The notes under the pieces: generated by a model | Database searches by the model: none | What the model was told of the DNA's origin: nothing | Seen by the model: the letters and a program-made list of their open reading frames with translations, nothing else | Shown: positions 1 to 64,000 of the stretch, piece after piece | How positions within the stretch are numbered: position 1 is the first letter of the stretch | Layout of the letters: every line of letters starts with the position of its first letter | Made by a program: the position numbers and the translations under genes | Assembly: GCA_025829515.1 (NCBI GenBank) | Contig: GCA_025829515.1_4865.1 | Reading direction: 5' to 3' (one strand) | Length of the DNA: 64,000 nucleotides | Origin: a phage

Positions 1-40
1 TGCCGAGACCACTAAGAATGGTCGTAACACGGTAATTACG

Positions 41-1330
41 TTGGTAGGTAAACCCGGTAAAGGTTTCTCTGGGGAGTGCACGGTTTATTACGACCGTTTA
101 ACATTATCAGATCTATTTAAAATAGCTCCGCGCGTCTACGTACCACAAACGGCCAAGACCGTGCGGGATCTTCTCCCAGCTCTACGTGATTTATACGGTG
201 TTTGGTTATCTGATAGCAGTGTACAGTCGGTAGACGCGCCTATCAAATCGCTGGCAACGCCAACACGTATTAATTTAACCGCGTATAATAGCGTATGCTA
301 TCGCGGCTATATCCCGGTCGATTATTTGAATGAAGCCGTAGGGTACTATCCAGATTCTGGGCCAGGCAATAAATATTTGTTGGCAGGGGACAGCACAAAC
401 GGATACTTCGGTCACGTTTCTCAGCAAGAGTTATTTACCTTTGCTGAACTAAACAACCTAATTCGTCCTGATGTTTCCCCAACGAAAATGACTTTCGAGT
501 GGTTGAAATTTTTCAAGGACGGTAAGATTGTTTATCTACCGACTACCGGAACGTTAACAGCAACCTGGACGGCCCTTTATCAAGCGGGTGCCATTTTCGG
601 TACAGGTGACGCTGGTCCGTATCCAGACGGTATCGAACCTGTTGACCAGGCTTTGATTGTCACGAAAACTGAGAATAACAAGACGCATTATTACCGTGTC
701 TCCGTTCCGGTTAGCCCTGATTTATCAAAGGCCACGCCGTTGTGGCTTATTTCACAACTCGGTGACGGTTCTACGGGTGGCGACTGGGCAAATGACACCA
801 CGTTAACCAGAACCACCGTCTTCTTCACGCAACAACTGTTAACCGGGGGTAACCCTGTTAAAGTACAACGTTGCAATATGCGCGGTGGCTCAGTTGAATG
901 GGTAACCCTTGCAGATACCACTTACTGGTGGCCTGTTTTAGAGGAAATCAATAAGGACGACATCGTCTTACCTTTAGCTGATGTGGAAGGGGATGTTGTG
1001 TGGCGCGTTAGGGTTATTCCTAATGTACCATCACCACAACCTGATAGCATTCGCCCTCTTGCAGTCGAGGTTGCGACAACAGATGCGCCGAGACCTCTAG
1101 CAACAACTGCGGAACAGGTGGAAGAACCTATCAGCCCGATTGTGGTGGGTGAACCAAACGTCGATACTGCGCTGCCGTTATCGACAGTGTCGAAGAGCGT
1201 AGGTACAGTTAGGCCGATGGTTGTACTTGAACCACACGTCGACGCACCGCGTCCACTACCGCCTACTCAGGCAGAACCTCCACTTAAAACAGATTTAGCA
1301 ACCGCGAACGGTGAGTTGAACGGCTTCTAA
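41..1330 (+). CDS. putative tail fiber / receptor-binding protein, paralog family member (429 aa)
   Basis: ORF track; TTG start (all three frames hit stops within the first 35 nt, so nothing reads in from upstream). Shares GECT[IV]YYD[RK]L block with ORFs 3257 and 3563 and an AELNxLI...F[KE]...K[IG]...[LI]P block with ORF 2343. Pro-rich C-terminal repeats (VDAPRPL); terminal KTDLxTxNGELxGF motif shared with ORF 9967. Confidence 0.5.
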   Translation: MVGKPGKGFSGECTVYYDRLTLSDLFKIAPRVYVPQTAKTVRDLLPALRDLYGVWLSDSSVQSVDAPIKSLATPTRINLTAYNSVCYRGYIPVDYLNEAVGYYPDSGPGNKYLLAGDSTNGYFGHVSQQELFTFAELNNLIRPDVSPTKMTFEWLKFFKDGKIVYLPTTGTLTATWTALYQAGAIFGTGDAGPYPDGIEPVDQALIVTKTENNKTHYYRVSVPVSPDLSKATPLWLISQLGDGSTGGDWANDTTLTRTTVFFTQQLLTGGNPVKVQRCNMRGGSVEWVTLADTTYWWPVLEEINKDDIVLPLADVEGDVVWRVRVIPNVPSPQPDSIRPLAVEVATTDAPRPLATTAEQVEEPISPIVVGEPNVDTALPLSTVSKSVGTVRPMVVLEPHVDAPRPLPPTQAEPPLKTDLATANGELNGF

Positions 1331-1340
1331 GGAGTAACAG

Positions 1341-2339
1341 ATGGCTTTCACACTACGCTGGAAAAATGAAAATCCGGCAGGTTCAATTGTTAACATTTAT
1401 CGGGGCACGGCTAAAATAAATACAGCCGCATTACCAGCCCCTATTGCAACTTTAAGTAATGGCGAAACGGAATGGACGGACGAAACCGTTATTCTTAACA
1501 CCCGTTACTGGTATCTTTTAACAGTAACTGTTAACGGTCGTACCGTAGGTAGTCCACAAAAATCCATTGTCATTAAAAACCGTCGTGGTGTGGGTGGCGT
1601 CGACCAGATTAACTATTCCGATACTGACGACTTGGCGTTTCTGGGGCAGTTGCCGTTCGAAGAACAGATGACCTATGACGCGTTGCCTGCAGGCTTTCGT
1701 GCATTAACAGGGATATCGGGCACGGGCACGCTAATCATGAACAAGTTTTATCGTCATGGTAAAGTTTACTACATGATGAACAGCGGCGGACGATTTAACT
1801 CTACACTTTACTCGTGGAATGACATTTATAACGCGGGGCTTGTGTACGGTGTTGATGGATTTGGTCCTGATAACGGACGTGGGGATTTGGCAGGTGTTGA
1901 CCAGAGTGGGTTGTTTGAATGGCAAGGCGACACCTATCGGATGCGATTGCTGCGCGGTTTAACCGACGGGGACGAACCGACAGTAATGACATTGGATGAA
2001 TCGTTGCGAAACGCAGACCATGATGACTTGGAATATGGTCGCTGCGAATATAACGATTTTGTTTATCCGTTCGGAGAATGTATCCCTAACAAACAAATGC
2101 TCCCTAACTGGACTAATATTAGTCCAGCGTCCATTTATGGGAGCGGTAGCGCTTACCAAGGCAAAGGTTTCTTGTGCCAAGAACGTGATCCTGAATCGGG
2201 ATTAGTTCTGGTTCGCGGGTCTGCGCCTATCGATTCAAGCATAACCAATACGTCGAAACGTAACCTCTCCCAAGTTACGTTAGTTGATAGTGCTGAGAAG
2301 GTCGGTTTGTACGCATTCGTTATCGAGTTAGTGGAGTAA
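1341..2339 (+). CDS. putative tail fiber / adhesin paralog with Ig/FN3-like N-terminal module (332 aa)
   Basis: ATG with AAGGAG RBS. N-terminus (LRWKNEN...IVNIYRG...WYLLTVTVNG) is paralogous to ORF 2343 (LNWKQQ...IEIYRY...YQYRIVAVKG), and both end in IELV; beta-sandwich-like pattern is an inference. Confidence 0.5.
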   Translation: MAFTLRWKNENPAGSIVNIYRGTAKINTAALPAPIATLSNGETEWTDETVILNTRYWYLLTVTVNGRTVGSPQKSIVIKNRRGVGGVDQINYSDTDDLAFLGQLPFEEQMTYDALPAGFRALTGISGTGTLIMNKFYRHGKVYYMMNSGGRFNSTLYSWNDIYNAGLVYGVDGFGPDNGRGDLAGVDQSGLFEWQGDTYRMRLLRGLTDGDEPTVMTLDESLRNADHDDLEYGRCEYNDFVYPFGECIPNKQMLPNWTNISPASIYGSGSAYQGKGFLCQERDPESGLVLVRGSAPIDSSITNTSKRNLSQVTLVDSAEKVGLYAFVIELVE

Positions 2340-2342
2340 AAC

Positions 2343-3245
2343 ATGTCGATTATCTTAAACTGGAAACAACAGTCAGGTCAGACTTTAGATTCCATTGAAA
2401 TCTATCGTTACGACAACCCTAGACAAAGTGTTAACCCAGTAGCACCGGGGGAACCCATTGTAACACTACCAGGTAACACAACGACGTACGAGGACAAGAC
2501 CACCGAAGCGTATAAAACGTATCAATATCGCATCGTGGCGGTAAAGGGCACTGAAAAGGTTATGGGGCTGCCGATTGTACAGGGCGACTTTCCAATGACA
2601 GGGCCCGGCCCACAGGAACTTATTCGTGGCGATTGGCATCGTGGCTACTTTGGCACACTGACAAACAAAGAATTTATTCTTAACCATGCCGAGCTGAATG
2701 GTTTAATTGGCTTTAATGCCTGGAACCAAGCTCCAACATTGTTCCATAAATTCGTTTTCAAAGGACGCATTCTGTTCATTCCTGACACGGTGACCCGTTT
2801 AGGGACGTCGTGGGAAGAACAATACCGGCAAGGTCTGGCCTGGGGAACAGATGACTACGGTTTCCCGCCAGGGGGCGTCACTACCACTAACCAGCGTCGG
2901 ACATTTAATAAAGACGGTTACGAGTATGTGGTACGCTTGCCTCGACTCGGAGACTACAGTTATGGGCACAGCACCTACCTAAGCAGCGGTGGTTATTTTC
3001 AAGACGGCGAGTGGCACAACACGTTCGCAAGCTTGTTCCGGTACGCGGGCGTCGTAAGACGTTTTGGCGACTTACCGATGCGCTCCGGCGGTAGTCCAAC
3101 CGATTCAAGCGCAACATTGTTTGCCAACGGTCGTGACATCTACAACGCCTGGTACTATCGCAGCAACTCACCAGACTCACCATCGTATACCTATTCGACC
3201 GATAGCGCGTCGGTAGTCCACGTTATCGAATTGGTTCTTAGCTAA
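2343..3245 (+). CDS. putative tail fiber / adhesin paralog with Ig/FN3-like N-terminal module (300 aa)
   Basis: ATG 3 nt after the previous stop, GGAG RBS. Paralog of ORF 1341; central block shared with ORF 41. Confidence 0.5.
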   Translation: MSIILNWKQQSGQTLDSIEIYRYDNPRQSVNPVAPGEPIVTLPGNTTTYEDKTTEAYKTYQYRIVAVKGTEKVMGLPIVQGDFPMTGPGPQELIRGDWHRGYFGTLTNKEFILNHAELNGLIGFNAWNQAPTLFHKFVFKGRILFIPDTVTRLGTSWEEQYRQGLAWGTDDYGFPPGGVTTTNQRRTFNKDGYEYVVRLPRLGDYSYGHSTYLSSGGYFQDGEWHNTFASLFRYAGVVRRFGDLPMRSGGSPTDSSATLFANGRDIYNAWYYRSNSPDSPSYTYSTDSASVVHVIELVLS

Positions 3246-3256
3246 CAGGAGCTAAT

Positions 3257-3553
3257 ATGGGGTTTTACTCATCCACTGCACTTGAGCTGTTGTGTCGGCT
3301 CATTCAGCGGGATAATCCCCAACACGCAGGTCGAATCAGCGCAGATTCAATTGGGGAGTGTACGATCTATTACGATAAGTCGTTAAGCAGTAACACAGTG
3401 GCCGATGTTACCACCGCATCCAACTCGTTCGCTAATAAAGCGTACGGCCGCGCGGTTATCCAAACTGACGTCGAAGCAGCTGGAGTTAAAGGGATAGCGT
3501 ACTTCACCATAACAGCTAAAAATAGGCCCCGAAGGGCCTATTTTCTTTTTTAG
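3257..3553 (+). CDS. short N-terminal-module paralog of the receptor-binding family (98 aa), possibly a truncated remnant
   Basis: ATG with AGGAG RBS. Contains the RDNPQ and GECTIYYD motifs found at the N-termini of ORFs 3563 and 41. Its last codons overlap a strong terminator hairpin. Confidence 0.35.
   Translation: MGFYSSTALELLCRLIQRDNPQHAGRISADSIGECTIYYDKSLSSNTVADVTTASNSFANKAYGRAVIQTDVEAAGVKGIAYFTITAKNRPRRAYFLF
3523..3551 (+). terminator. rho-independent terminator (stem TAGGCCC / GGGCCTA, T-run)
   Basis: 7-bp GC-rich stem, CGAA loop, followed by TTTTCTTTTTT. Confidence 0.6.
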
Positions 3554-3562
3554 GACGTTGCA

Positions 3563-4882
3563 ATGATCAACTATAACAAACCTGTCATGCAGCTGGTTTG
3601 GGATCAGATTAATCGTGATAACCCGCAGCTCAAGAAACCACTCAACGCAACCAACGTGGCGTTATTACAAGGTCCTTTAACCAATGCCTTGCGCGATGGC
3701 CGCAACAGCCGTATAGTGGTAAACGGATTACAGGGTGGCGGTTACAGCGGTAAGATGGACATCTACTACGACCGCTTAAACCTTTCGCAGTATTTTAAAG
3801 GCGTCAGCGTACCGGTTAAAGTACCTTATCGGGCGACGTCCTACCGCGACATCATCGACCGGATTTCCGCAGCTTGTGGGCTGGTGCTTACTGCTGACGA
3901 TTTAACGTATCCTGACAGCCAGTTTGCAATGATCACTGTGGCAACGGGCGATCGGACGGTGGCGATTAAATCGGATAACCCCGCATTCACGGGTCACATT
4001 CCTATTAGCTTTATTCGTGAAGAGCCCAGCTTTGCCGACTTGTACCACACCACCGAAACCGGAGCTTGGGAACCCATGGATGTTTACAGCACGGTCTATC
4101 GACTCGACTGGAGCATGTACACCCAACAGATAATCAATATTCCAATGGGTACCCCGCTGCGACTAAACAGTAACTCGTACATGACCCAGTTCATCGCGGC
4201 GCTGTCGGCATGGTCGGGCATCCCGTTCACTATCGGTAATGCTGCTACCGATAACCCGTATGACCTCTATGGGTATGTCGCTACACGCAATAACAACCCA
4301 GGCTTAGACCCTGATATGCGTGGGGAGTACAATTACTGCGTGAAGTTGACGCCACCTGAGGATATGGGTAATCTCCGTCGTCCGTTCTTCTTGCACTTTG
4401 GTCCGAAAAATAACGTGGCCTATTTGGCGCAGGAAAAGGACGTCGAACGTTATGCGCGTTACATGAGGTTCCGGGAAACCAGCTCAAATTCGATGAGCGT
4501 CACGTTGTATCAAAACGAGTACGTGTTGACTCGGGCAGAATCGCCTGAAACTGCGGATGATTTAACGGGTTCCCCGTATGGCACTCGATACTGTACCGGG
4601 AGTATTCGACGGCTGATGCAACACGCGTTTCCGACCGAAGAGATGTTCCAAGAAAGTATTGCTAACCGACGTCGGGTACTGTACCACACTGCTTACACCA
4701 CCACGACATCAGCTATTACTTACCAGGGACTATACCGTAACGGATACCAATCCAAACAAATGACGAGCCTCTACTCGAATTACTGTAACTATTTCATCTA
4801 TTACGACCCAAGCAAAGGCGGCTATATGGTCTACAGTCCATATAGCAAAACCGCCCCGGTCCCTTGGTATCCAGCGCTATAG
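3563..4882 (+). CDS. putative tail fiber / receptor-binding protein (439 aa)
   Basis: ATG with RBS. N-terminal RDNPQ...YYDRLNLSQYF module; C-terminal YYDPSKGGYMVYSPYSKTAPVPW module shared with ORF 4897. Confidence 0.5.
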   Translation: MINYNKPVMQLVWDQINRDNPQLKKPLNATNVALLQGPLTNALRDGRNSRIVVNGLQGGGYSGKMDIYYDRLNLSQYFKGVSVPVKVPYRATSYRDIIDRISAACGLVLTADDLTYPDSQFAMITVATGDRTVAIKSDNPAFTGHIPISFIREEPSFADLYHTTETGAWEPMDVYSTVYRLDWSMYTQQIINIPMGTPLRLNSNSYMTQFIAALSAWSGIPFTIGNAATDNPYDLYGYVATRNNNPGLDPDMRGEYNYCVKLTPPEDMGNLRRPFFLHFGPKNNVAYLAQEKDVERYARYMRFRETSSNSMSVTLYQNEYVLTRAESPETADDLTGSPYGTRYCTGSIRRLMQHAFPTEEMFQESIANRRRVLYHTAYTTTTSAITYQGLYRNGYQSKQMTSLYSNYCNYFIYYDPSKGGYMVYSPYSKTAPVPWYPAL

Positions 4883-4896
4883 ACTAAGGTGTCACC

Positions 4897-7074
4897 ATGT
4901 CCTACACTCCTGATTTAGTGGCGACCGTGATTCGGTCGCTCAACCGTAAAAACGCGGTCGCCAAAGCAGTAGACCCCGCTAACGTACGCCTGGTGTCCGT
5001 GGCGCATCGTGACGAAAAAACCCTAGACGTCACACTGACAGGGGGTCCGGGGTATTCAAGTTACGGTCAAATTACGGCCCAAGTCACGAAGCAAAATATT
5101 GCTGATTATTTCGCCAAGGTTAAGTTGGATGCCATTCCCACTTGTGCGTCCATCCACGAACTGTTGCCGCATTTAGACACTCTACTAGGGATTACCTTTT
5201 TAACTGACGACTTTGAAGACCTGCCTATCACTTGGACAAACAATGCTGCGTGTATCACGTTCCAGGCGAAACAGACAAGTCTTATCTGGTACGGCAGCCA
5301 AACGCTAGATGTGATAAACGGTGACGTGGATATCAACACCGTCTACACTGTTACCAACATCATTCTCACGCTAAAGGCTGCGAATAAACAGCAGTGGATT
5401 AACTTCTACTCTAATGCAACCAAACGGATCGTGGATCTTGATAAAGTCGATGTCAGCTCCCCGATGTCCCCGGAGGATATAGGCCAAACCTCTGCGTATA
5501 ACAGCGTCGTAGCTTTGACCGCTAGACCGGGGAGCGGGATGTTTGGAACGAAGTATGTGTTCTTTTCACGTAACAAACTCGAGACATATGCAGGCAAAAC
5601 CACATACGTCCCGGATGATTTCACCGGTAGCCTGCACGATGCTCTGGCCATCGAGACACTCGGCATTCGGAGTGTTTTTGATGTAAACGAAATTGCTCCT
5701 GTAGAGAACCTGGCAGGCGAGTGGCCGAGACAAGTGCAATTGGCACCCGTAGAGGGTTCGTACAAAGTCATGGGCAGTGCCACGTTGAATGTGGCACGCT
5801 ATCAAGATAACGAGCAAACCCTTAACCTGAACTACACAACTACGTCGCAACTTTCGGACAGCTACTGGGCCACAACGTTGACCAACCATGCGGCGTGCGG
5901 GCGTTTGTTTGTTAACGTGACCGTAGATGCGGGGGCTTTCGTTTATCGCGACAGCAACCTGAAACCGACGTTCGTTATCGACGAATTGCCGCAAATTGGC
6001 GAGGTGGTTTGGAACTTCGTTAACCGGGGAACCATTCTTGGTCGTGGTGGTTCGGGTATGGTCTACTCTATGCCTGCGAACACATCAGCGGACGGAGCTG
6101 ACGCAATCCACATTACCGATGCCTTCCGCGGCAAAGTCACCATCGAAAACTACGGCACCATCGCCGGAGGTGGGGGCGGGGGCGACTACTATGCGTTTAG
6201 CACCACCAAGATCGGTGGAGCTGGTGGTGCGCCACTCGGGACAGGCGCGGTGGTGCCCAGCGGCACCAATAACCGTAACGGCTTAGCTGGGTCCCGTGAC
6301 AAAGGCGGTGCTACTCAGTTAGTCGTCGCACAATTTACCGGCTACCAGAGTCGCTACTATGGCGGTCCGGGTGGGGATTGGGGCCAGCCGGGACGATATA
6401 CAGCGTTCGAGCAATGGAACACCCCGGCTACCGGCTCGCCGATCTATGTCTACGGTCGTGAAGACGGGATGTCATGGACTCGCCCTGGGATGGCAGGCGA
6501 AGCCGTCGGTGGGAATAAAAGTATCGTCAACTGGGTATCCGTCGGAACGGTGAAACCGAATGTCACCAACGAGTACCAAGAGTTCCTCGACTACCTCGCA
6601 GATTTAGATGCCAACCGATTGGCCAGTGCGGATGGGATAGATAAAGTCACCGACCCAACCAAGCCTGTAGTTGTGGAGTTCTTAGGTACGATTATTTCAG
6701 GTACGCTGTTCCAAAAGCAAAACATACCCGGCGGTTTGGTGGGAACACCATACGGCGATGCTGTAGCCAACTTACCAGCCACCACATTGTTTGGTATCAT
6801 GGCACACTGTGTATCGGAGTTTGATATTGTGCACGACACTTGGCGTTACAACCGCGCGGTGATGTTCACGCTAAAACCCGCACCTACCGGGGCGATTAGC
6901 CTCGCTGTGGAACGCAACCGGGTGAAATCGGCTACCAGTAGTGCACCGGTGGAGAAGTTCTACGTCGATCGCTTCGTGTATTACGATGCGTATCTCGGTA
7001 AAATGATGGAATGTAATCCGTATACCAAATCTGCCCCTAAACCGTGGGTGCGGCCAACGATACCGTTATCGTAA
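4897..7074 (+). CDS. putative tail fiber protein with Gly-rich segment (725 aa)
   Basis: ATG with AAGGTG RBS. Gly-rich stretch (GGGGGGDYY...GGAGGAPLGTG); C-terminal YYDAYLGKMMECNPYTKSAPKPW module paralogous to the end of ORF 3563. Confidence 0.5.
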   Translation: MSYTPDLVATVIRSLNRKNAVAKAVDPANVRLVSVAHRDEKTLDVTLTGGPGYSSYGQITAQVTKQNIADYFAKVKLDAIPTCASIHELLPHLDTLLGITFLTDDFEDLPITWTNNAACITFQAKQTSLIWYGSQTLDVINGDVDINTVYTVTNIILTLKAANKQQWINFYSNATKRIVDLDKVDVSSPMSPEDIGQTSAYNSVVALTARPGSGMFGTKYVFFSRNKLETYAGKTTYVPDDFTGSLHDALAIETLGIRSVFDVNEIAPVENLAGEWPRQVQLAPVEGSYKVMGSATLNVARYQDNEQTLNLNYTTTSQLSDSYWATTLTNHAACGRLFVNVTVDAGAFVYRDSNLKPTFVIDELPQIGEVVWNFVNRGTILGRGGSGMVYSMPANTSADGADAIHITDAFRGKVTIENYGTIAGGGGGGDYYAFSTTKIGGAGGAPLGTGAVVPSGTNNRNGLAGSRDKGGATQLVVAQFTGYQSRYYGGPGGDWGQPGRYTAFEQWNTPATGSPIYVYGREDGMSWTRPGMAGEAVGGNKSIVNWVSVGTVKPNVTNEYQEFLDYLADLDANRLASADGIDKVTDPTKPVVVEFLGTIISGTLFQKQNIPGGLVGTPYGDAVANLPATTLFGIMAHCVSEFDIVHDTWRYNRAVMFTLKPAPTGAISLAVERNRVKSATSSAPVEKFYVDRFVYYDAYLGKMMECNPYTKSAPKPWVRPTIPLS

Positions 7075-7118
7075 TTTAACGAGGAACTTGACGGGTTTAA
7101 AGCCTGAAGATAATCCAT

Positions 7119-7152
7119 GCCCTCTTCCCCACGGGGAAGAGGCTTTCTTTTT
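7119..7152 (+). terminator. rho-independent terminator (CCTCTTCC...GGAAGAGG, T-run)
   Basis: GC-rich hairpin followed by CTTTCTTTTT; lies inside the 5' end of the track ORF 7117, which argues against that start. Confidence 0.6.
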
Positions 7153-7179
7153 ATGACCCTATCAACTCAGGAGGTTATC

Positions 7180-7770
7180 GTGGTCGATCGTTGGAGTAAA
7201 GAGGGCATTATTCGTGCCAAAGTAAACATCGAAGCCGGTTACGTTAATAACCCGAAAGATTTGGGCAAAGCAACGAACCGCGGTGTCACCGAACTCACTG
7301 CGCGCGAATATGGCTATAAAGGGGATATGCGTGACCTGAGCTTAGAAATCGCGTTAGACATTTACAACAAGCTCTGGTGGCAGCGGATGCGTTTAGACCA
7401 GATTATGAAAATGAATGTCCTGCTAGCTGACCGAATGTTTGATTTCGGCATTAACGCAGGACGCGGTAACTGTATCAAGTCCCTGCAACGTATTCTGAAC
7501 GTATTAAACCGTCAGGGTAAACTATACGATGATATCGATGCCGATGGTGGTATCGGGCCACGTACGTTAACAGCGTTAGAAGGCTTCATCAAAGCCCGTG
7601 GGGAAGAGGGCCTGAATCGACTGATGTTCGCTTTAACCTGTCATCAGGTTGCGTACTACACGGAAATCAGTGAAGGGCGTGAGGATAACGAAGAGTTTAC
7701 TTACGGCTGGTATGGCCGCGTCTATCAGGAAATGCCAGACTACGTGGCTAAGTTGGGGATGTGCAAATGA
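7180..7770 (+). CDS. GH108-family lysozyme-like protein with probable C-terminal peptidoglycan-binding domain
   Basis: Start revised to GTG at 7180 (AGGAGG RBS 5 nt upstream; the track start at 7117 would include the terminator). N-terminal EAGYVNNPKDLGKATNRGVT...GDMRDL...IY...LWW matches the conserved GH108 N-terminal signature from established knowledge of that family. Confidence 0.6.
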   Translation: MVDRWSKEGIIRAKVNIEAGYVNNPKDLGKATNRGVTELTAREYGYKGDMRDLSLEIALDIYNKLWWQRMRLDQIMKMNVLLADRMFDFGINAGRGNCIKSLQRILNVLNRQGKLYDDIDADGGIGPRTLTALEGFIKARGEEGLNRLMFALTCHQVAYYTEISEGREDNEEFTYGWYGRVYQEMPDYVAKLGMCK

Positions 7771-7958
7771 AACAGAATTGGTTTGCTGCCTTAATGAAAG
7801 CTATCTGGCGCGCCCTTGTTTTTGCCGCAAGGAGAAAACGTAATGACCCACCGTCCAACTCCGCCTAAGTTCCCCGAAGTACAAACCGTTCCGGAAACGT
7901 ATTACGATTCTGGGTTCTTCAAACTATTACGCGCGATCTTCTGTCGGAGGGTAAAGCC

Positions 7959-8051
7959 ATGCAATACGACAACGACGACTGGCCGAAAGGCTTAATGCCC
8001 ATTTTACTGGGATTAATGGTCCTCACGATGCTCGTGCGTTATATGACGTGA
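7959..8051 (+). CDS. tiny predicted membrane peptide (30 aa), holin-like candidate
   Basis: ATG with GGAGGG RBS; MQYDNDDWPKGLMPILLGLMVLTMLVRYMT has a single hydrophobic helix. Not in the ORF track (too short). An alternative 50-aa ORF at 7843-7995 in another frame competes. Confidence 0.2.
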   Translation: MQYDNDDWPKGLMPILLGLMVLTMLVRYMT

Positions 8052-8058
8052 GGTCAGT

Positions 8059-8700
8059 ATGGAAGCACTTAAGTATAAGTTGTTAGAGAAGCCGTGGTTT
8101 ATCCTCACGGATGATTTCCATTTCGAGTTTACGTTGCGCAGCCTCTATCGTGAACACGCCGGAATGGATGCGATGGTAGCATTAGCAGGTCTGCATCCGG
8201 ATACCCCGTTATGGGTAACGGTACCGAAAGGATTTGTGACGGACCTGGCAAGCATTCCAGAAGCGTTACGTCCTATCCTGCATCCGGATGGGCCTTGGGC
8301 TGCTGCCGCTTGTGTGCATGATTTGTTTTACCAGAAACGTTCATCGGTAGGCTTTTACCCTGACACTGTCGAAGGTAATCTATCTCGTGCATGTGACAAA
8401 ACATTCGCTGACCTGATGTTCTTACGTATCATGGAGGCATTAGGCGTTGACACCTTTATTCGTAAGTCCTTCTACCATGCCGTTCACGAGTTTGGTTGGC
8501 CGTCCTATGTAGACGATAACTCTAAGGTGGTTTATAGCCGGCCGGTAGAAAAGACGTTGTCCTATAATCGCAACTACCTGTTCTTTAGAACGTCGCGTAC
8601 GTTAGCGATTCCTGAACACGAACGTGTTGACATTACTAATGGGCAACCGGTAAACGTGCAGTATTTGAATATCAAACGTGCGTTCCTGACTACCCCTTAA
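8059..8700 (+). CDS. DUF1353-like phage protein (213 aa)
   Basis: VPKGFVTDLASIP...AAAACVHDLFY resembles the DUF1353 signature (VPxGFxTDGASIP...HD); GAGG RBS. Confidence 0.5.
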   Translation: MEALKYKLLEKPWFILTDDFHFEFTLRSLYREHAGMDAMVALAGLHPDTPLWVTVPKGFVTDLASIPEALRPILHPDGPWAAAACVHDLFYQKRSSVGFYPDTVEGNLSRACDKTFADLMFLRIMEALGVDTFIRKSFYHAVHEFGWPSYVDDNSKVVYSRPVEKTLSYNRNYLFFRTSRTLAIPEHERVDITNGQPVNVQYLNIKRAFLTTP

Positions 8701-8709
8701 GGAGAGAAA

Positions 8710-9225
8710 ATGTTTCATCCGAATCCTGCCAACTTCGCGTTAAAAGAGTTGATGCCGCAGGAGTACATCGCGAAATACGGTGAAGGTGCTATTCGTTTCC
8801 TTAATCCGTTACTGCTAATCTCGCTCCAACAGATTCGTAATCGTTTTGGGCGGATGGTGATTTTAACCAGTTCCCAGCAACAGCGTAGTCTGCGTACCCT
8901 GCAGTTCTTTATTAATCAAGAGAAACCAAAGGGTGGAGATTGGCAAACTCGTGCAAACAAACTGTACGCCGAATCAGGCAGTATGCATAAATTCGGTAAT
9001 GCGTTTGATGCAACAATGCTTGATACTCCGTTGCAGAAAGTACACGACTATATTGCCGCGAACCCTAACGAGTTTCCGTTTATTCACTTTATCGAGTGCG
9101 ATATTACCTGGCTGCATGTTGACGTACGCAACCAGCCTGATATCACCTTCTGGTCACCGACACGTGGTACCGTTAAAGTGGTTAAGCAACAACCCATCGA
9201 TTGGAGCAAGCTAGTTAAAATCTAA
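8710..9225 (+). CDS. peptidase M15-family (VanY / L-alanoyl-D-glutamate peptidase-like) cell-wall hydrolase
   Basis: HKFGNAFDAT and WLHVDVRN motifs match the H-x-x-G-x-A-x-D and H-V-D/E zinc-ligand motifs of M15 phage endolysins; AAGGAGAG RBS. Confidence 0.6.
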   Translation: MFHPNPANFALKELMPQEYIAKYGEGAIRFLNPLLLISLQQIRNRFGRMVILTSSQQQRSLRTLQFFINQEKPKGGDWQTRANKLYAESGSMHKFGNAFDATMLDTPLQKVHDYIAANPNEFPFIHFIECDITWLHVDVRNQPDITFWSPTRGTVKVVKQQPIDWSKLVKI

Positions 9226-9317
9226 GCCACTTTAATCAAAAGTAATATCATTTATCATTTGATACGTTTAATGCGCTTAGAGAGCGTTACAGAGCGTTTT
9301 AGAGGGTAAATAAAGCC

Positions 9318-9348
9318 CTTACCCACTCCCCTTACGGGAGTGGGTAAG
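9318..9348. terminator. bidirectional terminator hairpin (CTTACCCACTCCC / GGGAGTGGGTAAG)
   Basis: Perfect 13-bp stem, 5-nt loop, flanked by A-rich 5' and T-rich 3' tracts; sits between convergent genes 8710(+) and 9351(-). Confidence 0.6.
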
Positions 9349-9350
9349 CA

Positions 9351-9842
9351 TTATTTATTTTCTTCTAACGGAACAATCGTAATCGGAGTAGGAACTTCAC
9401 CGATAAACCCGCTGCTGCAGCGAAAGAATGTCATCCCTTTACCTTCGCCGGTATACGGGTTCACATCCGAAAAAGAGTAAGTGGGGCTATCGTTTACGGT
9501 TTTATTAATACGGTAATAACGCTCACCTGTGGTGGTGTTAACATTCCCGTCGATTTTGCCAATTGTATCTTTAAACATCATCGGTGACTCTAGTTTGCCA
9601 CCGTCCCACGTTGCTACCCAGTTTGCACCCACATCCATTACTGTTACTGACCGCGGCATCATCTGTAGATTGTCCAGAACCGGACGGTAGTCTATAAACT
9701 TCTCCTGCGTCCCTGTGCATGTATAAATCACCAAGTCGTGATTCTTTACTGGTGTGGCGCTAAATTGTCCTATGTTGCTTGGCGACTGAACACAACCGGC
9801 CAACAGGTTTATAATCGCGAGTACGATAAATAGACGTTTCAT
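9351..9842 (-). CDS. putative lipoprotein (163 aa)
   Basis: N-terminal signal peptide with lipobox LAGC (MKRLFIVLAIINLLAGCVQS); RBS present. Confidence 0.55.
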   Translation of the reverse strand: MKRLFIVLAIINLLAGCVQSPSNIGQFSATPVKNHDLVIYTCTGTQEKFIDYRPVLDNLQMMPRSVTVMDVGANWVATWDGGKLESPMMFKDTIGKIDGNVNTTTGERYYRINKTVNDSPTYSFSDVNPYTGEGKGMTFFRCSSGFIGEVPTPITIVPLEENK

Positions 9843-9966
9843 AGAGTACCTTTCAGTGGTAAAAAAATTTCTCGTTTAACAGCCAACTTTACTGTCATAT
9901 TAAGCCCACTATGTTGTTTTTAGAACGATTTAGTATGCACCACAAACCTACTATAAGGAAACAACC

Positions 9967-10494
9967 ATGGCAGTCATCTCTGCAAAAGACCAACTCGTCG
10001 CGCTGTTTAATGCTGCAAACAGCGGACTGTCTAGTCCGTTAACTTCTGCTGACGTTACATTCGGCGCTGTTGCTGACTATTCACCAGCAGATTCTGGAGA
10101 CACCCGCAACTCCAAACTCACCATCACTGCCACCGCGGAATCCGCTAACTTTACTGGCGAGAAAGAGCTGCATTATACCCGCCTCGATTCATTGAACATC
10201 ATCGGTGCGAAAGCAGTTACCGCTGACCAGGCAGAATGGGATACCGATGAAGAAGTGCTTGCTTTTGTCAACGCAGATCTAATTGCCGCCGGTAAAACGG
10301 AAGATGCGTTTGCATTGTCTGAACTCACCATTTCACGCGAGGACGGCGACAGTGGTGAGAAAATCATCACTGTTATGGTGAAAGAAGGCCACATTAAATA
10401 CCAGCCTGCCAGCCTTGCAGTTTATACTGTAACGCAGCCAATCGTTAAAACTGACCTGAGCACCACCAACGGTGAACTGGACGGATTCGTTTAA
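9967..10494 (+). CDS. hypothetical protein, possible virion component (175 aa)
   Basis: AAGGAA RBS; C-terminal VKTDLSTTNGELDGFV is near-identical in pattern to the C-terminus of ORF 41. Confidence 0.5.
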   Translation: MAVISAKDQLVALFNAANSGLSSPLTSADVTFGAVADYSPADSGDTRNSKLTITATAESANFTGEKELHYTRLDSLNIIGAKAVTADQAEWDTDEEVLAFVNADLIAAGKTEDAFALSELTISREDGDSGEKIITVMVKEGHIKYQPASLAVYTVTQPIVKTDLSTTNGELDGFV

Positions 10495-10534
10495 CAAAAC
10501 AACTTAGTAGTTTCTAAGAAATAAATAAAAGGTA

Positions 10535-10558
10535 CCTACCTCCCTTCGGGGAGGTAGG
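10535..10558. terminator. bidirectional terminator hairpin (CCTACCTCCC-TTCG-GGGAGGTAGG)
   Basis: 10-bp stem, TTCG tetraloop, A-run upstream and T-run downstream; between convergent genes. Confidence 0.6.
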
Positions 10559-10575
10559 GCCTTTATTTTCTTTGC

Positions 10576-11247
10576 TTACATGCCGAGTGACTCGGACAAT
10601 GTTTTTAATCCAGTGTAATCGCGCTTTTCAGCTAACTCACGGATTTGGCGTTTGTTATCTGCCATTGCTGAGTGCAACACCTGGTCACGTGCAACAATAG
10701 CGGCCAGCAACGCTTTACATTGGGCTACTGTAAACGGACTGTGCTTAGTATTCAGCGTATCGAGCCAGTATTCTGGTGCGGTATCTGCCTGAATGTATTG
10801 ACCGAGGATGGTACGCGACGATTCATCGGCTTGAAAGTGGCTACCTTCAAACTCGATATAACCATGGCGCTCATCTTCGTAGCGGTGGTCGAGTTCCAAC
10901 AGCATCTTCTGCACGTCTTCGTAAATGTAACGCGCGGTAGATTTCAGATTCCCGCGAATTTCGTCGAGGTCAATCTCCAGCACATTAGCAATAAACTCTT
11001 TCGTGCGTTTCAATGTGAAGTTAGCTTCAATCTCCGACATCTCATACAGCTTCATGCGTGCCAGGGCTTCTTTATCAGACATCCCTTCGATGAGATGGTA
11101 ATGGAGTAATGCACAAAATCCGGTACGGCCCTGATCCTGCGCACCGATTCGTTCCATGAAATTACCGTGACGATCAATCGGCAAATCACGCTGGAAATAA
11201 CGGGCGCGGATCTCTTCGTTCGTTAAGCTTTTGTCAGTAACAGACAT
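10576..11247 (-). CDS. hypothetical protein, last gene of the rSAM/Cys-rich module (223 aa)
   Basis: ATG with GAGGAGG RBS; 25-nt overlap with the upstream gene suggests translational coupling. No recognisable motif. Confidence 0.5.
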   Translation of the reverse strand: MSVTDKSLTNEEIRARYFQRDLPIDRHGNFMERIGAQDQGRTGFCALLHYHLIEGMSDKEALARMKLYEMSEIEANFTLKRTKEFIANVLEIDLDEIRGNLKSTARYIYEDVQKMLLELDHRYEDERHGYIEFEGSHFQADESSRTILGQYIQADTAPEYWLDTLNTKHSPFTVAQCKALLAAIVARDQVLHSAMADNKRQIRELAEKRDYTGLKTLSESLGM

Positions 11248-11789
11248 TCGTCCTCCTCAATCAGGCCAAGTTCTAACAACAAACCGAAGTCCAGCATCTG
11301 GAAGTCCTGATCGAGGTTACCGGCCCACAACAGAGAAATGTTGTGTTGCTCTTCTTCTTCCAACTGCGGGAGCAGGTGTTCTTCGAAGATTTGACGCTCT
11401 GTGTAATAAGCGTCAACCGGGTTATTGGAGCGTAAGTTACGAATACGCATCCGCGGGAAAGACAAGCCCAAAGCCACTAAACTTTCAGGACTGGCTTCAT
11501 CAATAGAGTGACGTAGCAGTTCGATTTTGTGGCGTGGGTATGCAAGCAGTCGCTTCTCAAAGCCAGGGTTGCGCTTTTCGATTTCCGCGACAGACTCGTG
11601 TCCTTTCTCAACGCAGTAGACCGGGATCATCACGTTCAGCCCGTATTTAATCAACAGGCTTTGGATTTCATCAGTGAAGTCTTCCCCTGCCACAATTGCG
11701 TGCACATTGTACAGCTTGCTTTTGCGCAGGAAGCGATCGACCAAGTGCAGTTTACGCTTCGTAAAATTGTGAATCAGTATTGACTTCAT
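11223..11789 (-). CDS. hypothetical protein in rSAM module (about 189 aa from ATG 11789)
   Basis: Start chosen at the internal ATG with ACGGAG RBS; the track start at 11867 would overlap the rSAM gene by about 116 nt. Confidence 0.4.
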   Translation of the reverse strand: MKSILIHNFTKRKLHLVDRFLRKSKLYNVHAIVAGEDFTDEIQSLLIKYGLNVMIPVYCVEKGHESVAEIEKRNPGFEKRLLAYPRHKIELLRHSIDEASPESLVALGLSFPRMRIRNLRSNNPVDAYYTERQIFEEHLLPQLEEEEQHNISLLWAGNLDQDFQMLDFGLLLELGLIEEDECLLLTKA

Positions 11790-13080
11790 TCTGGGCTCCG
11801 TTTTGTAATTTTTCTGCTTCGGCACGTTGGCGTACACAACGTGAACAATAGCACATGGATTTATCATGCAAATCTGATGCGCGAGTCGTACCAGTTTTCT
11901 GATACCAATATTCCGCCGCCATCAGCTTCGCAGTAGTCCAACCACACTGACGACGCTCGGCGTGATACGCTTTACGGTCTTCCAGTGTACCTTCACCGTT
12001 TTCGTACGATGCTGCTGCGCAGCTACCGCAGCTGTGTTTCATCGGACACCCTAAACAGGTTTCTGGGTAGTTGGTGTACTGCGTTTGAATCTCTTCTAAC
12101 AGCTTACCGCCGTCCAGGCTCACAAACTCACGACCAACCAGTTCCGCTACAGCAGAGCGGGAAGTTACCGTGGACATGAAACGGTTACAACCGTAAATCT
12201 TGCGATCAAAGCCGAGACAGGTCATGTGCGTCAACGTACCGCAGTACGGTTTCAGGCGTTCTGGGTCGAGACGAACAGAGTCGTCATGTAAGAGTTTGTC
12301 ACGCCAATCCGGGTCCCAAGTTGCCATAAAGTTCAGGCCATCCGGGATGATGTGTGTAATCGTGTTACGCGGGTTGGTGTGCAGACCCTTCTCAATCCAG
12401 TAGTCCATCACGTCCATCATCTGGTTCGCGATATCCAACGCCATATGGCGCGGCAGGATATCTTCGTACGTTACGTTACCAGAGATGGTACCACCGCCGG
12501 ACATGTCAATTAACGATTTCATGCTGGCGGCATAGTGCGGCAATGTATCGATCGTAAACGTCGCCTTTACGCCCAGCTCAGCGATGCCAACACTCTTCAG
12601 ATAATTGTAACCGCGTACCGCAGCTTCGTACGACCCTTCACGCGTCGTGGTAAAGATACGATATTTGTCATGGACTTCAGGTAAACCATCGATGGAGACC
12701 CCAATAGACAGTTTGTCTTTCCAGCGCTCGATAATTTCTTTGTTCAGCGGACGGTCCAGAAGCGTACCGTTCGTGGAGATACTGAACATATACGGGCGAT
12801 TGTGTTCTGCGCATAACTTCTCTGCGGTTTCAAAGGCCGCCAAAAGAAGTTTAGGCTGCATGAACGGCTCACCACCGATGATATCGATGATGACTTCAAC
12901 GTTCGGGATATCTTTATCACGCTCGAAACAAGCGTGGATAAAATCAATCACGTCTGCTACTTTGTTGTTACGCGGATATTTACGCTCGTAGCAGTATTCG
13001 CAGTCCAGGTTACATGACAGGTTAGTCACAACCTGATACGTGCGTGGTGTGTACTGGATTTGCTGTTCGCTATTACTCAT
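11752..13080 (-). CDS. radical SAM enzyme with Cys-rich C-terminal SPASM-like domain (442 aa), putative peptide/protein maturase
   Basis: N-terminal CNLDCEYCY (CxxxCxxC radical-SAM cluster motif); C-terminal Cys cluster (CLGCPMKHSCGSCAA...CGW...CYCSRC) typical of SPASM auxiliary Fe-S domains (anSME / sacti- / ranthipeptide maturase type). Confidence 0.7.
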   Translation of the reverse strand: MSNSEQQIQYTPRTYQVVTNLSCNLDCEYCYERKYPRNNKVADVIDFIHACFERDKDIPNVEVIIDIIGGEPFMQPKLLLAAFETAEKLCAEHNRPYMFSISTNGTLLDRPLNKEIIERWKDKLSIGVSIDGLPEVHDKYRIFTTTREGSYEAAVRGYNYLKSVGIAELGVKATFTIDTLPHYAASMKSLIDMSGGGTISGNVTYEDILPRHMALDIANQMMDVMDYWIEKGLHTNPRNTITHIIPDGLNFMATWDPDWRDKLLHDDSVRLDPERLKPYCGTLTHMTCLGFDRKIYGCNRFMSTVTSRSAVAELVGREFVSLDGGKLLEEIQTQYTNYPETCLGCPMKHSCGSCAAASYENGEGTLEDRKAYHAERRQCGWTTAKLMAAEYWYQKTGTTRASDLHDKSMCYCSRCVRQRAEAEKLQNGAQNEVNTDSQFYEA

Positions 13081-13987
13081 TGTTCGCCGCCCGTTTACGC
13101 TTAGCAGAAATTACACGGTTGATGTAGTTATACGCATCAACGCCGATAGAACGCGCCAGGCGATTACAGCCGACTTCCAATATCTCTGGGGCGTTCTGAA
13201 TTTGCTCCTGCGTACCGTCGGCGTTAAGCCACAGCACTTCACTGCACGTGTTGCACTCGGTATCGAACATTTTACTGATCGCAAGCCCACATTCAGAATC
13301 GTTCTGCATGTTAAGGCGTTCGATATTGTCGAGTATTTTCCAATACCCGTACATGAAGTTCATGACGTGGTCTGGCGATAACGGTTTCGGCATCATCGCA
13401 TCAAACAACAACGACACACCACCTGGACGGTAATGATAGATTGCTCGGTGCAGCTCGATGAAATCTTCGTACCAGCGTTTATCACCTAACTGGTCACGCG
13501 TCATCACACCCCAGGTGTAATAGTTGTCCAGCTCGTACAGCACTTCCAGCGCTTCGTGATTACCACCGTTTACAAAGTTCATAAACGGACGTTCCGACTT
13601 CTTGTAGCCGTCAATGGACACAAAGATAAGGTCGAACTGTTTCAGCAACGGCAGATGTGACTTACGCATCTTTAAACCGTTGGTGTACATGTGATGACGG
13701 AGGTTCGGATGAGACTCCTTCAACTCGTTCACGAAGTCTTCAATCTTACGCTGCGCTAACAGCGGCTCACCGCCCGTCCAATGAATCTCACCGATATCCG
13801 GATTCTTCTCTAAAATAGAGAGAATCTCTTCACGTTGAAACTCACGAGAAGTATCTTCTCTATCCATGTAATAAGCCCCTCCACAGAAGCTACAGTCTAA
13901 GTTACACTTAGAAGTTGCGACAACCGACAGAATTGACGGTTTGTCGTACAGTTCAGACGAGATCCTGGATTCTACTTGATCTGTCAT
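13073..13987 (-). CDS. radical SAM enzyme (second maturase-like, about 304 aa from ATG 13987)
   Basis: SKCNLDCSFCGG (CxxxCxxC) near the N-terminus; C-terminal ECGLAIS...ECNTCSE...GCN partial auxiliary-cluster (twitch-like) pattern. The track TTG start at 14023 is an alternative. Confidence 0.65.
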   Translation of the reverse strand: MTDQVESRISSELYDKPSILSVVATSKCNLDCSFCGGAYYMDREDTSREFQREEILSILEKNPDIGEIHWTGGEPLLAQRKIEDFVNELKESHPNLRHHMYTNGLKMRKSHLPLLKQFDLIFVSIDGYKKSERPFMNFVNGGNHEALEVLYELDNYYTWGVMTRDQLGDKRWYEDFIELHRAIYHYRPGGVSLLFDAMMPKPLSPDHVMNFMYGYWKILDNIERLNMQNDSECGLAISKMFDTECNTCSEVLWLNADGTQEQIQNAPEILEVGCNRLARSIGVDAYNYINRVISAKRKRAANNE

Positions 13988-14009
13988 TGCAGGTTGCTCC
14001 AGTATATTT

Positions 14010-14897
14010 TTAAATATAATCAATGGCGAATAAAGGATCTTCGTCTACATTAGCGCCGGGCACCAGTAACATCGGGTCGTGATAGGCAGCTAAAATTTTG
14101 TTCAGGTCGGCGTGTCTTTCGTTCAGGCGTTTCAAATCGGCCAACGTTACCGAACGACCACGAATCTCAGAAACAGCTTCTGCTTCTTCTTTCGTTAAAT
14201 CCACCTTCGTTAAGAGGAAACTTACCAGCTTACTCAAATCCGCTTCCGTCGCCGGATAATCCCCATATCGGGTTTGAACCAGATGTTGCATCCACGGTTT
14301 ACGAATACGTTTGGTGATTTCAAAATCGTCAGTCAACGCATACCAGACAGAACGCTTTTTATCCCACACGAACTTATAGCTATACGCCATCATGTCCGCT
14401 AAACGGGTGATGCCAAGTTCTTTATACCCCTCGATATCGATGTATGGTTCGGTGTCGAAATACGTTTCCGTATCGGCAGGTACCAGTACAAAGTAGTAAG
14501 GGAACGAGCCCAGATAGTCCGGACTCCACCAACGGCGCGCCATCGGTTTTGCTTCAAGTTCGTCAAACGGTGTAAACATCAGTTCTAAATCGACGCTGTT
14601 GTTCAAAATCCCTTCACTGAAGAAATACTTACCGTCGACTAACACGCCACGAGAGTTACCATCGCCGTTAAAGATAACGATGGCCTCTGCAACCATATCA
14701 CGGATCTTAAACGTATTTTCTACGGTGTAGTTCTTCTTGTCGGTCAAGAAGCGACCACGAACCTTTGGCCACTCACCAGGAATCTGTGCAATCAGTCTGA
14801 CTTTGTCAGCAAGGTGCGCACGCACTGAATCTGGGGAAGATAGATGCAGCGGGTGGTTGAATGTGGTTTTATACGCAAGATGCAAATCGTTTTTCAT
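14010..14897 (-). CDS. hypothetical protein between Cys-rich genes and rSAM genes (295 aa)
   Basis: ATG with GGAG RBS; no recognisable motif; candidate leader-recognition or accessory protein by position only. Confidence 0.5.
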   Translation of the reverse strand: MKNDLHLAYKTTFNHPLHLSSPDSVRAHLADKVRLIAQIPGEWPKVRGRFLTDKKNYTVENTFKIRDMVAEAIVIFNGDGNSRGVLVDGKYFFSEGILNNSVDLELMFTPFDELEAKPMARRWWSPDYLGSFPYYFVLVPADTETYFDTEPYIDIEGYKELGITRLADMMAYSYKFVWDKKRSVWYALTDDFEITKRIRKPWMQHLVQTRYGDYPATEADLSKLVSFLLTKVDLTKEEAEAVSEIRGRSVTLADLKRLNERHADLNKILAAYHDPMLLVPGANVDEDPLFAIDYI

Positions 14898-14919
14898 TTA
14901 ATACTCCGAACGTTTTCTG

Positions 14920-15126
14920 TTATCGATTCCCCGCTCCACGGCTACAGCTTCCGCTGCAGGACCAGCTACACCCACCATTACAGTTATAGTGAGAAAGCGG
15001 TAAGCCAGCCAGGTTATTTGTGGTCGACACGGTGCCCTGGTTAGCGATATAGTTGTTTGCCTGTGCGGTTGTAATGTAACCTTCTGCCGTAACGAGACGG
15101 TTTCGAATAGTCTTGAGACTGATCAC
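14920..15126 (-). CDS. Cys-rich precursor-like small protein 3 (68 aa)
   Basis: GTG start with GGAGG RBS. N-terminal region (ISLKTIRNRL...ANNYI) is paralogous to the N-termini of ORFs 15142 and 15557; short C-terminal core HYNCNGGCSWSCSGSCS. Confidence 0.5.
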   Translation of the reverse strand: MISLKTIRNRLVTAEGYITTAQANNYIANQGTVSTTNNLAGLPLSHYNCNGGCSWSCSGSCSRGAGNR

Positions 15127-15141
15127 ATAAGCCTCCGTCAG

Positions 15142-15546
15142 TTAGGAGTTAGGACCTGAACAACCACCAGAGCACGCACCTGAGCAGTTTGCGGAGCAGG
15201 ATTTACCACAACCCCCAGAACAGCTGCCTGTGCACGTGCCGCTACAACCACCAGAGCACGAAGAGCTACAGCCCGTGCAGCTGCTGCTACAGCCTGATAC
15301 ACAGTTTGCCGAGCAAGTCGACCCACAACCACCTGTCGCGGACCCTGTGCAGCCGCCAGAGCAACTTGAGCAGCTAAAAGAGCATGTCCCACCACAGTCA
15401 TAGTGCGAACGGCCTTGACCTGCGAACAAGTCGGCGTTATTCGTAGCTTTATTGCGAATGTAGTTTTGCACATTCGTGGTGTTCTTTAAAGCGTTTGCAT
15501 CGATCGTGTTTAATCGGTTATTCAGTTCTTTTAATCCAATTGCCAT
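15142..15546 (-). CDS. Cys-rich precursor-like protein 2 (134 aa), (C-x-x-x)n Ser/Gly/Thr core
   Basis: ATG with AAGGGGG RBS. Leader-like N-terminal ~50 aa, then HYDCGGTCSFSCSS... with about 20 Cys, mostly one every fourth residue. Confidence 0.55.
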   Translation of the reverse strand: MAIGLKELNNRLNTIDANALKNTTNVQNYIRNKATNNADLFAGQGRSHYDCGGTCSFSCSSCSGGCTGSATGGCGSTCSANCVSGCSSSCTGCSSSCSGGCSGTCTGSCSGGCGKSCSANCSGACSGGCSGPNS

Positions 15547-15556
15547 TTAATCCCCC

Positions 15557-15949
15557 TTAGCGACCTGAACAGCCGCCGGAGCAGGCCCCGGAACAACTGG
15601 AAGAACATGAGCCACCGCAACCACCAGTGCAGTTACCGGTACAGCTACTACTGCAACCACCAGAACAACCAGAGCAACCAGAACAGTTACCGCCACACGT
15701 CGAAGAACAGCTACCGATGCAAGAAGCAGAACAGCTTCCTGAACAGCTCGAACAACCGTGAGAACAGCCATTCGAACACGTCCAAGAACATGTCCCGCCG
15801 CAATCTAGCTGTGCTTTCGTCCAACCCCCAAATCGGTCTGCCGCATTATGGGCTTTAGAGGCCACTTGCGCGTCGATGCGGGGGCCTGTCGCCATGTTAG
15901 CTTCGACTATCTGGACGCGGTTTCTGACGTCTTTAATAGATATCGCCAT
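15557..15949 (-). CDS. Cys-rich precursor-like protein 1 (130 aa), (C-x-x-x)n Ser/Gly/Thr core
   Basis: ATG with AAGGAAG RBS. Leader-like N-terminus (IKDVRNRVQIVEAN...), then QLDCGGTCSWTCSNGCSHGCSSCSGSC... with about 21 Cys. Confidence 0.55.
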   Translation of the reverse strand: MAISIKDVRNRVQIVEANMATGPRIDAQVASKAHNAADRFGGWTKAQLDCGGTCSWTCSNGCSHGCSSCSGSCSASCIGSCSSTCGGNCSGCSGCSGGCSSSCTGNCTGGCGGSCSSSCSGACSGGCSGR

Positions 15950-15970
15950 TACGCTTCCTTAAAAAGTAGA

Positions 15971-16007
15971 ACGAGCGGACTATGTCCATAAACATAGTCC
16001 GGCTCGT
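15971..16007 (-). promoter_or_regulatory. intergenic stem-loop upstream of the Cys-rich genes (attenuator / processing-site candidate)
   Basis: CGGACTATG / CATAGTCCG 9-bp stem, extended by ACGAG/CTCGT; on the minus strand it is followed by CTTTTT and then the RBS of gene 15949. Confidence 0.4.
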
Positions 16008-16014
16008 AAACAAA

Positions 16015-17217
16015 TTACTTAGTACCCGCTTCAGCTTGAACATCGTCGCGCGTGGTGAGGTTGTTGTTGACGTGAACAGCAGCCTGCACAACACCTCCAT
16101 ACTGTTTATGGAGGTAATTCGGGTGTGGGTTATCCGCAGCCGCATGGTTCGCCAGATTCTGGTTTGCCTGCGAAATTGCGTTGGTGTTGTTTATAACCTG
16201 AGTTTTAAGACTGTTGATTTGTCCTTGCAGGTTATCAATTTGCTGTTGGAAGTCCTTGCCCTGATTCTCAAGATCCGTGACGCGCTGATTTGTTTCATTC
16301 AGTGCAGACTGCAGATCGTTAACCATCTTCTGTAATTGCAACACCAGAGAATTAAGGTTAGCTAATGCTAACGACATTTTCTGGTAATTTTGAGCAACCA
16401 CATTAAGCTGGTCGTTCCACGCGGCTAACGAAGCCACAATTGCATCGATGCGTTTCCCCAACGCCGTGTCTGCTGCTCTTAAGTCGCCGATATCGTTGAT
16501 AGTGGCGTCAATGGCAGTCTGTACACTTTGAATCAGGGCACGAATCTCCGTCTCCGTCAGGCCATTAACCTGATGAATGTCGAGATTGTGTACGTTACCT
16601 TCGGCGTTGATGTGTGTATTTAAGGCGTCGAGGAAGTCGTTTCTCAGACCGTCCAGAATACCTTTAATTTCTTCCAGCTGTACTGCAGAGCCGGAGTTAA
16701 TCGCATCTTTAATCCCCGCGAGTACGGTAATGATATACTCAAAACCGTAGATATCGCCAAGGTCTTTATACGTCGGGGCGGACGGGAACGTATCGGGTAC
16801 GTTTCGAAGATCCTTGAAGTCCACCACACGGTCTTCAATTTTCAACGACGCAATCGCTTGTCGGATACCTTCGACGTTCGCGGACTGAAAACCACCAACG
16901 ACTTGCGCAGAGACTTCGATATCAGTAGGAATGGCCGAGTTAGTTACCACCACACCCATGACCACTTCGCGGTTCTTGGTCATTTTCTGATATGCAGTAT
17001 GTGCAAAAATCAGTTCGTAGTCTGTGCCGCGTTTGTACGGGTAGACACCTGGTTTATTCGCAGCTGCCAAGCGGAAGGTATCCGCGTAGAAAGCTCCGTC
17101 AGGAAAAGCAAAAGCCCGGTTAACTTTACCAGAACCTAACGTAATACGCCGTGTAACGGCGTTCGACGTTAATGTCCCGGTAAGGTCGAGCGGGTACTGA
17201 TGAATGATTTCGGCCAT
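16015..17217 (-). CDS. putative short tail fiber with coiled-coil shaft (about 400 aa)
   Basis: Start chosen at ATG 17217 (AAAGGAG RBS). N-terminal FYADTFRL...GTDYELIF block shared with the three giant fibre proteins; long heptad-like region (LQLQKMVNDLQSALNETNQRVTDLENQ...). Confidence 0.55.
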   Translation of the reverse strand: MAEIIHQYPLDLTGTLTSNAVTRRITLGSGKVNRAFAFPDGAFYADTFRLAAANKPGVYPYKRGTDYELIFAHTAYQKMTKNREVVMGVVVTNSAIPTDIEVSAQVVGGFQSANVEGIRQAIASLKIEDRVVDFKDLRNVPDTFPSAPTYKDLGDIYGFEYIITVLAGIKDAINSGSAVQLEEIKGILDGLRNDFLDALNTHINAEGNVHNLDIHQVNGLTETEIRALIQSVQTAIDATINDIGDLRAADTALGKRIDAIVASLAAWNDQLNVVAQNYQKMSLALANLNSLVLQLQKMVNDLQSALNETNQRVTDLENQGKDFQQQIDNLQGQINSLKTQVINNTNAISQANQNLANHAAADNPHPNYLHKQYGGVVQAAVHVNNNLTTRDDVQAEAGTK

Positions 17218-17264
17218 TGCCAAACTCCTTTGATTGGGGCTTCCTTGCCCCATAGCGCTATCTG

Positions 17265-20200
17265 TTAGGTACGGAACATAAGATTGACCTGGATAATATC
17301 AGGCTGTTGACGTCCTCTCTCGTTCACCCAATCGTGCGCAATCGTTAACGTAAGATCATCGCCATCCCACGCCACGATCGGTGGTGGGAATAAACCCTGA
17401 GCGCCCGTGGTAACAACCGGGATTGCACCCGTCACATTCGTAAACGTGTAGCTACGACTGTTCAGAACAACTGGTGTGCCGTTGGTCTCTCCCGGCTGTG
17501 GTAAGATTTGAATCTTACTATCCGAAAGATCGGTGGTGATTGGTAGACCCCCAGCGTCCGTGAAAAGCCAAGAGCAAATATGCTGGTTAGCTGTTTCGAG
17601 CGCTGAAGAACTTACCGCCGCGACAAATGTAAAGGTGCACGGCACGCCTGCTGGCAGAGAGTGCTGTTTGTGGTGCACGGTATGTGGTGACGGCAATAAC
17701 ACTTCTGGATTTTCATCAATGTTAACATCCGTACCTTCCGCCTCGACGTTGTAGAAAAAGCCATCCACCGCCTCCCATGGGGCAACGTGAACATTAAAGG
17801 TCGTTTCTACTCCCGGTGTACCTGGGACGACGAATTTACTTTGCACCACCACCATCAAGTTCGTTGAGGTCGGTGAGAAAGCGGGCGTTGGAATACCTAC
17901 CCACTCCATGCCCAACGATGTCGCTTCACTGTTCTCATCGGCCGTTACCGTCGCAATTGTTGTAGGATGTTTCCAAAACGCCCCCGACTTGTTTGCCTGA
18001 GTAAACGCCGGCAAAGTTTTCAAGCCTTCGAAACGTTTGGACACCATCGCTTTACCGCGACGCTGTGCGTCAGATACGGTATAAAGCAACTGACTATCCA
18101 GATAGCCTTTCGTAGCATCGATCGACAAAGGACCCATCGCTTCTTTACGCAATGGTGCCAGTCTGCCCGTTGCTGCATCCCTTCCCACCTCCACATCATG
18201 CTTATTCTCAACCGCCGCATGTTCCAACAGTTGTTTCACCGCCCCTAATCGCTTAGCATGTTCGACGTTAGTCTCGACGACTCGCGACGAGCCCGTTTTA
18301 ACATACCCGATATAGAGTTCCGTTTCAGTGTCTGGATGTTGAATCACGTCCATTACGTACTTCGGTGTACCATTTTCTACCTTGGCGTGCAGGTAGAATG
18401 TCCGGTTCTGATGGTTTGTTGGAAATGCTGCGCTGAGGTCAATATACCACGTAGGCAGTTTATAAGTGCTCGAGCCGAAACGCAGGTTAACTTCCTCAGT
18501 CACATATACCAGCCAACCTTCGGCTGTTTCCACACCAGCAATGACAACCGATTCAGTCGGGCCACTAAAATTAGGAGCCGCGACAAAATCACTCGACGAC
18601 ATTGCGATACCACCACAATAGACGTAGTCGAGAGATGAGTTGTGTAGCATCACCTGATCACGATGAGCCAGATAAGCTGGGCTGACTGGGGTGTGGGATG
18701 GTGCCATACGTCCAATGCCGTGTGGAGCAGAAGAACGCGTCCAGGTACCGTTAGACAGCGTAAGACCAACACCGTAGTTAAGCGCACCCAAGTCGCCAAT
18801 TTGGCGCAAGGTTAACGTGTGTGGAAGATACAACCCGAACTGAGTACCATCTACTGACACCAGTGTAGGTTGTCCCGGCCGGCGTGTTTTTCCTCCCGTT
18901 ATCTCGCCCAACGTAGCATAACTCAAGCCATAGTCGAGGTTGTTATAGAAGTCAAACAGTGCCAATATCGCTGCGGGGAATGTTACCTGCCCGTTGCTGA
19001 TCGTTGGTTTCAGTGTAAAGTAGTAGATATCCAACACATTAACATTGTTCACAGTACGCATACATGCTACTTGTGCTAACGTGAGCGGTGTGGCCGTACC
19101 AATGCCGATGAACCAAATGGAGAACAGTGCCTTTCCGGCGTTATTTGCGGCAAGGATAAATTCCGAAGCATAACCATTCGCAGCGCCAGCCGGTGCACCG
19201 TCGATGATCATCTGCTTCATCTTATCCCATTCGGCTTGTGACAGCGTCAACCGATCGGCATGAATCGTGAAAGTGCCAGAAACGTTGTGGTAAGGGAATG
19301 TTTCTGGTCCTGTGCAATACCAGCCGTTTAACTCTGTACCAGGCGACGCCGGTGTAACAATGTGGCACATCTGCGACAGATTCTCGTACGTGGTAGAATC
19401 TACTACACGACGATTGTTAGTTGGGCCATACCCCGCCTTACCTGAGTAAGTGGTGTTCGGATCAAACTCAACTTCAATTGCCAAACGGGTACGCGGCTGT
19501 GACAACCAGATAAGTCTGGAATTCGCTCCCAGAGTCAGCGGATACGCCATACCTAGCTCGTAGATAGAACCACGACCTTGGTTTAACATTACCGCACTAA
19601 AACTTCTGGCAGTGAAGTTGTAGTCGCACGACAGGTACTCGTACCAACTCACACCGTCGTCTAACGTTGTAATCGTGACATAAGGCATTAGGTCGCGATC
19701 GTTTGCATGTCCTTGCGAAACGATATACTTGTCTTGCGATGTTGCAAAGGTTCGGTTATTAGCTTGACCTTCGCCCCACTTCCGGCTCGGAATCCCAATC
19801 TCAGCGCCACCGTTATAACGAACCGTGGTAAGATCGGCCACGATAGGGAATCGATCGGCACCTTCCAGCGTTACCGTCATTGAACCGCAATCAACAACAA
19901 AGCTTGACACCCATTGTTTAAAGTTAATAGTTTGCCCTGTAGTAGAAGCAAACCAGACTGTTGGCGTTAAACCAACACGAAAGTTCAGCCCATCCACAGC
20001 AATCGCGTGATTACATTCCGGACCATGGACGAAATTTCGCGCACTATTCCACTTCGCCGATGCGTCTGCGTAGATTTGTGTTACTGGCGCTACCAACACA
20101 TCTGTATCAGAACGTTTCTGACCCTGACGCAAGTAGATATTATCTCCCGACGTTAACATCCCACCTGTTAACACATCCGCCACAAACGTGTTGCTACCAC

Positions 20201-22448
20201 CCAGATTAAGTTCGTTGAGTGCGATGCTACGCATACTCACGAAATAGTCACCGGAGGTAAGCACAGTACGGAGCAGATAAACCCGCTCGTTGCAAACGAT
20301 CAAATCGTTTGTTGATGGATCAGCAACCCATGGAGCGGTTGTAATCACACCGGCCGCGTTACCATTTCGGTAATCGCCCAACTGAACTTTAACAACACGA
20401 TGATGTTTTGCATGGTCAATGGTTCCGTCAAAGATGACCAGGTAGTACGCACCGTCACTGCCTAAGCAGATCATTGCATCTGTACCGGTAATCACAATAG
20501 CAACCAGATTCACCCCAGGATACGCCGACATTCCAGCGGGGTGATAACGTACGGACGTCTGCTGCATATTTTCCAGCGTATTGCTTGGCGACACATCAGC
20601 ATAGGCGTAATAGATAGCCCAGTCACCTGGTGGATTCCCGTTAGAACCGTTACGGAGCGAGTAAACCTTACCAGACTCGTAACGCGCCAAACCTTTCTGC
20701 CAGGTTTGGTTTTTGGTATACCCTTCGTAGTTCCCCTGGACAGGTATAGGCAAGAAGTTATTGTTGCCGTACGATGATCCGCCGACAGTCCATGCGGGCA
20801 ACAGCGTAGCAATCTTGTCATTCAGTGTGTCAATCTTTTGTTCAAGCAAGAAGCCCTGACGCGAAGTGACCATCTTATCCGAGGTAGTGTCGATTGCATC
20901 CCACAGTTTAGCCAAACCTGTAACAGACGTGGATGCGTACGGCACGTTATCGAGATCTGCAATGGTGTGGGTGTGCGTTGTAAGCGCTTTGCCTGATAGC
21001 ACGGTGCGCAACGCATTAGTAACCGGTTTCTCCAGCGGCCCGGTATTGTTCATCTTCTCAATACCGAAATCTGCCGCGGTTAAGGTCAGATGCATCTGCC
21101 CGTTTGAATCTAATACAAACCCTTTACCATTGACTGTATACGTGTCGTCCACATATCCGTCGAGTTTGTTCTTCAAGTCAGTAACAGCTTTTTGGGAAAT
21201 CGCTGTGGACGCCGCAGCGGACGCCGAAAGGTTAGTAATCGCAAACAAACCCTGCACAGTTGTGGTTGCTGCAGGCAGCTCCGCATTCATGTAAACTTTG
21301 TTTGTTTCTTTACCAGAGCCGTAAATCTTCAACGTGTCGCTGGACTTGAAGTAGGCGTTTGCTGGAAGTATCTTCACCGAGGTCAAGTACATCTTAACCA
21401 TATCCGGTGTAACGAGATACACGCTGTTATACACAGGTGCAAGCACACCTGCATCATAAGCGCCCCACTTGTCACCTGCTTTACCCGAGTGAACCCAAAG
21501 CGTGTTCAGACCAGCACTGAACTCCGTAGCGATACCCGGTTCGTTGTTATCCTGGTCAGCTTTTAATACCAGCGGTTTTGTCGAGGTGATAATGAACTTC
21601 TCACCCTTCATGCTGATAACGTGACCAGACGTTGTTTGGAACGTAATCGCGTCGTTATTCAGAACACGCATACGGCCCAGTAAATCGCCCAGGGTATTAT
21701 CCAGAAGCATGTCAACGTGTTTCTGTTGGATGCCACTGGTAGACATTAACGTCACTAACTCTGCCAGTGTACGTCCAAACGCTTTAGTCGCATCCACGGC
21801 CTTACCGAGCACAGGGAGTGCGCCAATGTCACCGCAGGTGTAACCATGTGCATTTTTAATCAGGTGGTGTTGATACATTTCGTCATCAAACACCTGTTTA
21901 CCGTTCTGATAAATCAAATCGGTAACTTCGGCAAATGCCTCATCCAGTTCGTGGGCGCGCTCTAAAATGCCCAGACGGATATCTTCCAACGCCTTTACGA
22001 TTTCATCGCGAAGAATCGCTTCTTCGAGATCTTTTGGCGGGTCGATTGGCGAGATAATCGGTGGATATTTCATCAGCTCAGACCAATCGCAGTTGCGCGG
22101 GTCTTTCATATCCGTCTTAACCAGATACTTGCCGATTTCAGAAGCAGGGATGCGATACTGTCGACCAACCGACAACAACTCGTATTCTACCTCTGTGGCG
22201 TTCAGCAGCATTATGCTGCCGTATATTGCATCGTTCTCAGCCTCGGCTAATTCCTGGAAGTAATGTCCTAAGAAATAATCAAGACCTTCTATTAACTTGC
22301 GTTTGGTTCCGGTTGTTTTATCGGTAACGGTTAACGTTAACCCGATGCGATAGAACGGTGCTTCGACGGGAATGACCGTCGAATAACGGTTCGGGTAAGT
22401 AGCGGTACTGAGGGTACCGTTAAACTGCGCCGCATCTTCTCTCGGCAT
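17265..22448 (-). CDS. giant tail fiber / tailspike protein (about 1727 aa)
   Basis: Start chosen at ATG 22448 (AGGAGTG RBS; the track start is TTG at 22493). N-terminal APFYRIGLTLTV...GLDYFL anchor-like block shared with ORFs 22544, 26687 and 16015. Confidence 0.55.
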   Translation of the reverse strand: MPREDAAQFNGTLSTATYPNRYSTVIPVEAPFYRIGLTLTVTDKTTGTKRKLIEGLDYFLGHYFQELAEAENDAIYGSIMLLNATEVEYELLSVGRQYRIPASEIGKYLVKTDMKDPRNCDWSELMKYPPIISPIDPPKDLEEAILRDEIVKALEDIRLGILERAHELDEAFAEVTDLIYQNGKQVFDDEMYQHHLIKNAHGYTCGDIGALPVLGKAVDATKAFGRTLAELVTLMSTSGIQQKHVDMLLDNTLGDLLGRMRVLNNDAITFQTTSGHVISMKGEKFIITSTKPLVLKADQDNNEPGIATEFSAGLNTLWVHSGKAGDKWGAYDAGVLAPVYNSVYLVTPDMVKMYLTSVKILPANAYFKSSDTLKIYGSGKETNKVYMNAELPAATTTVQGLFAITNLSASAAASTAISQKAVTDLKNKLDGYVDDTYTVNGKGFVLDSNGQMHLTLTAADFGIEKMNNTGPLEKPVTNALRTVLSGKALTTHTHTIADLDNVPYASTSVTGLAKLWDAIDTTSDKMVTSRQGFLLEQKIDTLNDKIATLLPAWTVGGSSYGNNNFLPIPVQGNYEGYTKNQTWQKGLARYESGKVYSLRNGSNGNPPGDWAIYYAYADVSPSNTLENMQQTSVRYHPAGMSAYPGVNLVAIVITGTDAMICLGSDGAYYLVIFDGTIDHAKHHRVVKVQLGDYRNGNAAGVITTAPWVADPSTNDLIVCNERVYLLRTVLTSGDYFVSMRSIALNELNLGGSNTFVADVLTGGMLTSGDNIYLRQGQKRSDTDVLVAPVTQIYADASAKWNSARNFVHGPECNHAIAVDGLNFRVGLTPTVWFASTTGQTINFKQWVSSFVVDCGSMTVTLEGADRFPIVADLTTVRYNGGAEIGIPSRKWGEGQANNRTFATSQDKYIVSQGHANDRDLMPYVTITTLDDGVSWYEYLSCDYNFTARSFSAVMLNQGRGSIYELGMAYPLTLGANSRLIWLSQPRTRLAIEVEFDPNTTYSGKAGYGPTNNRRVVDSTTYENLSQMCHIVTPASPGTELNGWYCTGPETFPYHNVSGTFTIHADRLTLSQAEWDKMKQMIIDGAPAGAANGYASEFILAANNAGKALFSIWFIGIGTATPLTLAQVACMRTVNNVNVLDIYYFTLKPTISNGQVTFPAAILALFDFYNNLDYGLSYATLGEITGGKTRRPGQPTLVSVDGTQFGLYLPHTLTLRQIGDLGALNYGVGLTLSNGTWTRSSAPHGIGRMAPSHTPVSPAYLAHRDQVMLHNSSLDYVYCGGIAMSSSDFVAAPNFSGPTESVVIAGVETAEGWLVYVTEEVNLRFGSSTYKLPTWYIDLSAAFPTNHQNRTFYLHAKVENGTPKYVMDVIQHPDTETELYIGYVKTGSSRVVETNVEHAKRLGAVKQLLEHAAVENKHDVEVGRDAATGRLAPLRKEAMGPLSIDATKGYLDSQLLYTVSDAQRRGKAMVSKRFEGLKTLPAFTQANKSGAFWKHPTTIATVTADENSEATSLGMEWVGIPTPAFSPTSTNLMVVVQSKFVVPGTPGVETTFNVHVAPWEAVDGFFYNVEAEGTDVNIDENPEVLLPSPHTVHHKQHSLPAGVPCTFTFVAAVSSSALETANQHICSWLFTDAGGLPITTDLSDSKIQILPQPGETNGTPVVLNSRSYTFTNVTGAIPVVTTGAQGLFPPPIVAWDGDDLTLTIAHDWVNERGRQQPDIIQVNLMFRT

Positions 22449-22481
22449 TGCAAACACTCCTAATCTGTAATAAAACGGAGA

Positions 22482-22542
22482 CCGCCCTCCCAATAACGGA
22501 AGGGCGGTTTACCTACGGACTACCCGCCCGTAGGCAGTCCGT
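22482..22542 (-). promoter_or_regulatory. paired intergenic hairpins between the fibre genes (partial terminator / RNA processing candidate)
   Basis: CCGCCCT...AGGGCGG and ACGGACT...AGTCCGT stems (with alternative CCTACGG/CCGTAGG pairing); in the minus sense they are followed by a U-rich tract just before the RBS of gene 22448. Confidence 0.35.
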
Positions 22543-22543
22543 C

Positions 22544-25500
22544 CTAAGAGGCCCACTCACCCGAGTTGTTGCCTTCGTTTCTACGTTCAGTATCCAACGT
22601 TTGTAAAATCCAATCCCATGTCCTGGTGGGGATGTGGAATGGATTACGCTTCTCAATGAGAATCGTCTCGCCACCCGTGCGAAGTTCCACCGGTGTCGTT
22701 TCAGTAATCACGAACATCGGATTACCACTACTGCCCACGCCATTAATAGTGAACTTCGCTTGCAGCGGCGGCACAGAACCTTCCGGAGGCACGAACACGA
22801 TGTGAATTGGCTGCATCGGTTTCGTGCGGGCAAGTGTCCCAGATATCTGAACAGCTGTTGTCGATGCACTGAAAGGTATAACATTACCCGGAATTTTCTC
22901 ACTACCCACGATGATATATCCAGGGTAGTTAGAGAGCATTGTCCCATTTACCGACACAAAACGCTCATTTTGAGTTGGGCGATAAGCCCGCATAAAGCCG
23001 TACTTCCATTCACCACCGTTAGACGTATAGTCTGCAGGAGCCGACTCAAGTAGCGGAGCACCACGTTTCTGCAGCCCTTTGTAAAACGGCGCTGGGAGTT
23101 TACCGTTCGGTGCAAGTTCCGGATAACCCTCACTTGCAGCAGACATCGTGATGTATTCCGTAACCGGGTTATCGACGTTATCTCCAAAGTTCGCGAACGC
23201 GACGGTTGATATCGACATCTCCTCATGCCCAGAAGACTGGCTGTCCGGAGAACGCTCAATATACGACTCAAATAGCGAGCGTAGATAATGGAAACGATTT
23301 AAATCTACTTCTGTTGTGGAAGGGTCCATCAAACCGTGGTTGATAGTGACACCTTCACCAGTTTCGAGGCCAGTAACACTAATCGATAAAGCGCCGCCTT
23401 TAAAATAATCAATCGCGTCAAACGGAATGTCGTATTCTATCTCACGAACAGTCGCCGAAGCCTGCCCACCTATCTTACTAATCGACGATATTCGCAGTAT
23501 CTGCGTATCAACAATATAGCGATAACGAATAAGCCAGCGCGAACCAATGGCTGCGAACTCGCTAGCGATTGAAACCGGGAGATAGTCTAAACAGTCAGGC
23601 GACTGAACATCCACGCTCTTGATTACACGAGGAGCATCAACCAGCGTATTAGTAACGCTGGATTGTGTGCTGGCAATTCTTCCGGTTGGTTTATCGTACG
23701 GCGCGGCAATAAAGCCACAATTTAAACTGGTCTTGGAGTTACTCCACCGCAGGACTCTGGTTTTACCTTTCTCATCAGCAGAAGGGGCCATGAAGTTTAA
23801 TGAAACTTCGACGTCCGAGGTTTTTGGGACTTCAGGATAATCAGTGTCGATTACCACCGAACCCTCGAATGTCGCCATTCCGTTTTCTTTCGGGTTGCTT
23901 GGTGTAAACCAGCAATACGGGGACGCGTTTTCAGTAGAAACAACCGCCGCAAGAAGAATCCTGAGCGAGGTGGCACTTACGAATTTATAATCAAATAACC
24001 CACGGTCTAAACGAACGAGGTTATCCCCAGAAACAGACGGGTTAGTTGGATACGCGTACAGCCATTGTTTAGGTAACGGATCAACCTTATTCAACGGCAG
24101 CATTTTCGGGTTATCCGTCAATGACCAGTCGGTGTTACTCACCCCGTGTGCCAGACGTGTTTCGAAGTGCCGTTTAAGTTCGGACGCCATGCCAAAATCA
24201 AACGTCGTTTCAAACTCGTAAGTCGTGCCTGCAACCAATCCCGCGTCAGGGACATCGATGTGTCCGATATAGCCGCGTTCCAAGTTAATACCTTCCGTGT
24301 CCACAATAGGTTCGGCGCGCGAATATAACGCATCGGTTATCATGTTCACATAGAGGTAATGCCTTAAACCGTTCGGCGTCTTAACAAACTCCTGCAGGCG
24401 GGCAACTTTAGTGTTTTTATCCGAGGCCCCAACCGCAAAGTCACCGTCGTAAACTGTGAAACGAATTGCGGCTGCTTTAGCGCTATCGTTACACTCGGCA
24501 CGGAATGCTAAGCAATGTTGCTTCCACCCCTTCTTGACAGTCGCCTCCAGATACCCCGCTTCTGTAATACCCGCACCGATAATTTCACCGTCCAGATAAA
24601 CAGAAACAGCACCACCGCCACGAACCCAAATCCGCAGCTTACCAGAGTCGCAACGAACCCATGTTTTCGCCAAGAGGTTAACGACCGACAAATCACCCAT
24701 TCCGGTTGTCGTTAAACCAATCTGCGCACCGTAGTTCGTTTCCGGGACGGCAACCTCAAACCCACTAAAATCAATACCGGCACCGGTATTGATTACCGCG
24801 TTCTGCCACGTTCTTTCCATACGGTTATCTGGAGAGAACCACTGGAACATCGGCGTGGTTTGCAGGTCTATCGAACCAGATACCGTCCCCTCTTTACGTG
24901 CACCATTTAACAGATAGAAATAATTCAAATCCGTTACGGCGAGTGTGGTACGTGTAGATCCCACAGTCCAAGTCTTGCCGCGCACCGCGGCAAAATCGGT
25001 CACGGAGTCCTCTTTCGCGTTTGCTAGCGCAGCTGCAACTACGTCTAAACGTTTTGACAAATCGTTCAGAACGTTTGGGGTAACGCCGCGATTATCCGAC
25101 AAGCCATTTAGGTTGGTAGAATATCGAGCGATACCGGGCACTGTTTGAGAAGCCGTTGGGATCTGTAAATCGGCGAAGTTGTGATGGTGGCCTTTATCAC
25201 TAAGACCAGTAACTGCTTCTGCCAACGCATCAGAAAGTGGTTTATCGACGTCAGCTGTGTTATCAGCCAAGTCCAGACCCAAATCCTTTTTCGTTAGCGT
25301 TCGGCTACCAGTGTCCATCGGCTGGTTATTCAGCAGCGTTGTCTTCCTGACGTACGAAGACAGATCACCCTCGTACGGTAAGAGCGAAGCTGGGGTGGCT
25401 GCTTGTCCCTTGACTACATCGCTCGGCTTATCAGTCAGCGTCACAACGCCGGGTTCAGAGGTCGTCGCGGGTTTGGCTGTGACCTTCCCGGTGACGGGAT

Positions 25501-26674
25501 CGGCTTTTGACCCTTTACCCGTGAAAGTAATGCCGTTCACCCCGCTAATGTACAGTTTGTTGTCATCCGGGTCAACGGTACCACCGCCGGTACCAGGGTC
25601 TTGTTGATAGCCCATGAGAGCAGTTGTGGTCAGTAACGTCGTACCATTAAGCGTCAGCTTATCCATCCCCAAGGCACTGCCAGTCGACTCAATACGTAAT
25701 GTATTGATGCCTGCTTTCCACTCCATAAACCGGACGGTTCCAGTAGTGTCGGCATACCCACACGCCAACACAACAGAGCCATTAGATTTAAGAGTGAATG
25801 CCTCAGCAGAGAACACAATTTCGGATTCACCAGCAGGAGAACGGAACAGGGCACGAGTACCGGATATCGTCGCATTAAACACCCCTCTGGATTCTTTCGA
25901 TACCCATTTAGAAATGTACTTGTCGATATCCGATTGTTGCAGACCCAGTGCACGGACCTCGCTGGTTAACTGACGCAACGTCTTTCCATACGCCAGGAAA
26001 GTATCTGGCGTTTTCAGGTTGACAGGATGCGCACCGGCCTGCGCCGCGGTAGTCCCATGAGGGTTAGTCGACGCAATGTGTCCGGGGTAGTTAAATGTGG
26101 CGATTTCAGTTCCTAAGCCCAAAACCGCATCTTTCAGCTCAGTAAGCTTTTCACGAATCTGCTCGTTGGCCGCCCCGGCATCTAACTCCACATCATGCAC
26201 TGCAGAGGCAACATACTTTTTATTCAGCATGTCTGACCAAGCTACCGCTGCAGGGGTGGCTGGGTACAGGGAAGGTCGATTACCTAAAAGCAGCCAATCT
26301 GCAGCCGTTGGATTGTTGAGTGCCTTAATTAGCTCATCCAACATCTCAATCAAACCACTGTAAAACGTACCCCCGAGCATCTGGCCTTCAAAGACCACCG
26401 CACCACGCAGTTTAGGGTTAATAAGATGCACCCCGCAAAACACCGGGGTCGTCACCGAGTCGTCCAACGGTGTTAAAGCATACTCCAGCTCATAGTCCGT
26501 CCCGCGGGTAAGCGGTATGGACGAGCCGGCGAGCCTTACCACCAATCCTTCGAAAAACGGGCGATGATCTAGCATCACCACCCGATCGTTAGGATTGTCG
26601 GAGTCGATGATACGTTCCTCGATGAAGTGACACTCGGGATTCACACCCCGAGGATCGTAAGGATACGTTTTCAT
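22544..26674 (-). CDS. giant tail fiber / tailspike protein (1376 aa)
   Basis: ATG with AAGGAGA RBS; N-terminal RPFFEGLVVRL...GTDYELEYA anchor-like block shared with the other fibre genes. Confidence 0.55.
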   Translation of the reverse strand: MKTYPYDPRGVNPECHFIEERIIDSDNPNDRVVMLDHRPFFEGLVVRLAGSSIPLTRGTDYELEYALTPLDDSVTTPVFCGVHLINPKLRGAVVFEGQMLGGTFYSGLIEMLDELIKALNNPTAADWLLLGNRPSLYPATPAAVAWSDMLNKKYVASAVHDVELDAGAANEQIREKLTELKDAVLGLGTEIATFNYPGHIASTNPHGTTAAQAGAHPVNLKTPDTFLAYGKTLRQLTSEVRALGLQQSDIDKYISKWVSKESRGVFNATISGTRALFRSPAGESEIVFSAEAFTLKSNGSVVLACGYADTTGTVRFMEWKAGINTLRIESTGSALGMDKLTLNGTTLLTTTALMGYQQDPGTGGGTVDPDDNKLYISGVNGITFTGKGSKADPVTGKVTAKPATTSEPGVVTLTDKPSDVVKGQAATPASLLPYEGDLSSYVRKTTLLNNQPMDTGSRTLTKKDLGLDLADNTADVDKPLSDALAEAVTGLSDKGHHHNFADLQIPTASQTVPGIARYSTNLNGLSDNRGVTPNVLNDLSKRLDVVAAALANAKEDSVTDFAAVRGKTWTVGSTRTTLAVTDLNYFYLLNGARKEGTVSGSIDLQTTPMFQWFSPDNRMERTWQNAVINTGAGIDFSGFEVAVPETNYGAQIGLTTTGMGDLSVVNLLAKTWVRCDSGKLRIWVRGGGAVSVYLDGEIIGAGITEAGYLEATVKKGWKQHCLAFRAECNDSAKAAAIRFTVYDGDFAVGASDKNTKVARLQEFVKTPNGLRHYLYVNMITDALYSRAEPIVDTEGINLERGYIGHIDVPDAGLVAGTTYEFETTFDFGMASELKRHFETRLAHGVSNTDWSLTDNPKMLPLNKVDPLPKQWLYAYPTNPSVSGDNLVRLDRGLFDYKFVSATSLRILLAAVVSTENASPYCWFTPSNPKENGMATFEGSVVIDTDYPEVPKTSDVEVSLNFMAPSADEKGKTRVLRWSNSKTSLNCGFIAAPYDKPTGRIASTQSSVTNTLVDAPRVIKSVDVQSPDCLDYLPVSIASEFAAIGSRWLIRYRYIVDTQILRISSISKIGGQASATVREIEYDIPFDAIDYFKGGALSISVTGLETGEGVTINHGLMDPSTTEVDLNRFHYLRSLFESYIERSPDSQSSGHEEMSISTVAFANFGDNVDNPVTEYITMSAASEGYPELAPNGKLPAPFYKGLQKRGAPLLESAPADYTSNGGEWKYGFMRAYRPTQNERFVSVNGTMLSNYPGYIIVGSEKIPGNVIPFSASTTAVQISGTLARTKPMQPIHIVFVPPEGSVPPLQAKFTINGVGSSGNPMFVITETTPVELRTGGETILIEKRNPFHIPTRTWDWILQTLDTERRNEGNNSGEWAS

Positions 26675-26686
26675 TCAAAAATCTCC

Positions 26687-29600
26687 TTAATCACGAATAA
26701 TAAGTGTTCGAGCTGACGTGTTTTTCGGATTGAACGTCATCATCTTGGATGGGTGTGCCGCCAGTGGAATTTTACCTGCATCCACTGGTCGGAACGAACT
26801 GTATGAATAGTTGCACATCGCGCTGTTCATCTCATTAATCGTTGAACCTGCATCCACCACGCCAGTAAAGAATCTTGCGCGGTTTAAGCCGGAATAGTTA
26901 ATCGCATAGTCAAGGAACGTGGCGTAATAACGATTCTTTGTCGGCATCGTGTTCAGGTTAGCGTAAGTCAAACGCGCTTCTGTGTCGGAACTAAACAAAC
27001 CACCCACGCCGTGATAAATCGGCGTACTCGGATCGGTAATCAGTTTCGTCAAGTCGATATAGTCAGGACGGAGACGGGTAGACAAATCCTCAGTCCACGA
27101 CTCGCCGGTCGACTGCAAGGTGTATTTCAGCGTCTTTGTTGTCGCGGTTAGCGTCAGCTCAAAGTTGATCGTTTTAGAATCGATGTTAATCGTTCCCACG
27201 AACGAAATACCGTCCGCTGTTCGCGCGTGGCTGAAACGCACCGATGGATTAAGTGCCGTCCAGTCATGGCCGGAACCAGTAACGCCGTTCAAGCCAATAA
27301 CAACCTGTGCAGCACGTCCGTAGTTAACCGCGATTCCCGCATACGTGCTCACGCCGCCTGGAGTGGTAATACGCCCTGCGGTGCGTGCGACGAGTACAGA
27401 AATACGGTGCATGAACGTGGCCGAGTGATGGCAACACCCAATTACCGTTTCTAGCACACTGTCCGCTGTTGCGGTTAAAGGTGTCCACGTTGCGGTAATG
27501 CCGTTATTCTGGAACATCGGGAATGTGTTGTGGACAAAACGATAGTCGGTTACAGATAAACTGGTTGTTTTAAACGTCCATTTATCAGCAGCCGGATCGT
27601 AGTCCGCTTTCAACATAGGCGTATAGCTGCTAGCCTGCGCGTAACGCCAATCGGCATCTATACGTTTTGTACCTGGTGCACCCGTGGACCACACAGGCCC
27701 GCCCGTACCGTAAGTAAATCCGAAATCAGCTTGCGTCATACCCCGACGAATATGGGCGTTATCATCCTCGATATGCTCGCCTAATTCACGGAACTCACCT
27801 AAACGCGTCACGTTGCGGATTTCTACAAAAACCACACCGGTTTCACTGGTGATGATGGAACCTATTTTGGTCATCGTCTCAGTTTCTGCCGTGTTTGGAT
27901 TTTCGTAGATAATGTACTTGCCGTCATCGCCCGCCGCGTCAACATACACGCCAAACTCAGCATCTTCGTGCGTCGCTGGGAATAGCTCCGCCAAGTTAAA
28001 TGTGGAGAGAGGTACTTTGTACTCGCGACCAACGAAATAATCGTTCGCTTTAATAGTAACCATCCAGTCGGTGTAAGTGATGCCGTTTTCAATGGTATCC
28101 GTGCCGGGTAAACCGTAACGAATAATGTTGATTGAAGCACCAGAGTCGACTGTCTTCGCAACCTTCTCTATCTCTGTGATAGCGTCCGCCTGTCGGATGA
28201 CCTCACCGCCGTCTAATGCCAGCGTGGCATCGTCAACCGCGGTGCCGAACTGTACTAAACCGAACTCCGTCGTTGTTGCACGCTTAATCCCGAGCGCAGC
28301 AGGAGCGTGTGTGTGACCGACGACTGCATACTTGTCCAGCTCAGCTCGTTGGAGCGGGGAAATCGGCAATTGCACGTCTGGGATGTTCTGTACGTTCGAT
28401 AAGCCGAAGTTAGTTTTATCGATGTAAATAGAACTCGTCAGTGGCATGTCGTTGATGTACGATTTAACGGCAACCAACTTGCCCGTAAACTGCTGATCCA
28501 ATTTCTTGATGAGTGCCGGCGTTGCGGCCAAGTCCTCACGATCACCGAATTCAGTAGCCAACAAACGGACAGCCATCAGGCCAAGGTCGTCGGACTCCGG
28601 TGGAACAAAAGTACAAATGAACGGAACAGACTGAATACCGTTGCCGTTAATGGTTACAGTAGCTGTGGATGTTCCGTAAAACAGTCCATCACCACCTGAC
28701 TCGTTACCCGGCAGGTACGGTCCGACCGTAGTAGGGTCCAATAGTTTCTTACCGTTGAACTCCAATCCACGGGAATCCGGATAAAGGATGAGTTGGTTAG
28801 CCCCACCTTGCCATGTAATCGGGTTATTCCCGGCGTTAACGGTTTGCGAATCGCGGCCAATAAAACGGATAACCCTCGGGTCAACCGTGAATTGTGCACC
28901 CACGCCTTCAGACTCATCGGTACCCACTGCTGACGTTATCGAAGTCAGGCCAGGCTTCATACCGAAAGTGCCGTTGATAGACTGTGCAGCCGCCGGTAAA
29001 CGTAAAAGCTTATTCGCCAGCGTTGACAGTTTCGGCAACAGATTGTTAACGTAATCTGTCAGCTGCGGTTGCGTTTTTCCGTATACCAGTGTCGCGTCCG
29101 AAGCAATACCGTTATTCTCCAAAGCACGGATTGCGCCCCACGAATCGCGATGTGGGTTATCCTTGCGCGGCACGTGCGTATGTGCTGGTGCATCACGGTA
29201 CAGCTTATCGACAATCTGGTGATATTTTACCAGCAGCTGGTACACGTCGTTGTTAACGTCAGGTGCCGGTGCGCCTGGTAATGAACGAATCTGGACGTAA
29301 TCGTTCTCACCTGCCCACCAGTTTAGGTTGACGCCCGATTTAAACTTCAACCATTTTGCGACATCAGTTTTCTGATACCCTGGTGCAAATTCGCTCGGTG
29401 GGTTGTCAACGTTAAAGCTGTAGTTAACGGTTTGCTTGCTTGTTTTAACGGTAATGTCGTAAACGCCGTTACCTTCGCGTCTGACCACGCTAAGCTCAAT
29501 ATCACCCGCCAACTCGGTATCGGTCAGGCCAGTCGTCAACGTATAGCTGTAATTAGACGAACCAGAACCAATCGCCGTCGTTAAGGTAAGATAAATCGCG

Positions 29601-30400
29601 CGTTGCTTCAACTGAAGACGCAGGATACTTGTCCCACCGTTTGCGTAACAGAGCATCCAATCGATCAACTCGCCTGGGTTCAACGTTGTTTCCGGTGGAA
29701 TGCTCGGTAAACGGTATTTTGCCGCTAACGAATACGCACCGAACGTCGTGTTCTGGTAAGATAACGAATAACGACGACGCGACGCGTTATACGTGTAGCC
29801 GCCAGTACCGTCGTACGTCGCATACTGCTCGGATGTGATAAGCGTGACACCGGCGCGATATTGAAGGTCTAACGTGTTACGAGCAATCGGGTCAACGCGA
29901 CTGATCGCTTCACCGAGCTTAGCACCAACCGCAACAATGGCTTCCATCAACTCGGATTCGCCACGCCAGTTTTCCCAGTCGAACTTAATATCGACCGGTG
30001 GGAAATATAAATCCCCAATGACGTTATCCCATTGGCAGTCTACGGGATAGCGATCTTTATTCGCTTCTCGTTCTGCGGCGATCATTTCTGCAGTGGCTTC
30101 ACCGATGCCAATTGCGTGGTAATCGAGTGTAAAGCCACTCTGATATTTCGGGTTGGTAATCCACACACCGCCGTGACAAACATGGCCAGTGCGTGCCATG
30201 CCCGTAACGTATGCATGGGTGATGACGTAATCATCACCTAATGTTAATTTCTTGCCGCCACTCTTGACCACCAGGGATGTGGTATAAAAGGGGGCGTGTG
30301 CGGGGAACAGCATCCGGTACTTAGTACCGATCGGCGTTACCGCTTCACCGGTCTGCATATTCCCCGGTTCTTGATAGTGCGGGTCAGGGACGACAGCCAT
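26687..30400 (-). CDS. giant tail fiber / tailspike protein (1237 aa), first gene of the minus-strand structural operon
   Basis: ATG with GGAGTG RBS; N-terminal APFYTTSLVV...GDDYVITHAY anchor-like block. Confidence 0.55.
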   Translation of the reverse strand: MAVVPDPHYQEPGNMQTGEAVTPIGTKYRMLFPAHAPFYTTSLVVKSGGKKLTLGDDYVITHAYVTGMARTGHVCHGGVWITNPKYQSGFTLDYHAIGIGEATAEMIAAEREANKDRYPVDCQWDNVIGDLYFPPVDIKFDWENWRGESELMEAIVAVGAKLGEAISRVDPIARNTLDLQYRAGVTLITSEQYATYDGTGGYTYNASRRRYSLSYQNTTFGAYSLAAKYRLPSIPPETTLNPGELIDWMLCYANGGTSILRLQLKQRAIYLTLTTAIGSGSSNYSYTLTTGLTDTELAGDIELSVVRREGNGVYDITVKTSKQTVNYSFNVDNPPSEFAPGYQKTDVAKWLKFKSGVNLNWWAGENDYVQIRSLPGAPAPDVNNDVYQLLVKYHQIVDKLYRDAPAHTHVPRKDNPHRDSWGAIRALENNGIASDATLVYGKTQPQLTDYVNNLLPKLSTLANKLLRLPAAAQSINGTFGMKPGLTSITSAVGTDESEGVGAQFTVDPRVIRFIGRDSQTVNAGNNPITWQGGANQLILYPDSRGLEFNGKKLLDPTTVGPYLPGNESGGDGLFYGTSTATVTINGNGIQSVPFICTFVPPESDDLGLMAVRLLATEFGDREDLAATPALIKKLDQQFTGKLVAVKSYINDMPLTSSIYIDKTNFGLSNVQNIPDVQLPISPLQRAELDKYAVVGHTHAPAALGIKRATTTEFGLVQFGTAVDDATLALDGGEVIRQADAITEIEKVAKTVDSGASINIIRYGLPGTDTIENGITYTDWMVTIKANDYFVGREYKVPLSTFNLAELFPATHEDAEFGVYVDAAGDDGKYIIYENPNTAETETMTKIGSIITSETGVVFVEIRNVTRLGEFRELGEHIEDDNAHIRRGMTQADFGFTYGTGGPVWSTGAPGTKRIDADWRYAQASSYTPMLKADYDPAADKWTFKTTSLSVTDYRFVHNTFPMFQNNGITATWTPLTATADSVLETVIGCCHHSATFMHRISVLVARTAGRITTPGGVSTYAGIAVNYGRAAQVVIGLNGVTGSGHDWTALNPSVRFSHARTADGISFVGTINIDSKTINFELTLTATTKTLKYTLQSTGESWTEDLSTRLRPDYIDLTKLITDPSTPIYHGVGGLFSSDTEARLTYANLNTMPTKNRYYATFLDYAINYSGLNRARFFTGVVDAGSTINEMNSAMCNYSYSSFRPVDAGKIPLAAHPSKMMTFNPKNTSARTLIIRD

Positions 30401-30467
30401 TTTACACTCCTTTTCTCTGAGGGCGTCGAGTTCATACTATGACCCGAATCCTTAGAGGAAACAGCCA

Positions 30468-31730
30468 GTGACTACTGCTTATCAAGTGCGGGCCGACAGC
30501 GCTTTTGGCTTCTCTCGAGACACCCGAACTTGGGGAACCATCGATGTCACGCAGCCCTTAAATACCCTTTGTGCTAACTACCACTTTTTCGAAGTAGGAC
30601 TAGAAGCACTAGGTGCTGAATATACCTTCTATAGCCAGTATCACCTGGCTGATTTACAAAACCGTACGGACACGTTGCAAGATTGGTTAAACACCAAGTC
30701 AGGAATCGCGATTCCAACGCTTGGGAAGGGCCTACCGAAGCTCGAATTCGTTGAGGCACATTACCAGTCTATTAATGCAGATGTGCCCGTAGAAACGCAC
30801 CTGTGCCCTCCTGGGTACCACTACACCCAGGACTTCAATCCTGATGATGCACACGACGTTGTTGTAGTCTGCGACGATGAGTGGAAAGAGAAATACCGTA
30901 CTGGAGTGCTGTACAACATCAACGGCCAGTGGGTACCTCACCAATCTGACCCAGTGGGCGTTCGCTTAACCGGCGCTGGTAATATCGTGCGGCGTGCCAA
31001 TACGCCAGACATTGGCTGTCTGGTGATGGCAAATATCGGTAAAGTAAAGACCTACCCCATATCCGGTTTAACGATGAACAAACTCGATACTACGCGAGAT
31101 TACTATTCTTCGTTAATGCTGACCTTACCCGATTCCATTACAGGGAAAACCGTTGGGTTCGTCATCGGAGGTATTCTGCATTGGTTGCCGCCGCAGGGCT
31201 ATTTCAGCGACCGTGCGATTATGCTGAGTCTGCCAAACCTTAGCGTGGCGAAGATTGTATTGGAAACCCGTCGCTATTACGATTGGGACGCCATCGGTGT
31301 AGGTGATTTAAGTACGCCTACGTCCGTTCAACGTATTCGTAACTCAGAAACGTTAAAAGCGTTGCTGACGCACGAATCCTCGTTTATCTTTACGATAGAC
31401 AACCCGTATCTCGAAAAAGAGATTCACGGAATAAGCCACAACGCTATCTGGGGCCGGTTCTATTTAAAAGACCCGACTGACCCAGATGGGAAGAAGACGC
31501 TAGGTCCTATCTTTAACCGTATTGGTAAATGTGTAGGGTACTGGCCGACCTGGGAAGAAGGGGAGTGGGTCTTTAATACCACATTCTTCGACCGGGAAAA
31601 CTTTTTGTTGGGGAACGCGCGTTGGTATAACCAGAATTTGGTAAACGACGCGCAGGCAATCGTCGGGCCTTTCGGGGCTTGGGGTAAGCCGTTTGTTGAA
31701 ATGCATCGCTACAAAGCAAGAAAAAAATAA
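30468..31730 (+). CDS. hypothetical protein (420 aa)
   Basis: GTG start with AGAGGAA RBS; long ORF; transcribed divergently from the fibre operon. Confidence 0.45.
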   Translation: MTTAYQVRADSAFGFSRDTRTWGTIDVTQPLNTLCANYHFFEVGLEALGAEYTFYSQYHLADLQNRTDTLQDWLNTKSGIAIPTLGKGLPKLEFVEAHYQSINADVPVETHLCPPGYHYTQDFNPDDAHDVVVVCDDEWKEKYRTGVLYNINGQWVPHQSDPVGVRLTGAGNIVRRANTPDIGCLVMANIGKVKTYPISGLTMNKLDTTRDYYSSLMLTLPDSITGKTVGFVIGGILHWLPPQGYFSDRAIMLSLPNLSVAKIVLETRRYYDWDAIGVGDLSTPTSVQRIRNSETLKALLTHESSFIFTIDNPYLEKEIHGISHNAIWGRFYLKDPTDPDGKKTLGPIFNRIGKCVGYWPTWEEGEWVFNTTFFDRENFLLGNARWYNQNLVNDAQAIVGPFGAWGKPFVEMHRYKARKK

Positions 31731-31738
31731 AAGGTAAA

Positions 31739-31761
31739 CCCTACTCCCATTGGGAGTAGGG
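31739..31761. terminator. bidirectional terminator hairpin (CCCTACTCCC-ATT-GGGAGTAGGG)
   Basis: 10-bp perfect stem; A7-rich tract upstream and T6 downstream; between convergent genes 30468(+) and 31791(-). Confidence 0.6.
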
Positions 31762-31790
31762 TACCTATATCTTTTTTGCCCGCAGGCCGA

Positions 31791-32000
31791 TTACGCGTTT
31801 ACGTAATAGATGGCGTTGCCGAACATTTTGTTGTTGCCGCCACAAGCGGTAACTTTGAATGCTACGCCGCCTTCAGCTTCAGCTTTTTTAGCCAGCGCTT
31901 CGGTAACTTCGGTAACGGTGCTCAGTCCAGAAACCTGAACAGTGCCTGCTTCTACCAGACCAGAAACGTCGCTGCCTGCGGTGATTTCACGAATGCTCAT
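31791..32000 (-). CDS. DUF1471 (YdgH/BhsA/McbA-like) domain protein without signal peptide (69 aa)
   Basis: GTVQVSG...ALAKKAEAEGG.AFKVTA.GGNNKMFGNAIYY matches the DUF1471 consensus (GT[IV]S..G...[LA]A.KA.E.GA..[FY][RK][IV]T[SA]....N...G.A..Y) known from enterobacterial stress proteins; GGAGA RBS. Confidence 0.55.
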   Translation of the reverse strand: MSIREITAGSDVSGLVEAGTVQVSGLSTVTEVTEALAKKAEAEGGVAFKVTACGGNNKMFGNAIYYVNA

Positions 32001-32208
32001 TTACTTATCTCCATTAACAAATGATAGCAGAAGAACCCTATGTCCAACTACTTGTACTTCGAGGCATATTAACTGCCCCGTCTCGTAAATTAGTTGACAA
32101 TAAACCGGCTTTTGTGCGAAAAAAGTGGCTAACCGTGTACAAGCGATTTGGGTTATCGTTACAGTTAGGAGGTTTATTGTCACAATATACAGCTCACACG
32201 TAATTAAA

Positions 32209-33141
32209 TTAGTGCGGTGTGCTAGTGTCGTTGCCCGGACCATGGCCAGTATGCAAGTGAAGACTAAAGGTAATGCCGCCGATAACCGATTCGGTAACTG
32301 TGAATGTGCCCTTACCTTCACCCTTGCCGTTATAGAGGAAATCCTTACCTACTTCCAGGTTACCGGTAAATAGATTCGTTGGGCATGTGGTCTTCCAGTC
32401 TTCAGTCGTCCATGCCATGTTTTTCGACGCTGTAGAGTTGCGAGTTTCGCACTTCTCGTTAATCGTCTTTGTCTCGAGATTAATAGAACGTTTAGCATAA
32501 ATGAAAGCGTCCTCTTTATTAATATTAATCTTCGACCGGCAGGCGTTTTCAAACCCTAAGTCATCCTCTGGGGAGTTAAGGTAGAACTTACGCCCTTCGT
32601 CATCTACTAACTGGAAAAACCCATCGCGCGTGTTCAATTGAAATAGATACGCATTTTTCTCACCGTTAGTCATACTGGTACGTAAAGTAACGTGACCATC
32701 CATCGGGGAGATATTCAGTACGTAGGCGTTAGAGAGGTCATCGGCCATCTGGTTTACTGGGTCAGCAGACCAGGCGTATACCCCATCTTCCAGTCGCTTA
32801 ACGTTACTGTTGTTTAAATCTTCCCAGAAGTACATATCGGTTTCACCGATACGCCAGATTCTTACGTAATCTTCTTTTTTCACATCCGGAGGGTTAACCC
32901 GGTTGCTGTTGGACTTCATCCATTTTGCAGTGATGGCATTACCTTGCTTTACAGTAAGGTTGTCAGTACCACTTAAACTGTTGTGTTGCTTCTCTACAGG
33001 TGTCTCTGTTGCATCGACAGCTGTTGGATTAATAAAGTTAACTTCGATAGGGATGACTTTAACTCGAGTGGCACCACGAGGTTTATCTTCCGCGACGATA
33101 CCTATCGAGAAGATGTGCAACCCTGACTTAGATTTATTCAT
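32209..33141 (-). CDS. hypothetical protein (310 aa)
   Basis: ATG with AGGAGGG RBS; Lys/Asn-rich; no recognised motif. Confidence 0.5.
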   Translation of the reverse strand: MNKSKSGLHIFSIGIVAEDKPRGATRVKVIPIEVNFINPTAVDATETPVEKQHNSLSGTDNLTVKQGNAITAKWMKSNSNRVNPPDVKKEDYVRIWRIGETDMYFWEDLNNSNVKRLEDGVYAWSADPVNQMADDLSNAYVLNISPMDGHVTLRTSMTNGEKNAYLFQLNTRDGFFQLVDDEGRKFYLNSPEDDLGFENACRSKININKEDAFIYAKRSINLETKTINEKCETRNSTASKNMAWTTEDWKTTCPTNLFTGNLEVGKDFLYNGKGEGKGTFTVTESVIGGITFSLHLHTGHGPGNDTSTPH

Positions 33142-33321
33142 ACCACCCTCCTCTCATACTACACTTTTTTACGTTTCGATCTCATCGTTTGACAATCGAG
33201 GAGTGTACGGGGGTAAGGGGGTTTATGTATTGGATGCGAACATAAACGGAGGTATCCGTAGGATACCGACATCCTTTTTGTAGTTGACCTTGACTTTTAA
33301 CCTAACGAGGAGTGCAGTACC

Positions 33322-33639
33322 ATGTCTTTATTTCAAACCATTAAAAGTGCATTAGAGCGTAATGATGCAGACAGTGCCTTTACTGCGTTGCAGAAAGCCA
33401 GTAACGGGAAGCTAGACAGCGTCTTTGCTAACAATCAAAGAATGCGCTTTTACAAAGTCGGGGAAGTAGACCAGTTCTACGACGAACTGTTTACGGGGGT
33501 AGTGCAAAGCGCGGTATACGCCATGCCGACTGAACAATTAAGTCAGTTTGAAAAAGGGATGCGTTACCAGCGGTTAAGTAACGACTACGCATTACTGAAT
33601 CTGGCTATCGATGACTGCATCGTACTGGTTGTATACTAA
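33322..33639 (+). CDS. hypothetical protein (105 aa)
   Basis: ATG with GAGGAG RBS. Confidence 0.45.
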   Translation: MSLFQTIKSALERNDADSAFTALQKASNGKLDSVFANNQRMRFYKVGEVDQFYDELFTGVVQSAVYAMPTEQLSQFEKGMRYQRLSNDYALLNLAIDDCIVLVVY

Positions 33640-33759
33640 GTTTTTACAGATAGATGTCATCTTAGTGAGCATTGTGTATAAACCCACAGTCGCTTAAACA
33701 CCAACTGTTCTTTAGTAACAGTTTTTGGTCACTTTAGTGTACTTTAAAGGAAATACCGA

Positions 33760-34998
33760 ATGTATAACGAATACGAATTAGTTTACCAGACACCGAAAGA
33801 AGCATTCTTTAATGCAGTAATTACTAACTCAATTGTACTGTTGGGAATGCAGTTCAGTGTTCGGAGTATGGCTTACAGCGATGTAACGTGGCAGGATTGT
33901 GCGTACCTGCCACAAAAGCTCTCAACCGTTGTCGAAAAGCGGCTGCTTGACAAAGGGGAAGTAAAGTGCCGTTTAGGCCACCACGTCTCTGACTTAGCGC
34001 CGTGGGTTGAGTTAACCATGACGTTCGAAGGGGATTCGCGGGTAGTTTACCTATCAGGTAATCAAAACATCGGACGCGCCATTGCTGAGGGTAACACAAT
34101 GTGGGTGCACTACATTCTTACTCTGCTGACCGGTAAACCGGTGTTCGAGTTAACACCTGACATGCCGGCACTAAGCGATAGCAATTGGTGGACTGGCGGA
34201 GAGCTGAATACAGGGTTTAATGAGAAATTACAAAACTTTAATTCAGAGCGACTCGATGTTGATGCGGAAGTGTTGGTGCAGCAGTTCCCCGAATTCACTG
34301 CGTACCAAATTACTACCGTATGGAATAGAGCGGTAAGCAAGCGCAGATTCTACACAAAAAATGCACCGCGTGAAGCAGCCAAACCTGTGGAAATTGACGA
34401 AGACACCAAAGAAGCACTGCGTGATCTAGCCACCATAGCCAATGATGGCAATACGATGTTCTGGACATCTGATGAAAACGCTAACCGTTATTTCGGTGAG
34501 ATGTTAGACGCCGATGTTTGGTCAGTAATGCCGATAGCAGAGCCTGGAAACCTTAAAGATTACTATAAGGTCGAAAAGGATGAGGTGGTTAATGAGAAAG
34601 TCGTCGCTCTTCTTGCTGTTTTCCGCGAAGTTATCCAGTCAGAAATACTGTTAAGCATCTATAAACGCAAGACCCCGGCCAGTGAAAATGACACGGCGTG
34701 GGTATTTGACTGTCGACCAACAAATACAACATCGCCCGCGTTCTGGATACAGGTGTCAGGAACGCTGCAGCGCGTGAACAGTTCCGTTGTTTCTCGCCTG
34801 CCGGATTCTGAAATGCGCTCCGTTGCCGAACCTGCTTATTTGATGTCGGCGAAGGCGGTACGGGACGCGTGGGGTACCAGCGAACTGAAACAGTGGCACT
34901 ACGACGCCATCATCAAATGGGGTGTTAACAATGGCTGGAAAGAAGTGACTAAGTACGGCCGTCAACTGTTGTTTGTCGCAGATTTGCGTTTACTGTAA
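33760..34998 (+). CDS. hypothetical protein (412 aa)
   Basis: ATG with AAAGGAA RBS; followed by a terminator. Confidence 0.5.
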   Translation: MYNEYELVYQTPKEAFFNAVITNSIVLLGMQFSVRSMAYSDVTWQDCAYLPQKLSTVVEKRLLDKGEVKCRLGHHVSDLAPWVELTMTFEGDSRVVYLSGNQNIGRAIAEGNTMWVHYILTLLTGKPVFELTPDMPALSDSNWWTGGELNTGFNEKLQNFNSERLDVDAEVLVQQFPEFTAYQITTVWNRAVSKRRFYTKNAPREAAKPVEIDEDTKEALRDLATIANDGNTMFWTSDENANRYFGEMLDADVWSVMPIAEPGNLKDYYKVEKDEVVNEKVVALLAVFREVIQSEILLSIYKRKTPASENDTAWVFDCRPTNTTSPAFWIQVSGTLQRVNSSVVSRLPDSEMRSVAEPAYLMSAKAVRDAWGTSELKQWHYDAIIKWGVNNGWKEVTKYGRQLLFVADLRLL

Positions 34999-35004
34999 TC
35001 TCGT

Positions 35005-35037
35005 CATCGGGGGTCTTGTACCCCCTTCTTATTTTTT
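35005..35037 (+). terminator. rho-independent terminator (GGGGG-TCTTGTA-CCCCC, T-run)
   Basis: GC stem followed by TTCTTATTTTTT. Confidence 0.55.
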
Positions 35038-35058
35038 AACCGTAAAGAGTATTTAACC

Positions 35059-35640
35059 ATGCCACAACCAATTATTGAACAACATGAAATGAACTACGAA
35101 GAACTGACCCGCCGCTATCGCGTGAAAGCCCCACGGGTAGTAGAAGGTTGCGAGAAATACAAAGAAGCAGACTTCGTGGTATTCCAACGCGAAGGTGTTC
35201 CGATGATGGTGTTCGTAAAACACGTCACCACCGATAACGACGCCCGTCTAGTGATGTTGTATAACGTAATGGCTACCGTACTAGATACCGATATTGGACT
35301 GTTACGTCGTTATAAATCATCCTACGAACAGAAAGCGAAGGTAGTTGCTTTTGACTTACCACGCACGGTACTAGTAGATGGTTCCCGTCCGGCTATTCTT
35401 CGTTTTACGAAAAGCGAAGACGACAGTAACCCAGCGCATATTGTTCAGCCACTAACGCTGTCGCAAGATACGTTACAGCAGAACGGCGGGATGGATTGGC
35501 TAAACGTCATGTTACCGGGCCTAGCTGAAGGTCAGGAATTGCATCTGGTTTGCTACACCCCATCCGTCGAGCACACCTATGCGCGTTACCTTACCGAAGA
35601 ACACGGTTTCCGTAACCACCGCGGTATTTACATTGCGTAA
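35059..35640 (+). CDS. hypothetical protein (193 aa)
   Basis: ORF track; ATG; codon usage consistent with neighbours. Confidence 0.45.
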   Translation: MPQPIIEQHEMNYEELTRRYRVKAPRVVEGCEKYKEADFVVFQREGVPMMVFVKHVTTDNDARLVMLYNVMATVLDTDIGLLRRYKSSYEQKAKVVAFDLPRTVLVDGSRPAILRFTKSEDDSNPAHIVQPLTLSQDTLQQNGGMDWLNVMLPGLAEGQELHLVCYTPSVEHTYARYLTEEHGFRNHRGIYIA

Positions 35641-35649
35641 GGTGAATGT

Positions 35650-36213
35650 ATGTTCCGTTTACTAGAAATTCGAAACGATATCTGGCAAGAGCACATCCGC
35701 AACGATCCGGAGTGGGAAGGAGTTGAACGTGATTTACCGGATAACCCCGACCAGCTGCTGGTATTCCTTTATAGCGATAAGGCTAAACAGATCAAGGGGA
35801 TATTTGAACGTAAAACGACAAGCTTGTCGACCTTACTGAGCTGCATTTGCTGCGGCGTCAGTGAGCTTGATCCCAATCTATTCACCAACTATCTTGCGCG
35901 TAAAGTCCGTACACCGCTACTGGAGGTTACACTCCCGCCAGATATTCGTATCAGTAAAACCGTACCGACCGTTTTGCGTTTACAGGATGTGTCTGGTAGT
36001 AGCGACGACGGGGAAACAACGATTACCCTTTCCTCGTCAGAGAGTGAACTCGCAACCGAATCGTTTCTTAGCGAAGTCGAGGCCGGATTAAAGCAGGACG
36101 TAATCGTCTATAATCTCGGCGGTGTGCCCATTGATCCCATTTTACACTTCTTTGAAAGCCAAACCTGCCATCTCGTAGAAAGCTTAACATACCACTTTAA
36201 AGGAGCTTTATGA
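35650..36213 (+). CDS. hypothetical protein (187 aa)
   Basis: ATG with AAGGTG RBS. Confidence 0.45.
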   Translation: MFRLLEIRNDIWQEHIRNDPEWEGVERDLPDNPDQLLVFLYSDKAKQIKGIFERKTTSLSTLLSCICCGVSELDPNLFTNYLARKVRTPLLEVTLPPDIRISKTVPTVLRLQDVSGSSDDGETTITLSSSESELATESFLSEVEAGLKQDVIVYNLGGVPIDPILHFFESQTCHLVESLTYHFKGAL

Positions 36214-36740
36214 TGAAACTCGAAGGCTACGTTGTTACTGATAAACCTTTTGCTGAAGCCAACCTGTCGCGTTCACAGGTTGTTTATAAAGACATCGATG
36301 TGCCTGCCGAAATCGTTAAAGCGAATCCCAGCTGGCTAATCAACCACGTTTCTTTGGAAATCACCAATCCGTTTATCAACGATCCAACCGACCCATTTGT
36401 CGACATGGGTAATTTCCGCGATATTCTTTCCCCACATCAATACCAGACAGTGGCACAGAAGAAAGGGAAGCTGCTCACTGAAACGAATGAGTGGGAGCGT
36501 ATCCAAGAGCGTCATCCTGAAAAGGGTTTGATGGAAATTTATCACCAACACCCTAAAGAGTTTGACAAATTACCTCTGTGGGCATCGGTGGCGTATAACT
36601 GCAGTGGGATATATGACCATCTGTTGCTGAGCGGATACGATGGCGCAATACACGCAGCCGAAGGCCCGCACACGCCGGTAACTGTTTATCACACATTTCA
36701 CCCAGCGCGCATCACTTTCATCGAAACGTTGAGTGTGTAG
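36210..36740 (+). CDS. hypothetical protein (176 aa)
   Basis: ATGA start/stop overlap with the upstream gene; AAGGAG RBS. Confidence 0.5.
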   Translation: MMKLEGYVVTDKPFAEANLSRSQVVYKDIDVPAEIVKANPSWLINHVSLEITNPFINDPTDPFVDMGNFRDILSPHQYQTVAQKKGKLLTETNEWERIQERHPEKGLMEIYHQHPKEFDKLPLWASVAYNCSGIYDHLLLSGYDGAIHAAEGPHTPVTVYHTFHPARITFIETLSV

Positions 36741-36747
36741 TTTATCT

Positions 36748-36786
36748 CCAGTAACCACGAGGGTTACTGGAGTCCTCTTATTTTTT
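36748..36786 (+). terminator. rho-independent terminator (CCAGTAACC...GGTTACTGG, T-run)
   Basis: 9-bp stem followed by CTCTTATTTTTT. Confidence 0.55.
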
Positions 36787-36819
36787 ACACTTAACTCAAA
36801 TTAATTTGAGGTGTGGTAT

Positions 36820-37407
36820 ATGACAGAACGTATTTTACGACTGCAAGAGAACAGGTTAGAAGACCTGCACGTAATGCGTAGTCGTGGCTTGTTCCCAGTG
36901 GGGCTTGACGTAAGTGGGTTAATAACTTCTGCGCAGCACGGGGACAAGGTCATTACAATGCATTCACGTGGGAACGAAGTGGTCTCTGCGATTTTCATCG
37001 ATAAGGTTATTCCGGACTCGGAAAGTGGTAAGGCGGCGGGACACATCATTTACGAATACTTTCGCAGCATTCTATACGAGGAAAAGATAAACGTCAAAAC
37101 GTTTATGGAATACGCTAAGCGAAATAACTACATCGATGCGCGGCTGATGGTCACGGAAGGCACTCCAACTATAAACGGTAAAGTCCACCATCGTTTACTT
37201 GGAGCACAGTTGCCGAGACTAGGCGAGATACCAACGACGATAGAGCTGCACCAAAAAACAGATTGGCGACACAAAATCGAAGTGCTTCACAAGCTTTACG
37301 ATTTATCGATCGTTCAAATCAAACTGGTGGACTTTACGCCTGCAAATATGCAAATCGCTAAGCGCGCGTTGGGTTTTCGTATTCTTAACACAACCTTCAC
37401 ATTGTAA
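36820..37407 (+). CDS. hypothetical protein (about 195 aa)
   Basis: Start chosen at ATG 36820 (GAGGTG RBS); the track begins at GTG 36811. Confidence 0.45.
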   Translation: MTERILRLQENRLEDLHVMRSRGLFPVGLDVSGLITSAQHGDKVITMHSRGNEVVSAIFIDKVIPDSESGKAAGHIIYEYFRSILYEEKINVKTFMEYAKRNNYIDARLMVTEGTPTINGKVHHRLLGAQLPRLGEIPTTIELHQKTDWRHKIEVLHKLYDLSIVQIKLVDFTPANMQIAKRALGFRILNTTFTL

Positions 37408-37457
37408 AATATCTCAGATATATATTACCTAGGTGAGAGTTAAGAGATTAACTCAAT

Positions 37458-37486
37458 GGCTACCTTCGGGTAGCCTATTCTTTTTT
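37458..37486 (+). terminator. rho-independent terminator (GGCTACC-TTCG-GGTAGCC, T-run)
   Basis: 7-bp stem, TTCG loop, followed by TATTCTTTTTT. Confidence 0.6.
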
Positions 37487-37511
37487 AAACCAATCGACTA
37501 TAGAGCAAAAC

Positions 37512-37913
37512 ATGACTATCAAGAAGTTCTTACAAACAGTAGTAGTTCTGGCCGCATGTGGTATCGCAGCAACTTATGCTTTCGATAAGCCAGACGTGAC
37601 TGAATACACATCAGCTGATTCGGATTATGGCATTGCGCCGAATGAAAAACCGGAACTGATGCGTGAGGTCGAACAGTTACAAATCTACAGACTGACGGAC
37701 GGTAAGAACTGCACAGGGCTGGTTATCGCTGATAAGAAATTGAAAATGTATCAGCGGTTAATCGACATATCGTGCAATCAACCAAAAGTCACCTCGGTCA
37801 GTGTATCGCCACTGGAATTACCGAATTTGGTTGCTGTGAGCTTTTATCACAACGATGTGCTCGTCGGTCGCATCACCCTCAATCGTGGAGATATCAAAAA
37901 TGAAATGCAATAA
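37512..37913 (+). CDS. small secreted protein / lipoprotein, Cys-containing family member 1 (133 aa)
   Basis: N-terminal signal sequence with possible lipobox LAAC; first of four tandem secreted small proteins. Confidence 0.45.
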   Translation: MTIKKFLQTVVVLAACGIAATYAFDKPDVTEYTSADSDYGIAPNEKPELMREVEQLQIYRLTDGKNCTGLVIADKKLKMYQRLIDISCNQPKVTSVSVSPLELPNLVAVSFYHNDVLVGRITLNRGDIKNEMQ

Positions 37914-38391
37914 CGTTAATCGCCACTTGGCCAAAGTGGTGCTTTTTACTGTGCTGTTGATGGCAGTTGTTGTTGGGCTACGGATTTCTAAGGCGCACGC
38001 TGACGAATTCAGCGGGTTCCAGGGCAGTATTAACGGCAGCATTCCAGCATATACCCGCACCATCAATCTTAATGATAAGCCGTTCTGGTGCAATGCGCGT
38101 AAGCTGCTTAAGAAACAGTGTCGTGTAGTTGACATATCCTTCAACGGACGTGTCGCTATCGTACACCGTCCGGGCGATAAAGATTGCCCAGGTGGTTGGT
38201 GGGGTGCAGTCGACCGTCACAACGGTGACGCGTTATGGCTTATCCCTAATCGTGATGAACTATCAGTGGAGAAAATTTGCAGCAAAGATTTCAGGGCCGG
38301 TTTTGTACAGCGACCGGATACCAAAACTCTGGCATCCATCGCTATGTACTACGGTATGGAAACCATCAAAACAATCGACTATTCAGAATAA
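37900..38391 (+). CDS. small secreted protein, Cys-containing family member 2 (about 163 aa)
   Basis: Start chosen at ATG 37900 (MKCNNVNRHLAKVVLFTVLLMAVVVG signal peptide). PFWCNA...C..V...DCPGGWW motifs are similar to ORF 38414. Confidence 0.5.
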   Translation: MKCNNVNRHLAKVVLFTVLLMAVVVGLRISKAHADEFSGFQGSINGSIPAYTRTINLNDKPFWCNARKLLKKQCRVVDISFNGRVAIVHRPGDKDCPGGWWGAVDRHNGDALWLIPNRDELSVEKICSKDFRAGFVQRPDTKTLASIAMYYGMETIKTIDYSE

Positions 38392-38413
38392 CTCAAAAAA
38401 TTGAGGTACTATT

Positions 38414-38824
38414 ATGAAACATTTTTTATTACCAGTTTTACTTGCTACTCTGGCCATTAGCTTCTTCGCTCGCGCTGGAAGTATCGAGTTACCAAAAGTT
38501 GTTAACGATCACGAATACGGCGGGCCGTTCTGGTGCCAGAACTCTGACGTACAAGGCGGTAGCTGTCAGATCGTTGCGATGTCCGATAACAACCGTTACC
38601 TGTTAGTGAAAACGATGGGCGGTGTCGCATGTGGCGACCCTGAATACGGGGTTATTAACATGGCAACAGGTCAGGCCGAATCCATGAACTACAATGATAA
38701 CCAAGCCTGTAGCGGTGAAGCCGTTGCTGAGTTTACTCGCGACCCAGGTGATAATGCCCTGACGGTTATCATGTACGACCCTACGATTAAGAAAAACGTA
38801 GGCATCAATAAACTCGACTTTTAA
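38414..38824 (+). CDS. small secreted protein, Cys-containing family member 3 (136 aa)
   Basis: Signal peptide MKHFLLPVLLATLAISFFARA; GPFWCQN...C..V...CGDPEYG; GAGG RBS. Confidence 0.5.
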   Translation: MKHFLLPVLLATLAISFFARAGSIELPKVVNDHEYGGPFWCQNSDVQGGSCQIVAMSDNNRYLLVKTMGGVACGDPEYGVINMATGQAESMNYNDNQACSGEAVAEFTRDPGDNALTVIMYDPTIKKNVGINKLDF

Positions 38825-38837
38825 GTAAGGAAACAAC

Positions 38838-39221
38838 ATGCGTGGATTTATGGGTATTATCGCGGCGGTGTTCTTGACCGCTTCTGCTTCAGCTACAACC
38901 AGCGTAGAAGATTTACTGCCAGGCACACCGTATCAGTACAACCCGCCTTCATTCGAAGTCTGTACTGGCGACGATGGCAGATGTGAAGAAGTCAGCCGTC
39001 ACGACGAGTATATCCTGGTCCACGCAAAGGGCGAGGAAACTTGTCCGGCTGGTTACTACTTCTTGTTGAACTCAAAGGCACAAGAGATTGTGCCGGTAGA
39101 GACAATAACGTGCGACCCGACGCTTCGCGCGTCGCTCGCTTACAATACGAAAACCAAACAACGCCTCCTGGTTATTGAACAGCAAGGGGTGGTGCGTGGT
39201 TCAGTAGCGCTCGACCAGTAA
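38838..39221 (+). CDS. small secreted protein, Cys-containing family member 4 (127 aa)
   Basis: Signal peptide MRGFMGIIAAVFLTASASA; Cys spacing similar to the neighbours; AAGGAA RBS. Confidence 0.5.
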   Translation: MRGFMGIIAAVFLTASASATTSVEDLLPGTPYQYNPPSFEVCTGDDGRCEEVSRHDEYILVHAKGEETCPAGYYFLLNSKAQEIVPVETITCDPTLRASLAYNTKTKQRLLVIEQQGVVRGSVALDQ

Positions 39222-39350
39222 CCGAAAAGTTTTCAGACAGATGTTATAACGTGAGATGACGACCCATCTCACTTTGGCCCTGCGGTGATTTCCCCAACAC
39301 TTAGCCGCAGGGTCCTTTTTAATCGACTATTACTCGTAAGGATTAAGCAA

Positions 39351-39851
39351 ATGAACATGAACATTCTCGACGATACCCGTTCTTCTTTCTTTACTCAGAT
39401 GAACGTCAATCCCGAACGTACCCGTGCCATTCTTTCCACTGGCTGGAAGTTAAAGCTGTTAGGCGAGTTAACCCTAAACCGCACCGACTGGCCAGAAGAA
39501 GCGACCGTATTGATTAACAGCATTCACAGCGAGTGGCTAGATGCTGCGTTGAATGCCCCACAACTACGTCCGTACTATCGGATGCTTCATGCGGGTTATG
39601 AAGTATACCGCAAAGGTTGGTACGCTGCAGCCACTTATTGCAAAACCCCTGAAGGTCGTGAAGACAACACTGTCGACCACGTATTAGTAAACAATTTCTG
39701 GGGCGACCAAATCGAAGTCTTACAACTTTCCACCGGTGACCGTATTCCGGCCTGTGAGTTATTCGAAACTAACGCACAAATGTACGAACCATATGCAATG
39801 ATTCGTGGCCGTAAGGTCCCAATCATTTCCCTTATGCATATGGGGCTGTAA
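39351..39851 (+). CDS. hypothetical protein (about 166 aa)
   Basis: Start chosen at ATG 39351 (AAGGA RBS) rather than the upstream track start. Confidence 0.45.
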   Translation: MNMNILDDTRSSFFTQMNVNPERTRAILSTGWKLKLLGELTLNRTDWPEEATVLINSIHSEWLDAALNAPQLRPYYRMLHAGYEVYRKGWYAAATYCKTPEGREDNTVDHVLVNNFWGDQIEVLQLSTGDRIPACELFETNAQMYEPYAMIRGRKVPIISLMHMGL

Positions 39852-39858
39852 ATACGAG

Positions 39859-39890
39859 AGGTAGCCTACGGGCTACCTTCTTTTTTTGTT
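39859..39890 (+). terminator. rho-independent terminator (AGGTAGCC-TACG-GGCTACCT, T7 run)
   Basis: 8-bp stem followed by TCTTTTTTTGTT. Confidence 0.6.
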
Positions 39891-39905
39891 GAAGAAGGAT
39901 TAAAC

Positions 39906-40532
39906 ATGAACGAGATTACCCTGATTCGTTTCATCGACGACATGGTGACGTGTCAGAAAGCGAATCGTCAGGATACCAAACTACGTATCAATCTGATGGA
40001 AGAAGAGGTAGAAGGGTTTCTGGAATACCCGCGATTGGTGAAGTGGTTTAAAGAAGCACTGCCGCGTAGCTGGGAACAGCTCGAAGCGTGGTTTGCTCTA
40101 CCTATTGCAGAACGTAATCCCAATAATACGATCTTCACCGGAACTACTGCATTAGATTTGGCTGGTTCGGTGGAGCAACCTAAACGTTTAGTTTTCTTCT
40201 ACGTCAATGGCGATTCAATAATGGCTGATACAGTTAACTGGATTTCCGATGAGTTAACTGTAAACACCACTTTGGTCGGTAGCGCTGCTGATGCCTGGGT
40301 TGTTGGTCAGCACCAATCGCAACCGTACGAAGAAATCAAAACCGGTTATTTAATCCCGATATATCTCGACGGCGTGGCACCCGGTCGTAGTGCCGAACTG
40401 TTCAAATTCCTGCTTACTGAAACGTTAAAGGTTGTCGATTCTGATGCCGGACGTGCGTGGTACGAATTAACCAAAGAGCGCACCGATAGTTTTTGGGAAT
40501 CACTCGGACACCGTAAGTTTATTCCGCAATAA
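39906..40532 (+). CDS. hypothetical protein (208 aa)
   Basis: ATG with GAAGGA RBS; followed by a terminator. Confidence 0.5.
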   Translation: MNEITLIRFIDDMVTCQKANRQDTKLRINLMEEEVEGFLEYPRLVKWFKEALPRSWEQLEAWFALPIAERNPNNTIFTGTTALDLAGSVEQPKRLVFFYVNGDSIMADTVNWISDELTVNTTLVGSAADAWVVGQHQSQPYEEIKTGYLIPIYLDGVAPGRSAELFKFLLTETLKVVDSDAGRAWYELTKERTDSFWESLGHRKFIPQ

Positions 40533-40543
40533 CTCTCCTCTCT

Positions 40544-40575
40544 GGAACCCTTCGGGGTTCCATTTCTTCTTTTTT
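40544..40575 (+). terminator. rho-independent terminator (GGAACCC-TTCG-GGGTTCC, T-run)
   Basis: 7-bp stem, TTCG loop, followed by ATTTCTTCTTTTTT. Confidence 0.6.
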
Positions 40576-40628
40576 ACGCATGACCTTTTGGATATGAACG
40601 ACTAATACTTTCTCATTAGAAGGCAAAC

Positions 40629-43139
40629 ATGCTCAAGGTCGAACGTATCATTTTGAAAGGATTTACCGGCATGGGGTTACATGAAATCGAAACGTTTGAT
40701 TTCACCCTTAAGTCAACCGTTACCATCATCCTCGGTGGCAACGGCTGCGGTAAAACAAGCCTCCTATCTGTTTTTCTCCCCTTAGCTCCAGCAAAATCTG
40801 AATTCCGTGAAGGTGGTTCTTACACTAACTACGCGTTAGTCGGGGACGACCGTCTTAAGTTTGAAGTCCTGCGACGTGGGTCTTCTTTGTCTTGTAGTAT
40901 TTTCAATATCACTAAAGGTGTCTCCATCGTAGACTCGGTAAACGCCAAAGTTTACAACTCCATGGTGGAGCAATTAACCGGAATCACCAAAGAAATCAAA
41001 GAGTTAATTAATGGTGAGACCTTATTAACTGACGCCACTACCGAAGTTCGTCGTAAATGGTTTACGTTAATGTCAGAATCTGATCTGACGTACGTTGTTG
41101 GTTGCTATCGACGTTTGCGTAAACTCGCTTCCAGTTTAAGTGGGGCCATTGAGCACACCGGCCGTAAAATCGGTGAGGCAAAAATGCGCGTGGTGGACGA
41201 TGAAGAAGATCGTGCACGTTTGGAAGTTCGTTTGAAAGAACTCGATGCTGAGCTTCAGGAATTAAACCGCACAATTGAAGCGAGACCCGGTTTAGATAAT
41301 GCCGTTTCGGTTGATAGTATCCGGAAACGCATTGCTTCGTTGCAACCGGCTGTAAAACTCATTATGGAACGTTATGGCGTTCTGCCTTCTGACGAACTGA
41401 TTAACGAGTTTCAAAGTCGTGTGGTTGCCTGGCGTGAGCAAGCTGCCTCTGCTGAAACTGAATGCAACATGTACAATAAAGAGTTGTCACAGCTACTGGA
41501 TGAGGAGTCGCGTCAAGCGTATCTGATGCGCAACCATACCGGTCTAAAACAAACAATCGACAGCTTAAAACAGGAACTGGCAACGTTCCAACAGAACTGG
41601 ATGTTCCCGGCTCTGTTTGAAGGTACCCGCATTGATGTGGATAGCATTCAGAACGCGTTAAACGATGCCTGTAACTGGAATTTACCGTTGTCCATGCATC
41701 TGGACCAGTTAAAGACAACAGATCGCCTGGGAGCGTTAGAGAAGCGTTTACAGGGTATGGATTTAACCTCTGCGGGTCTATCTGAAAAGCTGCAACGTTG
41801 TGAGAATGTGCTACACGGTTTATACCACGACCGTCAACACTTCTTAGAAACTGCAGAAGTTGATTGTCCACAGTGTAACCACCGTTTCCGTCCTGGGATT
41901 CGTAAGTCGTTACCTGAAATTGAAAAGGCCATCAACGATAATGAAGGTTGGAAGAAGCAGCTGAAAGACGAAATGGATAGTCTTTTGCGTGACCGCAAAG
42001 AGATTGAAGAGGACGTCCGTAGCTTACGTACGATTCGCGAAATCGTCATGTCGTATTCCAACCATCCTGTTGTCGGTTTGTTTTTCCGTAAACTGCAGGA
42101 GCTGGATATCTTCACCACGGCGCGGGATCGTTATGGTGCCATTGCACGTGCCTTTACCGAAGAGTTAGATTCGGCCATGATGTATCTGCGTCAATCAGCG
42201 AAGCTTGCAACAGCGGAACGGGAATGGCAAGAGGCTGTTGCCGCAGTAGGTAATGTTGATGGTGCGCTGAGCCAGAAAATTGAACATATCCGTTCACAAC
42301 TGGACGGGGCTAACCGTCGACTGATAGAATACCGCAGACAAGCCAATGAGCTGGAACGCGAAACCACCCAACTGCAACAAACCAAAGAAGCAATCGAACG
42401 TTTCCAAAAAGGCTACGAACATCTGGTATCGGAAATGAACATCTCCGTTAACAACGTCGTGGTTCGCGAGTTGTTAAACCGACGCGAAGCGAAGCTCGAT
42501 GCGTACACTTCCGCTCGTGAACGGTTTCGTCAAATGGAAGGGGCTATTGCACGTTTAGCGGAATTGGAAAAAGAGCAAGCTGAGTTGCTCAAAGAACACC
42601 ATCATGCCAGATTGATTATCAATGCCGTCTCACCCGAAAAAGGATTATTGCGTCGTTACTTTTATGCTGCGATTACCCGCATCATGGATTTAATGAATCG
42701 GTATATCGAAATGGTGTGGGCATATCCGATGCAGGTTATTCCATGCGATCTAACCGACGGGGATTTGGATTATACTTTCCCGGTGCGATTAAAAGACCAT
42801 GAAGAACTGGTGCCGGATGTGAAGAAAGGTTCAAAAGCACAGCGTATCATTTTCAACATGATGTTTCGTTTAACGGCGTATAAAGCACTTGGTTTACAAA
42901 ATTATCCTTTGTTATTGGATGAACCATCTGAAGGCATGGATGAAGAACACAAAAACCGATTAGTTAACTTCATTAAATCGTTGGCGTTGTCGGGAGAGTT
43001 TTCTCAATTGCTGGTCGTTTCGCATGAAGCGGAAGTTCATTCTAAACTTAACGAAGCCACCTACTGTGTCGTAGAACCAGAAGGTGTAACGCTTCCACCG
43101 GTGTATAACGAAGGGGTAATAATCAAATATGCATCATAA
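40629..43139 (+). CDS. Rad50/SbcC-like recombination/repair ATPase with zinc hook (836 aa)
   Basis: N-terminal Walker A GGNGCGKTS; long coiled-coil middle containing CPQCNHRF (CxxC zinc-hook); C-terminal LLLDEPSEGMDEEH (Walker B / D-loop) and VVSHE (H-loop). Confidence 0.7.
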   Translation: MLKVERIILKGFTGMGLHEIETFDFTLKSTVTIILGGNGCGKTSLLSVFLPLAPAKSEFREGGSYTNYALVGDDRLKFEVLRRGSSLSCSIFNITKGVSIVDSVNAKVYNSMVEQLTGITKEIKELINGETLLTDATTEVRRKWFTLMSESDLTYVVGCYRRLRKLASSLSGAIEHTGRKIGEAKMRVVDDEEDRARLEVRLKELDAELQELNRTIEARPGLDNAVSVDSIRKRIASLQPAVKLIMERYGVLPSDELINEFQSRVVAWREQAASAETECNMYNKELSQLLDEESRQAYLMRNHTGLKQTIDSLKQELATFQQNWMFPALFEGTRIDVDSIQNALNDACNWNLPLSMHLDQLKTTDRLGALEKRLQGMDLTSAGLSEKLQRCENVLHGLYHDRQHFLETAEVDCPQCNHRFRPGIRKSLPEIEKAINDNEGWKKQLKDEMDSLLRDRKEIEEDVRSLRTIREIVMSYSNHPVVGLFFRKLQELDIFTTARDRYGAIARAFTEELDSAMMYLRQSAKLATAEREWQEAVAAVGNVDGALSQKIEHIRSQLDGANRRLIEYRRQANELERETTQLQQTKEAIERFQKGYEHLVSEMNISVNNVVVRELLNRREAKLDAYTSARERFRQMEGAIARLAELEKEQAELLKEHHHARLIINAVSPEKGLLRRYFYAAITRIMDLMNRYIEMVWAYPMQVIPCDLTDGDLDYTFPVRLKDHEELVPDVKKGSKAQRIIFNMMFRLTAYKALGLQNYPLLLDEPSEGMDEEHKNRLVNFIKSLALSGEFSQLLVVSHEAEVHSKLNEATYCVVEPEGVTLPPVYNEGVIIKYAS

Positions 43140-43320
43140 AGGTTGGCGCTTATGGGCTTGGTGGGGTTTTCAGTTCCTTCAGTTTGTTGTGATGGTACTG
43201 TACCTCTCCTTTTGTGCAACCGTAGTGGTTATCGCTGCGGTCGTTTATTTAGCTGCTGCTCTTAAAGAACGTCTGTTCGACACGCGTTGTGAGTGGCGAG
43301 ATATAGGGGAACGGACATGA
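43129..43320 (+). CDS. small hydrophobic membrane protein (63 aa)
   Basis: Trp-rich N-terminus and two predicted TM helices; start overlaps the end of the Rad50-like gene. Confidence 0.4.
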   Translation: MHHKGWRLWAWWGFQFLQFVVMVLYLSFCATVVVIAAVVYLAAALKERLFDTRCEWRDIGERT

Positions 43321-43421
43321 TTGAAGGTATCGTATTAACCGGTATTGCACTGTGGTTGATTCGTGGTGCCTGGGGTTGGATTATCCGCACGAAAGGATGG
43401 GCGTTCCATGGCAACACGTAA
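43317..43421 (+). CDS. tiny hydrophobic peptide (34 aa)
   Basis: ATGA overlap with the upstream stop; MIEGIVLTGIALWLIRGAWGWIIR is a single TM-like helix. Not in the track. Confidence 0.25.
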   Translation: MIEGIVLTGIALWLIRGAWGWIIRTKGWAFHGNT

Positions 43422-43611
43422 ACCACGTCGCTTAAAATCTTGGGCGGTTGTGATAATGCACACTGTAGTGTTGCTGGGTATTTTCTTGTCTCGTGCCACG
43501 CCTGCCTTTTGGGGCTTAGTTGTTTTGGTGTTCTTAGAAGGGGTTTACTTCGGTAATCTGTGGAGCAAGCCCCCGCGTTTAAGGGACCCGGCTTATGACA
43601 GTCGTGAATAG
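43408..43611 (+). CDS. small membrane protein (about 67 aa)
   Basis: Start chosen at ATG 43408 (AAAGGATGG RBS); two hydrophobic helices. Confidence 0.35.
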   Translation: MATRKPRRLKSWAVVIMHTVVLLGIFLSRATPAFWGLVVLVFLEGVYFGNLWSKPPRLRDPAYDSRE

Positions 43612-43726
43612 TGTCAACGCGGCGATGATTGCAACGGGTGCGTATGACGGTGCCACATGGACAGATGTTGGTATCACGCTTATCATTTGCGCAATCGGAG
43701 CGTTTGTAGCAACATGGTTATTTTAG
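43595..43726 (+). CDS. tiny hydrophobic peptide (43 aa)
   Basis: ATG overlapping the end of the previous ORF; GITLIICAIGAFVATWLF TM-like segment. Not in the track. Confidence 0.25.
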   Translation: MTVVNSVNAAMIATGAYDGATWTDVGITLIICAIGAFVATWLF

Positions 43727-43839
43727 TGAAATGGGTTGGGTGTATCGTCTGTAGCCTGATACTAGGAGCGGGCGCATACGCCCTAGGCGCAATCCTTGCA
43801 TTGACGCAAGGTTGGTTTTAACAGGAGGGTAATTACGAA

Positions 43840-44118
43840 GTGGGAGAAACGTCATGTAACAGTGAAACAGTCTCTGATCCCGTGGTCGTGGGTTCAGGGG
43901 CGGCCGAGCCAACCCGGCGTATCGTTCTTTCGGGCGTGGGGATGGCTATAGGGTCTTCAAAGAACCTTCTAGCAGACATCGCGGAAGTCTGCGGGCCGGA
44001 TGATTTTGCAGTTTCACGTACAGTCGGGGAAGACTGGCGTGGTAATCAGAAGCGCCATGAGCGAATGTGGCGACGGAAGGTTACCTCAGCATCGCAGCGT
44101 TTTCAACGACGTTGTTGA
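43840..44118 (+). CDS. hypothetical protein (92 aa)
   Basis: GTG start with AGGAGGG RBS. Confidence 0.35.
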   Translation: MGETSCNSETVSDPVVVGSGAAEPTRRIVLSGVGMAIGSSKNLLADIAEVCGPDDFAVSRTVGEDWRGNQKRHERMWRRKVTSASQRFQRRC

Positions 44119-44237
44119 TCAAAGACACGGTTCCGATAGAGAACTGGTCTTTACCTGCAGCGGTATACACCGCTAAGCTTTACCGGTAAACTTAAGAAAA
44201 CACAAACGCAATTCTTCGTTACTCGCTTTCATCGCAG

Positions 44238-44753
44238 GTGAAAGCTCACTTAGGAATTCAGCTCATGGCCGAAATTGTCATTCTTTCCTCATCCTCAGAT
44301 TTAACGGAAGCACAAAATAAACAGCTGTTGGGGCTGCATTATAAATTTCTGAACCACCAACGTACCATACTCCATATCGAAAAAGGTGAGATTCCGAACC
44401 TCACTCTGGAGAAACTGTTGGCGGGGAACCGTGCCTGCGTTGCTCTGGAAGGGGGCACCCCTGTTGGTTACTGTTTGTATCGCGTAATCGCTGGGGTTCT
44501 GAAGATTCGTACGATGTTCGTGTCCGAAATGGCACGCCGTCGCAAAACGATGACGCAGATTTTTGATGCGCTTGATGTGAATGAGCAGTTCACCAGTGCG
44601 CATGGGGGAATATACGCTTGCCAGGAAGCTGGTATTGCGTTCTTTACCGCTCGCGGTTTTGACAAGACCGTCTCTACAGACGGACAATGGCTTGAATTTA
44701 AGAAGCAGGTTCCTGCGGAAGCAGATGAACCTTTAAGGACTGCGGTAGCATAG
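44238..44753 (+). CDS. hypothetical protein (up to 171 aa; an ATG at 44265 is an alternative start)
   Basis: ORF track; weak RBS; no confident motif (an acetyltransferase-like fold was considered but is not supported). Confidence 0.4.
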   Translation: MKAHLGIQLMAEIVILSSSSDLTEAQNKQLLGLHYKFLNHQRTILHIEKGEIPNLTLEKLLAGNRACVALEGGTPVGYCLYRVIAGVLKIRTMFVSEMARRRKTMTQIFDALDVNEQFTSAHGGIYACQEAGIAFFTARGFDKTVSTDGQWLEFKKQVPAEADEPLRTAVA

Positions 44754-44823
44754 TCCTGTTTTAGCACTCCTTACGATTATGCCTCACTATGAGTGGGGTA
44801 TTTTTACGCGAGGAGTGCTATTT

Positions 44824-45042
44824 ATGTTTCACCGTCCTGGGTTTTCAGCTTTAAACACCGATGTCTGTTGGGCTGAGTACGAGCGGGTGAAGGAGTTCTT
44901 ACCCGTAAATCCTAAACACATCAACGTGGGTACTATCGGGCGTGTTGCGTTCGATGATACTCCGCTGAGTACGTGTATTAAAGCAGCGCTTGGTACGCTG
45001 CCTGAGCCTCACCACCACGACTGGGAGGCAACTTTACCCTAA
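44824..45042 (+). CDS. hypothetical small protein (about 72 aa)
   Basis: Start chosen at ATG 44824 with GAGGAG RBS; that RBS can pair with an upstream complement (see findings). Confidence 0.3.
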   Translation: MFHRPGFSALNTDVCWAEYERVKEFLPVNPKHINVGTIGRVAFDDTPLSTCIKAALGTLPEPHHHDWEATLP

Positions 45043-45053
45043 GGAGCATTAAA

Positions 45054-45476
45054 ATGGTTACCGCTATTCGCGAAACAAAATCACTATACGATCATTTATC
45101 AGAAGAAGAAACAGCCTTATTCTACGACCTGTTACCTGAAACCAAAGCAAACGTTCAGTGGTGGTTACGTTTAGCGCTACGTGATAAAGTTGGGGAAACG
45201 CCGGTTAGTATTCTCGCGCACACGTTGGACATGACGCCCATGATTGAAATCGCGATTACCCGCCCTAAATTCTGGCGGCCTGGTATGGTGCGTGAGGCGT
45301 ATCTACTCCAACGCTTAGGTGTTGACCCGGAGAAGTGTTGGCGTAAGATGGACGACCATCGCTACCGTGAAGAAATTACGAATAGCCTCAACACTATGTT
45401 GGCAATGAAACGGCTCGGTATCGAACACGAAGGTTTCGAGTCAGCGGTAAAAGCCTGGGTGAAAAGGAATAGCTAA
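45054..45476 (+). CDS. hypothetical protein (140 aa)
   Basis: ATG with AAGGAG RBS. Confidence 0.45.
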   Translation: MVTAIRETKSLYDHLSEEETALFYDLLPETKANVQWWLRLALRDKVGETPVSILAHTLDMTPMIEIAITRPKFWRPGMVREAYLLQRLGVDPEKCWRKMDDHRYREEITNSLNTMLAMKRLGIEHEGFESAVKAWVKRNS

Positions 45477-45725
45477 ATGCAAAAAACAATCATCGGAATA
45501 ACGGTTGGTTCTTTCTGTGGCTTCCCTACCCCACAAACAGAACCCCAATATTTGGGCGCAGGCAAACCTGACCCGGAAGTCCGTAAGTTGCGCGAAGAAG
45601 CAAAAGCCAGAGTTCTTACTGAGCTGGAATCGTTGCTTCAGTCTCCGGTTATTTCACAATGGGGTATGGCAATAGATGTCACTCGAACTGATCGACGAGG
45701 CCGTTATCTCCCACGACTTGTTTAA
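45477..45725 (+). CDS. hypothetical small protein (82 aa)
   Basis: TAAATG stop/start junction with AAAGGAA RBS; its 3' end overlaps the next gene by 50 nt. Confidence 0.3.
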   Translation: MQKTIIGITVGSFCGFPTPQTEPQYLGAGKPDPEVRKLREEAKARVLTELESLLQSPVISQWGMAIDVTRTDRRGRYLPRLV

Positions 45726-46176
45726 CGCGCCTGAGCGCTTCAAGGTCGTTACAGTTAACTGCGTTGGTGCAATGGGAAGGGGCATTGCCTTGGCGTGCCG
45801 AGAACGCTTCCCATCGCTTTATAATGACTATCGCCAGAAATGCCGTAAAGAGCAAATCGTTATCGGTGAGGTCTATTGTTATCCTGAGGAAGGGGTAATA
45901 CTCCTTCCTACTAAAACCCATTTTCGCTATAAATCGCAGATTTACTATGTCACGTCCGGCATTGATGCGCTGGCGCGACTAGGGGAAGACTTAGAAGGAG
46001 GGATTGCGATACCACCCCTAGGGATGGCTAACGGTTGGTTACGTTACCATGAGCGATTGGAAATCTTTATACACTTACAGAAACGACTACAGCACACGGA
46101 GCAGACTTATCGATTCTATTTACCGGACACCTTGCTGAGGGAAGCAGAGAAAATCATCCCAAATAGTTTCAAATAG
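45676..46176 (+). CDS. macro-domain-like protein (putative ADP-ribose binding / processing), 166 aa
   Basis: VNCVGAMGRGIA (compare macro-domain NAAN..L..GGGV.GAI) and IAIPPLGMANGW (compare IAFPAISTGVYG) match the two hallmark macro-domain motifs by eye. Confidence 0.45.
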   Translation: MSLELIDEAVISHDLFNAPERFKVVTVNCVGAMGRGIALACRERFPSLYNDYRQKCRKEQIVIGEVYCYPEEGVILLPTKTHFRYKSQIYYVTSGIDALARLGEDLEGGIAIPPLGMANGWLRYHERLEIFIHLQKRLQHTEQTYRFYLPDTLLREAEKIIPNSFK

Positions 46177-46186
46177 ATATTATCAT
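46174..46186 (+). promoter_or_regulatory. recurring AGATATTATC element (copy A)
   Basis: TAGATATTATCAT overlapping the stop of gene 45676; upstream of gene 46276. Confidence 0.3.
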
Positions 46187-46275
46187 CAGGGCACATTACA
46201 AAGGAGCACAATGCCGTCCGCGCCGTCTTCCCGGATTGGGAACGGAAAAGTATAAATCCGTTTGGAGATACATCC

Positions 46276-46998
46276 ATGTTTCGCACCATTTTATTTCTTC
46301 TGGTAGCAATGACTACGTTCAACAGCAACGCTTCTTACCAGACCACCAGTAACAAACACCAAAAAGAATTCGTCCTTATCCAGGACCAGTTCAATGAGAT
46401 TAAACCTCTCATCGTCACCGCATCTCGAAAACAAGGCGTACATGCCGGGATGCTCGCGACCACCATTTATCGTGAATCCCGTTTTAATAAAAACGTGGGT
46501 AAGAATAAATCGAGCAGTGCTAGTAGTGTTGTCCAAATGACGACAGGCACTAAACGCTCCATGATACGTCTGTATGGGAAACAACTTAACATCCCAAAGA
46601 ATGCGGACCTTAATAAACCGAAGTATGCTGTACAGCTTGCTGCCGTTTACATGAAACACATCGAGGATCATCTGACAAAACAACTCAAACGCAAGCCGAG
46701 CACAGCCGAAATCGCTTTAGGCTACCGCTTCGGTGAGGGTGCTGCTGTTGCGATGATTAAAAAGAAATCACCGGTCGGGAAACGCTGGATGGCCAGCTAC
46801 CGAAAAGACGCAGCATTCTACGGTGCGAAAATGACACCACCGAAAGCTGAAACACGTCAGCTTGCTTTTGCGAAGGAAGACCGCGACCAACGCGTCGCTG
46901 AGCTTCAGAAAATCTGGGATACGCTGTACACCAAAATATCACCTGCGGCCGGTACATTACTGGCAAATAACACTATCATGAAAGGAGCATTGCTTTGA
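46276..46998 (+). CDS. secreted lytic transglycosylase-like (SLT-domain) protein, 240 aa
   Basis: Signal peptide MFRTILFLLVAMTTFNSNA; RESRFN (catalytic E-S), VVQMT (compare GLMQ) and LGYRFGEGAA (compare AYNAG) resemble the SLT domain motif order. Confidence 0.4.
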   Translation: MFRTILFLLVAMTTFNSNASYQTTSNKHQKEFVLIQDQFNEIKPLIVTASRKQGVHAGMLATTIYRESRFNKNVGKNKSSSASSVVQMTTGTKRSMIRLYGKQLNIPKNADLNKPKYAVQLAAVYMKHIEDHLTKQLKRKPSTAEIALGYRFGEGAAVAMIKKKSPVGKRWMASYRKDAAFYGAKMTPPKAETRQLAFAKEDRDQRVAELQKIWDTLYTKISPAAGTLLANNTIMKGALL

Positions 46999-47588
46999 CA
47001 CTCGTAACACGCCCCTGGTATCCAGGTCTTAAAACAGCCGCACAAATCACCGCCAAAGACGTTTACGAACTGATTCGCGCGGGTGCGGAACACGTTCAAA
47101 CCAATCCGAACTACGTTGAGCGTCCTATCGGTGAAGTCGATGGGGAAGCTGTCGAAGCACCTGTCTACGTTGAGTACGGCGAATGGTTCGCAGAGAACCA
47201 CGGTTTCTACGACGCGTTAAACGCGGCGTTTGGTGATGACGAAGACGAAGGTATCGAATTCGACTGGAACGTTAATCTGGCGCTGATGTGGATTTGTGGT
47301 TTACGTCCAGCAATTAACGAAACCGAAGCAGGCTTCGTGCTGACGTGGCGACAGTCGGCGGGTTACGATAAAGAACTCGACTTCAAACAGGCGTATATGG
47401 ATGTGTCGATTGCACTGCAGAAACTGTTCTTCGGCGATCGTGCTTTCTGCCAGCTCAGCTGGTTGACCATCCTGGAAAAACTGGCAACGTGCCACAAACT
47501 GTGGCGAGCAGAAGATGCCCCAGAACATCTTTTCGTGCTCGAATATGCAGTGGTACCGAACCAGCCGTTCTTTGAGGCCGAAGCGTAA
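46995..47588 (+). CDS. hypothetical acidic protein (197 aa)
   Basis: ORF track; start overlaps the upstream stop; followed by a terminator. Confidence 0.45.
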   Translation: MTLVTRPWYPGLKTAAQITAKDVYELIRAGAEHVQTNPNYVERPIGEVDGEAVEAPVYVEYGEWFAENHGFYDALNAAFGDDEDEGIEFDWNVNLALMWICGLRPAINETEAGFVLTWRQSAGYDKELDFKQAYMDVSIALQKLFFGDRAFCQLSWLTILEKLATCHKLWRAEDAPEHLFVLEYAVVPNQPFFEAEA

Positions 47589-47593
47589 TTAAC

Positions 47594-47630
47594 GGTCAGA
47601 CCTTCGGGTCTGACCACCTTTTATTTAATT
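47594..47630 (+). terminator. rho-independent terminator (GGTCAGACC-TTCG-GGTCTGACC, T-run)
   Basis: Perfect 9-bp stem, TTCG loop, followed by ACCTTTTATTT. Confidence 0.6.
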
Positions 47631-47639
47631 CTTGGGTGT

Positions 47640-47906
47640 GTGTTCGTGAAACGTTTAATAAATTTTCTCTACTGGATGGAGAAACGCTATAGCCACAACA
47701 TTCCGATGATGTATAGTTTGTTATTCTCCACGGTAATGTTGGTAATCGGTGCGATCGTCGCACATCTGATGGAACTCACGTCCCCATGGGCGCAACTCTT
47801 TCTTACCATCTGGATGTTGTTCTCAGGCTACCACATACGTGGTTTCATAACCCGATTCTTTCGCTGGCGGAGTACCTGGCACGTCTTTAATTCCGACCGT
47901 AACTAG
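47640..47906 (+). CDS. small membrane protein (88 aa)
   Basis: Two hydrophobic helices (LLFSTVMLVIGAIVAHLM; LFLTIWMLFSGY). Confidence 0.4.
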   Translation: MFVKRLINFLYWMEKRYSHNIPMMYSLLFSTVMLVIGAIVAHLMELTSPWAQLFLTIWMLFSGYHIRGFITRFFRWRSTWHVFNSDRN

Positions 47907-47966
47907 TTTTTTACAGCAGTAACTAATCATCTGAAAATACCATTGACTTTTATAAGGACTATTAAC

Positions 47967-49100
47967 ATGCAATTTCCAATTTCCGTAATCGAAGATATGG
48001 CTCGTGTAGTACGTGACCGTGCGTATGTGCTTAGCTACGAAGGTATTCGTGCATATTCAGAAGCTCTGATTGCACAACACGTCACTGGCACCGGTGTTAT
48101 CAACCCGGATCTTTACAATGCGCTGGTCGATAACAATGTGGAGGCTTATCTGCCGCTGCCGCACCTGCGTAATAAGTTGTGCCTTTCTTCTCAAACTCTT
48201 CAGTTTGATAACCTGCCGCCACTGAAATATTCGCCAGATGACCGTTGGGGAAGTATGCTGGGCGTAGCTTTCCAAAATTGCCACGCGCCTTATAACTGGT
48301 CTATTCTCGTTGAAGGTGTTGATGGCGTCTGGTATGCCATTGCACATTCTGACGGATTCTTCTTCGAACCAGGTGAGTTGATTAAACCAGTAAGTGCCCC
48401 ACAAGGCCGTGCTAAGGTTGGGCATTGTTACATTGAATTGACTCATGTCCAGTGGACTATCGAAGACTGGCGTGCTGCCTCCGTTATCTTCGGTGACGGT
48501 AAACCACACTCAGTTACTTTCGAGCGTTGTGAAGCAGAGCATGTTGAAGAGACTGACAATGACGAAGTGGGAGATCGTTACGCGCCGCTGGAAGAGTGCC
48601 GTAACATCGCGAACATCGACTGGGTGAAAGTCTTTACGGCCAACCCCGGTTTCCGTGGCCAGACTATCAACCCCGGCGAAGTAACCTGGGAAGGTTTCGT
48701 ACAACTCGCAGATAAACTCGGTTATGACGTGTGGGATTACACCTACAAACGTCCATACCCGAATGCGTCGGAAGATGAAGACCACGATGAAATCATTCTG
48801 GAAAACCTGGCTGATATCGAAAACGTGTTCATCGATGATGAAATCTTCATCACCCTCGGCATTGAGCGTCCGAAATCAACCGCATATCCGGTATCGGTTG
48901 CCAACGTTATTCAGGAACTGGGCAAGATGCAGGAGCAGACCGTCGAAGTGAAAATCGACGAAGAGCAAATGCATATCGCTGCACAGGTACAGAAAACTCT
49001 GAACCTGGATAAGCTGTACGCGGAAATCCGCAAGCAGCCGAAAAAGAAACGTACTGCTGCCACAATCAAAGCAATGATGCGTGAAATTATCGGCAAGTAA
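47967..49100 (+). CDS. hypothetical protein (about 377 aa)
   Basis: Start chosen at ATG 47967 (AAGGA RBS); the track start is TTG at 47943. Confidence 0.5.
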   Translation: MQFPISVIEDMARVVRDRAYVLSYEGIRAYSEALIAQHVTGTGVINPDLYNALVDNNVEAYLPLPHLRNKLCLSSQTLQFDNLPPLKYSPDDRWGSMLGVAFQNCHAPYNWSILVEGVDGVWYAIAHSDGFFFEPGELIKPVSAPQGRAKVGHCYIELTHVQWTIEDWRAASVIFGDGKPHSVTFERCEAEHVEETDNDEVGDRYAPLEECRNIANIDWVKVFTANPGFRGQTINPGEVTWEGFVQLADKLGYDVWDYTYKRPYPNASEDEDHDEIILENLADIENVFIDDEIFITLGIERPKSTAYPVSVANVIQELGKMQEQTVEVKIDEEQMHIAAQVQKTLNLDKLYAEIRKQPKKKRTAATIKAMMREIIGK

Positions 49101-49119
49101 TGCGATAAAAAATAAAAGC

Positions 49120-49145
49120 CTACCTACTCCCTTGGGAGTAGGTAG
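49120..49145. terminator. bidirectional terminator hairpin (CTACCTACTCCC / GGGAGTAGGTAG)
   Basis: Stem of about 11 bp flanked by AAAAAATAAAAG upstream and TTCTTTTTTTCTTT downstream; between convergent genes. Confidence 0.6.
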
Positions 49146-49157
49146 TTCTTTTTTTCT

Positions 49158-49781
49158 TTAATTTGTTAACCCGTTATCTTTCAGGATTTTCAACATCGCA
49201 TCATTCAACGCCTGCAGTTCTTGATTCTGCTTAGTGAGTGTTGCAACTTGTTCTGTCAGAGGAACCTGCTCACGGATTTTGGCTTTACGCACCGCTTCCA
49301 TTTGCAAGTGTTCTTCTTCCGTCACCGTCCCTTCGTAATCCATCGATGTGATGTCCACACGTGCATCGATTCCTAAACCGCGTTCTAAGATGCTTTTCAG
49401 GTCGTTCGTTAGCAGTGTGACATCGACGTATTCGGGTATTAATGCCAGGTCAATAACCACCACATTGCGTCTATAATTTAACCCATTCAGTCCAGGATAC
49501 GTCTCAATGTACGTATCAGGCAACTCGTAGACTTGACCGTCCCTCGACTTTAATGTTACAATCGAGGCTTCGACATTAGCGTCGCTGATATAGTCGTCAC
49601 GAGTTAGGCCGACAGGTTTATAATACTTGTTATAAACGTCAATATTATTACGTTGGAGTTTCGGAAAGTTCTGTACCGCGTCAACACGGTAAATCACTTT
49701 ATCTGGCAACGTATAAGGTGCCTTAACCTTGAACAACCCCTCAAGGTTAACCTGAGGCGTGTTAGGCAACAGTTGTGCCAT
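49158..49781 (-). CDS. hypothetical protein (207 aa)
   Basis: ORF track; C-terminal coiled-coil-like region; co-oriented with the next gene. Confidence 0.45.
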   Translation of the reverse strand: MAQLLPNTPQVNLEGLFKVKAPYTLPDKVIYRVDAVQNFPKLQRNNIDVYNKYYKPVGLTRDDYISDANVEASIVTLKSRDGQVYELPDTYIETYPGLNGLNYRRNVVVIDLALIPEYVDVTLLTNDLKSILERGLGIDARVDITSMDYEGTVTEEEHLQMEAVRKAKIREQVPLTEQVATLTKQNQELQALNDAMLKILKDNGLTN

Positions 49782-49791
49782 TTAACCCTCC

Positions 49792-51171
49792 TTAGGCTTC
49801 TGGCTCTGCCGCAGGGACATCCCAAACAGCTTTGCGGGCCAAGACACGATACTCCACGTTATCGAATTCGAAGACGTAGAAGTAAACGTTAGGATCGACG
49901 TCGTCTACGAGCTTCACGATATCCAGCGGGGTGGAATGTGGGTGATACTCTTCCGCTGCGATTAACGCCTGGAAGAACAAGTCCAGCCACTCGGTGGTTT
50001 TCTTCGACATTCTCGCAATATCTGCATTGTTAGTGCCGATTAATGCGTAGTCGGGAATCGTATCGTGCAGGGTCGTTTTGCGTGAATCGTTTTCAGGGCC
50101 TGCGATAACTACAGCGTTTAGTGATTTATAGATGGACGGTAAATCCGTTACATCGGTAGTTGGAGTTGAGATTGCTCCACTATTTTTTTCCGTAATGGTT
50201 TGAACAGTCCACTCCCCAAATCGGGAGATTGCTTTGACCCAGAAATCATATGGGAGAATCGGCGAGTATAATGCCGCAACGTCTTCCTCATTTGGAATCC
50301 CACGAATTGACCAACCGGGAACAATTGTGAACTTGGTGGTCGTAAAGATTTCTGGGAACACCTTGACACCCAACGCCACAGTAAAACTGGAGTTTGCCAA
50401 AATGTAATCACGCAACGCTTGTTTAATCCTGCTCGGGTTACGACCCGCGCGTCCGTAGATGATAGCCGACATCGGTATCGGTAAGGTGGAATCAAAGTCT
50501 TCCTGGTCGTGCCAAGTATAGATGTTAGTAATCAGGCTAGTGTACGGATAACCGTCAGCTAATTCGTTAATCTTATTATGGTGATCCGGAAGGTTGAACC
50601 CTTCCATTGCCTTTTCGACTACAGATTTCACAGCCAAGAAAGTATCAACCGGTAATATCGGCATTTGGACTTCAATTTCAAATCCGGTATAGTCCTGATT
50701 GAAATCTTCATCAGCAAACCAGAGAATAATCTGGTTATTCACATCAGATGGGTCTTCGACTTTATCTGCTGTGGTTTCAAGTTTCCAACTGACCCAACGT
50801 GGGAACCAGTTACTGTTAGTCTGAATCATCGCGCCAGACTGAACACCGCTGATGACACTATTAAATTGCCCCAACAGCAAACGCTGGAATTCAACTTCGT
50901 CGTTTCTTAAGTTGCCCAGGATAGACTGTTGGTAGATCCATTGGGAAACAGTAAGAACGTGGTCGCTAAAGACGGCCGGGGTCTTAATAGGCAACTCGTC
51001 ACGTTTAGAAGTAAAAGCAACCAGTTCCACCTGCAGATTTTCTTTAGTAAAATACTGCTTGCTTTTAGCGAACGAATATGACAGCTCAGACAACTCACCT
51101 ACCGGAGCGGTGTTGCCAGGGCCATTATCAATCAGAGCCGCTATTTGAATAAAGCCTTGTAAATCATACAT
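49792..51171 (-). CDS. hypothetical protein (459 aa)
   Basis: ATG with GGAGAG RBS; long ORF. Confidence 0.5.
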   Translation of the reverse strand: MYDLQGFIQIAALIDNGPGNTAPVGELSELSYSFAKSKQYFTKENLQVELVAFTSKRDELPIKTPAVFSDHVLTVSQWIYQQSILGNLRNDEVEFQRLLLGQFNSVISGVQSGAMIQTNSNWFPRWVSWKLETTADKVEDPSDVNNQIILWFADEDFNQDYTGFEIEVQMPILPVDTFLAVKSVVEKAMEGFNLPDHHNKINELADGYPYTSLITNIYTWHDQEDFDSTLPIPMSAIIYGRAGRNPSRIKQALRDYILANSSFTVALGVKVFPEIFTTTKFTIVPGWSIRGIPNEEDVAALYSPILPYDFWVKAISRFGEWTVQTITEKNSGAISTPTTDVTDLPSIYKSLNAVVIAGPENDSRKTTLHDTIPDYALIGTNNADIARMSKKTTEWLDLFFQALIAAEEYHPHSTPLDIVKLVDDVDPNVYFYVFEFDNVEYRVLARKAVWDVPAAEPEA

Positions 51172-51189
51172 AATTAAAAACTCTCCGAG

Positions 51190-51705
51190 GTGAGCATGAT
51201 AGCATCAGTTTTCAAACTGCTTCCATTCTTACAGATGCTGTGGGAAGCATTTAAACCGGGCGAGGGGGAGAAAGTAACACGAGCCGGGAAAATAGTGACA
51301 CTAGTGATAGTGGCACTGATCGCGTTCTCTGCATTTGTCTCATATGCCTATATTGTTCAATACCACACACTGGTTAGCGTTCAATCGCGTACTCAGTATC
51401 TGGAGATATCCTATAAGGAGCTAAAAGAGAAGTCCGATCATAGCGAAGTGGAGAACAATAAGTTGTACGATCGTCTCTTCACGTGCCTGGGTTCTCGACC
51501 GCCATATGATGGTACCAAATCTCCAACAGGAACAGGCACTGAGGCCGCGGTTCCGCCTGTAGATCTCAAGCCGGTAACACCGCCGGCACCGTTAAATCCG
51601 TCTAGCCCACCTGCCAAGAAATACCAGGCCGCTTCTCGCCCGGTAGGGTCGCAGGAGGCAAATGATTTCCGACAGGAGATTATCAGTACGCTTAATAATC
51701 CATGA
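51190..51705 (+). CDS. membrane-anchored coiled-coil protein, i-spanin-like candidate (171 aa)
   Basis: N-terminal TM helix (IVTLVIVALIAFSAFVSYAYIV), then a charged coiled-coil-like region and a Pro-rich tail; immediately followed by a lipoprotein gene. The start is GTG 51190 or ATG 51196. Confidence 0.3.
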   Translation: MSMIASVFKLLPFLQMLWEAFKPGEGEKVTRAGKIVTLVIVALIAFSAFVSYAYIVQYHTLVSVQSRTQYLEISYKELKEKSDHSEVENNKLYDRLFTCLGSRPPYDGTKSPTGTGTEAAVPPVDLKPVTPPAPLNPSSPPAKKYQAASRPVGSQEANDFRQEIISTLNNP

Positions 51706-51714
51706 GGAGTATAC

Positions 51715-52194
51715 ATGAAGTTATTTTTGGTGGCGATACTGGTGCTATTGTTGACAGGATGCCCTGGAGCCATCCGTCACGTAGACCCAGATTACTCCTC
51801 AACCGGAGATTGGCCTTTTCGTCCTTTAGAACACCCACCAGTTTATGCTGGTGGGAACAGTCCTGAGGTGAAAAAGCTGGCAGGGAAAATGTTTGTTGCG
51901 GATGTGAACGCTTATGCTTATTACGTTTATCTGTACGCTAAGTCGTTGAACAATTACGCAGAAGCTAAGGGGTGGCGCACCCCGATGGCCGCACCGCTTT
52001 GTGAAGAGTTTATTCGCCCCACTCTTCATGATATACCCTCCGGGATATATCTCGACCCTGGTTCTCGTAGCCCTCAAGACATTAGTCGTGATTTGTCACG
52101 ACAGATTAAGTCTCTCATTCGCAGCTATCGCGAAGACAGAGAGTCTTTTAATCATGCCTACGAACGGCACAAAAGTAGTTGCCTTGTGCAATGA
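51715..52194 (+). CDS. lipoprotein, o-spanin-like candidate (159 aa)
   Basis: Signal peptide with lipobox LTGC; GAGGAG RBS. Longer than typical o-spanins, so the assignment is tentative. Confidence 0.35.
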   Translation: MKLFLVAILVLLLTGCPGAIRHVDPDYSSTGDWPFRPLEHPPVYAGGNSPEVKKLAGKMFVADVNAYAYYVYLYAKSLNNYAEAKGWRTPMAAPLCEEFIRPTLHDIPSGIYLDPGSRSPQDISRDLSRQIKSLIRSYREDRESFNHAYERHKSSCLVQ

Positions 52195-52198
52195 AAAC

Positions 52199-52237
52199 TC
52201 CCTCTTACCTTCGGGTAAGAGGGGATTTCCTTTTTTT
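52199..52237 (+). terminator. rho-independent terminator (CCCTCTTACC-TTCG-GGTAAGAGGG, T7 run)
   Basis: 10-bp stem, TTCG loop, followed by GATTTCCTTTTTTT. Confidence 0.6.
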
Positions 52238-52239
52238 AC

Positions 52240-52270
52240 GTTAATAGTCAATAGTGTGATATATAATCTC
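52240..52270 (+). promoter_or_regulatory. promoter-like element (TGTGATATATAATC) immediately after a terminator
   Basis: TATAAT hexamer at 52262-52267 with TG a few nt upstream, 17 nt before the ATG of gene 52284; no clear -35. Confidence 0.3.
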
Positions 52271-52283
52271 GTGGAGAGTTGAA

Positions 52284-53003
52284 ATGACATATCCTAAAAT
52301 TCTGCCTGTTTTAACACCAACCGTGGTTGTTGGGACGGACTTAGAAACTCTGGCCTTGCGTCCAGATGCCTACATCTTAACGTTGGCAAACGTGGCATTC
52401 GATGTTCCGACAATGAAAATGATCGGTTCATGTTACCACAAAATCGACCCCAACGATGCAAAAGCAAAAGAAATCTTCTACATCGATCCACAAACGGTCG
52501 GTTATTGGGAAGGTAAAGGCGACCCCGAATACGCACCGAGCGAGAAAGCACGTATTGAAGCGTTTTCTGGGACCACTCCACTGCCAGAAGCACTGTGGGC
52601 GGCCAAAAAATGGTTGGATGATCTGGGCAACGTGAAAATGGTTATCACCATGCGCGGTCCCGATTTCGATGCTCCAATTCTGATGAACGCATTCGCGCAG
52701 TGCGATATCCCGCCGGGCAAGTACCGCAAGTTTTCTATATTGGACTCTGACCGGACTGCAGAACGTATTGCATATGCGTTTGGCCTGGAACCGAACTGGC
52801 ACGCAGAAGCGCACCACTGGACCCGTGGCAAAGAAGCGTACGAGCATAACGCTAACTTTGATGCTGCGAAGGAAGCGTATTCTACGGCACGCATCTATCA
52901 TTTGGCCCTGGTCGCGCGTACGTACGGCTTCGAACGCATGTTAGAAGCCCACCGCGAAATGTGCACAGGTGAATACATTCCACCGCAGTTGCGAGGAGAA
53001 TAA
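52284..53003 (+). CDS. DEDDh-type 3'-5' exonuclease (DnaQ-like fold), 239 aa
   Basis: Exo I GTDLET (D-x-E), Exo II GPDFDAPIL, Exo III HNANFDA (H-x4-D) in the canonical order; GGAGAG RBS. Confidence 0.55.
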   Translation: MTYPKILPVLTPTVVVGTDLETLALRPDAYILTLANVAFDVPTMKMIGSCYHKIDPNDAKAKEIFYIDPQTVGYWEGKGDPEYAPSEKARIEAFSGTTPLPEALWAAKKWLDDLGNVKMVITMRGPDFDAPILMNAFAQCDIPPGKYRKFSILDSDRTAERIAYAFGLEPNWHAEAHHWTRGKEAYEHNANFDAAKEAYSTARIYHLALVARTYGFERMLEAHREMCTGEYIPPQLRGE

Positions 53004-54517
53004 TGAAAGACGTCGACGTAGCGGTTATTTATACCGATGGTAGTCATACTGAGTCCCCGAAAGGTTCGGGGGCTGGTATTCATGGTTATTTATTCAACAA
53101 CGGAGATTTGGAAGACAGTCAGGCTTATAGCCATCCGGGTGTTTCAGAACGGATTACCACTGTTGGATACAAAAAAGTGCCGCAGGATGTGAAGTGTCCG
53201 GAGTTGCCGGACACCGTTCAATTTGTCGACGCCGTTATTCCCGTTCCGAAAGAGTTCTACTCAGATGTGGGCGAGTTAATCGCCTTCATCACGTTGTTTG
53301 AGAACGCGCCCTTCCGCGCGAAGAACTATATCATCTACGTGGATGCCAGTTACGTTGTAAACACTTTTAACGAGTGGATAGACGGGTGGCATAAACGTGG
53401 TTGGGTTCGTGCTGACGGTACTCCGCTGGCGAACAAAGAACTTATTGTTCGTATCTGGGAAATCAAACAGCAGATGAAAAAAGAAGGACGGGGTGTTAAG
53501 GTTATCAAAATCAAAGGACACTCCGGCCACTACGGTAACGACCGGGCGGACGAATTGGCTAGAAAAGGTTCAGCCATCACAGCGACCAACGACGGCGTTC
53601 CATATCAGCCGTACTGGTCGAAGGATGAGTTGCCTGCATCCGCGGAACCCGAGCCCATCGCCGCTGGGATGAACCTTGCGGCATATCCGCCGGTTTGTAC
53701 GGTTAAATATTGCTATCCGTTGGTGAACGAGGACCATCCTACTGTAAAAGTGAAAGATGAAACTTTCTATTACATGTTTGGTGGCAACCATGCAAAGAAC
53801 AAGGACGACTTGGTGTTTATTGGGAAAATGATTCCTGATGCACACTTTTCCGTAATGTTCACTAAACAACCGTGGGATAACATCTACACGATTGTAAACA
53901 ACCACGCCGCCCTGGCATGGAAAGATACACCGAAGATGCGGCAGTATGATCCAATCGGTGTTGTTAACAATGAGTTCGTTAAACGTAAGAAGTTCGTTGA
54001 CGTGGCAGGTGATGGATTACCGGCAGACAAGATGCATTTCAGTGGAGAAGATTCCAATGTCTGGTTCTTTGAAGACCTGGCCATCTCCAGAATGCTTCGC
54101 CCGCCCTTATTGTCGTACCGTGCGCTGGATATTCGTGACGAACTCGCTACAACGTTGAGAGATGTTCTGCATCAGGAAAAGGGTTATGTCTTAAATGATA
54201 TTACTGACTTGTTGTTCGATGACAAAGGTAAGCCTGTTAAGGAATACTACCGTAGCGTCGATAAGTCAATAACGTTAAAGATTGACTTTCCGATGGGTAA
54301 ACGACCTGTCTCGGTTATTTTGACGCGTGGTATTGATATTCCATCGCGTACGGAAATCAACCGTATTAAAGAACCCGAAGGCCGTTATTACATCGCGGTG
54401 TGTCGTCCTGAAAAATACTACATCCGTTACTTCTTAATCTATATCGGTAAAGAGTATCATGGGTTGTGGTGTGCGTATTACGCAAACCGTCGCATACTGC
54501 GAGAAGAAGAGGTGTAA
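53003..54517 (+). CDS. RNase H (type 1) domain protein with about 300-aa C-terminal extension (504 aa)
   Basis: N-terminal VIYTDGS...GAGIHGY, and KIKGHSGHYGNDRADELARKG matching the RNase H1 catalytic C-terminal motif (H..G..N..AD.LA); TAATG overlap with the upstream gene. Confidence 0.6.
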   Translation: MKDVDVAVIYTDGSHTESPKGSGAGIHGYLFNNGDLEDSQAYSHPGVSERITTVGYKKVPQDVKCPELPDTVQFVDAVIPVPKEFYSDVGELIAFITLFENAPFRAKNYIIYVDASYVVNTFNEWIDGWHKRGWVRADGTPLANKELIVRIWEIKQQMKKEGRGVKVIKIKGHSGHYGNDRADELARKGSAITATNDGVPYQPYWSKDELPASAEPEPIAAGMNLAAYPPVCTVKYCYPLVNEDHPTVKVKDETFYYMFGGNHAKNKDDLVFIGKMIPDAHFSVMFTKQPWDNIYTIVNNHAALAWKDTPKMRQYDPIGVVNNEFVKRKKFVDVAGDGLPADKMHFSGEDSNVWFFEDLAISRMLRPPLLSYRALDIRDELATTLRDVLHQEKGYVLNDITDLLFDDKGKPVKEYYRSVDKSITLKIDFPMGKRPVSVILTRGIDIPSRTEINRIKEPEGRYYIAVCRPEKYYIRYFLIYIGKEYHGLWCAYYANRRILREEEV

Positions 54518-54518
54518 C

Positions 54519-55259
54519 ATGTTGCGAGTCGTGAGTGAATCGCTCACGCTCCACACACAAAGTCTGATTAACTGTGTGGAGCAATACGGATGGATGTCGT
54601 GGATGGCAACGAACCGTGAGTTTGGTGCTGCGCCCATGGAAGATTACGACGTGTTGTACAAGTGGGGATTTGAAGCGGCTTGTGATGTTGTGGCAGAGCT
54701 GGTTACCGAAACAATTGCGCGTTACAACGCAAGATGTGATGAACCGATGCCTAAACAAGTCCCGCCGCAAATACCTCCGCTACCGACAATCGATCGTGAG
54801 CATTGTCGAATCTGGACAATGGAAGAGTTGTACGACGAACACGTTAGAATGCTGAAACCGAACGAGCTAATAACCGGTGCGTTGAACTGGTTCTTACATC
54901 GGTTCTGGACAGAGTTGGTCGATGTGGCGGGTGACGAAGATAATTGTTCTCAGGTTATTTGGTACGATCGAGCGATGTTTCATCGCAGTCTTAAAGATCG
55001 TAGTCTCTGCAACCTGTATATTGTTGACCCGTGTGAAGACATTGTAAAGGTAGCAGAAGGTAACTCTTATTCCGACTTGGTGATGCCCGTGGTAGAAAAA
55101 CCGATGGGTATTTTCCTGCAGGGAGACGCTTGGGTTTTAACGGATGATATCTCGGGCTACCTGCTGGACCCGGATGACATTCACTCGGACGAACCTGATA
55201 CCATCGAGTATTTTCACTTTACAGAACAGGCAGCACGCTTCTTGCATCTCTTAAAGTAA
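54519..55259 (+). CDS. hypothetical protein (about 246 aa)
   Basis: Start chosen at ATG 54519 (GAGG RBS), 2 nt after the RNase H stop; the track start at 54459 would overlap it. Confidence 0.45.
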   Translation: MLRVVSESLTLHTQSLINCVEQYGWMSWMATNREFGAAPMEDYDVLYKWGFEAACDVVAELVTETIARYNARCDEPMPKQVPPQIPPLPTIDREHCRIWTMEELYDEHVRMLKPNELITGALNWFLHRFWTELVDVAGDEDNCSQVIWYDRAMFHRSLKDRSLCNLYIVDPCEDIVKVAEGNSYSDLVMPVVEKPMGIFLQGDAWVLTDDISGYLLDPDDIHSDEPDTIEYFHFTEQAARFLHLLK

Positions 55260-55262
55260 TCT

Positions 55263-55286
55263 GAGATAGATATTATCTACAGGGAC
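55263..55286 (+). promoter_or_regulatory. recurring AGATATTATC element (copy B), promoter/operator candidate
   Basis: GAGATAGATATTATCTACAGGGAC; the motif ends 36 nt before ATG 55313. Confidence 0.35.
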
Positions 55287-55312
55287 GTAACCTTAAGGAG
55301 AATTTATTCACG

Positions 55313-56047
55313 ATGCTTAAAGTCGAAGTGCCAGTGCTTTTAAACCTCACGCCCCAGTTCTTTGAAGCGTTGTTCGAAAAGCATTGGCCCGCGTTCGCGA
55401 AGAACGAACTAAAGGATAACCCACAGTGGTATCCACTGCGCGATGAATTCAAGTACACAGCCATCAACGTCTGTATAGAAGTCTTCACTGCGTGGTTACA
55501 AGAGATGTACGACTGCATCAACACCGAACGGTTGTTCACGCTAGAACATGTAGAGATTAATGTTGTTGACGTCTACGAAGGTTACACCTACGAAGAAGGC
55601 ATTACTGCCACGGGGTTAAGCCAACAAGACGTTGAAGAACAAATCTTTGCGTGGATCGAGTGGTTTACGGAAAAGTTGATGCTGGCTGATTTTGTCACGC
55701 AGGTGGAAGATGTATTCATCCCAATGTACGAGCGGTTAGCTGAGATACGTCGTAACCATCGTCTGCTCGGTTACTGGTATGACACTTATACCACCTCCTC
55801 AACACTGTGGTCTTCCGCTACTGCCGCATTTGGCATAACTGATGGCGATTACGATGTCGTTCATTCCGGCCCTTGGCAGTATGGTTTCGGCACCCTGTGG
55901 CACGAGCTGACCGATGCCATGTGTCTGGACTTTTATCTGTGTGAAGGTAAGTTTTACACGGATAACTGCGTGAGCCAAATTCCGAATGGTGCGATGGTGG
56001 TGATGTGTCGCATCCGTAAAGAAGTCGCTGAGAAACTAAACTACTGA
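55313..56047 (+). CDS. hypothetical protein (244 aa)
   Basis: ATG with AAGGAG RBS; preceded by a GATATTATC motif. Confidence 0.5.
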   Translation: MLKVEVPVLLNLTPQFFEALFEKHWPAFAKNELKDNPQWYPLRDEFKYTAINVCIEVFTAWLQEMYDCINTERLFTLEHVEINVVDVYEGYTYEEGITATGLSQQDVEEQIFAWIEWFTEKLMLADFVTQVEDVFIPMYERLAEIRRNHRLLGYWYDTYTTSSTLWSSATAAFGITDGDYDVVHSGPWQYGFGTLWHELTDAMCLDFYLCEGKFYTDNCVSQIPNGAMVVMCRIRKEVAEKLNY

Positions 56048-56060
56048 AGGAGTATTTAAA

Positions 56061-56438
56061 ATGACGCAAGACGAATTTGAAACGATGGTAAAACAGTATT
56101 ACAAAGAAGGTGTGATTCTCTATATTGTCGAACCGGGACAAGAAGCCTGGTTAAATAAAGCAACGCTGAGTGTCGCTATTCGTGGAGAAGTGACAGTAGA
56201 GATGCGCAATATGGCACGTCTTATTCGCGATACTGCGATTACTGGCGGTAAACTGGTGTCTCTTGCGCATTTCAGAACACAGGGTCGCGATCAGGTATCG
56301 CTGGATGCTGAAGTTGATGTCGTTGCTACTGTTGGTTTTGATTTAGATGGTCTTCCAGGCTCGAACCTTGTCACGATTAAGAAATGGCGTGGATACGATG
56401 CAATCCCATCGCCAGGGGTGTGGCCGGCAACCAACTAG
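56061..56438 (+). CDS. hypothetical protein (125 aa)
   Basis: ATG with AAGGAG RBS. Confidence 0.45.
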   Translation: MTQDEFETMVKQYYKEGVILYIVEPGQEAWLNKATLSVAIRGEVTVEMRNMARLIRDTAITGGKLVSLAHFRTQGRDQVSLDAEVDVVATVGFDLDGLPGSNLVTIKKWRGYDAIPSPGVWPATN

Positions 56439-56449
56439 AGGTGGTCGCT

Positions 56450-56857
56450 ATGTTAAAGGTGTATAGCGAGTCATTGATGGACTTGCAAGAGTATCTAAAG
56501 CATGTGGAAATTAACGGCAACCGTGGAATGATATACTCCATGGTTGTCGAGATTTTAATTAAAATCGTGCTTGTTTCATTCCACGTAGCAGAAAACGGCA
56601 CTGCTGTACCAGGAGATGTTTATAAAGGCGTTATTAAGCATCTTAGCGAGCGCTACAGTTGTTTACGTGAACCGGATATCTTTAATGAGGTGCAGCGTGT
56701 TGTGTTGCTTATCCTCGACAACCGTGAAGACTTGGCGTACAAACTTGCGCATGAATTGGCAGACACGTCACAGCACGGTGGACAACTGAAATATAACGTT
56801 GTGGATCTCGTAGCGTGCAGATACTGGTATACGCAGCCCGAGGTAAGTAACTTTTAA
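56450..56857 (+). CDS. hypothetical protein (about 135 aa)
   Basis: Start chosen at ATG 56450 (AGAGGTGG RBS) to avoid the overlap implied by the track start at 56384. Confidence 0.4.
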   Translation: MLKVYSESLMDLQEYLKHVEINGNRGMIYSMVVEILIKIVLVSFHVAENGTAVPGDVYKGVIKHLSERYSCLREPDIFNEVQRVVLLILDNREDLAYKLAHELADTSQHGGQLKYNVVDLVACRYWYTQPEVSNF

Positions 56858-56867
56858 GGAGCATTAG

Positions 56868-57407
56868 ATGCAAATCGTAATTGACTTCGCTCTGTCGGAG
56901 TCGAGACGTCAGCTGGATGAAATTCTGTTAGGATTAAAACGTGACGTGGAATTTGAACTTCACGATGCGTTGGCCGTCCACGAAAATCGTTTGTCTGACG
57001 AAATAGGTTCGGGTGTAGATGTGGCTATCTGTGACACTGGGGATATGGTAAATCAGCTTATTGAACGTATGTTCACGCGGCTGCGTAACATTCTGAACTA
57101 TCCCCATCGTTTTGAACTGGTAGAAGGGACGGACCAAATCACCGACTTATTGAGTGAAGCCTTTGATAAGGTTGGTGAATCTCTGGCGGGGTTACATCAA
57201 GAGAACCTGGGCGAGACATATGTTGCTGTGGTCATTAACGGGCAAACGTCGAACGTTACGGACACGGTAACATGGTCCGATATCGTTGACCAGCCAATCA
57301 TTGACAAAATCACCAAGTTGTATCGTGAAGCAGAAATGAAAGTGCTGGCTATCTGTCGCCGTGAGTTGTTATACCTCGGTGAGAAATACGGGAAACCTAT
57401 TGAATGA
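56868..57407 (+). CDS. hypothetical protein (179 aa)
   Basis: ATG with AAGGAG RBS. Confidence 0.5.
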   Translation: MQIVIDFALSESRRQLDEILLGLKRDVEFELHDALAVHENRLSDEIGSGVDVAICDTGDMVNQLIERMFTRLRNILNYPHRFELVEGTDQITDLLSEAFDKVGESLAGLHQENLGETYVAVVINGQTSNVTDTVTWSDIVDQPIIDKITKLYREAEMKVLAICRRELLYLGEKYGKPIE

Positions 57408-57946
57408 AAATATTCATTGATTTACTCGATGACGAATTTCGTGAAATATTTCCAGCGGCGTTGTTCGAGTTTAAACGCAAGTGTGAAGACTATCTGATAC
57501 CGAAGAATATCGATCGTCAGCACCTCGCTGGGCTTATCTCTGCAGCGTATGTCAATATCGCGGTAAATGAAGTTCATCAACTCGCGCAACGTATTGCGTG
57601 TTTCGAATACAACGACGAAGACATTGAAGACGGTTTCCTGCAGTCTAAGATGGGTCGCTTCTCACTCGAACTCAAGACCGATGAAGTTATTGATAAGGTC
57701 GGTAAAGCGTTTGATGAAATGAAAGACATCGAAATGATGATTAAGATGTCTGGACCGGAAGCAGGCCCATTGAAAGAAGCGTGGGAACATCTCAACCGCG
57801 ACGAGTATAAAGAGATGTACATGGGTGAGTTCACCACCATGCTACGTCACCTCGAAGCACAGGTCTGGGAGCATATCGTTTCACGTCTGAAAGAAATACT
57901 GATTGTGGTCGAGCCAATGCAGCCTCTTGCTATCAGTAAATTCTAA
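57404..57946 (+). CDS. hypothetical protein (180 aa)
   Basis: ATGA overlap with the upstream gene; acidic protein. Confidence 0.5.
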   Translation: MKIFIDLLDDEFREIFPAALFEFKRKCEDYLIPKNIDRQHLAGLISAAYVNIAVNEVHQLAQRIACFEYNDEDIEDGFLQSKMGRFSLELKTDEVIDKVGKAFDEMKDIEMMIKMSGPEAGPLKEAWEHLNRDEYKEMYMGEFTTMLRHLEAQVWEHIVSRLKEILIVVEPMQPLAISKF

Positions 57947-57969
57947 ATCGGTCCGAAATAAAATAAAGC

Positions 57970-57998
57970 CTACCCACTCCCGTAAGGGGAGTGGGTAC
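57970..57998. terminator. bidirectional terminator hairpin (TACCCACTCCC-GTAA-GGGGAGTGGGTA)
   Basis: Stem nearly identical to the hairpin at 9318; flanked by AAATAAAATAAAG upstream and CTTACTTTTTATTTTTTG downstream. Confidence 0.6.
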
Positions 57999-58008
57999 TG
58001 CTTACTTT

Positions 58009-58764
58009 TTATTTTTTGTTTGCTTTCAGGGTCTTGAGGCGATCACCGGTTACGTTCAGGCATTCTGTCAGTTCATTAATCTGTTTCATAAACAGTCCGA
58101 ACAGCTCAACCCAGTCAGCACCCATGTCAGCCATTTTCACTAACTCTGCCGCCACATTAGGATGGACTTGTGAATTAGAGATAATGTCTACAGAGACGTT
58201 GATGCTTTCAACTGTACGGTCAATACCTTTCTGGAGTTTCTTAGTCACTTCCAGGTTCAGCGCTTTGGCACGATTAAACGCAACGTCAATCTCACCTGCA
58301 CTGTGGTAGGTCTTTTCAATCGCACGCTGGTCGATCACGTTGTTGGTATACGACTTCGCCAGTTTCTCAACCAGATCTTTTGGATTGATATTTTTCAGCG
58401 GGTAGTTCAGGTCTTTGAACTTAAACCCAATCGGCAGAGTTAACATGCCCAGGTCATGGGTCATCGCACCGAAACGTTTATCGATGGGTGTTAAAACCCC
58501 TTCCTGAATCTTCTGGAGCACAGCCCATACAGATTCCAACCGTTCTATGTGGTCCATCACATACGTGTTGAAGCCCGGAGGTACGGGTACAAGCATTCCG
58601 GTAAAGTTTAAAAACTTCTCTTGCTGCATCCACTTGGACACATCAGACATGTCGTCATAGGTGGTCAGCGCGAGTTCCTGTTGAGAGCCGCTAAAGGCTT
58701 TAGGCAGAATCGTGGATGCTTTGGCAACAAAGCCCGACAACGCTGCAAGTGGATTAACATTCAT
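58009..58764 (-). CDS. hypothetical protein (251 aa)
   Basis: ORF track; a single minus-strand gene between the terminator and a divergent intergenic region. Confidence 0.5.
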   Translation of the reverse strand: MNVNPLAALSGFVAKASTILPKAFSGSQQELALTTYDDMSDVSKWMQQEKFLNFTGMLVPVPPGFNTYVMDHIERLESVWAVLQKIQEGVLTPIDKRFGAMTHDLGMLTLPIGFKFKDLNYPLKNINPKDLVEKLAKSYTNNVIDQRAIEKTYHSAGEIDVAFNRAKALNLEVTKKLQKGIDRTVESINVSVDIISNSQVHPNVAAELVKMADMGADWVELFGLFMKQINELTECLNVTGDRLKTLKANKK

Positions 58765-58862
58765 TCTATCAACCTCGAATATATAAGGGATTGGGCTACA
58801 TAGTAAGTCTTTTACGTATCACCCAAACCTTATGTACGAGAACTGCATAAAGGTAACATCTG

Positions 58863-59162
58863 ATGAGAATCAAATTACTGACTCGCGCTTTAACCTCTCG
58901 TATCGAACCTGAGATTTACACCACCCCGACGAAGAAGAATACCGATGGTAGTCCGATCGTGGTTGGTAAAATCCTGAACGTGACCACTCGTGCTGATGGT
59001 CAGCGCGTTCTGGAAATCGAAATCGACGAACGTAACCGTAACCGCTTCAAGGGCATTTCTAATATCAACCCTAAAGATGACAGTCAAGTCACCGAGTGGG
59101 CAGAAATGCATTTCGAAGTTTGGCATAAACGTCGTCTGTTACTCCCACTGAAAAAACGCTAA
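58863..59162 (+). CDS. hypothetical protein (99 aa)
   Basis: ORF track; basic small protein. Confidence 0.4.
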   Translation: MRIKLLTRALTSRIEPEIYTTPTKKNTDGSPIVVGKILNVTTRADGQRVLEIEIDERNRNRFKGISNINPKDDSQVTEWAEMHFEVWHKRRLLLPLKKR

Positions 59163-59177
59163 TTGACGGAGCGCTAA

Positions 59178-60671
59178 ATGGCAGGTCCAGCTAAACAAGT
59201 CATGGGTGAAGTGATTCGCCCTCGTTTTAACGTATATACCATCATGGACCACGCTCTCGGTAACTACGAGCGCGGGGAAGATGGCTTGTACTACCTCAAC
59301 GGTGGTTTTGCCCACATCATGGGCTTCGCAGGTCGTGGGAACACTTTTAAGTCTACCTTATTAGACTTCTGCATTTTCATGATTCTGCAACGTTATAATG
59401 CAGCCTGGGGATCGAAATACGATACCGAAGTTACGGCAGCATTAAGTCGTCTGGAAACAGGGTACATTTCCGCAGCGAAAGCAAACGGATTAGAAGTATC
59501 ACCAACGGGCGGCGTGCTGGACCTGATCCACGAAGGTCGTTACAACATGGTTGGCTCGGATATCATGGCAGGTGAAGAATATTACTCTGCCTATATCCGT
59601 GACGAAGTCGAAAAACGTTTCAAAGAGTATATGGCTGGTAAGGCACGCGAAACACCATTCCCTGACCCAATCCGTCGCTCTGCGAAAAAGATTCTCGACC
59701 CGTGGTTGTACTCGATTGACTCCCTGTCCGAATGGCACACTTCTTCCCTGGAAGAGAAACATGCCAAATCAGAAGTCGGTGATTCTGAACAGAACATCCT
59801 GAACGCCCACGATGCCCTGCAGAAATCGAATATGATGAGCCGTTGGCCGTCTGCGTTTGCGCGTGGTGGTTTCTATATGGGCTTCGTTGCTCAGTTGGCC
59901 GACGATGCGGGTAAAGCAATGGCGGCAGGTGGCCGTGGTGGACCGAAGGCGAACGGTAAACTGTTGGACGATGCAGGCGATGATCTGAAGTTTGCGGGTA
60001 TCCCGCGCCGTCAGTTGTCGTTCTTAACTAACTCCCTGCTGGTTGCAACCAAGTCTGGTGAGTTGAAGCAGGATCAGACTTACAACGCGAAGACCGGTGT
60101 AAACGAAGAGAAATACCCGACTGCGCGTTCGAAAGCAATGAATGCTTCGGTGAACGACCTGAAAGAAATTGTTTTCACGCAGTACCGTGCGAAGGGTGGT
60201 CACACAGGCGTTAAGTTCAAAATGGTCTTCTCGCAGGAGATGGGTCTGCTTTATCACCTCTCTCTGTGGCATTACCTGAGCGACACACTGAAAGATGAAT
60301 GGGGCTACAAACGTAGTGGTGCTAACTATACCCTCGATTTGCTACCTGGTACATCTTTCATGCGTACCACGATTCGCGACATGTGTGACAGCAACCCGCG
60401 TTTGCGCCGGGCGTTGGAAATCACCGCCGCACTAGCGTACATGCAGAATAACTACCACCGACTGGAAATGAAGTACCATCTCTCACCGGCGGAGCTTTAT
60501 AAAGTTATCGACGAAAAGTGGGACTGGAATGAAATTCTGGACAATACAGTGGAATACTGGATGTTCAAGGATCAGGAAGTCAAAGGTGGTAAGCGTTGCT
60601 TAACAGCAATGTCATTACTGGCGATGGCCGTGGATGGTCTGGAACCTAAGTTCTTGACTAAGAAGAAATAA
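59178..60671 (+). CDS. hypothetical protein (497 aa)
   Basis: ORF track; long ORF followed by a terminator; no confident motif. Confidence 0.5.
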   Translation: MAGPAKQVMGEVIRPRFNVYTIMDHALGNYERGEDGLYYLNGGFAHIMGFAGRGNTFKSTLLDFCIFMILQRYNAAWGSKYDTEVTAALSRLETGYISAAKANGLEVSPTGGVLDLIHEGRYNMVGSDIMAGEEYYSAYIRDEVEKRFKEYMAGKARETPFPDPIRRSAKKILDPWLYSIDSLSEWHTSSLEEKHAKSEVGDSEQNILNAHDALQKSNMMSRWPSAFARGGFYMGFVAQLADDAGKAMAAGGRGGPKANGKLLDDAGDDLKFAGIPRRQLSFLTNSLLVATKSGELKQDQTYNAKTGVNEEKYPTARSKAMNASVNDLKEIVFTQYRAKGGHTGVKFKMVFSQEMGLLYHLSLWHYLSDTLKDEWGYKRSGANYTLDLLPGTSFMRTTIRDMCDSNPRLRRALEITAALAYMQNNYHRLEMKYHLSPAELYKVIDEKWDWNEILDNTVEYWMFKDQEVKGGKRCLTAMSLLAMAVDGLEPKFLTKKK

Positions 60672-60675
60672 GCAT

Positions 60676-60700
60676 GGGCGGGGCAACCCGCCTGTTTTTT
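60676..60700 (+). terminator. rho-independent terminator (GGCGGG-GCAA-CCCGCC, T6)
   Basis: GC stem followed by TGTTTTTT. Confidence 0.55.
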
Positions 60701-60716
60701 CCCCTGAGGATTAGCG

Positions 60717-60992
60717 ATGCGTTATCAGAAAGATATTGTAGAGCGTCTGTGTCTGGGTCTCGCTGGTATTAGCCAGGAACTTAGCACCGCGTTCCATAAC
60801 GAGTTCTCAGCACCGCGACATGCACTGTCTGAATTTAGTCATCAGGTAAATGCCCATTACGGCAACCTGATTAATGATAAACCGAAGGTTGATGCGGTCG
60901 GTGTGCCTGAACACAATGAAGATATCCCGTACTGGATTGAAGACCTGGAACGTGTGGTTCTTCCAGTGCTCCGTGAGAGGATGAAAAAATGA
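60717..60992 (+). CDS. hypothetical protein (91 aa)
   Basis: ATG with TGAGGA RBS. Confidence 0.45.
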   Translation: MRYQKDIVERLCLGLAGISQELSTAFHNEFSAPRHALSEFSHQVNAHYGNLINDKPKVDAVGVPEHNEDIPYWIEDLERVVLPVLRERMKK

Positions 60993-61657
60993 GATTAGAC
61001 CCGGCACGGCGAAAAAAAGCAGAAGCTTATGCTTTACAGTTACTGAACTTAGTTGACCCGACCGGGATTAACGCGGAAGCTGCCAAGCGCGCTTTCTCAC
61101 GAATGTCTGACGAAGAGTTCAATCGTCTGCGCGAAGGGTTGCCTGTTTACAACCCAACTGGTGGCAAGGTCAAAATTGACCATATGCGCAATATTAAAAT
61201 TTGCGAAGCGATGGGACTGAACTTGTGTCAGCGCCTGTGGCTCACGGAACCGAAAACCGGTATCCTACAGCGTACCCGTTACCCCCATTTAGTCTTCCGG
61301 CTACCTGCACGTCGCCAGACGCAGATGCAAGAGAAGAAAATGGCGGTGGCGAAGAACGATAAAGTCCGCGATAAACTCTCGGGTCAGGTAGTAGGGCCTT
61401 CCAAAGCTTCGGGTGTTTCGTTTCCAGAAGCGTACATCATGTACTCGGATGGACACGACTCAACGCTCCAGGAGTTCCTGTGGGCGCGTGGTGGTAACGA
61501 TACGTTACAACGTGCGTTCTATCAATCGCTACGGCAAACCGGTAAAGGTCGCATCAACCTGGAAGGGGCTGAGCGTACCAGTTCAAAAGCGCCGCGTACA
61601 TGGTCTTCGTACTTTAAAGCAATGCACATCGGTAACAACTTAGGACGCCCGGAATGA
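60989..61657 (+). CDS. hypothetical protein (222 aa)
   Basis: ATGA overlap with the upstream gene. Confidence 0.5.
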   Translation: MRLDPARRKKAEAYALQLLNLVDPTGINAEAAKRAFSRMSDEEFNRLREGLPVYNPTGGKVKIDHMRNIKICEAMGLNLCQRLWLTEPKTGILQRTRYPHLVFRLPARRQTQMQEKKMAVAKNDKVRDKLSGQVVGPSKASGVSFPEAYIMYSDGHDSTLQEFLWARGGNDTLQRAFYQSLRQTGKGRINLEGAERTSSKAPRTWSSYFKAMHIGNNLGRPE

Positions 61658-62382
61658 GATTAGGACGCCGTTTCTTAGTCGATATCGACACAATCTTCGA
61701 TACACGAATTGGTTGGGCGAAAGTGCTGCAGCCTGATGTATTAGAGAAGCTTGATTTAGAAGTGTATCGGATGCGGTTCACAGATGCGTGGGCCGAAGTG
61801 GTAGGAATTCAGGACTGGAATAAAAAGTTCGCGGAGCGTGATAAACGCGCGTTGCAGAACGCGCAGCCAACAGAAATGTTGCTTACGCTAAAGAACGAAG
61901 TACAGGCAATGTTAATGACGATACAGATGCACGCTCCTATTGAGCGACCTGTCTTAACGTTTAACCTGTGGCCATACGCTGATCTCGATGATGAAGAACG
62001 TCATGCGTTTTTGGAAGAACTGCGTTACTACTATAACGAAGTGCAAGTAGACGTCGTTGTTATTCCTCACAGCGATCTTACACCAGGACGACTTGCTTCT
62101 GCATGGGACGGTTGGATAATGTACGATTGGTATCCGTGGATAGAACAACACGCGAACCATTTCCAGAAACCGATTCCGGATTTCACCATTACCCGACCGA
62201 GTATGCTGACCAGCGAATTAACGGAAGAAGCCATCGCGCAAATAAAAAGAGATAAGGTGAACCCCTTTAAGGAGTCCACCCGTTTTCTTGCTCAATACGT
62301 CGGTACTGACGTAAAGGACACTGCGCTGTTTAGTCTTCGTCGTCATCAGCAGGACGACGACTCGCAAACGCAGACGCCATGA
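61654..62382 (+). CDS. hypothetical protein (242 aa)
   Basis: ATGA overlap with the upstream gene. Confidence 0.5.
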   Translation: MRLGRRFLVDIDTIFDTRIGWAKVLQPDVLEKLDLEVYRMRFTDAWAEVVGIQDWNKKFAERDKRALQNAQPTEMLLTLKNEVQAMLMTIQMHAPIERPVLTFNLWPYADLDDEERHAFLEELRYYYNEVQVDVVVIPHSDLTPGRLASAWDGWIMYDWYPWIEQHANHFQKPIPDFTITRPSMLTSELTEEAIAQIKRDKVNPFKESTRFLAQYVGTDVKDTALFSLRRHQQDDDSQTQTP

Positions 62383-62800
62383 TCTGGTCAACGTCAATCT
62401 TTTCGCCTACTGGTGCCAACTCACCTTCTTTCGGAGGCCGTACTGCGGCAATCTGTGGGACGGTGGGTTGGTATCCATTATTTAAATCTTCTTCATCGTC
62501 GTGACGTTTGATACCAACGCCAGCACGGGTCATTAAGAAGCCGTTTAAACTGTTGGCCAAATCTTGAGTCGCCTCAGCGCCTTTCTCAGCAGCTTTAATT
62601 TTCCGCTTCGTCATGACCTGTTTGTCGATGCCGTTGATTAGGCGTTCGATTCGGTCGACGGCTTTTAAGTCTTTGTGTACTTCACCGTCGTTCACCATAT
62701 CTGTGACGAGCTTAACGCGTAGCTGTTGTGTTTGGCGGAGAAGCGAATCTTCGTTGTCCACATCTCCGTCGAACGCTTGGTATTTCACTTCTTCGCTCAT
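62330..62800 (-). CDS. hypothetical acidic protein (156 aa)
   Basis: ATG with TGAGG RBS; its 3' end overlaps convergent gene 61654-62382 by 53 nt. Confidence 0.45.
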   Translation of the reverse strand: MSEEVKYQAFDGDVDNEDSLLRQTQQLRVKLVTDMVNDGEVHKDLKAVDRIERLINGIDKQVMTKRKIKAAEKGAEATQDLANSLNGFLMTRAGVGIKRHDDEEDLNNGYQPTVPQIAAVRPPKEGELAPVGEKIDVDQIMASAFASRRPADDDED

Positions 62801-62827
62801 GGGATAACCTCATCTCAAAAAGAACTC

Positions 62828-62850
62828 AGACAGATATTATCTATCCGAGA
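62828..62850 (+). promoter_or_regulatory. recurring AGATATTATC element (copy C), promoter/operator candidate
   Basis: AGACAGATATTATCTATCCGAGA; the motif ends 36 nt before ATG 62877, the same spacing as copy B. Confidence 0.35.
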
Positions 62851-62876
62851 CAACATCTCATAATAGGATAACACCT

Positions 62877-63407
62877 ATGCTTTTTAAATGGCTTTCAACA
62901 CTCCTGCGTCGTAAGGCTGTAGAAGCTCGCAGACGCTCTTTGGAGGCTGAGTTTCATAAGAATACCCATAACACCCTGCACAGAGTGATGGTGGGCTTAG
63001 AACTCATTACAGAGCCTCTGGAATATAATGGGAAAGAATACCTTCCTTTTTCATTGCGTGGACAACTCGAATTACGTATTCGAGATTTTGACACGTTGGT
63101 GGAGCGATTGGAATTCTTCATTTCTGAGTATAACCGTGTATCCAGTAGCAACATTCCCAATCAACGTTGGTTAGAGTTGCCTGAGGCAATCGATAGAAAA
63201 GGAGAGAGTTCAGAACCACGATGGCTTGATCATTATTTCGGTGCATCCGATCCTGAAGTCGCGCGCGATAAACTGCGCACAGTCTTCGCTATGTTAGAAC
63301 TGTATCAGCGTGCATTTGATAAACAAACACCCGAACAGGATACGCTGTTTAATCAAACCGCACATATCTTCCGCGAGTTAGAAGTGATAGTGGAACACTA
63401 TCTCTAA
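62877..63407 (+). CDS. hypothetical protein (176 aa)
   Basis: ATG; preceded by a GATATTATC motif 36 nt upstream. Confidence 0.5.
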   Translation: MLFKWLSTLLRRKAVEARRRSLEAEFHKNTHNTLHRVMVGLELITEPLEYNGKEYLPFSLRGQLELRIRDFDTLVERLEFFISEYNRVSSSNIPNQRWLELPEAIDRKGESSEPRWLDHYFGASDPEVARDKLRTVFAMLELYQRAFDKQTPEQDTLFNQTAHIFRELEVIVEHYL

Positions 63408-63440
63408 CTTTTAATCTATTCCCTTGTAACAAGGTGATGT

Positions 63441-64000
63441 ATGGATGATGAGAAAAAGCCGCCGCTGAATAGCACACGCGAGCAAATTTGGCACGGTACG
63501 CCACCGGCGTCAGATTCCAGCTACCCGTTAAGGAAAGCTTATTGGAATCTGGTTAAGTTGATGGGTATTAGCGACGGGATATGGAAAGACCTTATCCGTC
63601 AACATGTCAACGACCCGGAGTATCTGAAACAGTTTCGTGACAGCAAACTGACCACGATGACCGACCGCGTTAACCGGCTGAACACCTCACTTACGGGTGG
63701 TTCGGTACGTAACCTGACAGTCGATTTTACGTGGAAACGTTTCATCGAGGGATTAGTTATCCTGGAGATGCAAACGCTAACAGTCACCCTGCTGACTAAG
63801 CGGGGAAGCTTTGACACGAAGTGTTTTGTATTCGACAGTACGTTTGTGCGTGAGGACTTCATTAAGAACTTACGTAATGAGAACAGGAAGAAACGTAAAG
63901 AGCGTTTCGAGCATCCTGCATCTTACGACGTTAACGAGTATGTCGCGAACATCGACCACACTATCGAACATGTGATGAAGCACATTCTCCTGCGTTTAAT
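63441..64000 (+). CDS. hypothetical protein, 3'-truncated at the window end
   Basis: ATG with AAGGTG RBS; open frame with no stop to the window edge (I translated it by eye). Not in the ORF track because no stop is present. Confidence 0.45.
   Translation, partial: MDDEKKPPLNSTREQIWHGTPPASDSSYPLRKAYWNLVKLMGISDGIWKDLIRQHVNDPEYLKQFRDSKLTTMTDRVNRLNTSLTGGSVRNLTVDFTWKRFIEGLVILEMQTLTVTLLTKRGSFDTKCFVFDSTFVREDFIKNLRNENRKKRKERFEHPASYDVNEYVANIDHTIEHVMKHILLRL

What the first reader, a model, noticed from the sequence alone, without database searches (positions are those of the whole stretch)
41..7074. Array of six mosaic paralogous receptor-binding-like genes built by domain shuffling
Modules recur in different combinations: the RDNPQ/GECTxYYD[RK]L N-module in ORFs 41, 3257 and 3563; the FN3-like N-module in 1341 and 2343; the AELNxLI central module in 41 and 2343; the YYD...Y[ST]K[ST]AP.PW C-module in 3563 and 4897. 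Such combinatorial paralogy suggests recent recombination driving adsorption specificity. Whether these are distal fibre tips, adhesins or chaperones is unresolved.
Basis: seen in the sequence. Interest (0 to 1): 0.5.

Follow-up and report, generated by a model that had tools for sequence, protein, structure and literature searches.

The report
Known jumbo-phage virion fibre-protein gene array
This stretch is the end of the already published 'paralog family B' (DUF7941) virion-protein gene array of SPN3US-like Salmonella jumbo phages: five modular genes and one decayed remnant that probably build adhesive fibres, though it is still disputed where they sit on the virion.

Summary
The window is an SPN3US-like Seoulvirus, about 98% identical in DNA. 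They are not new. The genes are SPN3US gp151-gp155, the end of 'paralog family B' (Thomas 2016, Ali 2017). Its N-module is Pfam DUF7941, described in 2026 as a Chimalliviridae-specific, filament-forming docking module.

Corrections to the finding:
- ORF 41 is cut by the window edge.
- The array extends upstream, as three tandem three-gene cassettes after seven full-length DUF7941 genes.
- ORF 3257 is a decaying junction remnant, not a sixth gene.
- F also carries the N-module, and B also carries the central module.

Added here:
- F has a Gp38-type polyglycine adhesin domain.
- The E/F C-module may be LCCL-like and has been swapped between orthologues.
- B and C are FN3 plus a 'body' module. 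Elsewhere that module is fused in tandem or to lectin, Kelch and Ig domains.
- Cassette number varies from 1 to 3 between relatives through unequal recombination.

All five proteins are virion proteins by published proteomics, but they stay with tailless heads. That conflicts with a tail-fibre-tip reading and with the baseplate model from phiKZ and Goslar.

Verdict: observation confirmed, interpretation partly supported, already known, modest interest.

The parts
1..1330 (+). Gene A (SPN3US gp151 orthologue, 'type 1'). It is cut by the window start; the true ATG lies 113 nt upstream and the full protein is 480 aa.
   Evidence: The frame is open from base 2. DNA is 98% identical to SPN3US gp151. 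It matches phrog_3589 at 6.7e-138. SPN3US gp151 was detected in virions.
8..331 (+). A: DUF7941 N-terminal docking domain. Its first ~40 residues lie outside the window.
   Evidence: Pfam PF25613 1.6e-18, residues 3-110 against profile positions 43-153. blastp to the E N-terminal domain gives 4e-12.
320..964 (+). A: body/central module shared with B and C (contains FAELNNLI).
   Evidence: hhalign probability 99.4%, E 4e-21, residues 107-243. phrog_1062 covers residues 111-321. blastp A-C gives 9e-15.
974..1285 (+). A: Pro/Val-rich, repeat-like tail with motifs of the form x-R-P-[LIM]-x-V. It is hypervariable between orthologues.
   Evidence: Composition and sequence. Variability between orthologues.
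1286..1327 (+). A: conserved C-terminal peptide KTDLATANGELNGF, inferred to be a docking or assembly peptide.
   Evidence: The GEL[DN]GF C-terminus is kept in nearly all (19 of 21) type-1 proteins compared from Seoulvirus, Phobos, CR5 and Erwinia phages, and in gp160. It occurs only twice in the window, both times at a C-terminus.
1341..2339 (+). Gene B (gp152 orthologue, 'type 2'): FN3-like N-domain (about 1341-1586) plus body module.
   Evidence: phrog_1062 1.1e-50. blastp B-C 1e-6 and A-B 1e-4. gp152 is found in virions and in tailless heads.
2343..3245 (+). Gene C (gp153 orthologue, 'type 3'): FN3 domain (2343-2588) plus body module (2595-3242). The C-terminal ~100 residues are the most variable among close homologues.
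3257..3553 (+). psi-D: a 98-codon in-frame remnant. It joins the 5' end of a type-1 gene to the 3' end of a full-length DUF7941 gene, and looks like a rearrangement scar.
   Evidence: Residues 1-33 are 61% identical to the gp148 N-terminus. Residues 21-83 are 50% identical to gp144 residues 210-271. There is a 1-nt deletion before the ancestral stop. SPN3US and most relatives carry a further ~130-140-nt deletion flanked by GTCGAA[T/G]CAGC. The 3' part, the terminator and the E start are syntenic with Phobos gp143-gp144. The exact ORF is present on at least 15 contigs.
3519..3553 (+). Intrinsic-terminator-like hairpin and T-run that closes the cassette operon. It overlaps the end of psi-D.
   Evidence: Terminator scan: 11-bp stem plus T-run. 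It is conserved in SPN3US, SPLA3, EC001 and Phobos.
3563..4882 (+). Gene E (gp154 orthologue): a complete DUF7941 unit followed by a C-module. NTD 3563-4027, disordered linker 4028-4090, CTD 4091-4477, C-module 4499-4879.
4897..7074 (+). Gene F (gp155 orthologue): DUF7941 NTD (4927-5361), spacer, Gp38-type polyglycine adhesin domain (6013-6555) and the same C-module as E (6562-7053).
   Evidence: Pfam DUF7941 6e-23 and GP38 PF05268 5.8e-18. phrog_2056 'tail fiber protein; host specificity' 3e-19 and phrog_6409. PDB 6f45_D at E 0.0018 and 9v85 at 0.011. gp155 is found in virions and in tailless heads.
7121..7142 (+). Terminator-like hairpin after F that closes the E-F unit.
   Evidence: Terminator scan: 9-bp stem with 6 GC pairs.
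9967..10494 (+). Outlying family member (gp160 orthologue): DUF7941 NTD plus the same C-terminal peptide as A. In SPN3US it is one of the most abundant virion proteins.
   Evidence: Pfam DUF7941 4e-11. C-terminus ...KTDLSTTNGELDGFV. Abundance from Ali 2017 Supplementary Table 1.

Best explanation
The segment is the distal end of the DUF7941 ('paralog family B') virion-protein array of an SPN3US-type jumbo phage.

Layout:
- The last of three tandem three-gene cassettes. A is a DUF7941 docking domain, a body module, a Pro-rich tail and a conserved C-terminal peptide. B and C are each FN3 plus the same body module.
- A decayed junction scar (psi-D) followed by a terminator.
- A two-gene unit. E is a complete DUF7941 link with a C-module. 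F is a DUF7941 docking domain, a Gp38-type polyglycine adhesin domain and the same C-module.

Proposed mechanism (inferred):
- The DUF7941 N-domains and the C-terminal linker or peptide plug these proteins head-to-tail into flexible DUF7941 filaments on the outside of the virion.
- The appended body/FN3, Gp38-like and C-modules are displayed as host-surface binding units (LPS O-antigen and/or flagella).
- The array evolves by duplication and unequal recombination of whole cassettes and by exchange of C-terminal modules.

Shown here: homology, module boundaries, folds, polymorphisms. Shown in the literature: virion presence of the 97-99% identical SPN3US proteins, filament formation by a Goslar DUF7941 protein, and phiKZ gp127 placed in the baseplate periphery.

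Inferred: incorporation of A, E and F into such filaments, their binding function, and the attachment site, which is unresolved (head/neck or baseplate).
For: - Identity with SPN3US gp151-155.
- DUF7941 hits above the gathering score in A, E and F, and in the gp160 homologue.
- The Goslar preprint reports head-to-tail AF3 models, gp22 filaments by negative stain, and DUF7941 N-domains fused to carbohydrate-binding, hydrolase or LRR domains.
- phiKZ gp127 is docked into the outer baseplate map.
- F has a Gp38 domain.
- In other proteins the body module is found in tandem (3, 4 or 8 copies) and fused to ConA-like lectin, Kelch propeller, Big_13 and DUF7941 NTD.
- A C-module swap exists between E orthologues.
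- Variability in C is concentrated at its C-terminus.
- The C-terminal GEL[DN]GF peptide is shared by type-1 proteins and gp160.
- Cassette number ranges from 1 to 3, and the three genes of a cassette are inherited together.
- All five SPN3US orthologues are detected in purified virions.
- Seoulviruses depend on LPS or flagella.
Against: - SPN3US proteomics on two independent tailless mutants keeps gp151-155 with DNA-filled heads at wild-type levels. The authors therefore call them head proteins, some 'ejection?'. No fibres on SPN3US heads have been reported.
- The phiKZ gp127 placement rests on docking a predicted model at about 4.4 A.
- Binding by any module is untested.
- F is nearly invariant across phages isolated on different hosts.
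- Cassette 3 (A, B, C) is dispensable in EC001, Lh1B and SPLA3.
Confidence: 0.6

Rival explanations
1. Internal head (inner-body or ejection) proteins. On this view the family is packaged inside the capsid and released into the cell, as the SPN3US papers tentatively label it ('Head', 'Head ejection?').
For: gp151-155 and the rest of family B are retained at wild-type levels in CsCl-purified tailless particles of 64_112(am27) and 255(am107), while tail proteins drop to 4% or less. Some members are very abundant, for example gp160 and gp141.
Against: - The domain content is typical of extracellular adhesion: Gp38 adhesin, FN3, and partner lectin, Kelch and Ig domains in homologues.
- None of the family is among the proteins processed by the prohead protease.
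- phiKZ gp127 maps to the baseplate periphery.
- Goslar gp22 forms long filaments in vitro.
- Retention with tailless heads shows association with heads, not an internal location.
Confidence: 0.15
2. Classical tail-fibre distal tips, adhesins or chaperones arranged as in T-even phages (gp37/gp38).
For: F has a Gp38 domain. One database record names the orthologue 'tail fiber adhesin Gp38'. The downstream gene is annotated 'tail assembly chaperone' (DUF1353).
Against: - In F the Gp38 N-terminal gp37-attachment region is replaced by a DUF7941 domain.
- There is no gp37-like trimeric shaft gene in the array.
- The proteins are not lost with the tail.
- The tail-assigned fibre/baseplate candidates gp168-170 lie elsewhere in the window, on the other strand.
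- Chaperones would not be stoichiometric virion components.
Confidence: 0.1
3. Largely redundant structural decoration. On this view the cassettes are drifting duplicates with no role in host recognition, and copy number varies because they are dispensable.
For: Cassette 3 has been lost at least twice independently and is broken in SPLA5c. psi-D is decaying.
Against: - Orthologous cassettes have been kept intact since the Seoulvirus-Derbicusvirus split, at 43-63% identity.
- All nine cassette proteins are expressed and incorporated in SPN3US.
- There are hundreds of FN3+body clusters in metagenomes.
- SPLA1a and SPLA5c differ in sensitivity to O-antigen glucosylation and also differ in this region, although this is only a correlation.
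Confidence: 0.15

Closest known systems
SPN3US 'Paralog family B' (gp83, gp138-154, gp160, gp237; Thomas et al. 2016 PMC5105663; Ali et al. 2017 PMC5694885)
   Same: These are the same genes. A, B, C and E are 97-99% identical orthologues of gp151, gp152, gp153 and gp154. The family was published as the largest paralogue family in any phage, and all members were detected in virions.
   Different: The papers treat the family as one PSI-BLAST family of head proteins. They do not describe the module map, the three-gene cassettes, the FN3/body subfamilies, the Gp38 domain of gp155 (which they leave outside the family) or the psi-D scar.
DUF7941 (PF25613) fibre proteins of Chimalliviridae: Goslar gp22/gp23/gp86/gp92/gp161 and phiKZ gp126/gp127 (bioRxiv 10.64898/2026.04.21.720040; PMC13250141)
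   Same: The N-module of A, E, F and gp160 is this domain. E has the gp22 plan of NTD, disordered linker and CTD, and matches phiKZ gp127 structurally. N-terminal DUF7941 followed by recognition domains is the same design logic.
   Different: The appended modules here (body module, Gp38-like domain, C-module) differ from the Goslar ones (carbohydrate-binding, glycoside hydrolase, LRR). The baseplate 'fibre cloud' model conflicts with the SPN3US tailless-head proteomics. B and C lack DUF7941 altogether.
T-even / S16 Gp38 tail-fibre adhesin (PF05268; PDB 6F45)
   Same: F residues 373-553 match the polyglycine-rich receptor-recognition domain (Pfam 66 bits against a cut-off of 25; PDB 6f45_D, 9v85).
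   Different: The N-terminal domain that attaches Gp38 to the gp37 fibre tip is replaced by DUF7941 plus a spacer. An extra C-module follows. No gp37-like partner is present.
Multi-receptor-binding-protein systems with a conserved N-terminal anchor and exchangeable C-terminal domains (branched fibres of jumbo phage phiKp24, PMC9700779; named from my own knowledge as an analogy)
   Same: A conserved docking domain is followed by a variable binding domain. Several paralogues are encoded side by side, and recombination occurs at domain borders.
   Different: There are no trimeric tailspike or beta-helix folds here. The docking module is DUF7941. The attachment site is unknown.

Membership tests
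DUF7941 / SPN3US paralog family B | Pfam PF25613 match above the gathering score (27 bits) | tested here: met
   A 67.6 bits, E 93.9, F 82.1 and the gp160 homologue 43.3. Not met by D (24.4 bits), B or C (no hit). B and C belong to the published family only through the body module they share with A.
DUF7941 / SPN3US paralog family B | [quoted passage not shown] | tested here: met
DUF7941 / SPN3US paralog family B | Head-to-tail oligomerisation into filaments | not testable with these tools
   No multimer prediction or biochemistry was available. Only the conserved C-terminal GEL[DN]GF peptide suggests a docking element.
DUF7941 / SPN3US paralog family B | Component of the purified virion | not testable with these tools
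   Taken from the literature for 97-99% identical orthologues: gp151-155 are all detected.
Gp38 tail-fibre adhesin (PF05268) | Polyglycine-rich receptor-recognition domain | tested here: met
   Pfam 5.8e-18, 66 bits against 25, F residues 373-553. phmmer to 6f45_D gives E 0.0018, with aligned GGGGG and GG-x-G runs.
Gp38 tail-fibre adhesin (PF05268) | N-terminal attachment domain that caps a gp37-type trimeric fibre | tested here: not met
   The Pfam match starts at profile position 61. The N-terminus of F is DUF7941. The array has no gp37-like gene. F therefore carries a Gp38-like domain but is not a Gp38 orthologue.
Fibronectin type III domain | Seven-strand beta-sandwich superposable on FN3 | tested here: met
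LCCL domain | LCCL fold and Pfam PF03815 signature | tested here: inconclusive

The most novel reading that the evidence does not exclude
In SPN3US-type phages the DUF7941 fibres, including the Gp38-type adhesin gp155, are anchored on the head or neck rather than on the baseplate. This would reconcile the tailless-head proteomics with their adhesin-like domains. Each three-gene cassette would build one unit of three body modules, the split equivalent of the single-chain proteins elsewhere that carry three tandem body modules. Cassette number, set by unequal recombination, would tune primary capture of the host through glucosylated or unglucosylated O-antigen or flagella.
Probability: 0.25. Interest if true: 0.65.

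Novelty: already known. Interest (0 to 1): 0.33.

Why it matters
Neither the paralogy nor its N-module is new. The useful outcome is a sharper and testable picture of a large virion component that is still not understood functionally in nucleus-forming jumbo phages.

- Two lines of published evidence disagree on where these proteins sit. SPN3US proteomics says head. The phiKZ cryo-EM map and the Goslar model say baseplate periphery. Neither paper cites the other's data.
- gp155, with a recognisable Gp38 adhesin domain, is a convenient handle for resolving this.
- Natural cassette-number variants (2 or 3 cassettes; hybrid in SPLA5c) and the C-module swap give ready-made material for host-range tests. 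These matter for Seoulvirus phages already proposed for Salmonella biocontrol.

Tried and rejected
- DNA-level direct repeats in 1-7200: none of 18 nt or more. Recent duplication or gene conversion inside the window is therefore rejected.
- PDB sequence search with the E profile found nothing. With the B/C profile it found only FN3-type N-domains and weak PsbQ' hits (E about 6e-4), which I regard as chance.
- Pfam test of the LCCL idea was negative.
- A second DUF7941 repeat in F (residues 171-360) got only E 0.017-0.004 and is not claimed.
- Chaperone role: rejected, because the proteins are virion components.
- T4-type trimeric fibre: rejected. No shaft gene is present, and the C model is a compact two-domain monomer (pTM 0.88).
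- psi-D as a functional mini-protein: considered. It is in frame and identical on at least 15 contigs. It is judged unlikely because of two internal deletions, a 1-nt frameshift before the ancestral stop, read-through into a terminator, and truncation to about 31 codons in viable SPN3US.
The tables were read directly or searched by locus tag.
Full report
**Identity of the window**

Bases 1-7200 are 97-99% identical to Salmonella jumbo phage SPN3US and other Seoulvirus genomes. Window position 1 corresponds to 113 nt inside SPN3US gene SPN3US_0151. The six ORFs correspond as follows:

| Label | Window coordinates | SPN3US equivalent | Note |
|---|---|---|---|
| A | frame open from base 2, ends 1330 | gp151 | the TTG at 41 is an artefact of the window edge |
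| B | 1341-2339 | gp152 | |
| C | 2343-3245 | gp153 | |
| D | 3257-3553 | not annotated | |
| E | 3563-4882 | gp154 | |
| F | 4897-7074 | gp155 | |

The endolysin follows (GH108 + PG_binding_3). All six are on the + strand with gaps of 3-14 nt. Terminator-like hairpins sit at 3519-3544 and 7121-7142. This gives the transcription units [... A B C D] and [E F].

**Checking the observation**

| Pair | Region | E-value |
|---|---|---|
| A-E | N-termini | 4e-12 |
| A-F | N-termini | 3e-4 |
| B-C | residues 1-205 / 1-201 | 1e-6 |
| A-C | central region | 9e-15 |
| A-B | central region | 1e-4 |
| E-F | C-termini | 2e-7 (6e-10 when isolated) |

Independent profile evidence agrees:
- Pfam DUF7941 is found in A, E and F at 1e-18 to 1e-26.
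- PHROG families split the proteins into the same pieces.
- hhalign of A against a 56-sequence profile of B/C-type proteins gives 99.4% probability and E 4e-21.

It needs four amendments.
- F also carries the N-module.
- B also carries the central module.
- D is not an intact gene.
- The window shows only the end of a much longer array.

**The whole array**

In SPN3US, seven full-length DUF7941 genes (gp138-144, 265-303 aa) come first. Three tandem three-gene cassettes follow: gp145-147, gp148-150 and gp151-153. Then come gp154 and gp155.

Each cassette has the same three gene types.
- Type 1 is a DUF7941 N-domain, a body module, a Pro-rich tail and a conserved C-terminal peptide.
- Type 2 is FN3-like plus body (about 330 aa).
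- Type 3 is FN3 plus body (about 300 aa).

Identity between cassettes is only 30-47%. The window has no DNA repeat of 18 nt or more. The duplications are therefore old.

Cassette number and order differ in relatives. Erwinia phage Phobos has three cassettes and Cronobacter phage CR5 has one. In both, the E and F homologues lie before the cassettes.

Orthology is cassette-wise:

| Cassette pair | Identity for types 1 / 2 / 3 |
|---|---|
| SPN3US cassette 1 and Phobos cassette 1 | 50 / 63 / 56% |
| Window cassette (A, B, C) and Phobos cassette 2 | 43 / 58 / 55% |
| Phobos cassette 3 and the CR5 cassette | 50 / 34 / 40% |

The three genes therefore travel as a unit.

**ORF D**

D is a composite of pieces from other family members.
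- Residues 1-33 are 61% identical to the N-terminus of gp148.
- Residues 33-41 equal gp151 residues 61-70.
- Residues 21-83 are 50% identical to the C-terminal domain of gp144.

Its 3' part, the terminator and the E start are syntenic with the end of Phobos gp143 and the start of the Phobos E homologue.

Relative to intact genes, D lacks a 29-residue block of the N-domain and most of the rest of the protein. It also has a 1-nt deletion just before the ancestral stop, so it reads on into the terminator. SPN3US and most other Seoulviruses carry a further deletion of about 130-140 nt, flanked by the microhomology GTCGAA[T/G]CAGC, which leaves about 31 codons. The intact 98-codon allele is found in SPLA5c and on at least 15 assembled contigs.

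I read D as the scar of the rearrangement that moved the cassette block in front of E. It is dispensable and decaying.

**Presence/absence polymorphism**

Three rearrangements were found.
- SPLA3 lacks the whole third cassette, that is A, B and C. After gp150 it keeps the first ~100 nt of gp151, joined at GAAT|CAGC to the 3' remnant of D.
- EC001 and Lh1B, isolated on E. coli, also lack the cassette but have a different junction (ATGGGGTTGT|ATAGCG). This is an independent loss.
- SPLA5c has a gp149/gp152 hybrid. Its junction lies at window 1824-1935, inside the best-conserved DNA stretch shared by the two paralogues (145 nt at 74%). An 83-nt tandem duplication there breaks the frame.

Unequal recombination between paralogous segments is therefore reshaping the array at present.

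The SPLA paper reports that SPLA1a and SPLA5c differ in sensitivity to O-antigen glucosylation (gtrB). [quoted passage not shown] This is suggestive but only a correlation.

**What the modules are**

*Adhesin domain of F.* F residues 373-553 are a Gp38-type polyglycine receptor-recognition domain (Pfam 66 bits; PDB 6f45 and 9v85; phrog_2056 'host specificity'). The gp37-attachment part of Gp38 is replaced by DUF7941.

- three times in tandem in one chain (P0118, 694 aa);
- as 4 or 8 copies;
- behind ConA-like lectin or Kelch-propeller domains;
- together with Big_13 domains;
- directly behind a DUF7941 N-domain (P0175).

These partners are typical of surface adhesion proteins. The three-in-one chains are a Rosetta-stone hint that the three body modules of a cassette act together.

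*C-terminal peptide of type 1.* All type-1 proteins and the abundant small family member gp160 (window 9967-10494; DUF7941 4e-11) end in K-x-x-[LI]-x-x-x-x-GEL[DN]GF. This holds even at about 30% overall identity and after a hypervariable tail. In the window the motif occurs only at these two C-termini. I infer a docking or assembly peptide.

**What is already known**

Thomas et al. 2016 and Ali et al. 2017 described gp138-154 and a few outliers as 'Paralog family B', the largest paralogue family in any phage. They detected all members, and gp155, in purified virions.

A 2026 preprint on phage Goslar defines DUF7941 as Chimalliviridae-specific. It shows that gp22 forms filaments and predicts head-to-tail docking. 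It notes N-terminal DUF7941 domains fused to recognition domains, and it proposes a baseplate-anchored 'fibre cloud'. That proposal relies on phiKZ gp127 in the baseplate periphery.

The finding is therefore already known in substance.

**The unresolved conflict**

In SPN3US, two independent tailless mutants retain family B at wild-type levels in CsCl-purified, DNA-filled heads.

| Protein | PSMs in wild type | PSMs in tailless heads |
|---|---|---|
| gp152 | 148/113/134 | 139/166/164 |
| gp153 | 71/71/65 | 72/72/70 |
| gp154 | 118/106/127 | 95/99/112 |
| gp155 | 199/218/209 | 140/130/128 |

True tail proteins fall to 4% or less.

The tail-assigned fibre/baseplate candidates gp168-170 lie elsewhere in this same window, on the minus strand (17265-30400). 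The Goslar preprint does not mention the SPN3US data.

A protein with a Gp38 adhesin domain that behaves as a head protein is the most interesting point here. Three readings are possible:
- head- or neck-anchored external fibres;
- self-assembled filaments that co-purify with heads;
- internal proteins.

The domain content and the fusion partners favour an external, adhesive role. The reported receptors of Seoulviruses, flagella for SPN3US and LPS for SPLA1a/5c, are compatible with that role.

**Verdict**

As far as I could find, the following are new details:
- the cassette structure and its orthology;
- the independent cassette losses and their junctions;
- the psi-D scar;
- the conserved C-terminal peptide;
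- the C-module swap;
- the wider distribution and tandem fusions of the body module.

The kind of system is already described.

Noticed in passing
window 9967-10494 (+) and 10576-11247 (-): The gp160 homologue is a DUF7941 protein (4e-11) that ends in the same GELDGF peptide as gene A. The neighbouring gp161 homologue is DUF4376 and has no blastp similarity to the family. Ali 2017 lists 'gp161' as a family B member in the text but 'gp160' in its tables, so the text number looks like a slip.
   Followed up: partly
window 7117-7770 (+): The listed ORF start at 7117 lies upstream of a terminator-like hairpin (7121-7142). Gene calls on related contigs give a 205-aa endolysin (GH108 + PG_binding_3), so the real start is probably the ATG near 7153.
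   Followed up: partly
window 17265-30400 (-): Three very large ORFs of 1742, 1376 and 1237 aa match in size SPN3US gp168, gp169 and gp170 ('paralog family C', phiKZ gp131-like). These are the tail-assigned baseplate/fibre candidates. The window therefore holds both the canonical fibre genes and the DUF7941 array.
   Followed up: no
hits H23-H30 (SPFM1, 5-10, 12, 14, 15, 20): About a dozen SPFM genome records align to this region only as 40 or more short pieces at roughly 34% coverage. They yield frameshifted protein fragments (for example P0022, P0024, P0082-P0087). This looks like indel-rich assemblies rather than biology.
   Followed up: no
hit H16 (MT679221 'Proteus phage 7'): A phage recorded as isolated on Proteus mirabilis is 98% identical to the window across the whole array, including 97% identity in F. 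Either the host range crosses genera or the host label is doubtful.
   Followed up: no
window 8059-8700 and 8710-9225 (+): A DUF1353 protein, annotated 'tail assembly chaperone' in RefSeq, and a weak M15-peptidase-like protein follow the endolysin. The 2023 SPN3US proteomics labels both orthologues (gp157, gp158) 'Non-virion'. The genes may therefore belong to a lysis cluster rather than to tail assembly.
   Followed up: no
window 9318-9348 and 10535-10558: Two strong hairpins score as terminators on both strands. They flank the convergent or divergent small genes around the gp160 homologue.
   Followed up: no
phiKZ literature: phiKZ gp143 is listed as a DUF7941 protein in the Goslar preprint. 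A 2025 Tn-seq preprint says it is dispensable and cites another preprint that calls it a lysis regulator next to endolysin gp144. Here too the last DUF7941 gene (F) directly precedes the endolysin.
   Followed up: no
window 11752-14023 (-): Two adjacent ORFs correspond to the SPN3US radical SAM domain proteins gp163 and gp164. This is an unusual gene content for a phage structural region.
   Followed up: no

What the first reader, a model, noticed from the sequence alone, without database searches (positions are those of the whole stretch)
1270..1330. Shared C-terminal tail motif (KTDL-x-T-x-NGEL-x-GF) on two otherwise unrelated proteins
ORF 41 ends in LKTDLATANGELNGF and ORF 9967 (10440-10494) ends in VKTDLSTTNGELDGFV. 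A conserved C-terminal peptide on different proteins suggests a common docking, export or chaperone-recognition signal (for example attachment to the same virion site).
Basis: seen in the sequence. Interest (0 to 1): 0.45.

Follow-up and report, generated by a model that had tools for sequence, protein, structure and literature searches.

The report
Docking tail on jumbo-phage fibre proteins
The shared C-terminal peptide is real and strongly conserved, but it sits on two paralogous virion proteins of an SPN3US-like jumbo phage and is most likely the short tail by which these DUF7941 proteins hook onto each other's N-terminal domains to build chains.

Summary
ORF 2..1330 ends ...KTDLATANGELNGF* and ORF 9967..10494 ends ...KTDLSTTNGELDGFV*: 11 of 14 residues identical, against a background maximum of 7 in all but one other ORF pair.

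The window is a Salmonella SPN3US-type jumbo phage. The two proteins are SPN3US gp151 and gp160. They are not unrelated: both start with the chimallivirus-specific DUF7941 domain (Thomas-lab "Paralog family B"). SPN3US gp145 and gp148, just upstream of the window, carry the same tail.

Selection acts on the peptide, because 6 of the 11 shared residues use different codons. The tail is the most conserved segment in about 60 gp160 orthologues and 25 long paralogues (to 26% identity). In the long proteins it follows about 100 unalignable residues predicted disordered.

Profile alignment places the tail on the segment just after the DUF7941 N-terminal domain. A 2026 Goslar preprint predicts this "linker" docks on the next protomer's N-terminal domain. 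The gp160 model's fold matches PhiKZ gp127, a solved peripheral-baseplate protein.

Best reading: a head-to-tail docking peptide. Homology is well supported. Docking is inferred, not tested here. It is a new variant of a recently proposed mechanism.

The parts
1286..1327 (+). C-terminal tail motif KTDLATANGELNGF of the gp151 homologue (last 14 residues; stop at 1328-1330).
   Evidence: In 25 long paralogues L477, G479 and F480 are invariant. Motif entropy is 1.09 bits against 2.40 bits for the preceding linker.
974..1285 (+). Pro-rich, unalignable tether (gp151 residues about 363-466) between the folded body and the tail.
   Evidence: AF2 pLDDT is below 50 for 363-480. It is the least conserved segment of the family.
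335..967 (+). Central folded domain of the gp151 homologue (residues about 150-360), with a C-type-lectin-like fold. It is homologous to the core of the two downstream genes.
2..334 (+). DUF7941 N-terminal domain of the gp151 homologue. Its first 37 residues lie outside the window.
9967..10434 (+). DUF7941 N-terminal domain of the small protein (SPN3US gp160 homologue, residues 1-156).
10447..10488 (+). Tail motif KTDLSTTNGELDGF of the small protein, followed by one variable residue and the stop.
   Evidence: It is the most conserved segment in 61 orthologues (entropy 0.63 against 1.08-1.31 bits). hhalign places it on the post-domain linker of canonical DUF7941 proteins.
7075..7107 (+). Decayed tail copy FNEELDGFKA*, in frame directly after the TAA stop of ORF 4897..7074 (gp155 homologue).
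   Evidence: The Cronobacter phage CR5 homologue reads through to ...DLSKAQDTLDGFKK*. SPN3US itself has ELDGV, so the invariant F is lost.
3563..4069 (+). DUF7941 N-terminal domain of the gp154 homologue, which has no C-terminal tail. A possible acceptor.
   Evidence: Pfam PF25613 E 1.6e-26; local domain HMM.
4927..5358 (+). DUF7941 N-terminal domain of the gp155 homologue, which also has a T4 Gp38-adhesin-like domain. Its tail was lost through a stop codon.
   Evidence: Pfam PF25613 E 6e-23 and PF05268 E 5.8e-18.
1341..3245 (+). Two genes (gp152 and gp153 homologues) that follow every long tail-bearing gene. They have no DUF7941 domain. Their core is homologous to the gp151 central domain.
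   Evidence: The triplet order is conserved in Wellington, ChrisDB and CR5.

Best explanation
The tail ([K]-x-[DN]-L-x-x-x-N-G-E-L-[DN]-G-F, followed by 0-10 residues) is the inter-subunit docking segment of the DUF7941 family of chimallivirus virion proteins. In canonical DUF7941 proteins of about 275 aa this segment (consensus L...V....L.GL.YP) follows the N-terminal domain directly and precedes a C-terminal domain. In gp160 the protein simply ends after the segment. In gp145, gp148 and gp151 a lectin-like domain and a disordered tether of about 100 residues separate the N-terminal domain from it, so it ends up at the extreme C-terminus. Proposed mechanism (inferred): the tail inserts its conserved hydrophobic residues (L, L, F), with the acidic E and D between them, into a conserved site on the N-terminal domain of another DUF7941 protein. 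This gives head-to-tail chains. The abundant gp160 would be the chain-forming unit. The long proteins would be links that carry a ligand-binding domain and can still recruit a further subunit on a flexible leash. Proteins with an N-terminal domain but no tail (gp154, truncated gp155, PhiKZ gp126) would end a chain. Shown here: paralogy, purifying selection on the peptide, family-wide distribution, homology of the tail to the DUF7941 linker, and the fold match to PhiKZ gp127. Inferred: the docking itself, its partner, and its polarity.
Against: No interaction was computed or measured here. The docking model rests on AlphaFold predictions in an unreviewed preprint on a distant relative, and that text does not say which linker residues make contact. 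In the gp160 monomer the tail has pLDDT 81-87, so it may pack on its own domain in cis. hhalign against the single Goslar gp23 sequence aligned only the N-terminal domain, residues 4-78. SPN3US proteomics assigns Paralog family B to the head, because the proteins persist in purified tailless particles (PMC5694885, PMC10052503). That disagrees with a purely baseplate-anchored chain.
Confidence: 0.58

Rival explanations
1. The tail is an intramolecular element. It packs on the protein's own DUF7941 N-terminal domain and completes or caps the fold, with no role in assembly between subunits.
For: AF2 places the gp160 tail with pLDDT 81-87 in a monomer prediction. In canonical DUF7941 proteins the segment is contiguous with the N-terminal domain.
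Against: In the long protein AF2 does not dock the tail back onto the N-terminal domain in the same chain (pLDDT below 50). A disordered spacer of about 100 residues is an odd way to deliver a fold-completing strand. PhiKZ gp126 is a stable virion protein with an N-terminal domain and no tail. The SPN3US-clade gp155 lost its tail and the gene persists. Cis and trans binding to the same groove are not mutually exclusive.
Confidence: 0.17
2. The tail docks on a different common partner. Candidates are the two proteins encoded directly downstream of each long gene (gp152/gp153 type), the nearby DUF1353 'tail assembly chaperone' (window 8059..8700), or a capsid or baseplate site.
For: The gene order [long tail-bearing gene][two core-domain genes] is conserved in all four genomes, and the number of long tail-bearers equals the number of triplets: 3, 2, 4 and 1. 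The downstream proteins lack a DUF7941 anchor. A DUF1353 gene lies near the small gene in all four genomes. Family B proteins co-purify with tailless heads.
Against: gp160-type proteins carry the same tail without such downstream partners. The tail is homologous to the linker of canonical DUF7941 proteins, and purified Goslar gp22 forms filaments on its own. The downstream proteins share the gp151 core domain, which offers another way to associate.
Confidence: 0.17
3. The similarity reflects DNA-level events (recent duplication, gene conversion, or a recombination linker at cassette boundaries) or chance, not peptide function.
For: The region is a tandem paralogue array with clear rearrangements: a collapsed gene at 3257..3553, a relic tail at 7075..7107, and indels between close relatives.
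Against: Only 29/42 bases are identical, and 6 of 11 identical residues use different codons. The peptide is conserved in orthologues at 45% identity and paralogues at 26% identity while the flanks are unalignable. The untranslated relic is decaying; SPN3US has lost the invariant F. The match is far above background.
Confidence: 0.02

Closest known systems
Goslar gp23 and gp22 (DUF7941 'fiber cloud' proteins; bioRxiv 10.64898/2026.04.21.720040)
   Same: They share the Pfam family. gp23 has the gp160 architecture: about 180 aa, N-terminal domain plus linker, no C-terminal domain, very abundant in virions. Their linker segment aligns with the tail. The proposed mechanism is head-to-tail binding of the linker to the next N-terminal domain.
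   Different: Sequence similarity is low; only the N-terminal domain aligns by hhalign with the single gp23 sequence. The Goslar tail reads ...QLATVLADNVADGF... rather than KTDLSTTNGELDGF. The preprint describes a 'disordered linker' and, in the passages read, names no sequence motif. It does not describe proteins with the docking segment moved to the far C-terminus behind a lectin-like domain and a long tether. SPN3US is not mentioned.
PhiKZ gp127 and gp126 (outer peripheral baseplate, PDB 9XQD; PMC13250141)
   Different: Only the gp127 N-terminal domain (1-150) is modelled experimentally. The gp127-gp126 contact is an AF3 model fitted into density by the Goslar authors. Sequence identity is 12-13%.
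SPN3US 'Paralog family B' (Ali et al. 2017, PMC5694885; Weintraub et al. 2023, PMC10052503)
   Same: These are the same proteins, about 97% identical. gp160 is a high-abundance virion protein, and gp138-154 are members.
   Different: Those papers assign the family to the head and give no function. In the passages read they note neither the C-terminal motif nor the DUF7941 assignment.
Donor-strand or tail-peptide polymerisation in general (for example chaperone-usher pili); an analogy only, from general knowledge
   Same: A short terminal peptide of one subunit occupies a site on the next, giving polar linear polymers with terminator subunits.
   Different: There is no homology. The structure of the DUF7941 contact is unknown. 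Here the peptide is C-terminal and may sit on a long disordered leash.

Membership tests
Pfam DUF7941 (PF25613) | Match to the family HMM above the gathering score. | tested here: met
   gp160 homologue 43.3 bits and SPN3US gp151 79.3 bits, against a cutoff of 27. Also ORFs 3563..4882 and 4897..7074.
Pfam DUF7941 (PF25613) | N-terminal globular domain with the fold seen in PhiKZ gp127. | tested here: met
Pfam DUF7941 (PF25613) | Linker segment directly after the N-terminal domain. | tested here: met
   hhalign Prob 96.8%, E 2e-10, aligned through the tail. In the long proteins the segment is displaced to the C-terminus; its similarity to the gp160 tail shows as phrog_3589 positions 481-511, E 3e-6.
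Pfam DUF7941 (PF25613) | C-terminal globular domain ending ...LHYN (full-length members). | tested here: not met
   It is absent from gp160-type and gp145/148/151-type proteins. Goslar gp23 lacks it as well and is still counted in the family by the preprint.
DUF7941 head-to-tail oligomers (Goslar preprint model) | [quoted passage not shown] | not testable with these tools
   Only single-chain AF2 was available and no coordinates were returned. Indirect support only.
DUF7941 head-to-tail oligomers (Goslar preprint model) | Restriction to chimalliviruses (PhiKZ-like nucleus-forming jumbo phages). | tested here: met
   All named hits in the phage collection are SPN3US, Erwinia or Cronobacter jumbo phages of about 197-250 kb. 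Named protein hits are also jumbo phages, apart from a few deposited under bacterial names (Escherichia, Shewanella MAG) on contigs over 220 kb. The IMG/VR hits are on contigs of 107-245 kb. Most metagenomic hits are unnamed.
SPN3US Paralog family B | Identity with SPN3US_0160 and SPN3US_0151. | tested here: met
   96.6% aa identity to SPN3US_0160. The region is 97.5% identical in DNA. Locus tags were mapped.
Prohead-protease (gp245) substrates, considered for the ...NGE|L... site | Cleavage motif with A at P3 and E at P1 in all published SPN3US sites read (ATE, AQE, ASE, AVE, ALE). | tested here: not met
   The tail has N at P3 (N-G-E). The passages read describe the cleaved proteins as head and ejection proteins and do not list family B.

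The most novel reading that the evidence does not exclude
The tails form a docking code. The invariant NGEL(D/N)GF core gives general affinity for DUF7941 N-terminal domains. The variable first half (KTDLSTT, KTTLTSL, KITLGDT, KTDLATA) selects which paralogue is recruited next. About 13 clustered paralogues would then self-assemble into ordered, branched, heterogeneous fibres. Lectin-like and Gp38-like binding modules would be strung at defined positions on about 100-residue leashes, and loss of a tail (as in gp155) would re-wire the fibre. This would be a programmable polymer for host recognition without a known equivalent in other tailed phages. It could also reconcile the head versus baseplate localisation conflict if chains attach at both places or exist free.
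Probability: 0.15. Interest if true: 0.75.

Novelty: new variant of a known kind. Interest (0 to 1): 0.42.

Why it matters
DUF7941 proteins (Paralog family B) make up about 20 of the roughly 85 SPN3US virion proteins, and some are among the most abundant. Their location and role are still disputed: head according to SPN3US proteomics, a baseplate "fiber cloud" according to the Goslar preprint. A 14-residue, near-invariant peptide as the probable inter-subunit connector gives a small, mutable handle to test that model in a phage with an established amber-mutant genetic system. Possible experiments are tail deletion, point mutants of L171, G173 and F174, peptide competition, and pull-downs. The work also shows that the connector can sit far from the N-terminal domain behind a ligand-binding domain, which widens the set of proteins that may join such chains. 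It could also help engineer host range in therapeutic Salmonella and Erwinia jumbo phages.

Tried and rejected
- hhalign of the gp160 family against the single Goslar gp23 sequence aligned only residues 4-78. Homology of the two tails therefore rests on the profile comparison with canonical members and on MAFFT.
- A strict IMG/VR pattern scan (K..L...NGEL[DN]GF) gave only 8 loci. It is too strict to see the wider family, which the HMM search later showed.
- The phage distribution of gp152-type proteins is broad, including PhiPA3, Noxifer and Ralstonia phages. It does not separate the docking-on-DUF7941 model from the downstream-partner rival.
- Rejected: recent duplication or gene conversion and chance.
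- Rejected: a prohead-protease site, because P3 is N rather than A.
- Export and secretion signals have no supporting feature.
- SPN3US and SPFM papers were read for the motif; the passages read do not discuss it.

Full report
**What is in the sequence.**
- ORF 41..1330 is open from base 2 and its N-terminus is cut by the window edge. It ends ...AEPPLKTDLATANGELNGF*.
- ORF 9967..10494 ends ...QPIVKTDLSTTNGELDGFV*.
- The motifs are coded at 1286-1327 and 10447-10488, and 11 of 14 residues are identical.
- I compared the C-terminal ends of all 6,555 pairs of open frames of at least 100 aa in the window. The best 14-mer match is 7 or less everywhere except this pair (11) and an unrelated pair of tandem Cys-rich ORFs (12).
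- At DNA level only 29 of 42 bases agree, and 6 of the 11 identical residues use different codons. The similarity is therefore kept at the peptide level. It is not a recent duplication or conversion tract.

**Where the window comes from.** The first 12 kb are 97-99% identical to Salmonella jumbo phage SPN3US and its relatives (Seoulvirus). With the original locus tags:
- The long protein is SPN3US gp151 (480 aa).
- The small one is gp160 (175 aa).
- ORFs 1341..2339 and 2343..3245 are gp152 and gp153.
- ORFs 3563..4882 and 4897..7074 are gp154 and gp155.
- ORF 8059..8700 is gp157, a DUF1353 protein annotated as "tail assembly chaperone".

**The two proteins are paralogues, not unrelated proteins.**
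- Both start with Pfam DUF7941 (PF25613): 79.3 and 43.3 bits against a cutoff of 27. So do gp154 and gp155.
- Just upstream of the window SPN3US has two more long proteins with the same tail: gp145 (...DKTTLTSLNGELDGFK*) and gp148 (...SKITLGDTNGELDGFQ*).
- Each long gene is followed by two genes of the gp152/gp153 type, giving three tandem triplets.
- I searched ORFs of SPN3US, Erwinia phages Wellington and ChrisDB, Cronobacter phage CR5 and the window with a local HMM of the N-terminal domain. Every ORF carrying the motif has the domain, and no ORF without the domain has the motif.
- Long tail-bearers equal triplets in each genome: 3, 2, 4 and 1.
- These proteins are the "Paralog family B" of the Thomas laboratory. 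In that work gp160 is one of the most abundant virion proteins, at more than 300 copies (PMC5694885).

**Conservation.**
- Among 69 database relatives of gp160, nearly all full-length ones (down to 45% identity) keep KTDLSTTNGELDGF almost unchanged. It is followed by 0-10 variable residues.
- In a 61-sequence alignment the motif has mean column entropy 0.63 bits, against 1.08-1.31 bits for the rest.
- Long paralogues and orthologues down to 26% identity all end [K]x[DN]L..xNGEL[DN]GF with at most one further residue. L477, G479 and F480 are invariant.
- The roughly 100 preceding residues are Pro-rich and unalignable: entropy 2.40 bits against 1.09 for the motif.
- A profile search of 1.84 billion representative proteins returned 83 short (140-205 aa) relatives from separate 50%-identity clusters. 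Of these, 63 have [LM]xG[FLWYIM] within the last 22 residues, against 1.5% of control windows in the same proteins.
- The SPN3US motif is thus the local version of a family-wide C-terminal element with core (E/D)-L-(D/N)-G-(F/L).

**What the tail corresponds to.**
- I aligned the small proteins with canonical DUF7941 proteins of about 275 aa (SPN3US gp144, Wellington gp158-164, Goslar gp22/31/33/34). The tail falls on the segment directly after the N-terminal domain (consensus L...V....L.GL.YP), before the C-terminal domain that ends ...LHYN.
- hhalign confirms this: Prob 96.8%, E 2e-10, query 4-175 on template 6-166 of 294, running through the tail.
- gp160 is therefore a DUF7941 protein that stops right after this segment.
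- In gp145, gp148 and gp151 a folded central domain and a long spacer lie between the N-terminal domain and the segment.

**Structure predictions.**
- AF2 on the gp160 homologue gives mean pLDDT 92.4. The tail scores 81-87 and has little regular secondary structure, with one short helical turn.
- AF2 on the long protein folds residues 1-360 (pLDDT 80-94) and gives pLDDT below 50 for 363-480, tail included.

**Link to published work.**
- A bioRxiv preprint of April 2026 on phage Goslar (10.64898/2026.04.21.720040) describes DUF7941 as chimallivirus-specific. It divides the protein into N-terminal domain, disordered linker and C-terminal domain.
- It shows filaments of purified gp22 and fits a PhiKZ gp127-gp126 dimer into unexplained baseplate density. 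It proposes a "fiber cloud" for host recognition.
- Its gp23 (180 aa, about 2,140 copies per virion, N-terminal domain plus linker only) has the architecture of gp160 and ends ...KDQLATVLADNVADGFVKPTVSVVG.
- PhiKZ gp126, the bound partner, is an N-terminal domain with no tail.
- The PhiKZ atlas paper places one gp127 at the end of the gp139 band in each star lobe (PMC13250141).
- In the text I read, neither paper mentions SPN3US, a sequence motif, or proteins with the segment at the far C-terminus.

**Mechanism proposed.**
- The tail is the docking peptide that binds the N-terminal domain of another DUF7941 protein.
- gp160 would polymerise as the bulk unit.
- gp145, gp148 and gp151 would join through their N-terminal domain, present a lectin-like domain, and recruit a further subunit with the tail on a flexible leash.
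- Proteins lacking a tail would terminate chains.
- The polarity (N-terminal domain proximal) is inferred from PhiKZ gp127.
- Homology of the tail to the linker is well supported. The binding itself is inference.

**A natural tail loss.**
- Directly after the TAA stop of gp155 the same frame reads FNEELDGFKA* (7075-7107).
- The CR5 homologue has no stop there and ends ...DLSKAQDTLDGFKK*, so the stop falls inside the motif.
- In SPN3US the relic has already lost the invariant F (ELDGV).
- The tail is thus ancestral in this lineage as well. It decays once untranslated, which supports selection on the peptide where it is kept.

**Points against, and rivals.**
- No interaction was tested here.
- The confident tail in the gp160 monomer could mean cis packing.
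- SPN3US proteomics finds family B proteins at undiminished levels in purified tailless heads and calls them head proteins. This conflicts with baseplate-only anchoring and leaves the attachment site open. Free filaments that co-purify are one possibility.
- The conserved triplet order keeps the downstream gp152/gp153-type proteins in play as alternative partners, and the nearby DUF1353 protein as well. Their wide distribution does not decide the matter.
- DNA-level explanations and chance are excluded.

**Verdict.** The feature is a lineage-specific form, and in the long proteins a re-positioned form, of the DUF7941 inter-subunit linker proposed very recently. Interest is moderate: it gives a precise, testable handle on an abundant and poorly understood family of jumbo-phage virion proteins.

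Noticed in passing
window 7075-7107 (+): In frame right after the TAA stop of the gp155 homologue lies FNEELDGFKA*, a relic of the tail motif. The CR5 homologue reads through to ...DLSKAQDTLDGFKK*. SPN3US has ELDGV, so the relic is decaying.
   Followed up: yes
window 3257-3553 (+): A 98-aa ORF not annotated in SPN3US looks like a collapsed DUF7941 gene. The first ~33 residues of a gp151-type N-terminal domain are joined to the GECTIYYD strand and then to a gp144-type C-terminus (...FANKAYGRAVIQTDVEAAGVKGIAYF...). The window is about 139 bp longer than SPN3US across the first 12 kb.
   Followed up: partly
window 15142-15546 (-), 15557-15949 (-) and 11752-13080 (-): Two tandem ORFs (134 and 130 aa) have Cys/Gly/Ser-rich CxxxC-type repeats, with weak TIGR04114 hits below cutoff. 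Nearby is a radical SAM/SPASM gene whose best NCBIfam hit is the 'CXXX-repeat target family' peptide maturase (TIGR04115, E 3e-36, below the equivalog cutoff). This looks like a phage-borne RiPP-like cassette. SPN3US RefSeq appears to annotate a different frame (a 111-aa Ala/Val-rich ORF); this is inferred from matching ORF length and coordinate offset and was not checked directly.
   Followed up: partly
window 3563-4882 and 4897-7074 (+): gp154 and gp155 homologues share a different conserved C-terminal end (...YYD....M...PY.K.AP.PW..P; phrog_6409). gp155 also has a T4 Gp38-adhesin-like Gly-rich domain (PF05268, residues 373-553).
   Followed up: no
window 1341-2339 and 2343-3245 (+); L001 2531-4462 and 5985-7876: The gp152/gp153-type proteins all end ...(F/I/L)ELV(E/LP/LS). 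They share their core domain with the preceding long DUF7941 protein (phrog_1062 and phrog_3589 cross-hits). Three homologous cores from three adjacent genes suggest a possible heterotrimer.
   Followed up: no
L013 20001-21687 (Erwinia phage ChrisDB): Three small gp160-type genes lie in tandem (177, 184 and 172 aa), each ending in a tail variant: ...KTDLSTTNGELDGFTTS, ...EKIDISTLDGELNGFEYTPPVV and ...GKQQLMFATGELDGFN.
   Followed up: partly
and one search hit lists (SPFM phage records): Several SPFM phage proteins (for example P0060-P0069 and P0078-P0082) are scrambled mosaics of short segments of these genes. The corresponding records match in about 38 pieces, which points to assembly artefacts in those deposited genomes.
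   Followed up: no

What the first reader, a model, noticed from the sequence alone, without database searches (positions are those of the whole stretch)
3257..3553. Truncated paralog whose coding end coincides with a strong terminator
The 98-aa ORF carries only the N-terminal module of its neighbours, and its last codons run through the TAGGCCC/GGGCCTA terminator hairpin and T-run. It may be a decaying gene fragment, or a deliberately short N-domain-only protein (for example an assembly competitor or chaperone).
Basis: seen in the sequence. Interest (0 to 1): 0.4.

Follow-up and report, generated by a model that had tools for sequence, protein, structure and literature searches.

The report
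Decaying mosaic gene remnant before terminator
The 98-codon reading frame is a leftover junction scar made of pieces of three neighbouring virion-fibre genes of a giant Salmonella phage; it runs into a conserved transcription terminator only because a one-base deletion removed its original stop codon, and most related phages have deleted most of it, so it is an ordinary decaying fragment.

Summary
The window comes from an SPN3US-like Salmonella jumbo phage (Seoulvirus). The ORF at 3257-3553 and the hairpin plus T-run at 3519-3551 are both real.

The ORF is a mosaic, not a simple N-terminal truncation:
- Codons 1-22 match the start of one cassette fibre gene (intact in phage JN03).
- Codons 23-41 match the start of the gp151-type gene, with a 29-codon in-frame deletion.
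- Codons ~45-83 are the in-frame C-terminus of a 275-aa DUF7941 protein (SPN3US gp144 / Erwinia phage Phobos gp143 type). That gene's own terminator and the spacer before the gp154 orthologue follow.

A 1-nt deletion near codons 83-85 bypasses the ancestral TAA (3517-3519). Reading therefore continues through the hairpin to TAG 3551-3553.

Relatives show a nested decay series of 127, 98/91/106, 30 and 11 codons. About 30 GenBank relatives, including the laboratory model SPN3US, carry a frameshifting 140-nt deletion. The hairpin stem is invariant, while its loop (TTCG, CGAA or TGAA) and the T-run length change the encoded tail.

Substitutions among remnant alleles are 9 nonsynonymous to 1 synonymous. 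The neighbouring genes have omega 0.12-0.26.

Verdict: a gene remnant, the left junction scar of the gp154-gp155 cassette. Only the terminator and the ribosome-binding region of gp154 are kept in every allele. Low interest.

The parts
3247..3251 (+). Shine-Dalgarno AGGAG, inherited from the cassette fibre gene whose start the remnant keeps. The spacer TAACAGGAG...ATG is invariant in all alleles.
3257..3553 (+). The 98-codon ORF: a mosaic gene remnant (junction scar) between the orthologues of SPN3US gp153 and gp154.
3257..3322 (+). Codons 1-22 (MGFYSSTALELLCRLIQRDNPQ). This is the 5' end of the 'fib504'-type cassette gene, which is intact in phage JN03 (21 of 22 residues identical). The switch of parent occurs at the conserved RDNP-coding motif.
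3323..3379 (+). Codons 23-41 (HAGRISADSIG / ECTIYYDK), matching gp151-type codons 23-33 and 63-70. An 87-nt in-frame deletion of codons 34-62 is joined at the GGGG microhomology 3353-3356. The undeleted state is seen in the 127-aa allele P0003.
3380..3391 (+). Junction zone between the cassette-gene 5' part and the 3' part of the 275-aa DUF7941 gene (after the YY codons; ...TATTAC | ...CCGTTAAAC AGTAAC).
3389..3505 (+). Codons 45-83 (SNTVADV...GVKGIAYF). This is the in-frame C-terminus of a 275-280-aa DUF7941 protein of the SPN3US gp144 / Phobos gp143 type, 59-67% aa identity over these 39 codons. It corresponds to Pfam model positions 228-272 of 276.
3337..3476 (+). The 140 nt absent from SPN3US and about 30 other GenBank relatives. 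The deletion lies between CAGC repeats (equivalently 3341-3480), is not a multiple of 3, and leaves a 30-codon ORF.
3503..3511 (+). Site of the 1-nt deletion relative to the ancestral ...TAC TAC CAY TAT AAC AGC TAA (YYHYNS*). It shifts the frame.
   Evidence: sequence comparison with Phobos gp143 and SPLA5c gene 151
3517..3519 (+). Ancestral stop codon TAA of the parent gene, now out of frame. It lies 43 nt before the ATG of the next gene, the same distance as in Phobos.
3519..3544 (+). Terminator hairpin: 11-bp stem and loop CGAA (3530-3533). The stem is invariant in all Seoulvirus alleles. The loop is TTCG, CGAA (its reverse complement) or TGAA.
3545..3551 (+). C + T6 run after the hairpin. 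Its length varies by 1 T among relatives, which moves the ORF's stop (98 or 106 aa).
3552..3565 (+). AGGACGTTGCA ATG: ribosome-binding region and start of the gp154 orthologue (439 aa, 3563-4882). It is conserved as far as Erwinia phage Phobos.

Best explanation
The ORF is a non-functional mosaic remnant, a recombination or deletion scar. It sits at the right-hand end of the array of three-gene cassettes in the DUF7941 ('paralog family B') virion-protein cluster of a Seoulvirus.

Shown:
- Its 5' part is the start of cassette fibre genes: a JN03 fib504-type sequence up to the RDNP motif, then a gp151-type sequence with an 87-nt internal deletion.
- Its 3' part is the in-frame C-terminal end of a 275-aa DUF7941 gene. 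That gene's own intrinsic terminator and the 43-nt spacer before gp154 follow, collinear with gp143-terminator-gp144 in Erwinia phage Phobos.
- A 1-nt deletion just upstream of the ancestral TAA shifts the frame, so the ORF runs through the hairpin and T-run to the next TAG.
- Related phages show further microhomology-mediated deletions, down to 30 and 11 codons.
- The remnant's coding sequence is not conserved at the protein level, whereas the hairpin stem and the gp154 ribosome-binding region are conserved.

Inferred:
- The scar is the left junction created when a gp154-gp155 cassette was joined illegitimately to a truncated cassette fibre gene. That cassette arrived with the 3' end and terminator of its upstream DUF7941 gene.
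- Later exchanges at the conserved RDNP-coding stretch, and at the GAAKCAGC microhomology, swapped the 5' end and added or removed whole cassettes.
- The ORF keeps a good ribosome-binding site, so a peptide may be made. It is expected to be dispensable.
For: - Identity of the window and gene map.
- Mosaic parentage: BLASTP of the ORF against paralogues gave SPLA5c gene 151 C-terminus E = 7e-14, SPN3US gp151 (RefSeq tag ACQ60_gp115) N-terminus with a 29-residue gap E = 3e-12, Phobos gp143 C-terminus 24/39 identical, and JN03 504-aa protein N-terminus 22/32. Pfam matches ORF residues 39-83 to DUF7941 positions 228-272, while gp151, gp154 and gp155 match only positions 1-170.
- Collinearity with Phobos gp143 3' end, terminator and gp144.
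- Frameshift and bypassed TAA.
- Nested allele series (405, 317, 178 and 90 nt spacers; 127, 98, 91, 30 and 11 codons), with deletions at GGGG, CAGC and ATAGCG microhomologies. Further ends at 91, 98 and 106 aa set by the loop sequence and T-run length.
- Frequency: only 1 of about 36 GenBank relatives (SPLA5c) keeps the long form. About 30 records carry the 140-nt deletion and it is unannotated there.
- Relaxed selection: in the shared 56 codons, window versus P0003 gives 9 nonsynonymous to 1 synonymous change (omega ~2.8). The same pair gives 9:20 in gp154 and 21:43 in gp155 (omega 0.12-0.15). Fisher p = 0.002 and 0.0009.
- Older divergence of the 3' part from intact DUF7941 genes has omega 0.1-0.3, so the parent gene was once constrained.
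- Other scars of the same kind exist in the cluster: JN03 has gp151 5' with a stop fused to gp153 3', and SPLA3 joins gp151 nt 1-84 directly to the remnant.
Against: - The long alleles keep an intact start, ribosome-binding site and open frame. Both the gene fusion and the 87-nt deletion are in frame (roughly a 1 in 9 coincidence).
- The long form exists in several lineages, with at least 20 contigs in public assemblies. A lineage-specific role therefore cannot be excluded.
- The dN/dS contrast rests on about 10 substitutions.
- No expression data exist for any allele.
- The order of evolutionary events, and the donor of the 3' part, are inferred. No close donor was found; the best nucleotide identities were 72-79%.
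Confidence: 0.88

Rival explanations
1. The ORF encodes a functional small DUF7941-derived protein. It would be an assembly competitor or chain terminator ('cap') for the head-to-tail DUF7941 filaments, or a chaperone.
For: - Intact ATG and Shine-Dalgarno, and an open frame in the 127-, 98- and 91-aa alleles.
- SPLA5c annotates it as 'virion structural protein'.
- DUF7941 proteins are proposed to polymerise by docking the linker and C-terminal domain of one protomer on the N-terminal domain of the next (preprint 10.64898/2026.04.21.720040). A fragment could in principle interfere with that.
Against: - Only about 41 of 150-170 N-domain residues remain, there is no linker, and only the last ~45 residues of the C-domain remain.
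- About 30 relatives, including the laboratory phage SPN3US, have a frameshifting 140-nt deletion. EC001 keeps only 11 codons.
- dN/dS is about 1 or higher.
- The C-terminal tail changes radically (RR, FG or stop; 91, 98 or 106 aa) with the hairpin loop and T-run length.
- AF2 gives a mean pLDDT of 56, with the tail below 50. This is a weak test because the alignment has 3 sequences.
Confidence: 0.05
2. The overlap of ORF and terminator is regulatory. Ribosomes translating through the hairpin would melt it (anti-termination), or would couple translation to gp154, whose AGGA overlaps the TAG stop.
For: The stop TAG 3551-3553 overlaps the AGGA of gp154 and lies 9 nt before its ATG. Translation would cover the whole hairpin.
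Against: - The stop position differs among close relatives: inside the loop in SPLA5c, about 30 nt upstream of the hairpin in SPN3US-type alleles, and inside gp154 in the 106-aa variant. No particular arrangement is conserved.
- From general knowledge, SPN3US-like phages are chimalliviruses that transcribe inside a proteinaceous nucleus away from ribosomes. Co-transcriptional ribosome effects on termination are therefore not expected.
Confidence: 0.03
3. The remnant is retained because it serves as a homology anchor for gain, loss and exchange of fibre cassettes. This is second-order selection for host-range evolvability rather than a protein function.
For: - Its first ~66-84 nt co-vary with the upstream cassette, and the parent switches at the conserved RDNP-coding motif.
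- SPLA3 lost the gp151-153 cassette by joining gp151 nt 1-84 to the remnant.
- The same 3' remnant occurs behind two- and three-cassette arrays.
Against: - The same crossovers are expected as a by-product of any residual homology.
- EC001 has lost nearly all of it.
- Selection for evolvability cannot be shown from these data.
Confidence: 0.1

Closest known systems
DUF7941 (PF25613) virion proteins of chimalliviruses = SPN3US 'paralog family B' (gp138-154 etc.)
   Same: The ORF descends from family members. Its first 41 residues match N-terminal-domain residues 1-33 and 63-70 of gp151-type proteins. Residues 39-83 match positions 228-272 of the Pfam model. It lies inside the family's gene cluster.
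   Different: It scores below the Pfam gathering threshold (24.4 against 27 bits). It lacks most of the N-terminal globular domain, the whole linker and most of the C-terminal domain (domain layout from preprint 10.64898/2026.04.21.720040). It is not conserved among close relatives.
Gene remnants (pseudogenes) left by illegitimate and homologous recombination in mosaic phage genomes, for example at tail-fibre cassette boundaries
   Same: It is a chimera of parts of functional genes and is joined at microhomologies. It has a frameshift that bypasses the original stop, a nested series of deletions among relatives, and a relaxed substitution pattern.
   Different: It is still an open frame with a good ribosome-binding site in some lineages, so it is occasionally annotated as a gene (SPLA5c).
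Intrinsic (Rho-independent type) terminator
   Same: A GC-rich 11-bp stem, a tetraloop and a T-run. The stem is conserved, variation is confined to the loop, and the position is conserved upstream of gp154/gp144 across genera.
   Different: Activity with the phage-encoded RNA polymerases was not tested. In this allele the hairpin lies inside a fortuitous ORF instead of after a stop codon.

Membership tests
DUF7941 (PF25613) protein family | Whole-protein score at or above Pfam's gathering threshold (27 bits) | tested here: not met
   24.4 bits, E = 2.3e-5, one stretch only: residues 39-83 to model positions 228-272. The precomputed label in the protein database is PF25613, marked 'faint' for P0002.
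DUF7941 (PF25613) protein family | Complete N-terminal globular domain (about 150-170 residues), as shared by gp151, gp154 and gp155 | tested here: not met
   Only residues 1-33 and 34-41 align, to gp151 residues 1-33 and 63-70. Everything after the YYD motif is missing. The neighbours match model positions 1-153/170.
DUF7941 (PF25613) protein family | Linker plus C-terminal globular domain that dock on the next protomer (head-to-tail filament; Goslar gp22 model) | tested here: not met
   Model positions about 170-227 are absent and only the last ~45 positions are present. The domain scheme is taken from preprint 10.64898/2026.04.21.720040. Docking itself cannot be tested with these tools.
DUF7941 (PF25613) protein family | Common descent from family members | tested here: met
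   BLASTP E = 7e-14 to 4e-11 against family members. DNA collinearity with the Phobos gp143 3' end.
Gene remnant / pseudogene | Made of partial copies of intact genes, with disrupted ends (internal deletions, frameshift, loss of the original stop) | tested here: met
   An 87-nt deletion, a fusion junction, a 1-nt deletion, and the ancestral TAA 3517-3519 now out of frame.
Gene remnant / pseudogene | Length and presence polymorphism among close, viable relatives | tested here: met
   127, 106, 98, 91, 30 and 11 codons. The 30-codon frameshifted allele is in SPN3US and about 30 records.
Gene remnant / pseudogene | No purifying selection on the encoded protein | tested here: met
   9 nonsynonymous to 1 synonymous change, against 9:20 and 21:43 in the flanking genes; Fisher p = 0.002 and 0.0009. 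The counts are small.
Gene remnant / pseudogene | Product absent or without function | not testable with these tools
   Needs proteomics and a deletion mutant. The AF2 model has low confidence (pLDDT 56), which is inconclusive.
Intrinsic terminator | Stable GC-rich stem-loop immediately followed by a T-run | tested here: met
   An 11-bp perfect stem, -16.1 kcal/mol, z = -2.8, followed by C + T6.
Intrinsic terminator | Structure rather than sequence conserved among relatives | tested here: met
   The stem is invariant in 8 aligned Seoulvirus alleles while the loop is TTCG, CGAA or TGAA. Phobos keeps a hairpin at the same place with a shorter stem.
Intrinsic terminator | Terminates transcription in infected cells | not testable with these tools
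   Needs RNA 3'-end mapping.

The most novel reading that the evidence does not exclude
In the phage lineages that keep the 91-127-aa form, the peptide could be made and act as a modulator or cap of the DUF7941 head-to-tail filaments proposed to radiate from the baseplate. It fuses the first helix and strands of the N-domain to the last ~40 residues of the C-domain. It would tune filament length or composition, and its loss in other lineages would be an adaptive switch rather than decay.
Probability: 0.04. Interest if true: 0.5.

Novelty: new member of a known kind. Interest (0 to 1): 0.15.

Why it matters
The practical value is for annotation. This ORF, called 'virion structural protein' in SPLA5c, should be treated as a remnant. 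The terminator belongs to a lost DUF7941 gene and not to this ORF.

The locus also gives a clear, dated-by-states example of how the DUF7941 fibre and filament cluster of chimalliviruses is remodelled. Whole cassettes are gained and lost by crossovers in the conserved N-terminal coding stretch and at short microhomologies, and graded scars are left behind. This may help in interpreting host-range differences among otherwise ~97-99% identical Seoulvirus phages. It opens no new biological question by itself.

Tried and rejected
- Rfam scan of 2900-3900 at E <= 1: no RNA family.
- PDB sequence search with the gp154 orthologue: no hit.
- Exact-pattern scans for the terminator/gp154 junction. IMG/VR returned only SPN3US itself. 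Metagenomes returned two contigs that repeated known alleles. GTDB genomes returned none.
- AF2 of the ORF with a 3-sequence alignment: mean pLDDT 56, uninformative.
- Hits H39 and H41-H50 (11 records, all SPFM phages) looked like new alleles ('3-4 pieces'). The three records checked (SPFM10, 12, 20) turned out to be scrambled, with 60-nt lines in reversed order. In SPFM10, and by adjoining match blocks in SPFM20, the SPN3US-type 140-nt deletion junction is visible.
- A recent tandem duplicate of the resident gp144 3' end was considered as the source of the 3' half. It was rejected because the two are only ~69-71% identical at the nucleotide level over these 39 codons, about as far apart as gp144 is from the Erwinia phage genes.
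- Ribosome-mediated anti-termination was considered and judged unlikely (see rival explanations).
- The minus-strand ORF 3370-3510 (46 aa) lies almost entirely within the segment deleted in most relatives, so it was not pursued.

Full report
**What the window is.** The first 9 kb match SPN3US-like Salmonella jumbo phages (genus Seoulvirus) at 97-99% identity. Mapped onto SPN3US:

| Window ORF | SPN3US orthologue | Note |
|---|---|---|
| 41-1330 | gp151 | 3' part only; the start lies before the window |
| 1341-2339 | gp152 | |
| 2343-3245 | gp153 | |
| 3563-4882 | gp154 | 439 aa |
| 4897-7074 | gp155 | 725 aa |

These genes belong to the run gp138-154. Ali et al. 2017 (PMC5694885) named this run 'paralog family B' virion proteins. 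Pfam now calls the shared module DUF7941. A 2026 preprint on phage Goslar (10.64898/2026.04.21.720040) describes DUF7941 as an N-terminal globular domain, a linker and a C-terminal domain. It proposes that the proteins polymerise head-to-tail into long filaments attached to the peripheral baseplate. The cluster is built of seven ~275-aa DUF7941 genes (gp138-144), then two or three three-gene cassettes (a 470-500-aa DUF7941 'fibre', a ~330-aa gene and a ~300-aa gene), then gp154 and gp155.

**The observation.** The ORF at 3257-3553 exists, with an ATG, 98 codons and AGGAG at 3247-3251. The hairpin at 3519-3544 has an 11-bp perfect stem and loop CGAA, and is followed by C + T6. It is real and stable: -16.1 kcal/mol, z = -2.8. 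The last 11 codons run through it. The statement that the ORF carries 'only the N-terminal module of its neighbours' does not hold, as the next section shows.

**Anatomy of the ORF.**
- BLASTP against the paralogues, Pfam and DNA comparisons show four pieces.
  - Codons 1-22 (3257-3322) are 21/22 identical to the start of a 504-aa cassette protein that is intact in phage JN03.
  - Codons 23-33 and 34-41 (3323-3379) match gp151 residues 23-33 and 63-70 (HAGRISADSIG / ECTIYYD).
  - The 29 codons between those two stretches are missing. They are still present in a 127-aa allele found in public assemblies (P0003). The 87-nt deletion is joined at a GGGG microhomology.
  - Codons ~45-83 (3389-3505; SNTVADV...GVKGIAYF) are the in-frame C-terminus of a 275-280-aa DUF7941 protein. 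The same stretch in SPLA5c gene 151 (the gp144 orthologue) and in Erwinia phage Phobos gp143 ends ...GVKG.AYYHYNS*.
- The parent switches from the JN03 type to the gp151 type exactly at the conserved RDNP-coding stretch.
- Pfam aligns ORF residues 39-83 to model positions 228-272 of 276. The in-window neighbours gp154 and gp155, and gp151, match only positions 1-170.
- Downstream, the hairpin, the T-run and the spacer AGGACGTTGCA-ATG are collinear with the gp143-terminator-gp144 junction of Phobos.

**Why the ORF ends in the terminator.** The intact genes end TAC TAC CAY TAT AAC AGC TAA, and the hairpin starts a few bases later. The window reads TAC TTC ACC ATA ACA GCT AAA..., which is one base shorter. 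The ancestral TAA is still there at 3517-3519, 43 nt before the gp154 ATG as in Phobos, but it is now out of frame. Reading therefore continues through the hairpin and T-run to TAG 3551-3553. All Seoulvirus alleles share this 1-nt deletion.

The interval between the last cassette gene and gp154 exists in a nested series of states.

| Spacer (nt) | ORF (codons) | Where seen | Change |
|---|---|---|---|
| 405 | 127 | P0003; three assemblies | fullest state seen |
| 317 | 98 | this window; P0002 and others | 87-nt deletion |
| 318 | 91 | SPLA5c | loop TGAA gives an in-frame TGA |
| not measured | 106 | variant P0006 | apparently one extra T in the T-run (inferred from the protein) |
| 178 | 30 | SPN3US, SPFM phages, SPLA1a, SPLA3, phage 1252, Proteus phage 7 and others | 140-nt deletion between CAGC repeats, window 3337-3476; not a multiple of 3 |
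| 90 | 11 | E. coli phage EC001 | deletion at an ATAGCG microhomology |

Among about 36 GenBank relatives only SPLA5c keeps the long form. About 30 records carry the 140-nt deletion, and the remnant is not annotated there. SPN3US is a well-studied, viable laboratory phage, so the long form is dispensable.

**Selection.**
- In the 56 codons shared by all long alleles, the window and P0003 differ by 9 nonsynonymous and 1 synonymous changes (omega ~2.8).
- The same two genomes differ by 9:20 in gp154 and 21:43 in gp155 (omega 0.12-0.15). Fisher p = 0.002 and 0.0009. The numbers are small but the direction is clear.
- The nonsynonymous divergence of the remnant (0.065-0.073) equals the synonymous divergence of its neighbours.
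- The older divergence between the remnant's 3' part and intact DUF7941 genes has omega 0.1-0.3. The parent gene was therefore constrained before the fusion.
- The hairpin stem is invariant. Its loop is TTCG, CGAA (the reverse complement of TTCG, found in otherwise identical proteins P0001 and P0005) or TGAA. These change the encoded tail from FG to RR to stop.
- What is conserved in every allele, including EC001, is the hairpin, the T-run and the gp154 ribosome-binding region. The coding potential is not conserved.

**Origin (inferred).**
- Phobos has the order gp143 (275-aa type), terminator, gp144, gp145, then cassettes.
- Caitlin and JN03 have cassettes but no gp154/gp155 pair.
- Seoulviruses have their own intact gp144 with its own terminator, then the cassettes, then the remnant, terminator, gp154 and gp155.
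- The remnant's 3' part is only ~69-71% identical in nucleotides to the resident gp144 3' end over the 39 shared codons, about as far as the Erwinia genes are. It is therefore not a recent internal duplicate.
- The simplest reading is that a gp154-gp155 cassette came in together with the 3' end and terminator of its upstream gene. It was joined illegitimately, after the YY codons, to a gp151-type gene.
- Later events are visible directly.
  - The first 66 nt were exchanged at the RDNP motif when a third cassette was present upstream.
  - SPLA3 lost the gp151-153 cassette by joining gp151 nt 1-84 to the remnant at GAAKCAGC.
  - JN03 carries an independent, unannotated scar: gp151 5' with a stop fused to gp153 3'.
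  - SPLA5c has a hybrid cassette.
- Scars of this kind are thus routine in this cluster.

**Rivals.**
- A functional mini-protein (competitor, cap or chaperone) is not excluded for the lineages that keep the long form. It is contradicted by the allele series, the relaxed substitutions, the variable C-terminus, and the lack of a complete domain. AF2 gives low confidence (pLDDT 56), which is inconclusive with three sequences.
- A regulatory role for translation through the terminator is unlikely, because the stop position varies among near-identical phages. From general knowledge, these phages also transcribe inside a phage nucleus away from ribosomes.
- A role as a recombination anchor is compatible with the data but cannot be distinguished from a by-product of residual homology.

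**Verdict.** It is a decaying, mosaic gene remnant whose overlap with a conserved terminator is caused by a 1-nt deletion. It descends from the DUF7941 family but fails the family's membership criteria. Novelty is that of one more pseudogene-type scar, and interest is low (0.15). The useful outcomes are an annotation correction and a clear picture of cassette shuffling in the DUF7941 cluster.

Noticed in passing
GenBank LR535908 (L014), LR535911 (L015), LR535917 (L016); probably also the other SPFM records among hits H39 and H41-H50: These deposited SPFM phage sequences match the window as consecutive 60-nt blocks in the correct orientation but in reversed block order. The FASTA lines appear to have been reversed without reverse-complementing. 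Their CDS annotation is therefore meaningless.
   Followed up: partly
window 3530-3533 and the same position in L010, L012, L013, L001, L005: The terminator loop is polymorphic between TTCG and its exact reverse complement CGAA, on an invariant palindromic stem. This includes otherwise identical proteins (P0001 versus P0005). It suggests recurrent hairpin-loop inversion. TGAA is a third state.
   Followed up: partly
window 4897-7074 (gp155 orthologue): The 725-aa protein combines a DUF7941 N-terminal module with a T4 Gp38 adhesin-like domain (PF05268, E = 5.8e-18, residues 373-553). This fits a host-recognition role for the DUF7941 cluster, as in the Goslar preprint model. It sits oddly with the earlier assignment of SPN3US paralog family B (gp138-154, which adjoins gp155) to the head.
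   Followed up: no
L007 (Salmonella phage JN03) 8514-9011: An unannotated 498-nt gap holds another scar: the first ~390 nt of a gp151-type gene (97% identical to SPN3US, with an in-frame stop) fused to the last ~110 nt of a gp153-type gene. It sits directly before the intact 504-aa cassette gene. JN03 also lacks gp154 and gp155 altogether.
   Followed up: partly
L005 (SPLA5c) 7020-8094: The second gene of the last cassette is split into two ORFs (591 and 399 nt), and the window matches SPLA5c only from position 1824 onward. This indicates a recombinant gp149/gp152 hybrid with loss of gp150-gp151. SPLA5c and SPLA1a differ in sensitivity to O-antigen glucosylation (PMC10949491), and this locus is one of their differences.
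   Followed up: no
window 7121-7142 and 9318-9348: There are two further strong hairpins. One has a 9-bp stem plus T-run just after the gp155 orthologue and before the endolysin gene. The other is a 13-bp palindrome scored as a terminator on both strands, between convergent genes.
   Followed up: no
L009 (E. coli phage EC001) 9980-10069: In the 11-codon allele the deletion happens to restore the ancestral frame at the end (MGLYSALYHNS*), so the original TAA is used again.
   Followed up: no
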